From: Hemiscyllium ocellatum
Taxonomy: Eukaryota
NCBI RefSeq assembly: GCF_020745735.1
Contig: NC_083409.1
Span: forward strand, 24,324,048-24,388,047
Length of the DNA: 64,000 nucleotides
Reading direction: 5' to 3'
Shown here: positions 1 to 64,000 of the stretch, piece after piece
Position numbering within the stretch: the first letter of the stretch is position 1
Layout of the letters: each line of letters begins with the position of its first letter
The notes under the pieces: model-generated
Databases searched by the model: none
What the model was told of the DNA's origin: nothing
What the model saw: the letters and a program-made list of their open reading frames with translations, nothing else
Program-made: the position numbers and the translations under genes

Positions 1-2313
1 TTGTCATCATCCTCGCAACACTTCCATGCCAGCCATCATGAGATGGCACAATTCCATAACCTCAGCCACTCCATCAACTGAAAACTGTTACTTTGAAATG
101 TTTGTCTGTTCCCCTCTCAAAACGAACCGTACGGATTGCAGTATTGAGCACATAATACCAAAATCACCAAACCCTCAGGCACCTATCGCCATAAGACAGA
201 CAACCTATGCCTTCTCAATGGCATCTTCTCCTATCCGACCTACCACTGACAAATACCTTTAGACAGGTCCCTCAGTTATCCGAATATCAGATTATCCGAA
301 GGTGATCTTAAGGTGCCGATAGAAACATTACGTCAAAGAGCGGTTTCAACCCTGATCACGTCTTCTGTTTACAGGTACAATGATTAAAAGCAAATTCGGC
401 TCACTGAAATGTTACTGAGGACAGTCCTGAACAATCCAGGCACCAGTTTCAAATGACTGACCTCCTACCTTCTCTCTCTCTCCCTGGAGTTCTATACAGG
501 GGTGAACCCCAAAATCCCCATCCCCAGATTATCGCTCCAACATTGCCCAGGCCAAGGCAGAGGCAGAACCTGTCAAAACATTGTGCGCTATTTGAAGACT
601 TACCCCACAAAGGAAGGAGCAGTCTTACTGCTGGTGCACAGTCCGTCTGCCCCACATGGGTGAGGGGGGCGTGCTCAGGGGTTCAGACAGTTGGTAGGGA
701 TCGATTGGAGTGCAGGGTTCGGGGAGTGGGATTGGGGCCGGGCGGTGGGGCGCAGGCATGGTTGCGGGTGGCAAAGGGGCTGCTGGGTGGGATCGGATGG
801 GGTTGGAGTTGGGCAGAGGACAGGGTTGGGGTTGGGCAGGTTCCCACATGCAATGTGCTTTTGCTGAGTCTCCTGAATGGGGAACAGACTTCACAGAAAA
901 CTCCGCGCCCCAGAGGAAACCAATTAACCGAATAATCAATTATCCAAATGAAATAGTGCCTGCCCATCTCATTCGGATAACTGAGGTTCTTCTGTATACA
1001 GTTCCTATATTCAGTAGCTACTGTAATTAAGACGACAAACTGGAAAGATGAACAAAGACCAAAATTACTATGTATTGCCAATCTCCCTTCTGTTGCCAAT
1101 GGTTTCTTTATTCAAGCTAAACCCCCGATCCATGTGTTATTTGCTCACTCTTCTATCATTCTGATGTCCAGTGTATAAATGGGACTCACCCACTTATGCT
1201 GGCAAAATCCATTCGGTAGAAGGTGCGTCGCTGTGTGAAGTGCACAAACAAACGTCAAGGATTTAACATTAACATTGTTTTGCTGTTAGAATGGTGAGCT
1301 GAAAGAACTTCCGGTACCCAAGACATGGGGAAAGTGAAGCCAGCACTGTGTAAGAATGTTATCAAAGACACTGGTCATACTCCTGCTCTTCATCCATTAA
1401 TACACTTGGTCAATCAAATGTTTGATAGCACCCGCTGTTTACAAGGTTCAGCTCTCGCCCTGTGTGGACTCATCATTCACTCACAGAAGTGCGCCTTTGG
1501 AACTCCTTTTAGACTTCATTGGCGATGTGAAAACAAAGGCCACCCATATTTACCCAATGACTGGTACGAATGTTGTGCCCTAGTACAAAATTTACCACTT
1601 GTTACCCTCCACCATGAAGTACCTGGTGGTAGGTGACGAACGAACGCCTTCCGACATGTGAAGTAGTATGGAACAAAAAGGAGGAAAAACAAATGGGACT
1701 TACACAACTTCTTCCATCAAAAAACCTGGTGATCCAAGTTGCTGGGAGGACGTATTCCTGGTTGGGATGTTGAGATGGCCCGAGATCAGATAACTGACCA
1801 TGTATATGACATCAAAAAACTTGCCAACTCAACTGCCCACACTTTGAAGCTGGTGAACAAAGAGTTACAGGAGACCCGGATGGTAACACTTCAAAATTGG
1901 CTCATGCTACATTTCCTCCTTGCTAAAGGAGGCCTTTGTTCTGTTATTGGTCCACAATGTTGCACCTACATCAATGATTGCTCTGAAGACATTTTGGACA
2001 ACTTCGATGTTATCAACAAAACGGGTCAAGATGCAGGGAAGACACCTGCCGCACCATCGTCATCCGATCCATATGGATGGAGTATTACTTGCTGGCTTTG
2101 GTCGCTGTGTGGAACGTACTGATAGGCCCCGGTCTCATCCTAGGAATATACAGTGTCGTCCACTTATGTATGGAATGGACCGTCCATTGCTTTTCGCCTC
2201 AGCCAAAGAGGAATCTTGTTAATCGACCCTTGTCTATCCCTGTAGCTCCACGTCTGAATGTCTCCGCTGAAATCCAGTATCTTTCTGACTCTGATCCTCT
2301 GGACAATGACTAG
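1..2313 (+). mobile_element. Endogenous retrovirus env remnant (gamma/epsilon-type SU C-terminus + TM), frameshifted, split by a DNA transposon
   Basis: ORF 1739-2122 has an immunosuppressive-domain-like LQNWLMLHFLLAKGGLC and the CX6CC motif (CSVIGPQCC). It is preceded by basic KRRK and a fusion-peptide-like W*SKLLGGRIPGW. SU-end motif YLPNDWYECCAL is in ORF 1325-1636. A hydrophobic TM segment follows in a shifted frame (2077-2313). Confidence 0.8.
262..994. mobile_element. Non-autonomous Tc1/mariner (pogo/Tigger-like) DNA transposon inserted in env
   Basis: Inverted repeats CTCAGTTATCCGAAT (271-285) / ATTCGGATAACTGAG (971-985). The right end reads ...GTTCTTCTG followed by TA (995-996), and there is a TA at 260-261. 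No transposase ORF. Confidence 0.55.
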
Positions 2314-2390
2314 CAAGAGGAAGCACTCAAATTATTGAGAATACAAATCGACTGAATTAACTAATTATACTTATATAAGCATGAAATGAC

Positions 2391-3641
2391 AAAAGGAGGG
2401 AATGAGAAAGTTTATAGCCTTAAAGCTTGTCCTTAAACATTTTGACTAAATATAATGTTGAATTGTAGAACACAATTGCTGCACAGTAGAACATAAACAG
2501 AATAGCCAGGGAGGCACCAGGGCACAAAAGGGGGAACCCAGGATGTGCAGAAGATAAAAACATCTGTTCTCACCAAGTGGTAACAGGATGCTCCAAGGCA
2601 ATTGAGAACATTTGCCTTAACAGGAATGAATCTGTGTAAACAGGACACAGAGTGATAACATTCACGGGTGTTCACTTGTGAAATTAATGACAGTGTTTGA
2701 TTCTGATCTCTGACCTGGTATCATCCTGCAAGCATGTCAAAAGCCTTGTAATTAATGGTCAGGTGGTATCAATTATACTGGATTCTTATTACTCTTGCAA
2801 GACAGGCAGACAGAAAGGGAAAAACATTATTCTGTTATAGTCCCTACCCTGGGCGTTCAAAAAGACACTAGCTAGAGAATGAGTGAAGAATATTTTAATG
2901 CTGAGATTGCCAAAGCCAATAGAAAATTAACTCTTTGTGATTTGGTTCAAATGCACGCTTACTTGCTGTGGATTCAATACAGAAAATAGGTGCAGGAATA
3001 GGCTATTCGGCCCTTCAAGTTGGCACCACGATTTATTATGGCCACGGCTAATTATCCACAATCAGTAACCTGTTCTGGTCTTACCCCCATAACCCTTGTT
3101 TTAAATTTAATTGCATTTTGGTACTTTATGATTATTTTGAGTAACCATCGCTAATTATGAAATGCAAACTCTGTAAAAGGTAATATTGATGAAGCTTTAA
3201 CTCACTTGCTGTTCTTACAGACCAGGACTGACCCACTGTCAATTCTAACGAGTCGGATCTTATGTCCTATTGGAACTTGAATCACAACTCTGAAAAGAAA
3301 AAAATGTCTTATTCGAAACAAATGAATCATTTAAAATACAACCTTACAGTAATAATTCAGCCTCAGGTTCAAGTGAACATCCATGAATGTTATCACTCTG
3401 TGTCCTGTTTACACAGATTCATTCCTGTTAAGGCAAATGTTCTCAATTGCCTTGGAGCATCCTGTTACCACTTGGTGAGAACAGATGTTTTTACCTATTC
3501 AGGTTCAGAATGATTCTTTTCTTAAGATAAAAAGCAAGAGTCTGCTCCTAGCTCAAAAATTATTCTCACCCTAACATTGAAGAGATTCTGACACAATCTA
3601 TGAGGAAGTCATTTTTTTACGGTCAAAGTTTGCCCTTCTCA
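2391..3641 (+). mobile_element. Polypurine tract and ERV 3' LTR (right end uncertain; contains a SINE fragment and an inverted self-copy)
   Basis: AAAAGGAGGGAA (2391-2402) is followed by TGAGAA at 2403, just after env. A matching TTCTCA at 3636-3641 is a candidate end. Confidence 0.55.
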
Positions 3642-3646
3642 CGAAG

Positions 3647-3826
3647 AGAAAGTGAGGACTGCAGATGCTGGAGATCAGAGTTGAAAATGTGTTGCTGGAA
3701 AAGAGCAACAGGTCAGGCAGCATTCAAGGAGCAGGAGAGTCGATGTTTCGGGCATGTGCCAGATTCCTGAAGAAGGGCTCATGCCCAAAACATCGACTCT
3801 CCTGCTCCTTGGATGCTGCCTGACCT
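3647..3826. mobile_element. Penelope-like terminal fragment with fold-back (47-bp arms 3710-3756 / 3780-3826) and degenerate hammerhead core
   Basis: Same AGAAAGTGAGGACTGCAGATGCTGG terminus as the 11031 element. Arms have 2 mismatches. CTGAAGAAGGGCTCATGCCCAAAACATC core has GAAA mutated. Confidence 0.75.
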
Positions 3827-3845
3827 CCTCGCTAAGAAGCCATTT

Positions 3846-4436
3846 TGTAAAACATGATACCTGACATGCAAGCCATGCAAGGTTACCTTACAACTTCTCC
3901 CATTTAGACTGGTGCCTCCTTATAGCAGGGACTTGTCTCACCAACAGGCACCTGACTCAGCTGAATCTCTTATCCCCCACCTGATGGATGGCTCCGGGCT
4001 GTAGGAGTGATCAATTAGGTGCACACAGACCTGTCAATTAACTTCTCTTCCTTATGAATTATTGCCTTTCCAATGTTGTCTGTCTAATTAAGTGTTTAAA
4101 TCTAATTAAATGCAGTGTTTTTGCAAAAGTTTGTATAAAGGAACCCTGTTTGTGACAGAAGGAGAAAGTAACCTGTGAGGGCTCTTCAAGGCAGAGCTGG
4201 TCGCCACTCTCCTAAGGTTTTAGAACCTTAGCCAGCCTAGCTTATAGGTACCAGTGTTATGTTGTAACAGTGATGTTATTGGTAAATAAAGGGGAAGACT
4301 AAAATTAAACTAAACTGTCTGTAAGAGGTTTTTATTCCAGACTCAAAGAGTATGATTGCCAGGACAAACCAAGAGAGGCTTACAAGTCTGAGGCCACAAG
4401 GGATTCCCTGGGCCATCTCAAATCTGTACTTTAACA
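3846..4436 (+). mobile_element. Possible solo LTR
   Basis: TGTAAAA...TTTAACA ends, TATAAA 4134-4139, AATAAA 4285-4290. No clear TSD. Confidence 0.35.
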
Positions 4437-4873
4437 TCAGTGCCTGCTAATTTTCATATAACATATGTTGTTGCCTCAAATTTGTGCTCATCTTTCTCAA
4501 ATTCTACATGAATCCTTCCAATAAAGTTTGCGATTTGCCACATTTTTGAAATGACTCTTATCCAAGTCACATCCAGCATGATGTCAGAAGTAAATTGAAA
4601 CGGTGAAAAAAAACAATTTACACACATCTCTGTCGACCACACAATTCTCCTAAAATACCTCTCCACTGCTATCCAGCTGGCAGCTCAGGGGCTGTTCTCA
4701 TTTAGTCCTAATTCTATGGATGTGTTTGTAGCCAAAGAAACCAATGAATTTAACCTTTATTCCCTCCTCCTCCTCCTCAACTATGATTTATATTGAACAG
4801 CTCCTTCAAAAAAAAAACCTTTCATCTATCTAAAGGCAGATATATGGGAACACTACTACCTGCATATTTCCCT

Positions 4874-5580
4874 TGTGGGAAACAGAACCCACTCACTTCA
4901 ATCATTTCAGTCCGAGACAAGATCTAAAGCAGCAGCATTGTTTATTACTCTTGCAAAAGTGGTGCCTCTAAGATAGGCACATCGAGTTTAACAAATACAC
5001 AACTTATATACAATTTATTTCTCTTTCCCTCCTCCCATTGTTCCTCCCCTGTTTACATCTCCCACTACTCTAAACCCAGCTGTTTACCTCTTGCCTCATC
5101 CAGCCTTGGGCATAACGAAGTACAAGTTTTGCTTGGCCATTTCATCACATCCCACTGTGGTCCACTGTTATATATCCTGCTCCACTGCCATCTGCTTCTT
5201 TGCTTGCTAAAGCAACATTTCCTTCCATACTTTGCCCAAACTGAGCCTTTTGACCTCTTGATTGTTTTTTGTCTTGTATTTACAGAAGTAGGAAACAGAT
5301 GCTTGTAATTGCGTGCACAAGCATATCCAGCTTAACCTACACCCCCTCCCCTCACAGCACCTTATCTATTTGTCTGTAACATCTATCATTGTTTGCAGAC
5401 ACATTTCATTCTTGTATGCACATTTTAGCTAATGCAAAAGCAATTATATATTTCATTTACATAGTTTTCCTTCTTGTTTATTCAGCTCTTGGCTGAACAA
5501 TTATACACTAGTGTGAGTTCATTTACCTTACATAAGCAATTATGATTTCCAAAGTAACACTGCTTTACCCATATCCCACA
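4874..5580 (-). mobile_element. Solo LTR (same family as 63172-63841) inserted in a LINE fragment
   Basis: TGTGGGA...TCCCACA terminal inverted repeats. Flanks CCCT / CTCT resemble a decayed 4-bp TSD. Colinear homology with 63172-63841, including the AATAAA and U5-like end. Confidence 0.75.
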
Positions 5581-5949
5581 CTCTTCAAGCCACTCATCAC
5601 CCTGACTTAGAAATTTACTGACACTAATTAACTATCACTGGTTCAAAATCCAGGAACTCCACCCAAGGGCGCTGCGGATCTACCTACAGCGCACACACTG
5701 CAGTGGTTCAAGACAGCCCACTGCCACCTACTCAAAGGTAACTCGGTGTGAACAATAATGCTGGACCAGCAGGACACCCACATCCCCTACATTCTTGTTT
5801 TCCGTAATCATAGATGAGCAGGGGTTTCCTCCAACTGTAGATTAAAGTAATTGCTTTGAATCCAGCCTCCATTACAACAGTAGGTGAAGCCAGTCTGGAC
5901 AGTCTTGGTGTTAGATTTGACTCTGAGAGGAGCTCCAAGCCTCACTGGG

Positions 5950-6545
5950 CTGTTCTCTCTGACACTGAGCCGTTCCATTTTGAATTCCCCGCGATCCAAA
6001 CACTCGTGCACCATGGCCGGTCATGCCGCGCCTGCGCAACGACACATTGACCTGTAAAGGCGCACCTGCGCACGACCCCAGGCCGGTAAACCCACGTCTG
6101 CGCGATGACACCGCGTCCGGGCGGAGCGCGCCTGCGCAATGACAACAGATCGATTATCCCACGCATGCGCAATGACATCGCCGTCGTCCTGTTCTTTCTG
6201 AGACTTAGCCGTTCCATTTTGAAATCCCCGCGATCCAAAGACTCGTGCACAATGTGGCCGGTCATGCCGCGTCATGAAGTGAAGACGCGGTTTCACTTCA
6301 GTCTTTTTTTTAACCGAATAAGCGGTGCAGTAGTAAAGTCAGAAGGGGGTGGTTTAGTCCTCAGAGGGTCGGCATGGACTTGTTGGGCCGAAGCACCTGA
6401 TTCTACTCTGCAGGGAATCTAATCTAAAGTATCAAGCCACGGCGTCATTGCCGCCATGTTGAGGCGCAAGACCAGGAGGGGCGGGGCTCTGATCACGTGA
6501 GCAAAGACACGTGGTGGACGCCATGACGTCAGGAGCCCCGCCTCC
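5950..6545. promoter_or_regulatory. CpG-rich promoter-like region with NRF1, YY1, GC-box, E-box and CRE motifs; no associated exon identified
   Basis: GCGCNTGCGCA-like motifs at 6029, 6061, 6097, 6128, 6162; GCCGCCATGTTG 6450-6461; GGGGCGGGGC 6478-6487; TCACGTGA 6493-6500; CACGTG 6508-6513; TGACGTCA 6524-6531; CCCCGCC 6536-6542. An ~80-bp direct repeat lies at 5950-6030 / 6189-6271. Confidence 0.6.
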
Positions 6546-6579
6546 AGCAGAGCTGATGAATGAATTCTTCCCAGGAATA

Positions 6580-7850
6580 AAAATCACACCACACCAGGTT
6601 ATAGTCCCACAGGTTTAATTGGAAGCACACTAGCTTTCAGAGCGACGCTCCTTCATCAGGTGATTGTGGAGGGCTCGATCGTAACACAGAATTTATAGCA
6701 AAAATTTACAGTGTGATGTAACTAAAATTATACACTGAAAAGTTGATTGCCTGTTAAGCTTTTCATCTGTTAGAATAGTTTCACTACTTTCATGTGTAAA
6801 TCACAATTTTTTTAAAAAACTTGCATTCCCGGGTTAGCTGTTAACAATGATGATAGCCAGACAATCTGTTGAAAGTGTTAGCCCCCTGTGTTCTCTGTCT
6901 ATGCCATAATGTTTAGATTGATTCCAAACCAAAAAGTGAGATAAGTTTTACATACATTCATGCAGTTTTTGAACTCAGAGTTCTACATGAATGCATGCAG
7001 TTTTTGAGCAAAGTACAATGTAACTCTGCAAATACAAATTCACCCCACAAAATATATGTGTGCATGTGGGTCTTTGTCTGTGTGTGTGTGTGTGTGTCTG
7101 TCTGGCGTGGGGGTTGTGAGTGTGAGAAAGTGTGTGTGTAGTGAGTGCAGAGTGTCTTAAGTCTGAGAGGAGGTGCCTGTGTGAGTTGGGAGTGTGTGTG
7201 TGCGTGTCTGTGTGCACCTGTGTCCGTGTGTATGTGAGAGTTTGTAGTGCAATGGTGATCACCTGTGATCATGTCACATTACAGGTGATCACCATTGCAC
7301 TACACACACACACACAGATATTCCTACACATACACACGGACACAGGTGCACACAGACACCCACACACAAAGTAAAGTTTACCCTTACAGACACTCCCACA
7401 CGCACCTCCTCACAGACTTAAGACACTCTGCACTCACTACACACACCTTCTCACACTCACAACCCCCACCCCAGACAGACAGGCACACACAATCAGACAA
7501 AGACCCACATGCACACAAATATTTTGTGGGGTGAATTTGTACTTGCAGAGTTACATTGTACTTTCCTCAAAAACTGCAAGCATTCATGGAGAACTCTGAG
7601 TTCAAAAACTGCATGAATGTATGTAAAACTCTGTTATCTCACTTTTTACGACATACGACACTGTCACAGTAGATGCTGCAAGACATATCAGAGTGTGGAC
7701 ATGGATACCACATTACCCGTGGGGACACCTCCCACCATGTACATGGCAGGTACTCATGTGACTCAGCCAACGTTGTCTATCTCATACGCTGCAGGCAAGG
7801 ATGCCCTGAGGCAGGGTACACTGGTGAAACCGAGCAGAGGCAGCATTTCC
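6580..7850. mobile_element. Penelope-like element fragment with a ~340-bp-arm inverted repeat and GIY-YIG endonuclease remnant
   Basis: ORF 7673-7939 contains HVHGRYSCDSANVVYLIRCRQGCPEAGYTGET (GIY-YIG-like). Arms 6931-7266 / 7281-7647 are inverted. Hammerhead core on - at 6627-6663. Confidence 0.75.
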
Positions 7851-8289
7851 TTCCTGAGGAAAGATGGATCAAAAATATTCATTTAACATTTCAGTCACAT
7901 TCCCTGCCTCCATGTGTAAATCTTATTGGTTGCCTCTAATTGGCTCCACTCTTCCGTTTTTTGCTGTTTATGTGTTCTATCAAAGACACGAGGATTCCCC
8001 TTTGTATGAGCTGCCAGTCTTCATTCTTAACCTCTATTGGCTGCTCTTGCTTTGTGTTTTCACCTCCCATCCGAACCTTCTGCTTTCAGCTTGGCTTTCA
8101 TTTGTATTTCCTCCCTGGGGCCTGCCATAAACATGTGATTCTTCTGAAGAGGGTCGCTGAGGAGATTGTGATGGTGTTGGTGATCTTTCAGGAATCCTGG
8201 ATTCGGGGCGGGGGGAGGGTTGCTGGGATGGGGGAGAGGGTTGATGGTTGCAGGGTTCCAAAGGAATGGAAAATTGGCTTAGATAACGC

Positions 8290-8790
8290 CCTTGTTTAAG
8301 CAATAAGGGAGGGAGGCAGAAGACAGGAAATTATAATCGGTTAACTTGACCTCAATCATTGGTCAGATTTGAGACTTAAATTTAAGGATGAGATTCAAGG
8401 GTGCTTGGAAGAGCATGGTAAAGTAAGGCTGAGTCAGCATGGCTTCATCAAGGGGAGGTCATGCCTGACAAACCTGTTAGTGTTCTTTGATGAGGTAAGA
8501 AGCAAGTTCGACAAAGGAGAGCCAGTGGATGTGATCTATTTGGATTTCCAGAAGGTCTTTGACAAGGTGCCGCACAGGGCACTGCGACACAAGATAAATC
8601 CCACGATATAAGGGGCAAGATACTGGCAAGGGTAGAGGATTGGCTGGTCGGAAGAAGGCAGAGAGTGGGGATAAAGGGGTCTTTTTCAGGAAGGCAGACT
8701 AGCAGAGGACCACAACTATTCATGCTATACATTAATGATCTGGATGAAGGAACTGAGGGCATTGTTGGTACATTTGCAGATGACATCCGT
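8290..8790 (+). mobile_element. CR1-type LINE RT fragment
   Basis: SQHGFIKGRSCLTNLLVFF...VDVIYLDFQKVFDKVPH and YINDLDEG...FADD motifs. Confidence 0.9.
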
Positions 8791-8866
8791 AATGTCTATC
8801 TCCTTTTGCATCCTAGGAGCACTGAATTTGTTTTCCCTACCTTCTCTTTTTCAGGGAATGTACCCC

Positions 8867-9883
8867 AACTGTCCCCCTACCCATCTGTGCTTTGAAGGTA
8901 ACCCATTGTTCAGCTGCTGGTTTTCTTGCCAGTCTTCGGATCCAGTCTATTGAATCCAGCTCTGCTTTTACTCTGTTGATCTCAGCTCTCTCTCAGTTAA
9001 TTATTCTTACTCTGGGCTGTGCTTTGTTCTTTTTTTAAAAATCATTTTCCTAAATATTACAATACAATGATCACTGTTCTACAAATGCTTCCCATGACAC
9101 TTGACCTACTTGGCCTAACTCAGTACCAAGATCCAGGCCGAGCACAAACTCTTGTCCTGCATGCCCTCAATACAATCTTGGAATGAAAATAGAAAATCAA
9201 ACAGTACAGCACGGTACAGGCCCTTTGGTTCACGATGTTGTGCCGACCTTTTATCCTACTCTAAGATTAGACTTGCCCCATCTGTCCTTCATTGCTGCTA
9301 TCCCAGTCAATATTCAGATAATTTAAGTTTCCCCTTATAATGACTTGTTTGCATCTCTCTGTGAGTTCCTTGTAAGTTTGTTCCTATCCATCCTTCCCAC
9401 TGGTTGGTGACCTGTCGTCTGCTCTGAACAATCTGATTGCACCATTTGTGTTCCTTATCTCAAGCCAAATCGATTCTGTCCTTGACCCCTCAGAGGCACC
9501 CTCTTCCTCCAGCTTTGCACTGATCTCCTTAACCAATCGTACCACTTATCACAATTGTCCCCCTCTCCTATCTTTACTAAACACCTTGTATCCAGGAATA
9601 CCCAGTCCCGCTGGTCTCTGTCAGAGCCATACATCAGATTTCCATTTCGCAATCTGTGTCTGTAACTCCCAAATCTTATTGACCTATTTAAGTCTGTTTC
9701 CCATCAATCAAGTTCCCTAATTGGCAAAGGTAGCCAAAGGCTTTGTCAGTGACTGTAGAGACCTGGTGAGGTTGGGAAAAATCAGAAGGATCAGTTGCAC
9801 CATTTGCATTACGTACAGGGCCCGTGACACAACAACCAGTACCCGGGACACCAGGGGGAGCCTGTAATCTCTTTAAACTTCCA
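8867..9883 (+). repeat. ~1-kb block duplicated in inverted orientation at 39430-40437 (RNASEL intron)
   Basis: Colinear reverse-complement match across unique-looking sequence, a SINE tail and an old CR1 piece, e.g. GCTTTGAAGGTAACCCATTG and CATGACACTTGACCTACTTGGCCTAACTCAGTA. Confidence 0.9.
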
Positions 9884-9899
9884 CTCCCTCCACCACGGA

Positions 9900-10220
9900 G
9901 GGTGGCACGGTGGCACAGTGGTTAGCACTGCTGCCTCACAGCGCCTGAGTCCCGGGTTCAATTCCCGACTCAGGCGACTGACTGTGTGGAGTTTGCACGT
10001 TCTCCCCGTGTCTGCATGGGTTTCCTCCGGGTGCTCCGGTTTCCTCCCACAGTCCAAAGATGTGCGGGTCAGGTGAATTGGCTATGCTAAATTGCCTGTA
10101 GTGTTAGGTAGGGGTAAATGTAGGGGTATGGGTGGGTTGCGCTTCGGCGGGTCGGTGTGGACTTGTTGGGCCGAAGGGCCTGTTTCCACACTGTAAGTCT
10201 AATCTAAGTCTAATCTAATC
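9900..10220 (+). mobile_element. HE1-type tRNA-derived SINE, near full length and young-looking
   Basis: tRNA-like head TGGCACAGTGGTTAG...GGTTCAATTCC, conserved core TGTGTGGAGTTTGCACGTTCTCCCCGTGTCTGC, (TCTAA)n tail. Confidence 0.85.
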
Positions 10221-11030
10221 ACTGATGTCCAGTACCAGCCGTGTGCACCATCTACAAGATGCACTGCAGAAATCCACCAAATCTCCTGAGACAGCACCTT
10301 CCAAACTCACGACCATTTCCATCTAGAAGGACAAGAGCAGCAGAAACACAGAACACACAGAAAGCCGTATTTCTGCTTTCTCCCCATTCCCTTCATACTG
10401 TTAAAATCCAGAACAATTATCTCTTATTTCTTGAATATAAGAAATAATATATTCCTTGTACTCCGCAGCCATCTATGGTACAGAATTCAGCAGGTTGATG
10501 ACCCTCTGAGTGAAGAAATGTTTCCTCATCTCAGTCCTAAATGGTCTACCCTGTATCCCCCTGAGACTGTGTCCCCTGGTTCCAGACTCCCTAACCAGGG
10601 GAAACCTCCTCCCTGCCCAGCCCTGTTACAATTTTATATGTTTCAATCAGATCCCCTCTCATCGTTCTGAACACGAGTGAGTCCATGGCCAGGCGAGTTG
10701 GAGAGTGAGAGGAGAGTTGAGAAGAAATGTTCTCACCCAGAGGGTGGTGGGAGTCTGGAACTCACTGCCTGAAAGGCTGGTTGAGTCACAAACTCTTGTG
10801 ACATTGGAGCAGTGTTTAGATATTCCCTTGTGTTGCTGTAGCCTCCAGGGTAATGGGCCAGGAGTTGGAGGATAGGATTAATGTCATCAGATCGCTGTTG
10901 ACCAGCAAAGACACAATGGGCCAAATGGCCTCATTCAGTGCTGTTCACATCAATGACTCTCTGAGACAGAAAGAGAGACAGAGAGAAGAAGAAGTGTGAG
11001 GGGCTGATGTGGCACCCTCTACCTAATAGG

Positions 11031-13420
11031 AGAAAGTGAGGACTGCAGATGCTGGAGATCAGAGCTGAAAAATGTGTTGCTGGAAAAGCGCAGCAGGTCA
11101 GGCAACATCCAAGGAGCAGGAGAATCGACGTTTCGGGCATAAGCCCTTCTTCAGGAAGGAGGAAGGTGTGCCAAGCAGGCTAAGATAAAAGGTAGGGAGG
11201 AAGGACTTGATGGAGAGGCGTTGGGAATGCGATAGGTGGAAGGAGTTAAGGTGAGGGTGATAGACCGGAGTGGGGGTGGGGGCGGAGAGGTCAGGAAGAA
11301 GATTGCAGATCAAGAAGGCGATGCTGAGTCCGAGGGTTGGGACTGAGACAAGGTGGGGGAAGGGGAAATGAGGAAGCTGGAGAAATCTGCATTCATCCCT
11401 TGTGGTTGGAGGGTTCCTAGGCGGAAGATGAGGTGCTCTTCCTCCAGGCGTCGTGTTGCCATGGTCTGGCGATGGAGGAGGCCAAGGACATGCATGTCCT
11501 TGGTGGAGTGGGAGGGGGAGTTAACGTGTTTAGCCACGGGGCGGTTGGGTTGGTTGGTGTGGGTGTCCCAGAGGTGTTCTCTGAAATGTTCCACAAGTAG
11601 GCGGCCTGTCTCCCCAATATAGAGGAGGCCACATCGGGTGCAGCGGATACAGTAAATGATGTGTGTGGAGGTGCAGGTGAATTTGTGACAGATATGGAAG
11701 GATCCCTTGGGGCCTTGGAGGGAAGTGAGGGGGAAGGTGTGGGCGCAAGTTTTGCATTTCTTGCGGTTACAGGGGAAGGTGCCGGGAGTAGGGAGGTTGG
11801 GTTGGTGGGGGGTCTGGACCTGACGAGGGAGTCACGGAGGGAGTGGCCTGTCTGGATCGCTGATAGGGGAGGGGAGGAAAATATATCCCTGGTGGTGGGG
11901 TCTGTTTGGAGGTGGCGGAATTGACGAAAGATGATACGATACATCTGGAGGTTGGTGGGGTGGTAGGGGAGGACCAATGGTGCTCTGTCCTGGTGGCGAT
12001 TGGAGGGGCAGGGTTCAAGGACAGAGGAGTGGCAAATGGAGGGGATGCGGTAGAGGGCATCGTCGACCACATCTGAGGGGAAATTGCGGTCTTTGAAGAA
12101 GGAGGCCATCTGGGTTGTTCTGTATTGGAACTGGTCCTCCTGGGAGCAGATGCTGCAGAGGCGAATGAATTAGGAATATGGGATGGCGTTTTTACAGGGG
12201 GCAGGGTGGGAGGAGGTGTAATCAAGGTAGCTGTGGGAGTCGGTCGGTTTGTAGTAAATGTCCGTGTTGAGTCGGTCGCCCGAGATAGAAATGGAGAGGT
12301 CTAGGAAGGGGAGGGAGGAGTCTGAGACCGTCCAGTTAAATTTGAGGTCGGGGTGGAAGGTGTTATTAAAATGGATGAACTGTTCAACCTCCTCGTGGGA
12401 GCACGAGGTAGCACCAATACAATCATTGATGTAGCAGAGGAAAAGGTGGGGGTTGGTGCCAGTGTAGCTGTGGAAGATGGACTGTTCCACATATCCGAGG
12501 AAGAGGCAGGCATAGCTAGGGCCCATGCGGGTGCCCATGGCTACTCCTTTGATTTGGAGGAAGTGGGAGGATTGGAAAGAGAAGTTGTTCACAGTGAGGA
12601 CCAGTTCAGTCAGTCAAAGGAGGGTATCAATGGAAGAGTACTGGTTGGGTCAGCAGGAAAGGAAGAAGCGAAGGGCTTTGAGGCCTTCGTGATGGGGGAT
12701 GGAGGTGTATAAGGACTGGATGCCCATGGTGCAGATAAGACGTTGGGGACTGGGGAAGCGAAAATCATGGAGGAGGTGGAGGGCATGGGTGGTGTCCTAA
12801 ACGTAGCGGGGGAGTTCTTGGACTAAGGGGGACAGGACCGTGTCAAGTTATGCAGAGATGAGTTCAGTGAGGCAGGAGCAGGCTGAGACAATGGGTCGGC
12901 CAGGGCAGTCAGGTTTGTGGATTTTGGGCAGGAGGTAGAAACGGGCGGTGCGGGGTTTTGGGACTATGAGGTTGAAGGCGGTGGATGGGAGATCCTCTAA
13001 GGTGATGAGGTTATGGATGGTCTGGGCGATGATGGTTTGGTGGTGGGAGGTGGGGTTATGGTCAAGGGGGCAGTAGGAGGAGGTGTCCGTGAGCTGGCGT
13101 TTAGCCTCAGCGGTGTAAAGGTCGGTGCGCCAAACTACTACCTCGCCTCCCTTGTCTGCCGGTTTGATAGTGAGGTTGAGGTTGGAGTGGAGGGAGTGGA
13201 GGGCTACACATTGCGAGGGTGAAGAGGTTGGAGTGGGTAAGAGGGGTGGACAGGTTGAGTCGGTTAATATCGCGGCAGCAGTTGGCTATAAAGAGATCGA
13301 GGGCGGGTAAGATGCCAGCGCGGGGTGTCCAGGTGGATGGGGTGTGTTGGAGGCGGGAGAAGGGGTCGTCAGAGGGTGGGCGAGAATCCTAGTTGAAGAA
13401 GTAGGCGCAGAGGCTAAGGC
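11031..13420 (-). mobile_element. Penelope-like retroelement, 5'-truncated, RT + GIY-YIG, frameshifted
   Basis: QIKGVAMGTRMGPSYACLFLGYVEQ and LCYINDCIG RT motifs (12170-12592). FREHLWDTHTNQPNRPVAKHVN...RRLEEEHLIFRLGTLQPQGMN endonuclease C-terminus (11310-11594). Hammerhead core at 11123-11157. Confidence 0.92.
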
Positions 13421-13469
13421 AGCAGAAGAATTGTTCGATGTCTCGCCGCATGTCTCTCTGCCTGATGCC

Positions 13470-13523
13470 ATTTACATACTGAGGAACACCCAGTCAGATT
13501 CTCACAGGCTGCAGTTTTATAAA
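13470..13523 (+). promoter_or_regulatory. Ig V promoter: octamer variant and TATA-like box
   Basis: ATTTACAT (13470-13477, one mismatch to ATTTGCAT) and TTTTATAAA (13515-13523), ~110 and ~65 nt upstream of the leader ATG. Confidence 0.7.
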
Positions 13524-13583
13524 GCAGAGCCCAGTGAAGGGAGAGTTTATCAGGAACCAGGCACAGGGACAGGAGCACACACC

Positions 13584-13632
13584 ATGATTTCACACATCCA
13601 GCTGATCTGGCCCCTGGCATTCTGTGTCACAG
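13584..13632 (+). pseudogene. IGKV: Ig kappa-type light-chain leader exon (MISHIQLIWPLAFCVT+G)
   Basis: ATG in ACCATG context, 49 nt, phase-1 donor CAG|GTAC. Splices in frame to the V exon, giving leader ...CVTGISG|DISMTQSP. Confidence 0.92.
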
Positions 13633-13818
13633 GTACAAATCTCTCTCCTTCCACCTTGAATCTTTAGCTGCTCTCCATTTCACTCCAATTCCACTGACTT
13701 GTGATTGAAGGGAAAATGCTGAAACCAGAGGAATGCTCAGTGTCTCCAACAATCTCTCATTTGACCGGCTCTTTCTGTGACAGTTCTGACTTCACTGTGT
13801 TTCTCTCTGACCCCTCAG

Positions 13819-14147
13819 GTATCAGTGGGGACATCAGCATGACCCAGTCTCCCCCGGTGCTGTCAGTGGGACTGGGCCAGACTGCAACCATCACCTGTAC
13901 GGCCAGTCAATCTGTGAGCAACTATGTTAGCTGGTACCAGCAGCGGGAAGGTCAGAAACCCTCTCTCCTGATCTATTATGCAACAACTCGATTCACAGGA
14001 GTCTCCGATCGATTCACTGGCAGTGGATCAGGGACCAGTTTCACCCTGACAATCAGCAACGTTCAGAATGAGGATGTCGCTGACTATTACTGTATGCAGT
14101 ATAGCAGCAGCCTTTTACGTTTGGTAAAGGAACCAAGCTCAGACTGA
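13819..14147 (+). pseudogene. IGKV: Germline-joined V-J exon of a kappa-type (NS4/type III) light chain, J out of frame by -1
   Basis: Acceptor CCCCTCAG|[25 protein letters not shown]...[15 protein letters not shown]...DVADYYC. TTT GGT AAA GGA ACC AAG CTC AGA CTG (FGKGTKLRL) begins at 14120 in a shifted frame. Donor A|GTAAGT at 14148. No heptamer/nonamer between V and J. Confidence 0.95.
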
Positions 14148-14589
14148 GTAAGTAAACCTCAATCCTCTGTTATTAACCTTGTCAAACTGAAACTACTTTC
14201 TAAAACACAAATGCTGAATTGTTGAAGGTGTTAGTGGGGAGCTGCAGTGAATGAAATAGTTGATTGAGGAGCACTGTGTCTAACAGAGTGTACACCTGTA
14301 TTTCTTTAGTTCCATTGCCCCGTTAAAAAAGCAAGACATATGTCAGTAAGTTTTACTCACTGTGTGGAGGAGCTCTGTCCATTTACAGCCTGTGGTCCCA
14401 TTCCTGCAGCATGGAGTGAAATCAGTGAGTAGCCTCCTGCCAGTCTCAGTGTGACGGACACGGGCAGAGTTTGATGTGAGCTCTGGCTCCCTGTCCCAGT
14501 CTCTGATCTCACTGACCTCAGCAGCAGCAGCAGCAGCAGCAGCACAGTGAGACACCGAGCTCCCACCTCCCCCAGTTTTAACTCTGCTC

Positions 14590-17500
14590 AATCACACAAT
14601 CACAGAATTGTTACAATGCACAAGGAGGCCATTCCATCCATCCTGTCTGGACTAGCTCTCCGAATGAGCAATTCACAAGTGTCATTCTCCTGCCTTCTCC
14701 CTGTCACCCTGCATATTGTTCCTTTTCCAATAACAGTCTCATTCCTTTCGGAATGTTTTAATTGAAGCTGCCTCCACCACACTCTCAGGCAGTGCATTCC
14801 ACACCTTAACCACTCACTGGCTGAACATGTTGTTCCCCATCTCACTTTTGTTACTTTTCCCAATTACTTGCAATCTGCAGTCTCTTGGTCTGAATCCTTT
14901 CTCAATTGGGAACATTTTCTCCCTATTTACTGTATCCAGGCCCTTCCTGATTTTGAATTCCTCGAACAAATCTCCTCTCAGCCTTCTCCAAAGAAGACAG
15001 TCCCAAATTCTCCAATCAATCTTCATAACTGATGTTCCTCATCCCTGGAATGATCTTTGGGAATATGTTTTGCTATCTCTCCAAAGCATTCACCTCCTTC
15101 TTGAATTATTCACATTATCCTCATGATTTTCCAAACCTCTACAAGGTCACTCCTCAGAACCTTCCGCTTCAGGGTAAGAAGTCTCTGCTTTTCCAGCCAC
15201 TCATAGTCATGGAGTCTACAGCGTAGAAACAGACCTTTTAGTCCAACTTGTCCATGGTAACCAGATATCCTAAATGACCTCATCCCATTTACCAGTATTT
15301 GCCTTACATCCCTCAAATCCCTTCCTATCCGTGTAACCAACCCAATGTGTTTTAAATGCTGTAATTGTATCTGCCTCCAACACTTTCTCTGGCAACTCGA
15401 TCCATACACATACCACCCTCTGTGTGACAAGTTACCCCTCAGGTCCCTTTTGAATCTTTTGCCTCTCACCTTAAACTTATGCTATTTTGTTTTGGACTCC
15501 CTTTCTCAAGGAAAAGACCTTGGATGTGCACCCTGTCCATGCCCCTCATGATTTTATAAACATCTATAAGGTCACCCCGAGGCCTTAGATGCTGCAGGGA
15601 AAATAGTCCCGACAGCTCAAACCCTTCAATTCTTGACCACATCCTTCTAAATGTTTTCCGCTGATTTTTAAGTTTAACAGCATCCTGATGATAAGAATTG
15701 TTCACATCATTCCCAAAGTGGCCTCACCAACCTCCTGTACAGCTGCAACATGATACCCCGATTCTTATACTCAAAGCCCTGTCTACCTGCAACTCTACTT
15801 TCACAGAATAATGCACCTGTACCTGCCCCTGCCCCTGCCCCTGCACCCTGAGGTCTCTTTGTTCAGCAACACTCCACTGGGCCCTCCCATTAACTGTAAA
15901 AGTCCTGCCCTGGTTTGCCTTTCCAAAATGCAACGTCTCACATTTATCTAAACTGAACTCCATTTGCCACATCTCTGCCCATTGCCCCATCTGATCAAGG
16001 TCCCACTGTAACCTGAGATCATCTTCTTCACTCTCCATTGCCCCACCAATTTTGGTGTCATTTACAAACTCGCCATAATTCCTATATTCACATCCAAATC
16101 ATTTAGTTAAATGATGAAAAGCAGTAGATCCAGCACTATTCCTTGTGGCACACAGCTATTCACAGATCTCCAGTCTGAAAAGCAACCCTTAACCCTGCTG
16201 TCTGTCTCATATCTTCAAGCCAATTTTTTATCCACATGGCTAGCCCCCCCCCTCGGATCCCATGTGGTCTAACCTTCCTCACCAGTCTATCATGTGGAAT
16301 CTTGTCAAACACTTTACTGAAGTCCATATTGACAATGCCTACTGTTCTGCCTTCATCAATCTTCTTTGTCACCTCCTCAATCAAATTAGGGAGACACAAT
16401 TTCCCATGCACAAAACCACATTGATTATCTAAATGGTAAATCCTGTCCCTCAGAATCCACTCCAACATCTTACCCAGCACTGACATCAGGCTCACTGGTC
16501 TATAGTTCCCTGGATTTTCCATACAGCCTTTCTGAAATAATGGCATAACATTAGCCAAACTTTCCAGTTCTCCAACACCTCACCCATGGCTGTTGATGAT
16601 AAACGTATCTCAGCAAGGGGCCCAGCAATCTCTTCCTTAATTTTCCACAATGTACTGGGATACATCTGATCAGGTCAAAGGGATTTATCTACCTTTATAT
16701 GTTTTAAGACCTTTAGCACCTCCTCATTTGTATTGTGAATTATTTTCAAAGCATCACTGTTCTTCCAAGTTCCTTAGCTTTCATGTCCTTCTCCATAATA
16801 AATACTGACCTGAAATATTTGTTTCAGATCACACCCATCTCCTGTACTTTACCAAAATACAGCACTCACATTTATCTGAATTAAACTCCATCTGCCATTC
16901 CTCAGCCCACTGGCCCAGTTGGTCAAGATTCCATTGTATTCTTCATTGGCCATGATGCCACCTGAAAATTCACCTGAACACAGTCTTGCAATTCTGACCC
17001 ATCTCTGCTACTACCCCAGTCTGTGATCAGAAATTAAAGACCCCCTCCCCTCCCATTTATAATGACTCTATCGTATTTGCAGGTCTCTGTAAATTCCTTG
17101 CATTTGTATTCCTCCACATCCTTCCCACTGGGAGGTGACTTATTGACTGCACTGAGGATTCTGGTGTTCCTCTCTGACAGTCCCTCCTGGCTCCCACAGC
17201 CCAGCCAAGTTAGTTTAAACCCTCTCCAATAGCACCCATATGTCACCTCAAAGGAACTCAGTCCCAGCTCTGTCAACCCCATCTGGTCTGTCCAGGTCCC
17301 AGTCCTAAAGTCCCAAGAATCTAAAGGTCTCCCTACTGGACCCTCTTTCCAGCTCCATATTCACCTGTGTTATCCTCCTGTTCCTTTTCTCACTAGCATG
17401 GGGTACTGGGTGTAATTTGAAGATTCCTACTTTTGAGTTCCTGCTGCTAATTCCCTACAGAGCTCCCTAAATTCTGACTGCGGGACCACATCCCTTTTCT

Positions 17501-20500
17501 CCCTCTGTCACTGGGACCAATGTGGATCACGACTGCTGCCTGTTCCCCCTCTCCCCTCAGGGTGCTCTGAAGCTACTCAGTGACCCTGGCACAGGGAGAC
17601 AACACACCATCCTGGATTCCCATCTGTAGCTACAGAAACTCCTATCGATTGCCCTCGCTCTCGAATCTCCCCTCACTATCACTCTTCCAGTCTTCCTTGT
17701 GCCCCCCCCTGTACAGCTGAGCCCCCTGTGGTGCCAGGGACTTGGCTCTGGCTGCCGTCCCCAGATGAACCATCGTTCTCATTAGGATTCTGAACTGAAT
17801 CCTGGTTGAAGAGTGGGATGCACTCAAGGGACTCCTGTACTAGCTGCCTGGTCCTTTTGGACTGTCTGCTGCTCCCCCATTCCCTCTCTCCCTGCATACT
17901 CTGAAGCTGCAGAGTGACCACATCTAGAAACGTGCTCTCCACGGAGCTCTCAGCCTCACGGACGCTCCACACTGACACCAGCTGCTGCTCAAGCTCCGAA
18001 ACCCGGAACTCCAACTGCTGTCACTGACCACACTTCCTGCACTCATGGTATTCCAGGAACTGGGAAGAATTCTGAAGTTCCCACATGGATGCACACTCTC
18101 TTCACTCTTTAGTTACCTCTTGGCAAAGTTCTGATGACAAACAGCTCCAGCAGGGCTCACAGTCCAGTGGGTTCAGTGTTCCAGGGTTTTGGGGAAACTC
18201 TCCAGAAGACTTTAAGAAATAGGAGCAGAAATCAGCCATTCAGCCCATTGAATCTGCTCTGCCATTTGATCTTGGCAGATATGCTTCTCACCCCCATTCT
18301 CCTGCCTACTCCACAGGAATATTTGATCCCCTTAACTATCATGAACCTATCTATCTCTGTCTTAAATACACTCAGTGCCTTGGCCTCCCTGCCCTCTGTA
18401 ACAATGAGTTCCACAGATTCACCAACCTCTGGCTGAAGAAATCCCTCCTCATCTCAGCTCGAAAGGGTTGGCCCTTCATTCTGAGGGTGTGCCTTGGTTA
18501 CCGAGTCTCTCCTGTTTTTGGAAACATCTTTTCACATCCACTCTATCCAGGTTGATCAGTATTCTGTAAATTTCAATAAGATCCCTCCTCATCCTCTAAA
18601 CTCCATTCAGTACAGCCCCAGAGTCCTCAACCGCACCTCATATGACAAGCCCTTCATCCCCAGGATCATTCTTGTAAACTCCTCCAATGCCAGCACATTG
18701 TTTCTTAGAATATGGGTCCCAAATCTGCTCACAATATTCCAAATGCAGTCTGACCAGAGCATTACATAGTTTCAGCAGTACACCTCTGCTCTTGTATTCT
18801 GGCCCTATTGAAATGAATGCTATCATTTCATTTGCCTTCCCAAGCACAAACTGGACCTGCCTGTTAACCTGAAGAGAAACCTGAATGTGGTTTGTGCTTT
18901 AGATTTCCAAAGGCTTTCCTTCTTTAGAAAACAGTCTTTGCATCTCTTCTTCCTCCCAAAGTGCACACCCTCACACTGTAACACATTTTATTCTATCTGC
19001 CACTTCTTTGCCCCCTCTCTGAGCCTGTCCAGGAGCTTTTACAGCCTTCCCACTTCCTCAACACTACCTGTCCCTCCACCTACCTCATGTCACCTGCAAA
19101 CTTAGCAACAATGTCTTCACTTCCTTCATCCAGATTGTTAATGTATAACGTGAATAGTTATGGTCCCAACATTGACACCTGCAGAACTCTACTCATCACC
19201 AGCGGCCATTGTTCCTCTCTCTCTGCTTTATGCCAACCTGTCCGTCCCCAGTCCATGCCAGTACCTCACCCCTAACACTATGGGCTCTTACCTCATGTCA
19301 AAAGTCTTCTGGAAATCCAAATAGATTAATTCCTCAGATTCTCCTTTGCCTGACTGGCTCATTGCCTCCTCAAAGAATTCTAACAGATTTGCCAGGCAGG
19401 ACCTCCCTTTGATGAAGCCGTGTTGACTCAGCCCTATTTTACCATTGCATTTCCAAGTCCTCTGCAATTTCACCCTTAAATTAAAGTCTGAAACCTTTCC
19501 AACAACTGAGCCCAGGTTAACTAGCCGATAATTTCCCATCTTCTATCTCCATCCTCTCTTAAACAGGGGTGTTATGTGAGCCATTGTCCAGTGCCTTGCC
19601 TCCATCACCCCACCTCCACACCCCGACTCCATTGATTCCTCACCAATCATCACCAATGTCTCCACAATCTCCTCAGTGATCTCCTTCAGAACACACGGGT
19701 ATAGTTCATCCATTCTGGGTGATTTATTCATATTCAGACCTTCTAACTTCCCCAGTACCCCCTCCTTAGTGATGGCCACTACACTCCCCTCTGCCCCTGA
19801 CAGTCTTGAATTACTGGTACACTGCTGGTGTTTTCCATGGTGCAGACTGATGCAAAGTATCTATTCAATTCCTCTGCTATTCCTTCATTTCCTATTATTC
19901 TTTCTCCAGCTTCATTTCCCAGTGATCCAATGTCTATTTTGCCTCCCTCTTCCTTTTTATATATCTGATAAAATTCTTGCAATTTTCTTTTATATTACTG
20001 GGCAGCTTAACCTCCAATTTCATCTTCCCCACTCTTAATGCTTTCTTAGTTATCATCTCCAGGTTTTTAAAAACTTCCTAATCCTCTAGCTTCCCACTAT
20101 TCTCCACTGCATTGGATGCTTTTTCTTTTGCTTTTATGCTGTCCTTGACCTCCCCCATCAGCCATGGTTGCCTTGTCCTCCCCTTAGTATTTTTCTTCTT
20201 TTTTGGGATGAATTCCTACTCTACTCCCAGAAATCCGCTGTTTGCTGTCCCACCATCTTACCTGCTCGGCTCTCCTTCCAATCAACTCTGGCCAGCTCCT
20301 TCCTCATGTCTTTGCAGTTACCTTTACCCAGTTGAAATGCTGTTCCATCTGATTACAGCTTCTCCCGCTCAAACTACAGGGGGAATTCTATCATATTATG
20401 GTCCCTTATCCAGAGAGATATTTTCACCTTAAACTCACTAATCAAGTTTGCCTCATTCCACATCACTGAATCCAGACCTGCCTGTTCCATAATGGCTCAA

Positions 20501-22270
20501 CCACAAGCTGCTTCAAAAACTATCGCGTAGCCATTCCATGAAATCCTTTCCTTGAGACGCACTACCCAGTCCACCTATCCAGTGAAGTCTGCCCTGACAT
20601 TTTCTGTCTCTGATTGATTTCCTTCCCCACACCCTGGTTACTGCTTGGAGACCTGAACATAACTTGCATCAGATTCTTTATTTCTTGTGGTTCCTCAACT
20701 CTACCCACACAGATTCTACACCTTCTGACTCTATATTACTTCTTCCTATTGTTTAATTTCATTTCTTACTAACAAGGCAACTCTTGCCCCTCTGTCCATC
20801 TGCCTGTCCTTTTGATAGGACATGGATCCTTGGATATTTAGGTCCCAGCCCGGATCCCCTTACAGCCATGTCTCTGTGATACCCACAACATTGTACCTGC
20901 CAGTTTCAATCTGCCCTACCAGCTCATTGTGTATACTGTGTGCGTTAAAGTACAACACCCTCAGTCCTACATTGACTACCCTCCTTCTCATCATTGTCCC
21001 CTTATCTGCTGTGCTTGACATTTGACTCCTGATCCTTTCCACACTCTCTGTCCTTTTACGTCTTCTAGAAACTTAAATAATCTCCCCTGAGCCCTCCTCC
21101 ACTTTAAATAGTTTAAATTCCTTGGAAACTCAATTTACCTGGATTTGTGGCATCACTTTGTCTCCCTTACTCGGAATTATTTGTGCATTTAAATGCAAAG
21201 TCTTTCAGTTTGATCTATTATTGATGTTCCCTGCACTCTTATGGTTCCTTTAATATTCAAAACTTCCGTCCCATCCTTTTATTTTCTGGTAACAATCAAT
21301 CCCATCCGTAACCGGCAATCCTACCTTCTCCTTTACCTTCCATTTTCTCATTTTCCATCCAACTGAACCAAATTCCTTTCTCTTTGGGTTGAGTTCAGGA
21401 CAATATTTATCTGTGAACCAACAGCATGAAGAATACTCTTTGACCTCATTGCTTCTAGTGGGATCTTGCTGTGCAGAAATTGGATGCCCCATTCTTGACA
21501 TTGCAACAGTGACTGGTTTTCAAACAAATTATAAATGTCTTTGGGAGAGCCTGAGGTGTTAGGGGCTGGATTGAAATACAATTACATTTATGGAGATGTA
21601 CAACACGGAAACTGACCCTTCAGTCCAAGTCATCCATCCTGACCAGATACCCTAAATTAATCTAGTCCCATTTACCAGCATGAGGCCCATGTCGCTCTCA
21701 ACCCTTCCTATACGTATACCCATCCAGATGGCTTTTTAAATATTGTAATCATACCAGCCCCCACCACTTCCTCTGGCAGCTCATTCCAAAAATGTACCAT
21801 CCTCTGCATGGAAACATTACACCTTAGGTCCCTTTTAAATCTTTCCCTGTCACCTTCAACCTATGCCCTCTAGTTCTGGACTCACCCACTCTGAAGAAAA
21901 GATCTTCTCTATTCACCGTATCTATGCCCCTCATGATTTTATAAATCACTGTGTGGTCACCCCTCAGCCTCCAACAATCCAGGGAAAATAGTCTCAGCCT
22001 ATTCAGCCTCTCCTGATAGCTCAAACCCTCCAACCTTGGCAACACCCGTATAAATCTTTTCTGGATCATTTTAAGATTCACAACAATTTCTCCACAGCAG
22101 AGAGACCAGAATTGCACATGGTATTCCAAAAGTGCCCTAGCCAATGTCCTGTACAGCTGCAATAGCTCCCAACTCCAATACTCAATGCAATGACCAATAA
22201 AGGAAAGCATACCAAATGCCTTCTTCACCCCCCCCCCCCCCCCCCCCCCCACCCCCCCAACTACCTGCAG
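14590..22270 (-). mobile_element. Cluster of nested CR1-type LINE fragments filling the J-C intron (mostly antisense to the Ig gene), including an ORF1 remnant at ~17680-18010
   Basis: RT motifs in ORFs 15724-16038, 16160-16558, 19288-19539, 19543-19779 and 21824-22276. ELEQQL...FLDVVTLQL ORF1-like segment. Confidence 0.85.
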
Positions 22271-23380
22271 CTCCACTTTCAGGGAACCATTCTTTTTTTT
22301 GGATGAACTGGGTGTCTTTCAGTTGTGAAAGCTGCCATTCCATGGCACTGTTGGATGAAGAGCAGGCAGTTCCCCCTGGTGTCCCTGGTCAATATTTATT
22401 CACCAATAAAAATCACTAAAAATCTATTTCTCTGCTAATGATCATATTGTGTTTGCGATTTCACTGTGCACAGTCTGCTGGAAAGAGCCATTGGGACATC
22501 CTGAGTTCCAGGTGCTACACAAATGCAGATCTTTCTTTAAGGTTGGAGTCTCCTGATCCTGAACCTCACCCATTGTCGGCGCACTCTCACCTTGCAGGGG
22601 TCATGGGATCATTAGGAGCAGTGACCCTGTCTGACCCCAGGACACTGAGACTCTTTGCAGCCTCACCCTTGACTTCAGCCCAATAGTGTGCAGCAAGGTT
22701 TGAAATGTATTCTAGAACCTTCTACGCAGACACCCAATGTGAGTCCTTCCTGAAATGTTTGGATCCAAGTCTGCTCCAATGTCCTCAGATAAAGTTATGC
22801 TGATCTGTGGGCAATCGGAGGTTTGTTAAAGAGGGATCGAGCTCCATCCCACTTTCCAGCTCTTGCTCCATAGCTCTCGAGGTTTTGATGTTTCAAGTGA
22901 ACATCCAAGTGTTTTTTCAATGTGATGAAGATTTCTGCCTCTCCCACTCTTTCAGACAGTGAGTCCCAGATCCCATCAGCCTCTGGGTGAAAACGATTAC
23001 TCCTCAATTCCCCTCGAACCCTGTCCCCAATTCATTTCAATCTCTCCCCATGGTTATTGCCTTCCCTGCTGATGGAAATCAGTCCTTCCTACCAATTCTA
23101 TCTCGGCCCTCATCATTTTACATGCCTTGATCAAATCTCCCCTCAGCCTTCTCTGTTCCAAAGAAAACAGTCCCAGCCAAACCAATCATTCCTCAAAACT
23201 AAAACTCCCCATTCCTGACAAAATCCATTTCTGTCCCCATCTCTAGTGGGATAGCATCCTTCCTGTAATGTGGTGACCAGAACCGTACGCAGTTCTCTCA
23301 CTGTGCTCTAATTGGGGTTTTATAGAGTTCCAGAATAAACAAACTCCTTGCTTTCACAGTCAACCAAAAATGAGATAAGG

Positions 23381-23720
23381 GAGGTGATGGCCTAATGGTG
23401 TTATTGCTGAGCTGTTAATCCAGAGATCCAGATAATGTTCTGGGGACCCTGGTTAGAATCCTGCTACAGCAGATGGTGGAGTTTGAATTCAATAAAAAAA
23501 GTTTGAATTAAGAGTCTAATGATGACCATGAAACCATTGTTGATTGTCAGGAAAAAGCCATCTGATTCCCTTATGTCCTTTAGGGAAGGAAACTGCCATC
23601 CTTACCACGTGACCCCAGACCCACAGCAATGTGGGTGACTCGAAAATGCCCTCTGGGTGATTAGGGATGGGCAATAAATGCTGCCGATCCAGCAATGCCC
23701 TCATTCCATCAAGGGAAAAA
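23381..23720 (+). mobile_element. Second SINE family (probably SacSINE1/DeuSINE-like); other copies at ~38026-38270, ~47260-47730, ~51170-51545(-), ~57150-57290(-)
   Basis: GGGAGGTGATGGCCTAATGG head and shared core GGAAACTGCCATCCTTACC...CAATAAATGCTG in all copies. Family name is from memory. Confidence 0.55.
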
Positions 23721-25009
23721 GAAAAACAGTTTATCCCATGTGTCTTCTTAACCACATTACAGACCAGCATTAATCACCACGGCCACTTCTTCTACCTCCA
23801 CACACGTCTGACTTCCAGCTTCAAATTGATGAGAGACATTCCTTCATTATCTGAGAAACAGATAGAAACATTAAACACAGGAGCAGCAGTAGGCCATTCG
23901 GCCCTTCAAGCCTGCTCCACCATTCAATATGATCATGGCCAATCATCCAACACTGTCCCCTGTTCCTGCTTTCTCCCCACATTCTTTGATCCCTTTAATC
24001 CGAAGAGCTATATCTAATTCCTTCTTGAACACATACCACATCTAATTTCCTTATGCTGGAAAAATGGATGAGAATAATTGGGTTGTTGTTTGACACAATG
24101 ATCCATTGGGCCTTTTGGGTCTCTCTGCCTCTGACTCTATTATTATATACTATGAATAACTGAGTACCAAGGACTGATCCCTGTGATACCCCAACTGGTA
24201 ACTACCTGCCATTCAGAAAAAGACTCATTCTTCCTGTCCTGTCAGCCAACCAGTTCTCAATCCATCTCTTGTTTGCTGGGATTTCTTTGATTCAGTTGGA
24301 CTTATTTAATCCTGTCTTTGCATTCCTCAGGTCCTGCTCAATGTCACCCCTGTATTTTCTATCCTCCTCTCAGCTTTCTGCAGGTTTGAACTCCAGATAA
24401 CCAACATCACCTTCCCTGTTTGGTCTTCCCTACTCTAGCTGCCTTTTGACATCCCAGGCTGAGAGTCTAGATTTGGGAGTCCCACCCTTACTCATTGTGG
24501 GAACAGATACTGAACGATCTCTATCTCGTCCTTCGAGGGCTCCCACTGCCCTGACACTGATTTCCCATCATGTCACTGGTTCCAGTCCACTTTTACCAAA
24601 GCACCGCACAGTTTAGTAAAATGGTTCATTCCCAAATGAAAATTTTCACACTTGCTGCATAGTTCTCCATTTCCATCCCTACTCTCAATCTCACTGAGTT
24701 CTGATCACTGTCACTGAAATGCTCCCCCATTGATAGCCCTTCCAGCTGCCCACACTCATTCCCTAAATGATGGTCTAAAACTGTCCCTTCTCTTTCACCA
24801 TCACCTTCTCAGGGGCAATTAGGGATGGGCAATAAATGCTGGCCCTGTAGTAACACCTACATCCCAAGAAGCAATTTAAACAATACCTGTTCTTTTGTCA
24901 GGTTTGTTAGGTATTGGATACAAATTTTCAAACATTTTACCAGTGCATGTTCTGAGAGTTGAAGTACCTTCAAATGGCAGGGATTAAAATTGTTTCTCTT
25001 GTCTTTCAG

Positions 25010-25323
25010 GCCATGACAACTCTCAGCCCAAGCTGACCCTGCTGCCCCCCTCCCTGGAGCAGGTCAATGCCAAGGGCACTGCCACCCTGGTGTGCCTTGC
25101 CAATCACTTCTATCCCGATGAGCTGGAGGTGCAGTGGAAGAAGGATGGTGCAGTCATTTCGGACGGGGTTCAGACCAGCAACTACCTGCGAGCTTCGGAC
25201 AGCACCTACAGTGTCAGCAGTCTGGGTCTGACTGGGAGTACAACACTCACTTCTCCTGTGCCCTCACCCACGTGACCCTCCCCTCTCCCCTCAGCAAGAG
25301 CATCAGGAGATCAGAGTGTTTAA
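25010..25323 (+). pseudogene. IGKC: Ig kappa-type constant exon with internal frameshift deletion
   Basis: Acceptor TCTTTCAG|GC, phase matches the J donor. SHDNSQPKLTLLPPSLEQVNAKGTATLVCLANHFYPDELEVQWKKDG...STYSVSSL, then a frame change at ~25224 to SGSDWEYNTHFSCALTHVTLPSPLSKSIRRSEC. TAA at 25321 is out of frame by one. Confidence 0.95.
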
Positions 25324-25566
25324 GACAGTCCACAGAGGAGATACAACTTTATGTAGGACAGCAGGACAGGAGCTGGCAGGACAAAGGTTATTGTCAGAAC
25401 TGAATTTCAACTCTCTTCCTTCTCAGGACTACTCGGAAAAACTTCTGAAGTTCAGGAATTAAGGTAGTTCATTGGGACAGTGTAGAGAGAGCTTTATCCT
25501 GTGTGAAACTTCATGCTGTCCTTGTCCTGGGAGTGTTTGATGGGTCATGGTTAACTTGTGATGCCA

Positions 25567-25572
25567 AATAAA
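25567..25572 (+). terminator. Polyadenylation signal of the light-chain gene
   Basis: First AATAAA downstream of the C exon. Confidence 0.6.
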
Positions 25573-26706
25573 ATCTCTCGAAGATGCTGAAGACCGTCAG
25601 CTGTACAAAACAATGTGAACCTCAGAAATCCCTGCTTCAGTAAACCAGACCTCCTTCCTGTTCAGTTGCCAGTTCCAATTTAAGGTTTTTAATCTCTGTT
25701 TCAAGAGACAGGATTTTCATGTTATTGAGAAAATCTCCACAAGTGTTTTCCTCAAGCTCCATTGTGGCTGTTAATTTTAGTGTTTATTCTCCCAATGAAA
25801 ATGGAATAAAGATGAAGACGATTCAGTCTCTATTTCTGTGTGATTTGGAAATGGACCCCTCCTTTCAGCTGATCGGATGCATTTCAGCATAGCATTGTCA
25901 CAGTTGGCTGTTTAGTCTGTCAATTAGTAAGACTTTCGTTGTAGTATGGACTGACAGATAATCATCAATCATTTTCAAATGATCCCTTTGATATGGAAAC
26001 TGTGGAGGTTACAAATTTCCAAAAGAACAAAAACTGAAAGCTGTTGGGACTCAGTAATTACAATCTGAGGCATTCCCTCTTCACTCTTTTGATCCAGGCA
26101 GAGTTGCTGGGACAATACTGTGCACTCTCTGCTGCATGCTAGATATTACCTGTAATGATCTTAGGCCAGTCACTGAGAATGGAGGCTCTGTGTCTCTCTG
26201 AGTGTATTCCATAACCCTGCCTGAGGTGTCATTCGGAGTGTTATTCAGAGAGACACCTACAGGCTGTACTGAGTAACATGTTCACACTCAGAGAGACATC
26301 TACAGGCAGCACTGAGCTACACACCCACATTTGGAGAGACACCTACAAGCAGCACTGAGTAACATGTTCACACTCAGAGAGACACCTACAGGCAGCACTG
26401 AGTTACACGTTCACACTCAGAGAGACACCTACAGGCAGCACTGAGCTACACACCCACATTTGAAGAGACACCTACAGGCAGCACTGAGTAACATGTTCAC
26501 ACTCAGAGAGACACCTACAGGCAGCATTGAGCTACACACCCACATTTGGAGAGACACCTACAGGCAGCACTGAGTAACATGTTCACACTCAGAGAGACAC
26601 CTACAGGCAGCATTGAGCTACACACCCACATTTGGAGAGACACCTACAGGCAGCACTGAGTAACATGTTCACATTTGGAGAGACACCTACAGGCAGCACT
26701 GAGTAA

Positions 26707-27494
26707 CCTACAACCCACCCTCCCATCCTGGCCTACGACCCACCCTCCCATCCTGGCACTTTTTCCTGCCACCGCAGGAACTGTAAAACCTGTGCCCACA
26801 CCTCCTCCCTTACCTCTATCCAAGGCCCTAAAGGAGCCTTCCACATCCATCAAAGTTTTACCTGCGCATCCATTAATACCATTTATTGTATCCATTGCTC
26901 CCGATGCGGTCTCCTCTACATTGGGGAGACTGGGCTCCTTCTAGAAGAGTGCTTTAGGGAACATCTCTGGGACACCCGCACCAATCAACCACACCGCCCC
27001 GTGGCCAACATTTCAACTCCCCCTCCCACTCTGCCGAGGACATGGAGGTCCTGGGCCTCCTTCACCGCCGCTCCCTCACCACCAGACGCCTGGAGGAAAA
27101 ACGCCTCATCTTCCACCTCGGAACACTTCAACCCTAGGGCATCAATGTGGACTTCAACAGTTTCCTCATTTCCCCTTCCCCCACCTCACCCTAGTTCCAA
27201 ACTTCCAGCTCAGCACTGTCCCCATGACTTGTCTGGACTTGTCCTACCTGCCTAGCTCCTTTTCCACCTATCCACTCCACACTCTCCTCCCTGACCTAAT
27301 ACCTTCATCCCCTCCCCTACTCACCCATTGTACTCAATGCTACTTTCTCCCCACCCCCTACTCTCCTCTAGTTTATCTCTCCACGCTTCAGGCTCACTGC
27401 CTTTATTCCTGATGAAGGGCTTTTGTCCGAAACATCGATTTCGCTGCTCCTTGGATGCTGCCTGAACTGCTGTGCTCTTTCAGCACCACTGATC
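26707..27494 (+). mobile_element. Penelope-like 3' fragment (GIY-YIG) inserted in the minisatellite
   Basis: Homologous to 11031-11800. Flanked by CAGCACTGAGTAA (26694-26706 / 27495-27507). Hammerhead core at 27406-27441 with ACGT>ACAT decay. Confidence 0.88.
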
Positions 27495-27739
27495 CAGCAC
27501 TGAGTAATATGTTCACATGCAGAGAGACACCTACAGGCAGCACTGAGATACACACCCACATTTGGACAGACACCTAAAGGCAGCACTGAGTAACATGTTC
27601 ACATGCAGAGAGACACCTACAGGTAGCACTGAGCTACACACCCACATTTGGAGAGACACCTCCAGGCAGCACTGAGTAACAAGCTCACAGTCAGAGAGAC
27701 ACCAGGTAGCATGGAGTGTGAGCATGTTATTCAGTGCTT

Positions 27740-27940
27740 GAGAATGTGGTGCTGGAAAAGCACAGCAGGTCAAGCAGCAACTGAGGAACAGGAGAATCGA
27801 TTACTTCATCAGGAAAGGTCCTTCATCAGGAAGTCCGAAGCGTTGATTTTGCTGTCGCTTGGATGCTGCCTGACCTGCTGTGATTTTCCAGTACCACACT
27901 CTCAACTCTTAAGCTCCAGCATCTGCAGTCCTCACTTTCG
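27740..27940. mobile_element. Older Penelope terminal fold-back fragment
   Basis: Degenerate inverted arms GAGAATGTGGTGCTGGAAAAGCACAGCAGGTC / GACCTGCTGTGATTTTCCAGTACCACACTCTC (27740-27903). Confidence 0.7.
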
Positions 27941-28748
27941 CCTTGTTACTCAGTGCTGCCTAGCTCTATGAGTGTGTATGTTAATTAATGTTGCCTGTAG
28001 ATATCTTTCAGTGTGTGTGTTATTCTGTACTGTCTGTCAGCACCTCATTGAGTGTGAGTGTGTTACTCTGTGCTACCTGTAGGTGTCTCTGAGGTATTTG
28101 TCTCTGAGTGATGGATAGAGAATGGGCTTTGTGCTGGGGATTGAAGATTTGGTTTAATCTTCTCAAAAACAGTTAAGTCTGAGATGGCACCTCAGTGAGA
28201 TAACCAAAGTTAAAAATCACACAACACCAGGTTGTAGTCCAACAGGTTTCTTTGGAAGGACAAGATTTCGGAGCGCTGCTCCTTCATCAGGCAGTTAGTG
28301 GGCATGATCATAGTTCACAGAATTTACAGGGAAATTGAGAAAGGTGAATACTGAGAGTGTATTCTCAGTAAGGGAGGGATTTTAGAGGCAGTGGGCACTG
28401 TGCTCCCTAATGTGCTCCCCAGTTACAAGGGGATTTTCTGGATCCAGGGTCATTGCAGTCGTGGCTGCCTACTCAGCCAGTACAGGCTGGCCAGAGTTAT
28501 ATTTCAATGGTCAATTAGCCCTAAACTAGGTGCAGCAATATTACCTGACTGGGAGGGGAAGCTGTATGAATGAGGGAGGTTGAATTCTTCCAGGTCCAAG
28601 AGGGATTGCAGTAGATTAATGCAGGGCACTACCACCATGAAGGTGTCACCTTCTCTCCCCATTCCTCAGCTGTGGTGACCCTTGGGTTAAACACACCACC
28701 AGTTGGCTCCGTCTGTAATGAGCAAGTGGGACTATGTTCCTCTGGGAT

Positions 28749-29040
28749 TTGATTAGATTACCTACATTGTGGAAACAGGCCTTTCAGCCCAATCAATCCA
28801 CATCAATCCTCCAAAGAGTAACCCACCCGACCTATTTCCCTCTGACTAATGCACCTATCACTATGGGCATTTTAGCATGGCCAATTCACCTGAATTGCAC
28901 ATCTTTGGACTGTGGGAGGAAACTGGAACACCCAGAGGAAGCCCAGGCGGACACAGGGAGAATGTGCAAACTCCACACAGACAGTCGCCTGAGGCTGGAA
29001 TCGAACCTGGCAACCTGGTGCTGTGAGGTGGCAGTGCTAG
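28749..29040 (-). mobile_element. HE1-type SINE; further copies at ~30492-30780(-), 32455-32790(+), 33031-33350(+), 36841-37155(-), 37640-37925(+), 38280-38560(-), 47105-47230(-), 49640-49960(-), 56880-57147(-)
   Basis: Shared core GTGCAAACTCCACACAGACAG / CCAATTCACCTAACCTGCACATCTTTGGA in each copy. Confidence 0.8.
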
Positions 29041-29209
29041 CAGGGATAATGACCACGTTCTTAGGTGATGGAGGGAAGGTCAACCTCTCCCAAAGGCAGC
29101 ACAGGCTGGATCGAAGGGGCATCAAGAGTAAGCATGGGGAGATTGAGGGTGACAGAAGGAAGGGGTTGGTTGGCAGGTTGTTATTCAGAGTCAGGTACCA
29201 AAATATCAG

Positions 29210-30270
29210 TCCTTCTGACACTTCCTTTTTTTTTCTTTTTTTCAGTAGTGCTTATTTTTCCCCAGCCCCCATGTTGTGTGTGTGCAGGCATGAGACACAG
29301 TGAAAGTCACAAGTTGCATGAATCTTTATTCAATTTCCACCACCAGGAAGAAAGGAAACACATGAGTGGCCAATGATAAGCAGTGCCCTTCACATCAGAG
29401 AGCAATGCTGTGTGATCAAACAGTGAAGGGGAGGGCAGGAATTAAATCAAAATAGAGTTGGGACACTCCTCTTTATTTTAGTTTTTTTCCCCCCAGAATC
29501 AGTCCCTTCTCTTGAAACAATCAAGAGGAGAATCTTTGAACACTGGTCCAGCTCCCTCAAGAGCCAGCTCTCAGACTAAGCAGAACCTCTGACACTTCTG
29601 TTTATTTTTTTCTCTTTTACAGAACCCCTTACACTCCTGTTTATCGTTTTTTCCCCATACTACCGTCTAACTGCGGTAGAGCTTATTTTTCCCCAGCCCC
29701 CATGGTGTGTGTGTGTGTGTGCAGGTGTGAGACACAGTGAAAGACACAAGGTGCACAAATCTTCATTCAAATTTCCACCACCAGGAAGAAAGGAAACACC
29801 CGAGTGGCCAGTGACAAGCAGTGCCCTTCACATCAAAGGACAATGCTGCGTGATCAAACAGTGAAGGGTAGGGCAGGGATTAAATCAAAATAGAGTTGGG
29901 ACACTCCCCTTTTTTTTTACAAGCAGTGCCCTTCACAAAGTGCAATGCTAATCTCCTGTTTATTTTTTCTATTTTTTTTATTATTTTTTTCTTTTTTTTA
30001 ACCCCCACACTACCGCCTAACTGCGGTAGTGCTTATTATTTTTAACCCCAGCACCCATGGTGTGTGTGCGCAGGTGTGAGACACAGTGAGAGACAAGGTG
30101 TACAAATCTTTATTCAATTTCCACCACCAGGAAAAGTAGGAAAAACACCCGAGTGGCCTGTGACAAGCAGTGCCCTTCACATCGAAGGGCAATGCTGTGT
30201 GAACAAACAGTGAAGGGGAGGGCAGGGACTAAATCAAAATAGAGTTGGGACACTCCCCTTTTTATCTGTC
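29210..30270 (-). repeat. Three tandem copies of a ~200-260-bp retroposon-like 3' end
   Basis: TTCCACCACCAGGAA at 29335, 29773 and 30119. Minus-strand AATAAA with T-runs. Hairpin CTACCG(C/T)CTAACTGCGGTAG precedes copies 2 and 3. Confidence 0.8.
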
Positions 30271-33200
30271 ATCCAGGGCTCCCTGATTGGACAAGGTTAA
30301 CAGGCCCCATCAGCAAACTCATATTTTATCAGAAAGAATTAACACTTATCAAACAAGGAGCGCAAGAGCTAAAGGACACTGAACAATATGAATGGTTTGA
30401 AAGATTTCCTTACGAACATTGCAAATGAGATTTGGGAAAGAACATTTTTCACTCAGAGGGTGGTGGGAATCTGGAATGGACTGTCATAGAATCCCTACAT
30501 TGTGGAAACAGTCCATTTGGTGCAACAAGTCCAGACCAATCCTCCAAAAAGAAATTCACCCGAGATCCACTCCCATTGGCTATTTCCCCTGACTAATGCA
30601 CCTGACACATCCCTGAACACTATGGGCAATTTTAGCATGGCCAATTCACCTAACCTGCACATCTTTGGATTGTGGGAGGAAACCCACACAGACACAGGGA
30701 GAATGTGCAAACTCCACAGAGATAACCGGGGCTGGAATCGACCTGGGTCCCTAGTGCTGTAAGGCAGCTGTGCCACCCATAAAAAAGCCCAAAGAGTTGA
30801 GCTTTTTTTAAACTGCACCAGCCTGACGTGGTACAAACTACAAATTCGCAACCCTCTATCAGGGAAGGTAATGGAGGGTGGAAACCTTACAACCTTTGAC
30901 TATCATAACATTCATGGATTTGGGACAACGGCAGGAAATTGGGATAAAAGTGCCTTCAGTGGTAGTTATGTTCGCGCAGACTCAATGGGCCAAAGGGCCT
31001 TTTCTATGCTGTATCTATGCTGAGAGGGCTGTGCAGGTTAATGGTGACTAGTATAGACTGTTGAAGGTGGCAAATACATGATCACAGGTCAGAGGAAATG
31101 GCTCAAGCTTCAGTGAAGGCCCAAGTAGGTGCTTGGAAGAAGGGTCAAGGCTAATGGAGGCAAGGTCAATGGAAACTGAGCAAGGCACAAGGTGCTGGCT
31201 GGCATCTCCAGGGGTTGTAGTGAGGCATGTGGGGACGAGAGGGGAGTGTGTAGGGAGGGAGTGCCGTTTCAGATGAAATGTGACCTTTGCCAGCAGCAGC
31301 ATGACCTTCAGCACCAGAGGGTGTTCCTAACTACTCTGTGTGATCTCACACAGCCACCCGTCTAGTCACCACGCAAGGTCTTGCTCATGTCTATAATCCC
31401 ATCTACAACACTACCTGCACCCAGTATCTGCACCTCCTGTCTACACCATTGTCTGTACATACTGTCTGCACCCTCCATTTACACCCCCTGTTCACACCCA
31501 CTGTCTACACCGCTGTCTGCACCCTCCATCCACTCGTCCTATCTTTCTGCTGTTGTAAGATTGTATCCAATGATTCCATTGAGATTACTTCAACAGAAGC
31601 TTGAATTTTAGAACTGGCAATGATTGTCTTATAACCCTGACCTTCAAAGTCTGTCTTCCATAATGGGCTGATTAATATTAATTACTGAATGCCATTTGAT
31701 TTCTGTGATAGCAGGACTGATGTATAAGGAGAGGTTGAGTTGGTCAGGAATGTGTTCACTGGAGTTTGGAAGAATGAAGGAAGGGAATCTTGGAGAAAGC
31801 TGTAAAATTGGAACAGGACGAGACAAATAAGCTGCAGGAAGGATGTTCCCAATTGTGGGGAAGTCCAGAACCAGGCTCATAGTTTAAGGTTCAGGGATAA
31901 ACTCTTTAGGACAGAGATGAGGAAAAATGTTTTCACCCAGAGAGTGGTGAGCCTGTGAAATTCTGTCAGAAAGTGGTTGAGGCCAAAACATTACATTTTC
32001 GAAAAGGATATAGCCCTTGTGGCTAAAGAATCAAGGGATATGGGGTAGGGAGGGATTACAGTATTGTGCTCGATGCTCAGCCATGAACATAGATTTGTGA
32101 TGACTGAAGGGATGAAACATTATCAGAGAATGCAGAGTTGAGGTTAAAATCAGATCAACCACAATCTTATTGAATGGGGGAGCAGGGTCAATGGACTGAG
32201 TGGCCTACTTTTGCTCCTTGCCCATATGTTGCCTCATACACCTTTGCACGATCGGAGACTCGTTCATATTTTCTACCTGCAGATTAAGCTGCATGTGCAA
32301 TAGGCCTCATCTGTACAGTGTTTTCTCCAGCCTTTCATCAGGACAAGTTAAAGATAATGGTCTCATAATAAATCCATTAACTTTGTAAGCTAGCTTATTT
32401 GAAGCAATAAAACACATTACAAGTCGTGAAGCAGACATTACAGCAAGCAATGATGTGTGGCACTGAGGCTCAGTGGTTAGCATGCTGCCTCACAGCGCCA
32501 GGGATCCAGGTTCGATTCCAGCCTTGGGAAACTGTCTGTTTGGAGTATGCACATTCTCCCCGTGTCTGTGAGGGTTTCCTCTGGGTGCTCCAGTTTCTTC
32601 TCACAGTCCAAAGATGTGCAGATTAGGTGAATTGGCCAAACTAAATTGCCCATGGTGTTCAGGGATGTGTGGATTAGGTGCAGTAGTCAGGGAATATGTA
32701 GAGTAATGGGGTGGGGGAGTGGGATGCTGTTCGGAGGGTCAGTGTGGACTTGTTGGGCCAGGTGGCCTGTTTCCACACTGTCGGGAGTCTGTGAATTGAT
32801 CTCGGTCTGTGCAGCTTGCAGGCTCACAGATGACTAACTGCAACACTGTACATACACAGGGGTGGATTTTCTTAAAGGTAATGATCATCAAGGGGGGATA
32901 GTTACGTTCTCCCTTGATGGAGACAGTCATTGCTTGGCAGTTGTGTGGCAAAAATGTAACCTTATTCATGTTCCAAGCCTACATCTCTGGCAGTAAAATG
33001 CTTTGGAACATCCTAAGGTGACATACTTTTGGGGTGACAGGATGGCTCAGTGGTTGGCACTTCTGCCTCACAGCACCAGGGACCCACCTCAGGCCCTTGT
33101 GGAGTCTGCACATTCTCACTGTGTGTGGGCTTCTCCTGGGTGCTCGTTTCCTCCCACAGTCCAAAGATCTGCAGACTCAATAAATTGGCCGTGCCCCCTA

Positions 33201-33455
33201 AATTGCCTATAGTGTCCAGGGATGTGCAGGGTAGGTGGATTAGCCATTGAAAAATACAAGGAGAAAATAGGGGGCTGGGTGGAATGTTCTTTGGAGGGGC
33301 AGTGTGGGTGTAGGCTGAATGGCCTACTTCCACACTACAGGGATTCTGTGATACAAATGTAAGTTCCTTCTTTCCATTCTAGCCCTGAAGCATGCATATG
33401 GTTCTGTCTCATATCCACTCAAGAGATGGCAACCCTTTGAAGACAGGAGCAGCCT

Positions 33456-33576
33456 CTATTCTTTTGGAAAGTACTTCTTCCACTCTGTGTCCTTCACAGC
33501 CTTGTAGACAGCAACAATGAGATCAGGAAATAACCCAAAGCTATAACCTTCTGGACTCTTCATTAAACTGTGGAAC
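33456..33576 (-). CDS. RNASEL: RNASEL last coding exon
   Basis: GCTTTTCAG|G acceptor. EFHSLMKSPEGYSFGLFPDLIVAVYKAVKDTEWKKYFPKE*, compared with human [30 protein letters not shown]. Confidence 0.92.
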
Positions 33577-36500
33577 CTGAAAAGCACAATTAATGTCCAA
33601 GTCAATGAAGATATTCCTCAGCAATCCCTAAATGCTGAGTTTTAGTACTCAGCAGGCCCCAGGAGTCAAAATAACCAAGTAGATCATTGCTCTGAATTGT
33701 TCATAAATGTCACCTTCACATTTCTGGACGCTTTGATCAAAAAGGTTGCTTATTCCTCTCCAATATACAGCTTAAAATCAGCTCAAACTCCCAACCATCC
33801 AGCTGAGAGCAGAGCCCTGTACAAACTGGAACTTGGTCAGTGGGAGCACTGTCACCTCTGTCTCAGAAGCTTTGTCTATTTAAACCAGAGACTTAGTCAG
33901 AGAGTCATTCAGCATGGACAGATCCTTCAGTTCAACTCATCCATGCCAACTAGGCATCTTAAATTAATCTAGTCCCATTTGCCAGGATTTTGCTTATATG
34001 CCTCTAAACCTTTCCTATTCATGTACCTATCCAAATGCCTTTTAAATGTTGCAATTGTACCAGCCTCCACCATTTCCTCTGGCAGCTCATTCCATACTCC
34101 TTAGATCCCTTACGAATTCTTCCTCTCTCATGTTAAACCTGTGTCCTCTAGTTTTGGATTCACATACCCTGGGAAAGTTGTTGGCTATTCACCATATCTA
34201 TGCCCCTCATGATTTTATAAACCTCTATAAGGTCACCCCTCAGCTTCCAACACTCCAGGGAAAATAGCCCCAGTCTATGCAGCCTCTCTCTAAAGCTCAA
34301 ACCCTCCAACCCCAGCAACATCCTTGCAAATCTTTTTTGCACCCTTTCAAGTTTAACACCATTGTTCCTACAGCAGGAAGACCAGAACTGAGCCCTGTAT
34401 TCTCAAGCTATCCTCACCAATGGCCACTTTGGTGGACAGCCAGAACATGACATCCCAACTCCTATACTCAATGCACAGACCAATAAAGGCAAGTACCAAT
34501 CACCTTTGTCACTACCCTGTTTACCCACGGCTTCACTTTCAAGGAACTATGAACCTGCACTCCAAGATTTCATTGCTCAGCAATACTCCCCAGGACCCTG
34601 CCCTGATTTGTCTTACCAAATGCAACACTGTGCATTTATCTAAATTAACCTCTGTTACCACTCCTCATCCATTGGCCCACCTGAATAAGCATTGATCTTA
34701 CATTATAAACCTGAACGTATGGAAGGCATTGGTGAGACACACCTGCAGTACTGTGTCCAATTGTGGTCTGCTTATTTGAGGAAGGATGTGGTGGCACTGG
34801 AGGCTGTTCAGAGATTGTTCCCCAGATTGATCCCAGGGATGAAAGGGCTGTCCAACGAGGATCAGTTAAAGAGCTTGGGCTTGGACTCGTTGGAGTTCAA
34901 AAGAATGAGGAGGGATCTGATTGAGGAATAGAAAATGGGAAAGGGGAATGATAAGGTGGATGTTGAATAGATGCTACCCCCTGCAGGACAGTCTGGAACA
35001 AGAGAACATCGAGATAGAGTGAGAGGCGGTAGGTTCAAAACTGAGAGGAGGAGAAACTACTTCTCCCAGAGGGTTGTGAATCTGTGAAACTCAATGCCCC
35101 AGAGTGCAGTGGAGGCAGAATCAATCAACAGGTTCAAGAAAGATGTGTTTCTGATGAAAAGCGAGATAAAGAGCGATGGGGAGCAGGCAGGAGAGTGAAG
35201 TTGAGACCAGGATAAGATCAGCCACAGTCATGTCAAATGGCGGAGCAGGGTCGAAGGGCTGAATTGCCTCCTCCCGCTCCTAATTCCTATGTTGAGCACA
35301 CAGTCAAGGCTGACACTGCAAAACTGAGGGAGCTGTTGTCTTTCAGGTGAGATACAAAACAGAGGTCCTGCCACAATATATCGAACTGTACTATCTCCCC
35401 CAGTGACAAGTGTTGGAATTTGAATTCAAATCACAAAGCAAGCCTCATTAATGGTGACCACGATAATGATCCCTGAATGCTGTCCAGCCTCAGCCTTACC
35501 CAGCCTGGACTTCATGTGACTCCAGCCCCACAGCAATCTGGTTAACTCTTAGGTGCCTTCTGAGAGGCCACAGCAAGGCCAGCAGTTCAAGGGCAATTAG
35601 TCTTGGGTAACAAATGCTGATCTCTCCCAGTGACACCCACCTCCCAGAAAACAGAATGCAAGAGATTGGTGTCAGCCACAATTGTCAGATCAGACTCCCA
35701 GTGAGATGGGGAGATGGTTAACAATGTATTCAGTTCAGTATGGAACAGGTCCCCACTTGTTAGCACATCGTCGCTGACAAACTTAGTTCGAGAAAACAGA
35801 AAACTGAAGGCGAGAATACACAAATGTGGGAATATCAGTGAGAATTCAGGCAACTGAAGGAAGATGTGAAGAACTGCAAAGGAAGACAAAAAGGAAGCAA
35901 GAGTTACAAAACAAGTGATTGAGAAAGAGACCTGCAAGGGGTCACACAAATAACAGATGTTTTACACGAAAATTAGAAAATCAAGGAGTTCCAGTGCAAT
36001 GTGAGCCCTTTAAAAACAAACTGGGAATTCCATGAATGAGACTAAGGGAATGACCGATGTGTACAATAATTAGTTATGTCAGTCTTCACAGTCAAGGAAC
36101 GGGATAATGAAGCTCCCATTCCAGGGAGGTTAATAATGAATGGAAGACTGGAATTCATGAAACTTGATACTTGCCAGAAAACAGCATTGGAAAACGAGCA
36201 GCTCTAAAGGCTGACAGATCTCCAGGACCTCAGGGGTTTAAAGGAAGGGGGGAAGAAGTTTCAGAGGCTTTTCTCATCAGATTCCAAAGCAGCAACCATT
36301 CCTTTAGTTTGGAAAATGTCTTGCTGTAACTCCACGGGTTGAAGAAAGATGAGCGAGGGAACCAAGGAAATTATATCCTGGTCAATCTAACATCTCTTTT
36401 GAGGGTTTCATTGGAATCTATAATTAACAGCCGAGAGAATGAACATGTAGAGAGTTGGAAATAGCCCACATAGTTTTGTGACGGGTAGGTTCTAACTAAC

Positions 36501-39500
36501 GAACCAAATGCATTGACTAAAATAGTTGTACTCAATAATTTTCCGCAAAACAGTCTGCTGATCAAAGTTAAAACCCATGGGATTGAAGATGAATGTTTGA
36601 CTTGGTTCAGAGGCTGGTTTAGTGACAGACAACAGAGAAATAAAGTGGCAAGTGGTGTTCCACAAGGATTCTGTGGTGAGGCCTGTATGTATTAATGACA
36701 ATCAGAGTTCCACATTGACACAAAGACTGATGGAATAGTAAGTAGTACAGATGGTCTTTTTGTTTTAAACTCACACTGAGGACATGAGTATTGCTGTGTG
36801 GGCCAGCATTTATTACACATTCCTAGTTGCTCTTGAGAATCATAGAATCATTATACAGTGTGAAAGCAGGCCATTCAGCCCATCAAGTTCACACCAACCC
36901 ACCAAAGAGCATCCCATCTGGACTGACCCCCCTCCCTGTAATGCTGCATTTCCCACCCAGCCTGCACATCCCTCAACACGACACACAATTTAGTTTGGCT
37001 AATCCACCTAACCTACACATCTATGGACTGTATGGAAGAAGCCCACACAGACATGGGGAAAATGTGCAGACTTCACACAGACAGTTACCCCAGGGTGGAA
37101 TTGAACCCAAGTCCCTGGTGCTGTGAGGGAGCAGCACTATCCACTGAGCCACAATCCTGCTCTTTGCAAAGTGGTGGTGAGCTGCCTTCTTGAACCGCTG
37201 CAGTCCAGGTGCTGGAGATAAACCCACAATGCCCTAAGTCCAGGATTTTGACCCAGATGCTATATGGATTGGAGGGGAACTTGTAGTTAGTGGTGTTCTG
37301 TGTATCTGCTGCCCTTATCCTTCTAGATGGAAATGGTTATGGGTTTGGAAGGTGCTGTCTCAGGAGACTTGGTGAATTTCTGCAGTGCACTTTGTAGGCG
37401 GTGCACACAGCTGCTACTGAGCATCAGTGGTGGAGGGAGTGAATATTTGTCGATGTGGTGCCAAGCAAGCAGGCTGTTTTGTACTGGATGATATCAAGCT
37501 TCTTGATTGTTTTTGGAGCTGCACCCATCCAGGCAAGTGGGGACTAACCCATCACAGTCCTATCCAAAACTTGACTGATTTTTTCCTAATTCATTTCCAG
37601 GATTGGTCATCTCCTGGTATGCCAGCATTTACTGCCCAGAATCAAATGGGTTGGCACAATGGCCAGCACTGCTGTCTCATAGCACAGGGACCTGGGTTCG
37701 ATTCCACCCTTGGGCAACTGACTGTGTGGAGTTTGCACGTTCTCCCGGTGTCTGCCTGGGTTCCCTCCAGGTGATCTGGTTTTCTCCCACACTCCACAAA
37801 CATGTGGGTTAGGTGGAATGGCCATGGGAAATGCAAGGTTATAGGGGAGTGGGTCTGGGTGGGATGCTCTTTGGAGAGGCGGTATGGGCTGAATGGCCCG
37901 TTTCCACATTGTAAGGATTCTATGAATTTCTTCACTCTGAGGGTTTTAAATCTTTGGGATATTCATCCCCAGAGAGTTGTCGATACTTAGGCATTTGAAT
38001 AAATTCAAGATAGAGACCAAATGTTGGGAGGCAATGGCCTAGTGGTATCATCACGAGATTCTTAATCCAGGGACCCAAGTAGTGTTCTGGGGGACCTGAG
38101 CTCAAATCCTGGCAATGCCCAGAGAGGAGTTTAAATTTAAAAACAACTCTGGAATTCAGAGTCTAATAATGGCCATTGTTGGGGGAGAACCCCATTGGGC
38201 CAACTAATCATCTCCTTCAGATTGCTGTCCTTGCCCATACCAACTCACATATCACTCCAGACCCACAGCAACGGAGAATCATAGAATCTCTATGTGGAAG
38301 AAGGCCATTCAGCCCATCAAGTCCAAGCAGCATCACACCCAGAACCACCCCCCCCTCCTATCCCTGTAACCCTACACTCCTCATAGCCAATCCACCTAAC
38401 CTGCACATCTTTGGACTGAGAGAGGAAACAGGGGCACCCAAAGGAAACCCCTGCAGGCATGGGGAGAACATGCAAATTCCACACTGGCAGATGCCTGAGG
38501 TTGGAATTGAACCCAGGTCTCTGGCGCTGTAAGGCAGTGGTGCTAGCCACTGTGCCACCCCATCCTCATCTCTGATCTAAATGTCTAACTGCTTATTCCC
38601 AGACTCGGACTCTGCTCTGGAATCCCCATGTCAAGGCACACCCTTCCAAAATCCACCCTGTCAGGGCCCTGGAGAATTTGAAATGTTTCAGTGAAATCAC
38701 CTCCCAATCTTCTAAATTCCAGGGAGATCAGCAATTTCCCTCTGGCTTCCCAGAAGGTCCGAAGATAAAGCCCATTCCTGACCCAGTCCCCTCTCTCTAT
38801 CATTAGACAATCCCCTCAACCCGTCACATGAACTGTGGCTGGGTTTGATCATCTCAGTAAGAATTTCAAGGCAGGGAGGAGAAAGAAAGACTCTTTCGGC
38901 TTTGAATCAATGCTAAAAACTGAAAAAAAGCAGGAAAATATTGTCACCAAGTATTGTTCACATACTCTTTCTTTTCATCAAAGTGCTGGATGAGGTTTCT
39001 TATGAATTTCAGGAGGTCACTGGTGGTGTCCTTATATTCTTTATTCTTGCCTTGTCTCTTGTTCATGTCATTGAGGAGAACGGAGTCAACCTAGAAGGAA
39101 ATGAACAGCAGAGTTTGTTTTCTCTGTTGATTAAATTCACCTTGCTTGCTCCTCTGAGCACCTGAAGGGGCGAGGCTCCAAAAGCTGGTGTTTTCTAATA
39201 AACCTGTTGCACTATAACCTGGTGTCTCATGATTTTTGACCTTGTCCTCTGATCACTTTCAGGTTATTCCCACGAGCACTGCATGTTCTTGCTTCTCCAG
39301 GCCAGGAGGTAGCGATCTTGACAATGGATTTGACAATGGTCTCCATCAGAGAGGACCCACAAATCAGGGACAGAGATCAGAGATTACAGCCCTGCTCTTG
39401 CTCCTCAGTCCCAGACCCGAGCACAACGAGCCCCCTGGTGCCCCGGGTACTGATTGTCGCATCCTGGACCCTGTACATAATGCAAATGGTGCGACTGATC

Positions 39501-42500
39501 TTTGATTTTTCTCCAACCTCACCAGGTCTCCAGTTACTGAGAGTACTTAAATGACAAAGCCTTTAGCTGCCTTTACCAGTTAGAGACCTTAATTGATGGG
39601 AAACAGACTGAAATGGGTCAATAAGATTTGGGAGTTACAGACACAGATTGCAAAGTGGAAATCTGATGTATGGCTCTGACTGAGACCGGGTGGGACTGGG
39701 TATTCCTGGATACAAGGTGTTCAGTAAAGATAGGAAAGTGGGAAAATTGAGAGAAGTGGTGCGATTGGTGAAGGAAGTCAGTGCAGAGCTGGAGGAAGAG
39801 GGTGTCTCAGAGGGGTCAAGGCTTGGCTTGAGATAAGGAACAAAAATGGTGCAGATTGTTCAGAGCAGTCTACAGGTCACCAACCAGTGGGAAGGATGGA
39901 TAGGAACAAACTTACTAGGAACTTACAGAGAGATGTAAACATGATAGTGTCGTCATAGTGGGGGGCTTAAATTATCTGAATATAGACTGGGATAGTAGCG
40001 ATGAAGGACAGACAGGGGCAAGTCTGATCTTAGAGTAGGATAAAAGGCCAGCACAACATCGAGGGCCAAAGGGCCTGTACCGTGCTGTACTGTTCGATGT
40101 TCCATGTTCATTCCAAGATTGTATTGAGGGCATGCAGGACAAGAGTTTGTGCTCGGCCTGGATCTTGTTACTGAGTTAGGCCAAGTAGGTCAAGTGTCAT
40201 GGGAAGCATTTGTAGAACACTGATCATTGTATTGTAATATTTAGGAAAATGATTTTTTTTTAAAAAAAGAAGAAAAACACAGCCCAGAGTAAGAATAATT
40301 AACTGAGAGAGAGCTGAGATCAATAAAACAAGAGCAGAGCTGGATTGGAGAGACTGGATCCGAAGACTGGCAAGAAAACCAACAGCTGAGCAATGGGTTA
40401 CCTTCAAAGCACAGATGGCTAGGGGGACAGTTGTAGGCTAGGTGGATTAGCCATGGGAAATTTGGGATTGGCAGAGGGTAGATTGCCTTTTAGAAGGATG
40501 ATACCTACTCCATGGGCTGAATGGCCTCCTTCTGCACTGGAGGGATTCTACACTTCAATGCCTAACATCAGTCTGCTCACCTGCAGTGAATTATCTAGCA
40601 TCTATTTCACAGAGGGATTTTAGAACTGATAGAACCTAAAGCATGTGGCATTGAACCCACAATAGATGTAAACCAGAAGCCAGCATCAGAAAGCTCAGAG
40701 AAGTGGTATTATTGCAGGTTGGAAGGTGTACCTTCTCTGTCCACTTGTGAAATGATCTTTCCTGATCCTCTCCGGTTTTATTCAGGATCTGGACAATCTG
40801 ACTGTCATGATTCCGTTTGACCACATCCTTCTCGTTGGCGAGACTTTGGATCAACTGGGCCTTGCTGGAGGGGAAATGAAAAGGTGATTAATGAAAAGCA
40901 ACCTCGGTCACACAGAACTGCAGCCACTGTAACGTCATGTGTCACATGCAGAATGTTCATGCAATAGGAATCTGATTGATCAGATTCATTTTCGTTCCCA
41001 AAAAACCTTCATGGGTAAGGAAAGTACAGTTTAATAAAAACTAATCTCCGGTAATGGTACAGACACAGAGGGGAGGAAGGTATCAACTGAACATAATAAA
41101 ATGTGTAAGGGATTGATAGCCGAGTTTTTGACTCTGGCTCTGTAAAGTATGGTGGGGTATTTTCTAAGCTTAAAACTCCATGTTTGAAATGTATTTGTGT
41201 GTTCTGTGTATCTGGGTTTTATAGAAACATACATAGCTGAAAATGTGTTGCTGGTTAAGGCACAGCAGGTTAGGCAGCATCCAAGGAATAGGAAATTCGA
41301 CGTTTCGGGCATAAGCCCTTCATCAGGAAGGCTTATGAAGGGCTTATGCCCGAAACGTCGAATTTCCTATTCCTTGGATGCTGCCTAACCTGCTGTGCCT
41401 TAACCAGCAACACATTTTCAGCTGTGATCTCCAGCATCTGCAGACCTCATTTTTTACTAGAAACATACATAGCCAACATAGAAGATAGGAATAGAAGGAG
41501 GCCAGTCGGCCCTTTGAACCTGCTCCACCATTCGCCACGATCATGGCTGATCATCCAACCCAACAGCTAATCCTGCTTTCTCCCCATAACCTTTGATCCC
41601 ATTCGCCCCAAGTGCTATACCCAGCCACCTCTTGAATACAGTCAATGTTTTGGTATCAACTACTTCCTGTGGTAACGAATTCCATAGGCACATCACTCCT
41701 TGGGTGAAGAAATGGGTCTGGGTGGGTTGCTCTTCGGAGGGTTAATCTGGACTTGTTGGGCTGAAGGGCCTGTTTCCACACTATCAGTAATCTAATCTAA
41801 ATGTCTCCTCACCTCTGTACTAAATGGACTACCCTGAATCCTCAGACTGTGAACCCTAGTTCTGGACACACCCACCATCGGGAACATCCTCCCTGTACCT
41901 ACATTGTCCAGCCCTGTCAGAATTTTATAGGTCTCTCTCAGATCCATCCTCATTTGTCTGAACTCCAGCGAAAGCAATCCTAACCCAGTCAATCTCTCCT
42001 CATACGTCAGTCCCCACCATCTCCGGAATCGGTTTGGTAAACCTTCGCTGCACTCCCTCGAGAGCAAGAGCATCTTCCCTCTGAAAAGGAGACCATAACG
42101 ACACACAATACTCCAGCTGTGGGCTGTATTTTGTGTACATATTTATGTTTTGTGTGTATTTGTGGTTCTGTGTATATTTCTGTCTATTTATGTGGATGTG
42201 TGTGTGTGTGTGCTCTGTGTGTATTCTTGAGTTCTGTGCAGATTTGTGTAAATCCGTGTGCTCTGTGTGGATGGTTCCTAGGTTGAATATTTATGTCAGG
42301 TAACGGATAGCCAACTCTGTTGCTGTTAATCATCGTCCATTGCTCATTTTTGCCTCACTTGCCAAGTTTAGTCTCAACAGAAATACAATCAGATATCTTC
42401 ATGTTAAATGGCTTAAATCACATAGAACACCAGCTCTTTAATATCCTGAAATGAAGGTCTACTATAGACTCAGCATACAGTCAGAGATATACAGCATGGA

Positions 42501-45500
42501 AAGAGACTTTTCGGTCCAACCCATCCATGCCGACCAGATATCCTAGATTAATCTAGTCCCATTTCCCAGCAGTTGGCCCATATCCCTCTGAACCCTTCCT
42601 ATTCATAAACCCCTCCAGACGATTTTTAAGTGTTGTGACTGTACCAACCTCCGCCATTTCCTCTGACAGCTCATTTCATGCATTTGAAAAAGTTGCCCCT
42701 TAGGTCCTTTTTAAATCTTTCCACTCTCACCTTTAACCTGTGCCCTCTATTTTCGGACTCCCTCATGCTGGAGAAAAGACCTTGACTATTCACCCTATCC
42801 ATGCCTTTCAAGATTTTATAAACCTCTACAAAGGGTTGAGAGAAGTTTATAACCCCTTTTTAGCCTCAGCCTCTGACACTCTAGGGAAAACAGCTTCACC
42901 TATTCAGCCTCTCCCTATTGCTCAAACCCTCCAAATGTGGCAACATCCTTGTAAATCATTTTTGAACTATTTTAAGGTTCACAACATTTTTCCAATAGAA
43001 GGAAAACAAGAATTGAGTGCAGTATTCCAAAAGTGGCCTAACCAATGTCCTGTACAATCATAATGTTACATCCCAACTCCTGTTGTCAATGTACTGACCA
43101 ATAAAGGCAAGTCGACGAAATGCCTTCTTCATGACCCTGACTACCCGTGACTCTGAAAGGATCAATAATAAGAGTACTTAAGGCACTGTTAAATCTGCCT
43201 GAATTGATCGATAGACTGTCTATATTGAAGAAACAAGGAGTAGCTGAAGCATTTGATGTGTTTTAGTAGGAAGCCGGAGAAGTGATTGAGGGAGAAGGGA
43301 ACACAGTGTAATGATGTTAGATTCAGACAAGGAAAGATTAAACTAGACTCGAAGGGAGCACAAACACCAGCCTCATCCGATACAAATGTTGTCACGTTCT
43401 ATCTGAAGTTGTTGATTACAATCAAGCCTGTTGTGCAAGGCTGTCTGAAACCAGCTGTACTTAATCCAGATGAGCAGCAGATGGAGTTTAATTCCGATAA
43501 ATGTGAGGTGTTGCGTTTTGGAAAGACAAATCAGGGTAGGAGTTAATGATAAGGTCCTGGGGTGTGTTGCCAAACGAAGACACCTTGGGAGCAGGTTCAT
43601 AGTTCCTTGAAGGTGAACTCACAGGTAGACAGGATAGTGAAGAAGGCGTTTGGTACACCTGCCTTTATTGGTATAGGAATTGGGATGTCATTTTATAGCT
43701 GTACAAGATCACTTTTAGAATACTGCATTCAATTCTGGTTTCCCTGCTATAGAAGGGTATTGTTATACTTGAACAGGTGAAGAAAAGCTTTACAAGGATG
43801 TTGCCAGGTTTGGAGGACTTGAACTACAAAGAGAGGCTGAATAGGCTGGGGCTATTTTCCCTGGAGCGTCAGAAGTCGAGGGGTGACCTCAGAACTTTAT
43901 AAAATTGTAAGGGACGTGGATAGGGTAAATAGAAAAGGTCTTTTTTCACGTGAGTGAGTCCAAAACTAGAGGGCATAGGTTTAAGGCGAGAGGGGCAAGA
44001 TTTAAAAGGGACCTATGGGGCAACTGTTTCACGCATGAGCTGCCAAAGCAAGTGGTGGAGGTAGCTGGTACAATTACACCATTTAAAAGGCTTCTGAATG
44101 GATACACCAATAGGAAGGGTTTAGAGGGATATGGGCCAAATGCTGGCAAATGGGACTAGATTAATTTATGATATTTGGTCAGAATGGATGAGTTGGACAA
44201 AGGGTCTGTTTCCATGCTGTACATCTCTATGACTCTATGTTAAAGTGAGGCCCTGACTGGATGGAGGTTTACTCACTGAGCTGGGAGATTCATTTCCAGA
44301 CATTTTGTCACCCTACTAGGTAACATCTTCAGTGGGCCTCAGGCGAAGCAGTGTACATGATTCCTACTTTCTATTTATATATTTGGGTTTCTTTGGGTTG
44401 GTGATGTCATTTTTCTGTGTGATATCATTTCCTGTTCTTTTTCTCAGGGGATGGCAGATGGGGTCTAATTCAATGCGTTTGTTGATAGAGTTGGAACGCC
44501 ATGCTTCTGGGAATTCTCGTGCATGTCTCTGTTTGGCTTGTCCTAAGATGGTGTGTCCTAGAATTATGGCATCCTAACCGGAACTCTAACAACAAACACA
44601 TTGAGTTAGACCCCATCCGTCACCGACCTGAGAAAAAGAATAGGAAACCCAAAGAAACCCAAACATATAAACAGAAAGTAGGAATCATGTACACTGCTTC
44701 ACTTGAGGCCCACTGAAGATGTTACCTAGTAGGGTGATGAAACGTCTGGAAATGAACCTCCCAGCTTAGCGAGCAAACCTACATCCAGAACTTCAACCTG
44801 AGCTGCAAGTCTTCTCAAAACTGATTGAAACCCTGGCTACCTGCTAATGTGCATGTGAAAAATCCTGTATTAATACGGCAAAGAGCAAGGTGAATAATCC
44901 ATGGTGTACTGGCCATTATTCTTCCCTCAATCAATATCACAAATACCAGATTGTCCAGTCATTGTCCCACTGCCGTTTGTGGGATTTTGCTGTGTACAAA
45001 CTGACTGCCGGGTTTCTTACAACAGTGACAACACTTGGGAAAAGTGCACTTGGTAGTTTGAAAAGTTCTAGATACATGGAAGCCTTTTTCCTTTTCTTTA
45101 GGGCAGAGATAAGAAGAACTATCTTTGCCCAGAGAGTGGTCAGCCTGTGGAATTCTGATTGACAGAAAGCCGTCGAAGCCAAAACATTGAACATTTTCAA
45201 GAAGCAGTTCAATATAGTTCTTAGGGCTAAAGGGATCAAAGGGAATGGGGAGAAAGCAGGAACAGAGTTTGATGATCAATCCCTGAGGGCACTGTGCATC
45301 AACCCACAACACATGGCTCCAGCGGTTCAAGAAAGCAGTTCACCCCCACCTTCTCAAGTGTCAACTAGAGACCGGCAATAAATGCTAATCAGCCAGTGAT
45401 GGCCACATCCTACAAATAATAAGAAAATGGTCAGCCATGGTCATATTGAAGAATGGAGCAGACTCAAAGGGCTGAATGGCCTCATCCTGCTCCTAGTTTC

Positions 45501-48500
45501 AATGTTTCAAGAAAGTGAGGATTCTGGGTAAGGGAAAACTGTGTCAGATGATGTCTTAGGAGTTTAGAAGGTACAAAGTGAGAAACTTCAAAGCAACCCT
45601 GACCATAGCAAAACCAATAAAGAGGGAGCTGGCAAAAACCATGTATCGGGAAAGGATCACGTCAAGGATTACATCAGGACTGCTTGAAGGGACAAATCCT
45701 TCACTCAGAGTCATAGAGTACAAAAACAGACCCCTCGGTCAGACCGACCATGCCAAACTAAACTACTCCCACCTGCCTGTGCTCGGCCCATACCCCTCCA
45801 TACATTTCTTATCCATGTACTTAATCAAATGTCTTTTAAATGTTGTAACTGTACCCGCATACACCACTTCCTCTGGAAGTTCATTCCACACACGACCCAC
45901 TCTCTATGTAAAGAGGTTGCACCTCATGTCCCTTTTAAATTTTTCTCCTCTCTCCTTAAAAATAAGCTCCCCAGTCTTGAAAGTTCCCACGTGATTTTAT
46001 AAACCTCAATACGTCAATCTCCTGTACTTCTCCACATATAAGGATGTCTATAAACACCAGTCTTTCTTAACATTCTCCAAAGACTTACTCCAGATCTTTC
46101 CACAGTAGTGGATGGTGTTCAATCTCAGTGAGTGTCGCTCTCTGCTCTGCTGGTGCTAACAGGCACTCCACAAAATCTCTGGCTTCAGCATTCTTCAGGT
46201 CACAAAGACTGTCATCGAAAGAGGGGTTATTCTCAAGTTCATCCTTCTTACTCCCGTAGACGTCCTTCCCACCAGACACGACAAAGTGTAAGAGGCGTCC
46301 TAGTGCCTGTCTCATAAACAGAACAACTTTAACGGAAAAAATACACAGTCGTCCGGACCCTGGCTTCACAAACATACCATTCAGGTAACATTTTAGAAAT
46401 TAATCTGTTTTGATTAATTTCTAAACAAAGCTTTTCAATACACTCAGGTACATGTGACAATAAATCAAATCAAAATTCTCTCAATTTTTTGGTTTGAAAT
46501 TTTTGGTGAGCACCCAATATTCTCTCGAGTTCAGTGTCGTTCCTTGTAAATGGTGCCTCCTGGGCCCAATGCCCAGGAGGTTGCCTTTCCTGCCCTATAT
46601 CTGGTGATGTGATCAGGGAGGGCTGCTGTAAATAGTGAGCCGAATCCTGCACTGCGATTTCACACATGCCCTCATGGACTGCTCCCTGAAAGTGACCCTA
46701 CCCCGTTCCTTCATGGCCCACAGCAGGGTACTGAGGCCGATTGCGGAGTACAGTCCATGACCACTGCTGTTAGGATCTACAAATTCAGTGGTGGAGCCAG
46801 CTATCCTCCGAGACCGATATAAAAACAAAAATTGCGAGAGAAACTCAGCAGGTCTGGCAGCATTTCTGGAGAGAGAAATACAGAGTTTTCACTCTTCTTT
46901 GAAATTTACATCCTTCAGAAACTCAGTTCTGAAGAAGAGTCCCACAAGACTCGAGACATTAATTCTCTTTCTCCCTCCACAGATGCTGCCAGACCTGCTG
47001 AGTTTCTCCAGTATTTTTCTTGTTATTATTTCAGATTTTCATCATCTGCAGAATTTTGCTTTACCCTCCCAGGTCACATGACTCTGTTCCAAAACGTTAC
47101 CTGCCGGAAAACCTCAAAGACATGGGGAGAATGTGCAAACTCCACACAGACAGTCACCCGAGGCTGGAATCGAACCTGGGTGCCTGGCACTGTGAGGCAG
47201 CAGTGCTAACCACTGAGCCACCGTGCCACTCCACCTTCTACAAATTTCACTGAGATGTGGGGCAGCAGAGGCTTAGTGGTGTTACTAATCGAGTAACAGA
47301 CCCAAGTAATGCTTGGAGGAGCATTTGGAGACTCTGGGTCTATACTCAGAGTTGAGAAAGATGAGGGGGAACCTTTTTGAAACTCATTGCTACAGAGGGC
47401 TGTGGAGGCCAAGTCACTGACTGTATTGAAGACACATTCTTGATTGGTAAGGGGATCATGGGTTACAGGAAGGACACAGGAGAATGGGATTGAGAAAAAC
47501 ATATCAGCCATGATCAAACAATGGAGCAGACGCAATGAACCCAAATGGCCTAATTCTGCTCCTATATCTTATGTCCTGGAATTTGAATTCAATAAAAATC
47601 TATTGATGACCATGAGTCTGCTTCCCATTGTCAGGAAAAACCCATCTGGTTCACTAATATCCTTTCGGGAAGGAGAGCTGCCATCCTTACCCATCTGGCT
47701 TATTTGTGATTCCAGAGCCACAGCAATGTGGTAACCCCTCTCAGAAATGGCGGAGCAAGGGATTCCATTGTGGCAATCGCTACAAAGGAGAAAAGGAATG
47801 GAAATGGATGGGCCGCCAATTCAGGAACCAGAAACAACATGGATTACAGCGGTTCAGGAAGGCAGCTGAACACAGTCTTTCCAAGGGGTGAAGAGGAGTG
47901 AGCAATAAACGCTGGCCCAGCCAGTGATGCCCACGTGCAACAAATGAATTTTTAAAAAAAAGTTCAGCTTCTTCCCTCACTATCTCTCCACAGCCTTGAA
48001 AACTGAACTTAGCATTATCTGGCCAAATCCATTGCCAATGCCTGATTTACCCAGTCTCCCTTTGATTCGTCCAGACCCTTCAATCTCATCCCTCAAGAGA
48101 GAAAACAAGTCACCACAGTGTGGACCTGCACGTCTGCTTTGAACAGCTCATCCTCAGTGAACGTTGCCTTTGGCAAGTGTTCCAGTTTCTGCAGGATTTC
48201 TGAGGCTTCCCAGGTTCCAGGGCAAATCGGCAAAGCTGGGTTCTTATCAAAATGCACACTCTTATCGAAGTCTGCCAGGCGAAAATTTTCTTCAACATCT
48301 GGAGAAAATCAAACCATTTTATTGCTCATATCTCTGCCCAGACACACAGCAAAAAGGCTCCAAACCAGTTTTAAACATATCCATCCATAAATCCATTCAC
48401 TTTCAAACACAATTTGGAATTCTTGGTGTTTCAAATTCATCCATTCCACACAGGTCAGAGTTCCAGTGGCCTTACACTGAGTGGTGGTTTCATGTTGACA

Positions 48501-51500
48501 CTTTTCAGGGTTTAAGAAGCTGAGTAAACCCACGAAGGAGTAAGGAATAGATGGTGTTGCTGATGTTGAGATGAAGTAGGATGGGAGCAGTCTGAACTTT
48601 AGCTTCTAACGTGACCCAGCTGGGTGCAATGATCAGTACCTGAGCTGTGTGCTGTGCTATTGTTAGGGGTGGTGAACTGTTGAACTATACATAAGTCACT
48701 TGGAGCTTGGTCTTCCAGACACAAATGCCATCTTTCACAGGACACTAAAATGTGGAAGTGTTGTGAACAGTGAGGAGGCTAGTGTAGAACTTCAAATAGG
48801 TCTTAGTCAAGTTGGTCACATGAGCAGACAAGGGGCAGATGAAATTTGATAGCGTGAGTTGTGAAGTGATTCCATTGATACAATTAATGTGGAGAGCCAA
48901 TGTCGGGATTTTCCCTGCTTCGAGCGACATGGACAATGGCAGGAAAGCTTGGAAAACATTAACTAGCAAAAGGTCCCATTTCCTGACCAAGCGTTGAATG
49001 ATGAGACACTCATTAGTGAGTGGCAAAAGGCTTATTTAATGCACATTCACTTTCTCACTTAGCCTCCTGATATACAGTTTCCCATTCTCCATCTGCCCCA
49101 TGGAACATGGACAGGAGTAATTCTCGGTGTGCTAAAAGCAGTATTCTGGTGACTTCAGCTCACCACTTTCTTGTCTAACCATCCATCTCATACTACCCTT
49201 CCCCCCATATCTCCCCCCCACCCACCCACAATCCTGCACATCCACTCCCACGCACCCCTTGTTTCCTAGTCCCACAACCTCAATCCCCCACTTCTATCAC
49301 CTCCGCCCATCGCTCCAGTCCCCCACTCCCTCAACCCCTGAATCCACTAATCCCCACTCCCACACCCGTTAATCTACCACGCACACCCACTCCCTCCAAT
49401 ATTCCACCTCACTTTCCTACTCCCACCCCTACCCATTCACCGTCCTCCCATCATCACTCCCACATCGCAATACTCTCCCCCCTCCCACTATCGAGCCGGA
49501 GTACTTAATGATTTGTGTGTTGCGAGAATATGTTGTATACATAAAGAAGTGAGTTTAAGAGGATACCACAAGAAACCTTGTTAGGGCTCATGGAGGAAAA
49601 CCCTCCGTGAAATATGGTAAACTTTACACTTTAAAGAACAGAATCCCTATAGCGTAGAAATAGGCCATCAGCCCAACAAGTCCACACCAATTCTCCGAAG
49701 ACCATCCCACGCAGATCTTACTCTATCTCTGGAACACTGCATTTCCCATGGTTAATCCACACCTAATTTACCCATCCGTGGATACTATAGACAACTTAGC
49801 ATGGCCAATTGACCTAACCTGCACATATTTGGATCTGAGAGGAAACTGAAGCACACAGAGGAACTCACGCAGACTCAGGGAGAATGTGCAAACTCCACAC
49901 AAGCTTCCTGGCAAAACTTTGATATACAACAACCTTGTATACGGAGGTGAATGTGCCACTAATTGAGCTAATGCTGATCCCCACGCACAAGGAGAGAGAA
50001 AAACATGTTCAGCCAGTGAGTGGTTAAGGTGTGGAATGCACTGCCTGAGAGTGTGGTGGAAGCAGCTTCAATTTAAACATTCCGAAGGGACTGAGACTGT
50101 TATTTGAAAAGGAACAATGTGCAGGTGACAGGGAGAAGGCAGGAGAATGACACTCAGTGATTTGCTCAGAGAGGATGTGTGGAATGGCATCCGTGCGCAC
50201 TGTAACAATTCTGTGAGGCTTTGAAAGGCACTAAAAGAAATGTAAGCTGTACGTTTGTTTTCCTCAGTCAAGTACCTGTCAGAAATCCTTAAAGTAAACT
50301 CAAGTAAAATCCTGTCAATTTTACAAGAACCCACAATCACCTCCTGTTGCCTCACAGCCTTAGCATTTAGATCATTCAATCTTTTAAAGACAGGATGGAT
50401 AGGCTGAGAGTTTTTTTTCCCACTGGAGGGTAGGAGGTTGAGAGATGATCTTATAGAAGTTTTTAAAATCATGAGGGGTATAGGTAGACTTAATGGTTAG
50501 TGTGTCTTTTCCCTAGGGTGGGGGACTTCAAAGTGAGGGGGCACATGTTTAAGGTGAGAGGAGAGAGACTTCAAAAACACATGAGGGACAAATTGCTTAC
50601 ATAGAGGATGGTTCATGTGTGTAGAATAACCTACTGATGAAGTGGTGGATGTGGGCACACTCACAATGTTTAAAAGACAGTGGGATAAGTCCATGAACAG
50701 GAAGGGTTTGGAGGGATACGGGACTAGTTTAGTTTGGAATCATGTTCATCATGGACTGGTTGGACTGAAGGGTTTGTTTCAATGCTGTATGACTCGATGA
50801 CACCTCCTTTATTCTTGCACATCTCCTCTTTCTGCAGTTATTTAAAAGCTGCTCATTGTTAATCTCTCCTAATTCTGACAAAAGGTATTCGAATTAAAAT
50901 GTTAACTCTGTTTCACTTTCCACAGATGCTAATTCTCTCTGCTGAATAGTTCCAGCATTTTCCTCATTATATTAACACTGGTTAATAAGATAGAGGAGAC
51001 CGCCTCTACAAATGGACACAGATTGAAACTGTTGTTGGCCCCTGAGTATTGCAATGCCTCATCACGAGCACCAAGACATCACTTTGCTGATGGGAAGAAG
51101 GACACTACCTGTGAGATCCTTCATGATTGTTTGGTCCGTCTGTGCCTCCACATGCTGCCCTCAAAGTGGCTGCATTGACAAAGAAACTTTTTGTCTATTC
51201 ATTCATGGGATGAGGGCATCGCTGACCAATCTGACATTTATTGCCCATCCCTAATTGCCCAGAGGGCAGTTAAGAGTTAACCACATTGCAGTTGGTCTGG
51301 AGTCACATGTAGGCCAGACTGGGTAAGGATGGCAGATTCCTTCCCTCAAGGACATTAGTGAACCAGATGGATTTTTCCAACAGTGGACAATGGACTCATG
51401 GTCATCATTAGACTCTTAATTCCAGATTTTACTGAGTTCAAATTGCACCATCTGCCATGGCAGGATTCAAACCCAGGTCCCCAGAATATTACCTGAGACT

Positions 51501-54061
51501 CTGGATTAACAGTCTGGACATAATGCCACTAGGCCAGTGCCTCACACAATTCCTGCTGGAATGTGTGTTTGCAAAGTAAGTCTGGAGAAAGATGCAGTGT
51601 TTGTGTCGAGGTTCGTCCCGAGCAGCTCTGTGACATGTATCTGTGCCCTACGGTCTGTTCCTTGGGACGCACACCGAGACAGACACTGACTGCACCTGGA
51701 GGACCACCAACTCAGTGAAAGATGCTCTTCAAAACATATTGGTCTTCCAGAGCAAGGAGTTGACCCTGTCCAAATGTTGCAGACTGGCACATTCCAAGGT
51801 CCAGAACTACGTACTGAGGGATGAACTAAAGCTTGGGGCAGCTGCCATCAAGGCACAGTGGGGGAGGACCACCAACTAAGGTCTCTCTGCTGAACTTAAA
51901 TGGGGTTCATTCAGTTATCAGACCCTCCCGGTGCCTCAAACGTATATAAATGTAATCTTATATATGTAACAAATGCCTTGCTGGATAGAATCAAACATCA
52001 ATGTTTCTTTTGTTTCTTCATAAGCTATTGCAGAGAAACAAACTGCTTTAGTGACTATGTATGTATATAAAGATTTTTTTATTAATAAAACATTTTTGAA
52101 ATTGAAAAAAGCTGCTACTCCTGCTGAGTGTTTTCATATCCTGTCTTTGCTGAAGGTAGCAATCTGCAATATTTGACCCTGTAATTTTTGGGTGAGGTAG
52201 CGTGTGCTTATAACGTGTATCTCGGTAAATTTATGCTTATGAAAGTCTTGAAAAGATTAGTTCCATGTCCAACCTCCACACCCAGACCAGAACACAAAGA
52301 ATCGAACATTTGAGCAGCACAAAGAACTTAACTGAGGACACCCCAGAATTTACCACTGTCCGAAATATATGAAAATGTTTAAGAGTTGTTACCTCTGAGG
52401 ACATTTGTTGGATGCAAATCCCGGTGAGCAAATTTAACCTTGTGCAAAATCTGAAGAGCCTGAACCAACTGCTTCATTATTTTAGGGGCGTCGCTTCGTA
52501 TTTTGTCCGGCCACTTGCTCACACATTCCTCAAGGTTATACTCGCAGAGATCCAGGCACAGGTAATCACAGAAATCATCGCTTTCACAATAACGGAGGGT
52601 CGCGAAGCGACTGCTGCCGCTGATTTTGGGATCACGGAGGCAATCCAATTCTCTGTTGGCTGCCTCGACACCTTTCCTGTGACACTTCACTGCCACTTCG
52701 ATCTCATTGTTAAAGAACCCGAGGTAGACCTCCGTCGCGCTGCGTTCTCCTGTAATTTTATAATCCGGGATTCTGGATAGTTTCAGCTTCCCAATGGGGT
52801 CACGGGGCTCCACCTGCAGTTTCCGCAGGCTCTCTTTCCAGCGTACGCTGTGCTCCTTCCATCTTGAAGGAGGTCTTCCTTCATTGGGGGCCACCTTCTC
52901 TGCCCCATGCTTAATCAGCACGTTTTTTGTTTTATTGTCATACTTCCTTATGGCTATCCTTAACGGCGTGTCCCCGCGGTTGTTCGCGCGGGATACATCA
53001 GCCCCCCTCTTACACAGCATCTCTGTCAACGAGGTATCCTGGTTTTCCACAGCTGCGAGCAGGGCCGTCTGGCCTGAACGGTCTTGTGCGTTGATGTCCG
53101 TGCAATCACTCTCCAGCAGAAGTTTAGCCACCCTGGGCATCTTCTTCTCGACTGCAAGGATCAGTGGCGTTTTCCCCTCGGCGTCCTGAAGATTGAGATC
53201 CTGGGTGCACTTCACCAGCTGTTCCAACAGGGGCCTTCGGAGGGTACACCTGCTCAAGGCGACACTCAGGGGCGTGTTGTGATTTCTGTCCATGGCATTA
53301 ACATCTGCTCCCCGTTTCAACAGAGCCTCCACGACCTCCTCGTTGTCCCTCTCCAAGGCGTGGAGCAGTGGCGTCTTGCGGATGTTGTCGAACGCATTGA
53401 CATCGGCGCGCATTTCATCCAACAGGATCTCGACAATGTCCTTGCGGCCTTTCATCACGGCGTCAATCAGGGCTGTCTTGCCGCCTTTGCCCACACTGGC
53501 CCGGGCGCCGGGCACTTGCCTGCCCTTGTTCACATCAGCGCGCTGCTGGAAGAGGAAGCGCAGCGCCTCCTCATGGCCGTACTGCGCCGCCTCCATGAGG
53601 GCGGTGAAGCCGTTGTGGTCCGCCTCGTCGATGGCCGCGCCCAAGGCGAGAAACCTCTTCAGCAGGCTCACGTTGCCCGTGATCGCGGCGACGATGAAGG
53701 GCGAGGCGCCATTCTTCTTCGGCAGCCCGGGCTCGGCCCCGTGTTGCAGCAGCAAGTCGGCCATGTCTTCATGGTCCGCTTGCACAGCGTTAAGCAGCGG
53801 CGACCATTGGTATTGCGGCTCCCGGTAGTTCACGTCCACTCTGTTGCTCGCAAGCAACTTCTTCATAATGTCGAGGTGACCTTTCTGCGCAACTTTACAT
53901 AAAATGGAGCCAACCTCGTCAACACTGAGATTTTCCAAGGCGCCCTCGTCAATTAACTTCTCAGCCCGAGAGAGATCTGGATTGTTAGACTCACAGACAC
54001 CTCGAAGCTCATCACCAAGTCTGGTCCCATCGACCATTTGTTCCTCTCCTTGTTCTGCCAT
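33456..54061 (-). CDS. RNASEL: 2-5A-dependent ribonuclease L (RNase L); 6 coding exons, 2439 nt, 812 aa predicted, no disabling lesion
   Basis: Exons 54061-52393, 48298-48126, 46306-46089, 40864-40732, 39090-38966 and 33576-33456 join with phases 1,0,2,0,2 into one open frame. Ankyrin repeats + kinase-like domain + KEN/RNase domain (KWTEK, YKDTTSDLLKFIRNLIQH, LFPDLIVAVY), colinear with mammalian RNASEL. Confidence 0.96.
38966..39090 (-). CDS. RNASEL: RNASEL coding exon 5: RNase catalytic motif
   Basis: TTCCTTCTAG|G acceptor. VDSVLLNDMNK...YKDTTSDLLKFIRNLIQHFDEKK. Donor GA|GTATGT. Confidence 0.93.
39430..40437 (-). repeat. Partner copy of the inverted ~1-kb duplication at 8867-9883
   Basis: Reverse-complement colinearity with 8867-9883. 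Confidence 0.9.
40732..40864 (-). CDS. RNASEL: RNASEL coding exon 4: start of RNase (KEN) domain
   Basis: CCCCTCCAG|C acceptor. KAQLIQSLANEKDVVKRNHDSQIVQILN...SFHKWTEK. Donor AAG|GTACAC. Confidence 0.92.
41222..41473. mobile_element. Very young Penelope terminal fold-back insertion with 16-bp TSD and hammerhead core
   Basis: TSD TAGAAACATACATAGC at 41222-41237 and 41458-41473. Perfect 89-bp arms 41235-41323 / 41335-41423. Confidence 0.9.
46089..46306 (-). CDS. RNASEL: RNASEL coding exon 3: kinase-like C-lobe
   Basis: GACAG|GCA acceptor. ALGRLLHFVVSGG...AEARDFVECLL...EHHPLLWKDL. Donor GA|GTAAGT. Confidence 0.92.
48126..48298 (-). CDS. RNASEL: RNASEL coding exon 2: DFD motif and activation/P+1 segment
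   Basis: Acceptor TTCTCCAG|AT. DVEENFRLADFDKSVHFDKNPALPICPGTWEASEILQKLEHLPKATFTEDELFKADVQ. Donor CAG|GTCCAC is weak; an in-frame alternative GTG|GTGACT lies 12 nt further. Confidence 0.88.
51560..52110 (+). mobile_element. Tx1/L1-clade LINE 3' end
   Basis: YGLFLGTHTETD...KCCRLAHSKVQNYVLRDELKLGAAAIKAQWG ORF2 C-terminus, then AATAAA and an A-rich tail. Confidence 0.75.
52393..54061 (-). CDS. RNASEL: RNASEL first coding exon: ankyrin repeats and kinase-like N-lobe to catalytic loop
   Basis: Acceptor TTCCTTCCCAACAG| at 54087, ATG at 54061 (MAEQGEEQ). [56 protein letters not shown]. Donor GAG|GTAACA. Confidence 0.96.
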
Positions 54062-54161
54062 TCTCGGTTGAAGTCCAGCTTCCTTCCTGTTGGGAAGGAA
54101 AAGCAAAACAATCAACTCTGCACTTCACGCCCTCACCTCACCCACCTCATCATTCAAATGC

Positions 54162-54173
54162 ACTTTCATTTCC
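54162..54173 (-). promoter_or_regulatory. Possible Ets-IRF composite element (GGAAATGAAAGT) just upstream of the RNASEL first coding exon
   Basis: Matches GGAAnnGAAA, 76 nt from the acceptor. A single short motif only. Confidence 0.3.
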
Positions 54174-57100
54174 CTCATCTCAATGGCTCAGGGTTTCGCT
54201 GAAGCGATTTGTCATTCAGATCGTGCATCGTCGTGGGTCCTAACCCACAACTAGTTTCTTCAGAGAACATTCTTCACTATTTTGGCTCAACTCTCACAAA
54301 CAGTTGAGCAGATCAAGGCAAAACATGGCGGGGTGATACAACTAATAGTCAGTCAGTGGGGATTGTTGCCAGACATGACGACCTTGGGATGCAAGTTCAT
54401 AGTTCTTTGAAAAGCGGGAATCGCAAGTAGGCAGGGCAGTGAAGGAGGCACGAAAATAGAAGTAGCTGGAAAAGCTGAGCAGGTCTGGCAGCATCTGTGA
54501 AGAGAAATCAGAATTAATGTTTCGATTCCGGTGAACATCCCTCAGAACCGGAAGCGTTAACTCTGATTTCTCTTCACAGATGCTGCCAGACCTGTTGAGG
54601 TATTCCCAAAATTGCTGGTTTATAGCATCTGCAGTTCTTTTGGTTTTTATTCATGGAAGAAAGCGTTTGGTGCGCTTGCCTTGATTGGTCAGTGCGTTGA
54701 GTGTTGAGGTTAGACAGTCACGTTGCGGTTGTACAGGACATTGGTTAGGCCACTTTGGGAATACTGCGTTCATTCCTGATCTCCCTGCTATAGGAAAGAT
54801 GTTGTTCAACTTGAAAGGGTTCAGAAAAGATTTACAAGGATGTTGCCAGGGTTGGATGGTTTGAGCTATTGGGACAGACTGAATAGGCTGGGGCCATTTT
54901 CCGTCAAGCATCGGAGGCTGAGGGATGCCCTTGTAGAGGTTTATAAAATCATGAATGACTGATAGGGTGAACAGCCATGGTCTTTGTCCCAGGGAAGGGG
55001 AGTCCAAAACTAGAGGGCTGAGAAAATATTTAAAAGGGATCGAAGGGGCAACTTTTTCACGCAGAGAGTGGTGCGAGTATGGAATGAGCTGCCAGTAGAA
55101 ATGGTGAAGGCTAGTACAATTTCAACATTTAAAACGCATCTGGACAGGTACATGAATAGGAAGGGTTTACATGGATATGGGTCAAATGCTGGAAAATAGC
55201 ACTGGATTAATTTTGTATGTCTGGTCACCATGGACACATTATGGACAGGTGCTGTATGACGCTATAACTCTGACTCTAAAACCTCACAGCACTTCCAACA
55301 AGTTCTTCATTTCAACATTGTTTCATCACCTCTCATTGAACTGTGTTATCTATTCTTGCGATGTGGGATTTGATGGCAAGACCAACTTTTCCTCCCCCTG
55401 TCCCTTGATAGTGAGCTACCTTCCTGAACCACTGGGATGCATCTGGGATCAGGTCACCTCAGGTACTTTTAGGGAGGGAGTTCTGGGACTTTGACCCAGT
55501 GACACTGAAGGGACAGCAATATAGTTCCCTGCGTCAGGATGGTGCATTACATGGAGGGGAACACTTGCTGCAGGGGACGCATTACCTTGTATCTATGGCC
55601 CATGTCCTTCCAGGAGGCAGTGGTCATGGACTTGGAAGGTGCTGAAATAGTCTTCAGTTAACATTTCCATGGTACCAGAAATGTAAAGGATCAGTAGGTA
55701 CCTTAAAGTATTCAATCAGTACTTGTTCCAAGAGCAATCAGTCTTTATATTTGTGCAATGGTTAAGGATTAGGGAACCTCCCGGACCCTGTGCAGAAACC
55801 AATGACGATGAGAGGAAATATTTTACCAAAACAGGAGAAGGTGCCTTTGAAGCACTTTATGGTTTAAAAAAAAATCATGTTTTTAGGAATTTCCAGGCAC
55901 TTCAAAATGGGAATACTAGAACCAGGAAATTGTCCCAAGGGATCACTTTCACTAGAATCCCAATCATTTTACCCTATTTTCCAGAAAACCTCCTGAAACT
56001 GCACGACATGCTGTATCACAGGATGGTTAAACTGTGATATTTCCATTGATATGAATGGATTAGATATTCCACACTGACTATTTGAGTGAAGTTGTTTTGA
56101 AGATTCATTCTCTTATCTGAGGGGGTGAACGGGAAGATCCAAATTTTCAAAGGATTCTTTAATGGGCTCCTTCATGTCTCTTCCTTAGGTATTTATAATT
56201 CAATTTTTGTCCATCAATTTTATGATTTGTTTTTAAATGTTAGTTGCCCCTTATCAGTTCAAGCCTGGAGATTCCAGGTCTTGCAGCATTTGAATGTGTA
56301 CTGTTTCAGTATCTGAAGAATTGCGAATGGTGCTGAACATAGTGCAATCATCTACAAACACTTCTGACCTTATGATGGAGGGAAACTCATTGATGAAGCA
56401 GCTGAAATGGTTGGGCCTGGACACAACCCTGAGGAACTCCTGCAGAGATGTCCTGGAGCTTGGACAACTGACCTCCAACAACTACAACTATCTTCCGATG
56501 TGCCTGGTGTGACTCCAGCCAGTGGAGAGTTTGACCCAGTACCCAGTTTTGCTTGGGCTTTTTGATGCCACAGAATCAGAGGCTGGTGTGAGTTTAGAAT
56601 TTCCTGGACTGTAAGGGCCTTGGAGACAAGAGGCAGGATCACAGAATATTTTTACAATGGGGTACACAGATCATTAGCTGGAGGAATTAATGGTCATTCA
56701 GGGTTGATGAGAATGTGGAAATCAAAACACAAATGGCAGAAGGCTGGAGGGGCCATGTAATCTAATTCTGCTCCTGTATCATAACAGCCAATCACTTTGC
56801 TGTTGGTTTGGAGTCACACATCGGTCAAGACCAGGCAAGGATGTCAAATTTCCTTCCCTTTTAAGGAAATGATAATCATAGAATTCCCTACAGTGTGTAA
56901 GCAAGCCATACCTACCCTCTAAAAAACATCCCACCCAGACTCACCCCTCCCCCCAACCCTGAATTTCCTATGGCTAATCCACCTAGCCCACACATCCCTG
57001 GACACTACGGACAATTTAGCATGGCCAATCTACATAACCACATCTCTGGAACGTGCAAATGCCACATAGCCAGTTGCCTGAGGGTGGAATTGAACCCGGG

Positions 57101-58239
57101 TCGCTGGTGCTGTGAGGCAGCAGTGCTGACCACTGAGCCACCATGTTGCTCAACAATTAGTAATGCTGATTGCTGTAAAAACCTATCAACTCATGGTCAT
57201 CATTGGACTCACTTTTTAACCCCATCTGCCAGAGAAGGATTTGAACCAGTGCCCCCACAGCATTAGTCTAAGCCTCTGAAATATTTGTTAGTGATAGTGT
57301 CAACATACTACGAGGACTGACCCCAAACATCGAGCTACTTCCCCATTACCTCTCCTCCCCTCCCCCCCACCTACCTCTCACAAACTGGCCAATAATGTCA
57401 GCATCACACCCACCTCTCTACTACACATTAAAGGCAAGGATGGTGTGGTGAATTTCCAATCAGGTTGTAGTCCCACCCTTCCTAAGAATCAGTTTTAACA
57501 ATAGTGAGCCAGGGATGAAGGGCTCTAATCTCACGGAGAGACATTGAGCAGATCAACTAAAGAGTTTTGGAATTGAAGAACAAGGGATTAGGAAATGACA
57601 GAATAATGCAGGAATCTAATTCGGAAAATGTGCCGTCATGTTTGGGAAGCAGAAACAAGGGAATACACAATTAACGTCAAAGATCTAAGAAATGCATTAA
57701 CATGAAACAGCTTATCCACAGAGCCCTGAAAATAGCAAGATAGATAGACAAGTGAAAGTATACAAATTATAGACCGGGAGAGGGGGGAGGTAATGTCAGA
57801 GCCATTTCACGCGTATCTAAGACATATATTTCTGTATGAACGGAACACAAACTCTCTTGAACGTGGTTTGAAGAAATCGAAATGCAAATGGAACATGTAC
57901 AGTAATTCGATTGCCAGAATCATTGTTCTTGGGGCTTTGGTCTCAGCTTCACTGTGTACAGCTTCCGGTCACCACATTCCAGGAAAGTAGTGAACAAACT
58001 GCACCCCTCTTAAATGTTGGAGATTAGACCATTCCAAATGCAAATAGGATTTAATGAAACAACCTCTGTCATTTCCATCCCAGTCAGATCACAAGAAGGA
58101 AAAGACATGTCCAGGTTTAAAACTCGCTCGGTTTGGCAGGTTAACCCATTTGCTTCCTGCCCACAAATTTAACCTTTAGTTCACTTTGTTTGACATGGTA
58201 CAATAAGCACAAAATTGAAGTTCAGTGCGAGCCATTCAT

Positions 58240-58790
58240 TAAGAGCACTGCATCAGGAAACGCGTCCTTTTTAAAACGCTTTCACTTTCTATAGCTCGTG
58301 AACAGCGAGCAAAGCAAGCTGAAATTAAAACAAAGACTGCAATATTCAGCTTATGAAATGGACCAACTAGTCTACTCAAACACCGCTTGTCCGACTCTCC
58401 TTGCCCTTATGCCATCTTCCAAAACAATAAACATGCGAGAGGCATGGATTTCGTGCAGCGGTGACCCTTGCAACGTTTCGTCTGCGTTCAGAAATGGGGT
58501 GTGGCTTTGTTTGCAATGCTGTGGAGTGCACTCTGATAGTCCTGCTTCCACCCCCTGCACATCAGGCGATACTGTTGAGGAAAACAGTAATGTTTCACAA
58601 GCGAGCGCGACTCAGAACGCTTCCTCTAAGTACAAGACAGCTCAGCAAAACACTTTCCTGTCCACTGTGGACGGCGTGGTTACCGAGAAACTATTGGGAA
58701 ATGTCCAACGTGCTTACCTTTCAATAACAACCACAGAGTGAGTCAAAGCACTTCACAGCCGACTAAAAAAAACGTGTGAACACTGGCGAT
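58240..58790. promoter_or_regulatory. CpG-enriched candidate RNASEL promoter/first-exon region with a consensus ISRE
   Basis: AGAAAGTGAAAGC on - (58278-58290). About two dozen CpG in ~550 nt against CpG-poor flanks. Consensus minus-strand donor AAG|GTAAGC at 58718/58717. It is the main non-repeat CpG-rich island upstream of the coding exon. Confidence 0.65.
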
Positions 58791-59109
58791 TGATGTAATC
58801 AAAGAGGTGTCCCTCACATTCTCAGGCCATTCTGCTCACCACCTCTGTGCTGGCTCTTTCCAGCAACTCTCCAATTAATCCCTTTCCGAAACCTTTCATA
58901 GAGTCATACAGCACGGAACAGACCTTTCGGTCCCATTGATCCACGCCGAATATATTCTGAAACTAAACTAGTCCCACCCGCCTACACTTGGCCCATATCC
59001 TTATTCAAATACTTATTCAAATGTCTTTTAAACCTGCATCCACCACTTCCTCTGGCAGTTTATTGCACACACTTATCACTCTGCATTAAAAAAAGTCGCC
59101 CATGTCCTT

Positions 59110-60140
59110 GTTTTTGTTTTTATGTGCGTATTTATTGAAAAAATCTTTACTCTTTTACAAAAAGAAAAAGTTATAAAAGTACAAAAATACAGAGAAATAG
59201 AAATAATACATTATTATATTACAGTAATGTTAACAATAAACTACTACTATTCTCCAGGATACAATTGTCTCATATTTACTTAACCCAAGTTAAAATAAAC
59301 TCAAATTTAATGAAATAGAACTGACTTAAGTTATAATCCAATTAAAATAAGTTACACTACTTTCCACTACTCCACTCGCTGCCCCCGTCCACGGGAGCAA
59401 CAATTATTATATCCATATTTACTTCCCGCAGGGTCCCCAGACCACCATATATGGCCCACACAAGTATATAAAGGCCCTAATCAGCACCACTGATAGATCC
59501 ATGTCTGTGTAATTTAAAAAGGGCCACCATGTCTTATAAAGTCACTCTGTTCCATGGTGCACCATGGTATATAGTACTAACCGAGAGAGCACCCTTCTCT
59601 CTATTTCCAACTTGTTCAACTGAGCCAAGAGTGTAGTCTTCTTCTGTATATGATCCCTAACCCGAATGTATCAGAAAAGGCCCCTATTAGGAATCCCTGA
59701 CTTAATTGGTTGAAATACATCAAGACCTCTCCCTCGAATAAATTTCCCAAATAGGAGATTCCCATGCTCTAAAGCCAGAGTCCATTGACCCCAGCCTAAA
59801 TCCTGGGGGTCCCACGAATGGAGTGAATGGCGAAGTCTTAAGCAAACTGCCCTCACCCTGCCGCATTATCCTCCAGGCTTTCACCGTGTTTAAGATAATT
59901 AGGCTCTCACAGTGCTCATAAACAGTACATTGATAAGGGGACACCTCACCTGCGAGGCCTCAGCATCAAGCCATATCGACCTTGAGTCCTTACGCACTCA
60001 GTCACCCACATATGACAGCAGGGCACGTAATTGGTATTTCTTCAGATCTGGGAGATCCACTCCCCCATATCCTGCGGAAGTAGCAGCTTGGTACATTTAA
60101 TTAGGGGGTGCGTATGACACCAAATAAAGGATCCAAGCCA
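59110..60140 (-). mobile_element. L1-clade LINE 3' portion, inserted in a CR1 fragment
   Basis: Minus strand GGVDLPDLKKYQL-type segment, AATAAA plus A-rich tail at ~59110-59135. Confidence 0.65.
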
Positions 60141-62154
60141 ACCGGTAAACCTGTGCTGCACCTGTCTGGGTTACAACAGCAGGAGCATCCTCATAAGAGC
60201 AGAGGAAGAACATTCATTTTAATCAGGGCTCTACAGACTAGCCATGATATTGGTAACCCCTCCCACCACTGCAAGTGGTTGGTTGATAGAAGACATTTCA
60301 CCTGGAGATTGCAGTGTAGTTAAGCTGACGGTGGAGAAGAGAGGAACATGGAGGTAGAAATGGGAATTTTTATTTTTGGTTAGATTCAGGCCAGCGTCAA
60401 AGTACAACCCTGATCAACCTGAAGGAGTGGAAGAGGTTGTTACATTTAGCAGGGGTCACATTCCTATTCTGATCATGTGAACTCTTTGCCCAATAAACCA
60501 CGTGACCCTTTTGAATAATCAAAATAACTCTTAAAGGCCTCAGCTGAAAGGTGGCGCCTACAATAGTGCAGCACTCCCCAAGTACTGTGCTGGCAGGGTC
60601 AGTGTGGATTATGTGATCACTCTCTGAACTGCAACTTGAATTCTCAAACTCCTGATTCAGAAGTGAGTGTACTACATACTGGGCAACAGCTTTCTCGATA
60701 AGTCATCTGATGTAGGCTGTCTGATTTAAAGTTTCACCATCGAGGTTGTTGATCATTCTGAAGCGCAAGGTGAATAGGTAGATAAGCAGATGTCCTCTTC
60801 TGCGGGGTAAAGGGTGGGAATGGATGTCAGTCCCAATGTTAAAGAAGCTCTGCCAATGTGGCTCAAAGCAGCTCGAGCAGAGGGGGTTTCCACCTCTGGT
60901 CCAATCCTGCAGGGAGGGGCAGTCACCCTGACAAAGAGACTGCTGCACACAGAGTTCACTGGCACGATAGATGATTCAAAGCAAGGCACTGTCTCCAATC
61001 TGAGACTGGTGAGGGCGTGGCACTTATGGCGGCAATGATGGACGATGGGCAAGACCATCCTGTGGTTGATGTCCTGAAAGTGTACAGACAAGGGATGTCT
61101 TTAATGCCGATGAAATCATACCCAGATCGCTCTTTCATGTTTAAAGATGAAATGCATCACAGCAGGAAGTGAAGTGAAGGAGCATGCCGCTGCTGTGGCC
61201 TGGGCCAATCCAATGCCAACACAGATGGCACTGAAAAGCAGCCATGTCCGGTGATGGGAAAGTCCAAGAGGTCACGTTGCTTTGTTAACATCGACCACTC
61301 ACACAGTGAGAGGCCAACAAAACTGTCCAGAACACCCTCCAGCAGGAAAGAGGACACATTGTGTCAGTGGAAAAATTGAACATAGAGCACAGAACATTAC
61401 AGCGCAGTACAGGCCCTTCGGCCCTCAATGTTGCACTGACCTGTGAAACCAATCTGAAGCCCATCCAACCTACACTATTCCATTATCATCCATATGTTTA
61501 TCCAATTACCATTTAAATGACCTTAAATTTGGCAAGTTTACTACTGTTGCAGGCAGGACATTCCATGCCCTCACTACTCTGTGTAAAGAACCTACCTCTG
61601 GCATCTGTCCTATACCTATCACCCCTCAATTTAAAGCTATGTCCCCTCATGCTAGCCATCACCATCCAAGGAAAAAGGCTCTCACTGTCCACCCCATCTA
61701 ACACTCTGATCATCTTATATGTCTCTATTAAGTTACCTTTCACCTTCTTCTCTCTAATGAAAACAGTCTCAAGTACCTCAGCCTTTCCTCATAAGACTTT
61801 CCCTCCATACCAGGCAACATCCTGGTAAATCTCCTCTGCACCCTTTGCAATGCTTCCACATCCTTCCTATAATGCAACAACCTGAACTGTATGCAATAAT
61901 TTTTTTCCTTCAAGTTTTATGTTTATATTTATTACGGTGTTGGAGAAAAGAAACATTTGATTCAAAACCAACCAAATGAAGACAATAATTTAGCAAAGTT
62001 GTAAAATTGCGTTTGCCAGAACTGTCTTTTTTCTCAGCTTAGAATGCACAATTTGCTGGAGACCAAAATCCACAGTAAAACACCAAACTTTCATCAGTTT
62101 GTTCCAATCTGACTGCAAATAGGAGATTTACATACTTGTTCAGCAAAGGATATG

Positions 62155-64000
62155 GAAGATATAGACTGTAGGGAAATAGATGGTAACATCTTGCAAAATG
62201 TCCACATAACAGAGGTGGAAAGTGCTGGATGTCTTGAAACGGTTAAAGGTGGATAAATCCCCAGGACCTGATCAGGTGTACTCGAGAACTCTGTGGGAAG
62301 CTAGAGAAGTGATTGCTGGGCCTCTTGCTGAGATATTTATATCATCGATAGTCACAGGTGAGGTGCCGGAAGACTGGAGGTTGGCTATCGTGGTGCCACT
62401 GTTAAAGAAGGGTGGTAAAGACAAGCCAGGGAACTATAGACTGGTGAGCCTGATCTCGGTGGTGGGCAAGTTGTTGGAGGGAATCCTGAGGGACAGGATG
62501 TACATGTATTTGGAAAGGCAAGGACTGATTCGGGATAGTCAACATGGCTTTGTGCGTGGGAAATCATGTCTCACAAACTTGATGGAGTTTTTTGAAGAAG
62601 TAACAAAGAAGATTGATGAGGGCAGAATGGTAGATGTGATCTATATGGACTTCAGTAAGGCATTCGACAAGGTCCCCCATGGGAGACTGATAAGCAAGGT
62701 TAGATCTCATGGAATACAGGGAGAACTAGACATTTGGATAAAAAACTGGCTCAAAGGTAGAAGACAGGGGGTGGTGGTGGACAGTTGTTTTTCAGACTGG
62801 AGGCCTGTGACCAGTGGAGTGCCATAAGGATCGGTGCTGGGTCCTCTACTTTTTGTCATTTACAAAAATGATTTGGATGTGAGCATAAGAGGTACAGTTA
62901 GTAAGTTTGCAGATGACACCAAAATTGGAGGTGTAGTAGACAGCGAAGAGGGTTACCTCAGATTACAACAGGATCTGGACCAGATGGGCCAATTGGCTGA
63001 GGAGTGGCAGATGGAATTTAATTCAGATAAATGCAAGGTGCTGCATTTTGGGAAAGCAAATCTTAACAGGACGTATACACTTAATGGTAAGGTCCTAGGG
63101 AGTGTTGCTGAAGAAAGAGACCTTGGAATGCAGGTTCATAGCTCCTTGAAAGTGGAGTCGCAGGTAGATAGTATGGGATATAGGTAAAGTAGTGTTACTT
63201 CTGCAATCATAATTACTTATGCAAGGTAAATGCACTCACACCAGTGTATAATTGTTTCAACCAAGAGCTGAGTCAACAAGAATGAAAACTATGTGGAGGA
63301 AATATATAATTGTTTTTGTATTAGCCTAAAATGTGCATACAAGAATAAACATGCCTGCAAACAATAGTAGATGTTACAGACAAATAAATCAGGTGCTGTG
63401 AGGGTGTAGGTTAAGCCAGATGTGCCTGTATAAGCAGTAGTTATAAGCATCTGTTTCCCACTTTTGCAAAAACACAAAAACAAACCCCAATTGAAAGGTC
63501 ATAAGGATCAATATGGTTGGGGAAAGGGAGGAAATGTCACAGGTGGGGGAAGTAGATAGTAGTGAAGGAGGAAATATCTAACAATGGGCCACAGCAGGAT
63601 ATAGTGAAATGGCCAAGTAAAACTTGTACTTTGTTATGCACAAGGCTGGATAAGGCAAGAGATAAGCAATAGTAATGGACACCGGGTTTGGAGTAGTGGA
63701 TCCTATATAAGATATGTACTTGCTAAATTCTGTGTGCCCTACGTCAGGCACCACGCTTGCAAGCGTATAATAAACATACTGATTGCTTCAGAACTTGTCT
63801 CGGACTGAAATTATTGAAGTGAGTGAGCTTTGTTTCTCACAATGTGATAGTGAAGGCGGCATTTGGTATGGGCTCCTTTATTGGTCAGAGTATTGAGTAC
63901 AGGAGTTGGGAGGTCATGTTGCAGCTGTACAGGACATTGGTTAGGCCACTGTTGGAATATTGTGTGCAATTCTGGTCTCCTTCCTATCGGAAAGATGTTG
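62155..64000 (+). mobile_element. Young CR1-type LINE ORF2 (RT), one premature stop, interrupted by a solo LTR; continues past the window
   Basis: KSPGPD...PGNYRLVSLISVVGKLLE...SQHGFVRGKSCLTNL...DFSKAFDKVPH...SGVP*GSVLGPLLF...KFADDTKIGG (ORFs 62222-62827, 62834-63187). Resumes at ~63846. Confidence 0.95.
63172..63841 (+). mobile_element. Solo LTR (family of 4874-5580)
   Basis: TATGGGATA start (TG>TA), TTTCTCACA end, TATATAA 63704-63710, AATAAA 63769-63774. Splits the CR1 ORF. TSD not clean. Confidence 0.8.

Follow-up and report, generated by a model that had tools for sequence, protein, structure and literature searches.

RNase L is a textbook example of a kinase fold that has been put to new use, as a scaffold that binds nucleotide and dimerises, and the structural and biochemical work on it is, to our knowledge, all mammalian. 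The mammalian protein shows canonical ATP binding and no autophosphorylation, and its non-canonical C-lobe has been offered as a reason for this inactivity (PMC4718504). In cartilaginous fishes, the RNase L of the chimaera Callorhinchus milii has been tested in yeast together with OASa, and growth inhibition by the pair required a catalytically intact RNase (Chu et al., 2023; PMC10400998); this paper, which deals with how the pathway arose, does not discuss kinase motifs, and our literature searches for kinase features of shark RNase L found nothing. Two further groups of proteins join a kinase to a KEN domain: IRE1 (human IRE1α, yeast Ire1), and the kinase-KEN proteins of teleosts and cnidarians, annotated as ‘IRE1-like’ or uncharacterised, which are probably clades C–E of Chu et al. 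(2023).

The window analysed here, the whole stretch of 64,000 nucleotides from the epaulette shark (Hemiscyllium ocellatum), contains on its minus strand a gene that, judged by its sequence, is the RNase L orthologue of this species, with an ankyrin sensor, a kinase-homology domain and a KEN RNase. Its six coding exons form a CDS of 2439 nt for 812 aa, the introns are GT-AG in every case, and the translation is identical at 812/812 residues to P0125 (XP_060686052.1, ‘2-5A-dependent ribonuclease-like’, Hemiscyllium ocellatum). Exon 1 (54061-52393, minus strand, as for all features below), delimited by its ORF and translation and by tblastn of shark orthologues, encodes, in residues 1-556 plus 1 nt, the 2-5A sensor with its ankyrin repeats and the N-lobe and catalytic loop of the kinase, and ends at the donor AGAG/gtaac, read directly from the sequence (a slash marks splice junctions here and below). 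Exon 2 (48298-48126; 173 nt, residues 557-614) carries DFD and the whole activation segment. It had been proposed in the initial annotation, and its AG acceptor and GT donor, the frames in which it joins exons 1 and 3, tblastn of three shark proteins and the identity with the RefSeq protein bear it out. Exon 3 (46306-46089; residues 615-687) opens with ALGRL, the same five residues that open echidna exon 3, and runs from αF onward through the rest of the C-lobe to HHPLLW at the kinase/KEN border. The KEN/RNase domain begins in exon 4 (40864-40732; tblastn and translation), continues in exon 5 (39090-38966), where the RNase catalytic motif R762-N-L-I-Q-H767 lies at 39000-38983, and ends in exon 6 (33576-33456) with the C-terminus and the stop codon.

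Several lines of evidence place this protein with RNase L. Its best protein matches are all ‘2-5A-dependent ribonuclease’, all with Pfam ankyrin families, and its own kinase-homology and KEN domains follow one another in Pfam (PF00069, E = 1.2e-17; PF06479, Ribonuc_2-5A, E = 1.7e-17). The positions aligned to primate W60, K89, F126, E131 and R155, which we take from the mammalian literature to be 2-5A contact residues, are shared by all 15 chondrichthyan proteins or by nearly all of them, and the RNase catalytic residues R762 and H767 are invariant in 15/15. In structure comparison, a full-length AlphaFold model (pLDDT 93.6) hits crystal structures of RNase L with E of about 1e-44, its ankyrin part matching 4G8K/1WDY. 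By analogy with the chimaera OASa and RNase L in yeast, the epaulette shark protein may carry a 2-5A-switched RNase activity. With mammalian RNase L (human 4OAU/4OAV, pig 4O1O/4O1P) it shares the order of ankyrin repeats, kinase homology and KEN RNase, the exon borders (echidna compared with shark), the 2-5A contacts, the RNase Arg and His, the VAVK Lys, the αC Glu, the catalytic-loop Asp and Asn, DFD and the lack of a Gly-rich loop. It differs in having HRD rather than HQD, 28-29 extra residues containing ASE and αEF, and the subdomain-XI Arg.

The kinase motifs quoted in the initial annotation are all found exactly in the translation. VAVK occupies residues 456-459, and its ATP-binding Lys459 (codon 52687-52685) is invariant in a 110-sequence alignment and in 15/15 chondrichthyans. 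ANRELDCL (468-475) contains Glu471, and the catalytic loop HRDLHPTN (546-553; 52426-52403) keeps the HRD Arg, the catalytic Asp and the Asn. LADFD (564-568) includes the DFD that replaces DFG (566-568; 48272-48264), a replacement found in nearly all RNase L, whereas the outgroups have DFG; and a long stretch then runs from KSVHFDKNPALPICPGTWEASEILQKLEHLPKATFTEDELF to KADVQALG. The features that had been listed against activity are likewise correct for the shark sequence: GxGxxG is absent, DFG is changed to DFD, and the catalytic-loop Lys is His, as in all chondrichthyans. HRD is present in 14/15 chondrichthyans, the chimaera having HRN, and its Arg is invariant in 15/15; amniote RNase L has HQD save for rare exceptions (Chinchilla HRD, a pangolin HWD), and other sarcopterygian proteins have HTD, HLD, HQD or HRD. 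If a pseudokinase is defined by loss of one or more of the VAIK Lys, the HRD Asp and the DFG Asp, the shark protein, with K459, D548 and D566 all present, falls outside the definition, as does human RNase L, whose inactivity is known from experiment, and the chimaera protein, with HRN, falls within it; Asn553 and Glu471 are intact in sharks and rays as well.

The long stretch is the activation segment (residues 569-611; 48263-48135), as delimited by phmmer and MAFFT alignment to that of IRE1. A variable loop (569-583) comes first, then a conserved GTWEASEILQKLEH block holding the αEF helix (584-597), and finally the αEF/αF linker (598-611). Within the block, W-E-A-S-E (residues 586-590; 48212-48198) is the counterpart of the kinase W-x-A-P-E, with Glu590 as the ‘APE’ glutamate. 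Both HMMER and MAFFT align it with W-I-A-P-E of IRE1: in phmmer, with the Chiloscyllium orthologue as query, GTWEASE...ADVQALG pairs with yeast IRE1 SGWRAPE...IDIFSMG, and in MAFFT, WEASE falls under the W-x-A-x-E of 38 outgroup proteins. Of the 263 positions of the Pfam Pkinase model, the shark protein covers 9-262 and the chimaera protein 16-263, whereas coverage shrinks to 23-152 for Papio and to 9-150 for coelacanth; the match thus runs end to end in the shark and stops at DFD in the primate and the coelacanth. The span from DFD to ASE is 25 residues, a normal activation-segment length, and across the 15 chondrichthyan proteins the block 584-597 has a mean identity of 81%, whereas the protein as a whole has 62.8%. 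Arg670 (codon 46141-46139), the subdomain-XI Arg in AEQRATL, is the expected salt-bridge partner of Glu590; its equivalent is kept in all chondrichthyans and outgroups and lost in sarcopterygian RNase L, save for one aligned Arg in Papio. Subdomains VII-IX are continuous and an APE-type Glu, αEF, D-x-x-x-x-G and the subdomain-XI Arg are all in place, the elements of a canonical eukaryotic protein-kinase fold whose activation segment is complete. These data support the interpretation of the WEASE block as a retained APE/αEF segment, that is, kinase subdomain VIII. The earlier proposal had read PGTWEASEIL as a retained P+1/APE segment; its APE/αEF part stands on the alignments, Pfam and AlphaFold. 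The ‘GT’ that precedes the Trp in the shark, however, lines up with ‘EG’ of IRE1 and not with the canonical P+1 Gly-Thr, so that the substrate-binding part of the loop is degenerate.

Structure prediction agrees with this assignment. AlphaFold places a helix at 589-597, with block-mean pLDDT of 83-95 across the segment in both the full-length and the kinase-only model, and this helix is modelled with high confidence as αEF, as expected if the insert corresponds to subdomain VIII. Compared with PDB entries, the kinase-only model has its nearest matches among active kinases (PhK γ, IRE1, Aurora, DAPK). Sequences of IRE1 type were part of the AlphaFold input alignments and may have drawn the loop towards the canonical form. 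Phosphorylase kinase gave TMq 0.83-0.84 (rmsd 2.6 Å) and most IRE1 entries 0.75-0.82, while mammalian RNase L, despite its higher sequence identity, gave only 0.68-0.70 (rmsd 4-5 Å). VIA-align returned PhK (Z 28.6, 248/266 residues aligned) and IRE1 (Z 28.3, 252 aligned), and RNase L entries were absent from the top 50 VIA-align matches of this model.

The roughly 28 extra residues are present in 15/15 chondrichthyan RNase L proteins examined, including those of rays, a skate and a chimaera, with GTWEASE(I/V)LQK almost invariant among them, and a novelty specific to the shark was rejected in view of this pan-chondrichthyan distribution. The segment is missing from 14/14 lobe-finned-fish and tetrapod RNase L proteins of the trait set: it is gone from lungfish, a salamander, caecilians, reptiles and all mammals examined, and only partly gone from coelacanth, which has the remnant linker TEEELKNEDIQAIG and a paralogue with a degenerate EGTGKAEEKL. 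Across the trait set, Arg670 and the segment are retained or lost as a pair, and W-x-[ASTV]-x-E occurs in 52/66 kinase-KEN proteins and is absent only from the 14 sarcopterygian RNase L. The distance from DFx to the subdomain-IX Asp is 47 residues in the shark, 18 in mammals and 41-58 in outgroups. The contrast with mammals had been correctly foreseen: primate RNase L reads HQDLQPQN and DFDKSIKW(T/A), and in phmmer some 30 shark residues between DFDKS... and ...DLEALG find no counterpart in the human and pig structures. Retention in the shark and loss in mammals hold as stated, but the loss is far older than a mammalian event, being found already in lungfish and in tetrapods generally.

With IRE1 the shark protein shares the kinase and KEN domains and HRD. 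Both also have a full activation segment that includes W-x-A-(P/S)-E, the subdomain-IX D-x-x-x-x-G, an Arg in subdomain XI and, where kinase and KEN meet, HP(F/L)(F/L)W, and the predicted fold matches IRE1 with TMq about 0.8 and Z 28. Unlike IRE1, the shark protein has ankyrin repeats instead of a luminal sensor and membrane span, no GxGxxG, the Lys-to-His change in HRDxKPxN, DFD for DFG, and no conserved phospho-acceptor serines, and it lies outside the IRE1 clade. In a tree obtained by quick search without bootstraps, with the trait columns excluded, IRE1 forms a separate clade with 100% support, and RNase L forms another (SH-aLRT 100%) in which a chondrichthyan subclade (99) stands beside coelacanth and tetrapods, with lungfish at the base in a position that is not settled. 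The nearest relatives of RNase L on this tree are the non-IRE1 kinase-KEN proteins of teleosts and cnidarians, for which reason IRE1 was rejected as the direct comparator. These proteins read GTxGWEA(T/A)EIL and SDIQVAG and have the closest segment wording (GWEATEIL, SDIQVAGML.YYILSGG.HPFG), and some carry N-terminal ankyrins; they differ from the shark protein in their complete catalytic motifs (GxGxxG-like loop, HRDxKPxN, DFG) and in having an N-terminal CARD, PYRIN, TPR or a few ankyrins rather than the nine-repeat 2-5A sensor. Of the initial idea of an intermediate between IRE1 and RNase L, we therefore keep a stage less degenerate than mammalian RNase L and replace IRE1 with these relatives.

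Two readings would deprive the segment of its status as a retained kinase element. Under one, the gene model misleads, the mRNA using another donor or skipping part of exon 2 to give a protein without the insert. The annotated exon 2 donor, CAG/gtccac, is indeed weak beyond +2, and an in-frame cryptic GT (AGT/gtgcat, 48257-48256) lies directly after DFDKS; its use would, however, remove the invariant subdomain-IX Asp612. Fifteen independent chondrichthyan gene models share the exon and its junction (...AD(V/L)Q/ALGRL), the segment is more constrained than the protein average (81% against 62.8%), and it is carried by chimaera entry V9K7E5, which we take to be a transcript-derived sequence. We regard such an artefact as very improbable, and the comparative evidence argues for use of exon 2 in the epaulette shark. 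Under the other, the segment was gained as an insertion in the chondrichthyan stem and came to resemble subdomain VIII by convergence, the short tetrapod form being ancestral. This has in its favour that RNase L sequences by themselves do not fix the root of RNase L. In the unrooted tree, where changes were counted regardless of direction, the trait takes equally many changes either way. Against it, all 38 of 38 outgroup kinase-KEN proteins, as well as IRE1, have W-x-A-x-E at the same place with similar DFx-to-Asp spacing (41-58, shark 47), and teleost GWEATEIL...SDIQVAG closely parallels shark TWEASEIL...ADVQALG. The co-occurrence of the partner Arg670, the coelacanth remnants in linker and paralogue, and the uninterrupted Pkinase alignment through the segment speak in the same direction; convergent insertion was rejected on the outgroup alignment, and we give it hardly any credence.

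A retained segment might instead belong to a working or weak kinase, in which autophosphorylation, loop phosphorylation or a contact of the HRD Arg would tune 2-5A dimerisation or RNase output as in IRE1. Lys459, Glu471, Asp548, Asn553 and Asp566 are present, as is a complete activation segment with its APE-type Glu and partner Arg; the HRD Arg is invariant in 15 chondrichthyans, as expected if it bound an activation-loop phosphate or acidic group; in most chondrichthyans a Ser or Thr stands eight positions ahead of the ASE Glu; and the kinase-only model is nearest to the active kinases named above. Moreover, WNG1 is an active kinase without a Gly-loop and with an acidic residue at the DFG Gly position, DF(E) (PMC6442604), which weakens two of the usual motif arguments against activity. 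The motif evidence on phosphotransfer is accordingly mixed: Lys to His, the missing Gly-loop and DFD count against it, and WNG1 tolerates the last two. The first is found in all chondrichthyans, however, the canonical P+1 Thr is not conserved, and the candidate phospho-site is Cys in the epaulette shark and Chiloscyllium, with no loop Ser/Thr invariant. Assays find no activity in human and pig RNase L, which carry the same Lys/Asp/Asn/Asp set, and the chimaera protein, which keeps the segment with HRNLHPTH, inhibits yeast growth with OASa in an RNase-dependent manner. On these motifs and comparisons, catalytic activity of the shark domain is more likely absent, and the evidence leans against the residual phosphotransfer or activation-loop regulation first suggested for it; we judge a working or weak kinase unlikely. 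That cartilaginous-fish RNase L in general would be a functional, activation-segment-regulated kinase-RNase, an IRE1-style dual enzyme wired to 2-5A, seems to us equally doubtful. If it were so, phosphotransfer or a loop switch would have been at work in the ancestral OAS-RNase L pathway and been abandoned later in the RNase L of bony vertebrates. In a weaker version, the segment may offer a surface for docking or regulation that is peculiar to antiviral signalling in chondrichthyans.

The history that we consider probable has an RNase L with a complete kinase as the ancestral form, a deletion in the lobe-finned/tetrapod line, and an inactive ATP-binding scaffold in sharks. The full segment, common to the active-looking kinase-KEN relatives, IRE1 and all cartilaginous fishes, would be the ancestral state. 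The pseudokinase-type changes (a lost Gly-rich loop, His for the catalytic-loop Lys, DFD for DFG) would have preceded deletion of the segment, since they are already present in sharks. In the lobe-finned/tetrapod lineage, the segment would have been removed by an in-frame deletion within the same exon, as suggested by the orthologous echidna exon, which has the same borders and phases but 86 nt against 173 nt. One loss is enough on the species tree; the gene tree needs two changes rather than one because the long lungfish branch is unplaced at the base of RNase L. From the gene structure, motifs, distribution, segment homology, conservation and predicted fold established here we infer that the shark domain would bind ATP/Mg without phosphotransfer and serve, as in mammals, as a dimerisation scaffold for the RNase. 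The retained segment would contribute to the structure of the C-lobe, held in an extended, active-like conformation, and would not act as a phosphorylation switch.

Shark RNase L would thus preserve an early stage in the conversion of a kinase into a non-catalytic scaffold, within an ordered series that starts with the active-looking kinase-KEN relatives. Chondrichthyan RNase L comes next, with the Gly-loop, Lys and DFG Gly changed and the segment, HRD Arg and APE-Glu/Arg pair intact, followed by coelacanth with its remnants and by lungfish and tetrapods; the partner Arg would have been lost in all lobe-finned fishes and tetrapods, and the HRD Arg in most. Such a series makes it testable which step ended catalysis, whether the segment is needed in 2-5A dimerisation and how tetrapods compensated for its loss. 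Callorhinchus milii RNase L has the retained segment GTWEASEVLQKM, DFD and the subdomain-XI Arg in common with the epaulette shark, but its HRNLHPTH replaces the catalytic Asp and the Mg-binding Asn, both of which the epaulette shark keeps.

The six coding exons of RNASEL lie on the minus strand at 54061-52393, 48298-48126 (173 nt), 46306-46089, 40864-40732, 39090-38966 and 33576-33456 (stop included), with junctions read directly, GT-AG at every intron and joined frames giving a 2439-nt CDS. The 812-aa product is residue-for-residue identical to the Hemiscyllium ocellatum protein XP_060686052.1 (P0125, '2-5A-dependent ribonuclease-like'), so the splicing proposed in the initial annotation is that of the RefSeq model, and the motifs quoted there are all found in the spliced protein: VAVK (residues 456-459), ANRELDCL (468-475), HRDLHPTN (546-553) and LADFD (564-568), then a long stretch through PGTWEASEILQKL and KADVQALG (610-617). 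A cryptic in-frame GT (AGT/gtgcat, 48255-48257, minus strand) occurs inside exon 2 immediately past DFDKS; joined to exon 3 it would yield DFDKS/ALGRL, removing the whole segment between DFD and alpha-F and the invariant subdomain-IX Asp. On the same strand, 58411-58518 has 89% protein identity to the extension at the N-terminus of Chiloscyllium 'isoform X2' (residues 5-40) and probably serves RNASEL as an alternative upstream exon, either coding or 5'UTR. Far from the gene, at 10000-28000, the GC skew switches sharply, from +0.25 to +0.32 at 10-14 kb to -0.21 to -0.36 at 14-24 kb and -0.13 to -0.23 up to 28 kb.

The gene product is RNase L. A protein search with exon 1 matched only '2-5A-dependent ribonuclease' proteins, 15 chondrichthyan entries at 49-89% identity and tetrapods next at about 35-42%; Pfam found both Pkinase and Ribonuc_2-5A (the KEN RNase domain), and the full-length AlphaFold model (pLDDT 93.6) matched the human and pig RNase L crystal structures (E about 1e-44). 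The positions aligned to RNase catalytic R667 and H672 are conserved in 15/15 chondrichthyans, and those aligned to W60, K89, F126, E131 and R155, which we take to be the mammalian 2-5A contact residues, in all or nearly all of the 15. In a maximum-likelihood tree of the kinase+KEN region, from which the segment's own (trait) columns were left out, RNase L formed a clade with 100% SH-aLRT, within which a chondrichthyan subclade (99) stood beside coelacanth plus tetrapods, and lungfish RNase L was a long branch of unresolved placement at the base. The cartilaginous-fish gene is already known, being annotated and with one orthologue functionally tested: RNase L is present across all jawed-vertebrate lineages except ray-finned fishes, and chimaera OASa plus RNase L attenuated yeast growth in an RNase-dependent manner (Chu et al. 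2023, PMC10400998).

Five independent lines (phmmer, MAFFT, Pfam, AlphaFold and structural superposition) identify the extra segment, which lies within residues 569-611 of exon 2, as a real kinase subdomain VIII at the level of sequence and predicted structure, bearing out the retained APE segment proposed initially. With the orthologous Chiloscyllium kinase+KEN region as phmmer query against PDB sequences, the alignments to human and pig RNase L split at the segment, leaving about 30 query residues without a partner, while that to yeast IRE1 was unbroken and paired GTWEASE...ADVQALG with SGWRAPE...IDIFSMG. A MAFFT alignment of 110 sequences placed WEASE (residues 586-590) under W-x-A-x-E in IRE1 and the other kinase-KEN proteins without exception. 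Of 66 proteins sampled, 52 had W-x-[ASTV]-x-E, and the 14 lacking it were all sarcopterygian RNase L; the spacing from DFx to the subdomain-IX Asp ranged over 41-58 residues among all carriers (47 for the shark), against 18-31 for the sarcopterygian proteins. The Pfam Pkinase profile (263 positions) was covered from 9 to 262 by the shark and 16 to 263 by the chimaera, as opposed to only 23-152 by a primate and 9-150 by the coelacanth protein. AlphaFold, with the caveat that its input alignments included IRE1-type sequences, modelled the segment with a block-mean pLDDT of 83-95 in full-length and kinase-only models, a helix at 589-597 (SEILQKLEH) in the alpha-EF position and alpha-F starting at 605. 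The kinase-only model (pLDDT 93.4, pTM 0.90) superposed on constitutively active phosphorylase kinase with TMq 0.83-0.84 (rmsd 2.6 Å) and on most IRE1 entries with 0.75-0.82, but on mammalian RNase L with 0.68-0.70 (rmsd 4-5 Å) despite higher sequence identity. VIA-align aligned 248-252 of its 266 residues to phosphorylase kinase and IRE1 (Z about 28), with no RNase L entry in the top 50.

The segment was found in RNase L of 15/15 chondrichthyans (galeomorph and squalomorph sharks, sawfish, stingray, manta, skate and chimaera), among which the block 584-597 has a mean identity of 81%, compared with 62.8% for the whole protein, 82% for alpha-F and 77% for the catalytic loop; the N-terminal loop part (569-583) is variable (50%). 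Conservation to that degree over sharks, rays and chimaera argues strongly that exon 2 is translated and functional, and the chimaera sequence V9K7E5, presumably transcript-derived, carries the segment. None of the tetrapods examined has it: it is missing from RNase L of axolotl, two caecilians, turtles, squamates, monotremes, marsupials and placentals, and likewise of lungfish. Coelacanth RNase L is intermediate, retaining only the alpha-EF/alpha-F linker (TEEELKNEDIQAIG), and a second coelacanth paralogue (P0281, XP_064415558.1, 909 aa) carries a degenerate EGTGKAEEKL set in a region of tandem DFD-like repeats. In this Latimeria chalumnae paralogue HRD is retained, and the stretch from DFD to alpha-F, with about four or five tandem DFD(E/K)S.SF-like units, spans 149 residues versus 47 in the shark.

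The shark protein had been proposed as an intermediate between IRE1 and RNase L; it does retain the full segment, but on the tree RNase L is closest to teleost and cnidarian kinase-KEN proteins, not to IRE1. Since these relatives, with canonical HRDxKPxN and DFG, carry segments worded strikingly like the shark's (GWEATEIL; SDIQVAGML.YYILSGG.HPFG), the long form is ancestral and the short form derived. The nearest of them (P0143, P0146, P0139/P0140/P0142 and P0162) make up a diversified teleost and invertebrate family, each with a fully canonical kinase and KEN RNase behind a differing N-terminal module (CARD in Salminus, PYRIN in Sardina, a few ankyrin repeats in salmonids, TPR), which looks like an innate-immune 'sensor-kinase-RNase' toolkit where RNase L is lacking.

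Echidna RNASEL has the exon borders of the shark gene (exon 1/exon 2 in phase 1, exon 2/exon 3 in phase 0, exon 3 beginning ALGRL), with an exon 2 of 86 nt versus 173 nt, so the segment was lost when a net in-frame deletion took out 29 codons within a conserved exon, not by a shift of splice site or by loss of the exon. Two features accompany the segment. Arg670 of subdomain XI (in AEQRATL), the residue with which the APE Glu normally forms a salt bridge, occurs in every chondrichthyan and outgroup protein and has been lost from sarcopterygian RNase L; the HRD Arg does not vary among the 15 chondrichthyans and became T, L or Q in sarcopterygians, with caecilians, chinchilla and the second coelacanth paralogue as exceptions. 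Loss of the Gly-rich loop and the catalytic-loop Lys-to-His/Gln and DFG-to-DFD changes are common to nearly all RNase L and thus predate the deletion. Chinchilla lanigera RNase L (P0115) is alone among the placental proteins listed in having HRDLQPGN, which looks like a Q-to-R reversion; HQD is the reading in nearly all others, and a pangolin (P0041) has HWD. We infer that an intra-exon deletion of lobe-finned stem age underlies the tetrapod C-lobe defect, a finding relevant to pseudokinase evolution and the OAS-RNase L pathway. Kinase motifs and the activation loop are not discussed in the text of Chu et al. 2023 (PMC10400998), and the literature searched contained no description of a complete chondrichthyan kinase-homology domain, of such a deletion, or of the APE-Glu/Arg pair and HRD Arg decaying with the segment.

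A residual or regulatory kinase function of shark RNase L, to which the intact Lys/Glu/Asp/Asn/Asp set, the complete activation segment and the conserved chondrichthyan HRD Arg might point, strikes us as unlikely. The initial annotation had cited against activity the missing Gly-loop, DFD and the replaced catalytic-loop Lys; the first two are weakened by WNG1, a kinase that is active although it lacks a Gly-loop and has an acidic residue for the DFG Gly (PMC6442604). The catalytic-loop Lys is His in every chondrichthyan. Shark 'GT' before the Trp aligns to IRE1 'EG', which leaves the canonical P+1 Thr unconserved, and the sole semi-conserved loop Ser is Cys in the epaulette shark. Moreover, mammalian RNase L, with an equal residue set, binds ATP canonically without phosphorylation (PMC4718504). 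Phosphotransfer by the shark kinase domain is therefore probably absent, and the segment is most simply read as a structural element of an ATP-binding scaffold. The chimaera protein (P0015, Callorhinchus milii V9K7E5) also argues against activity: its catalytic loop reads HRNLHPTH, so that neither the catalytic Asp nor the Mg-binding Asn survives, yet the segment and the subdomain-XI Arg are kept.
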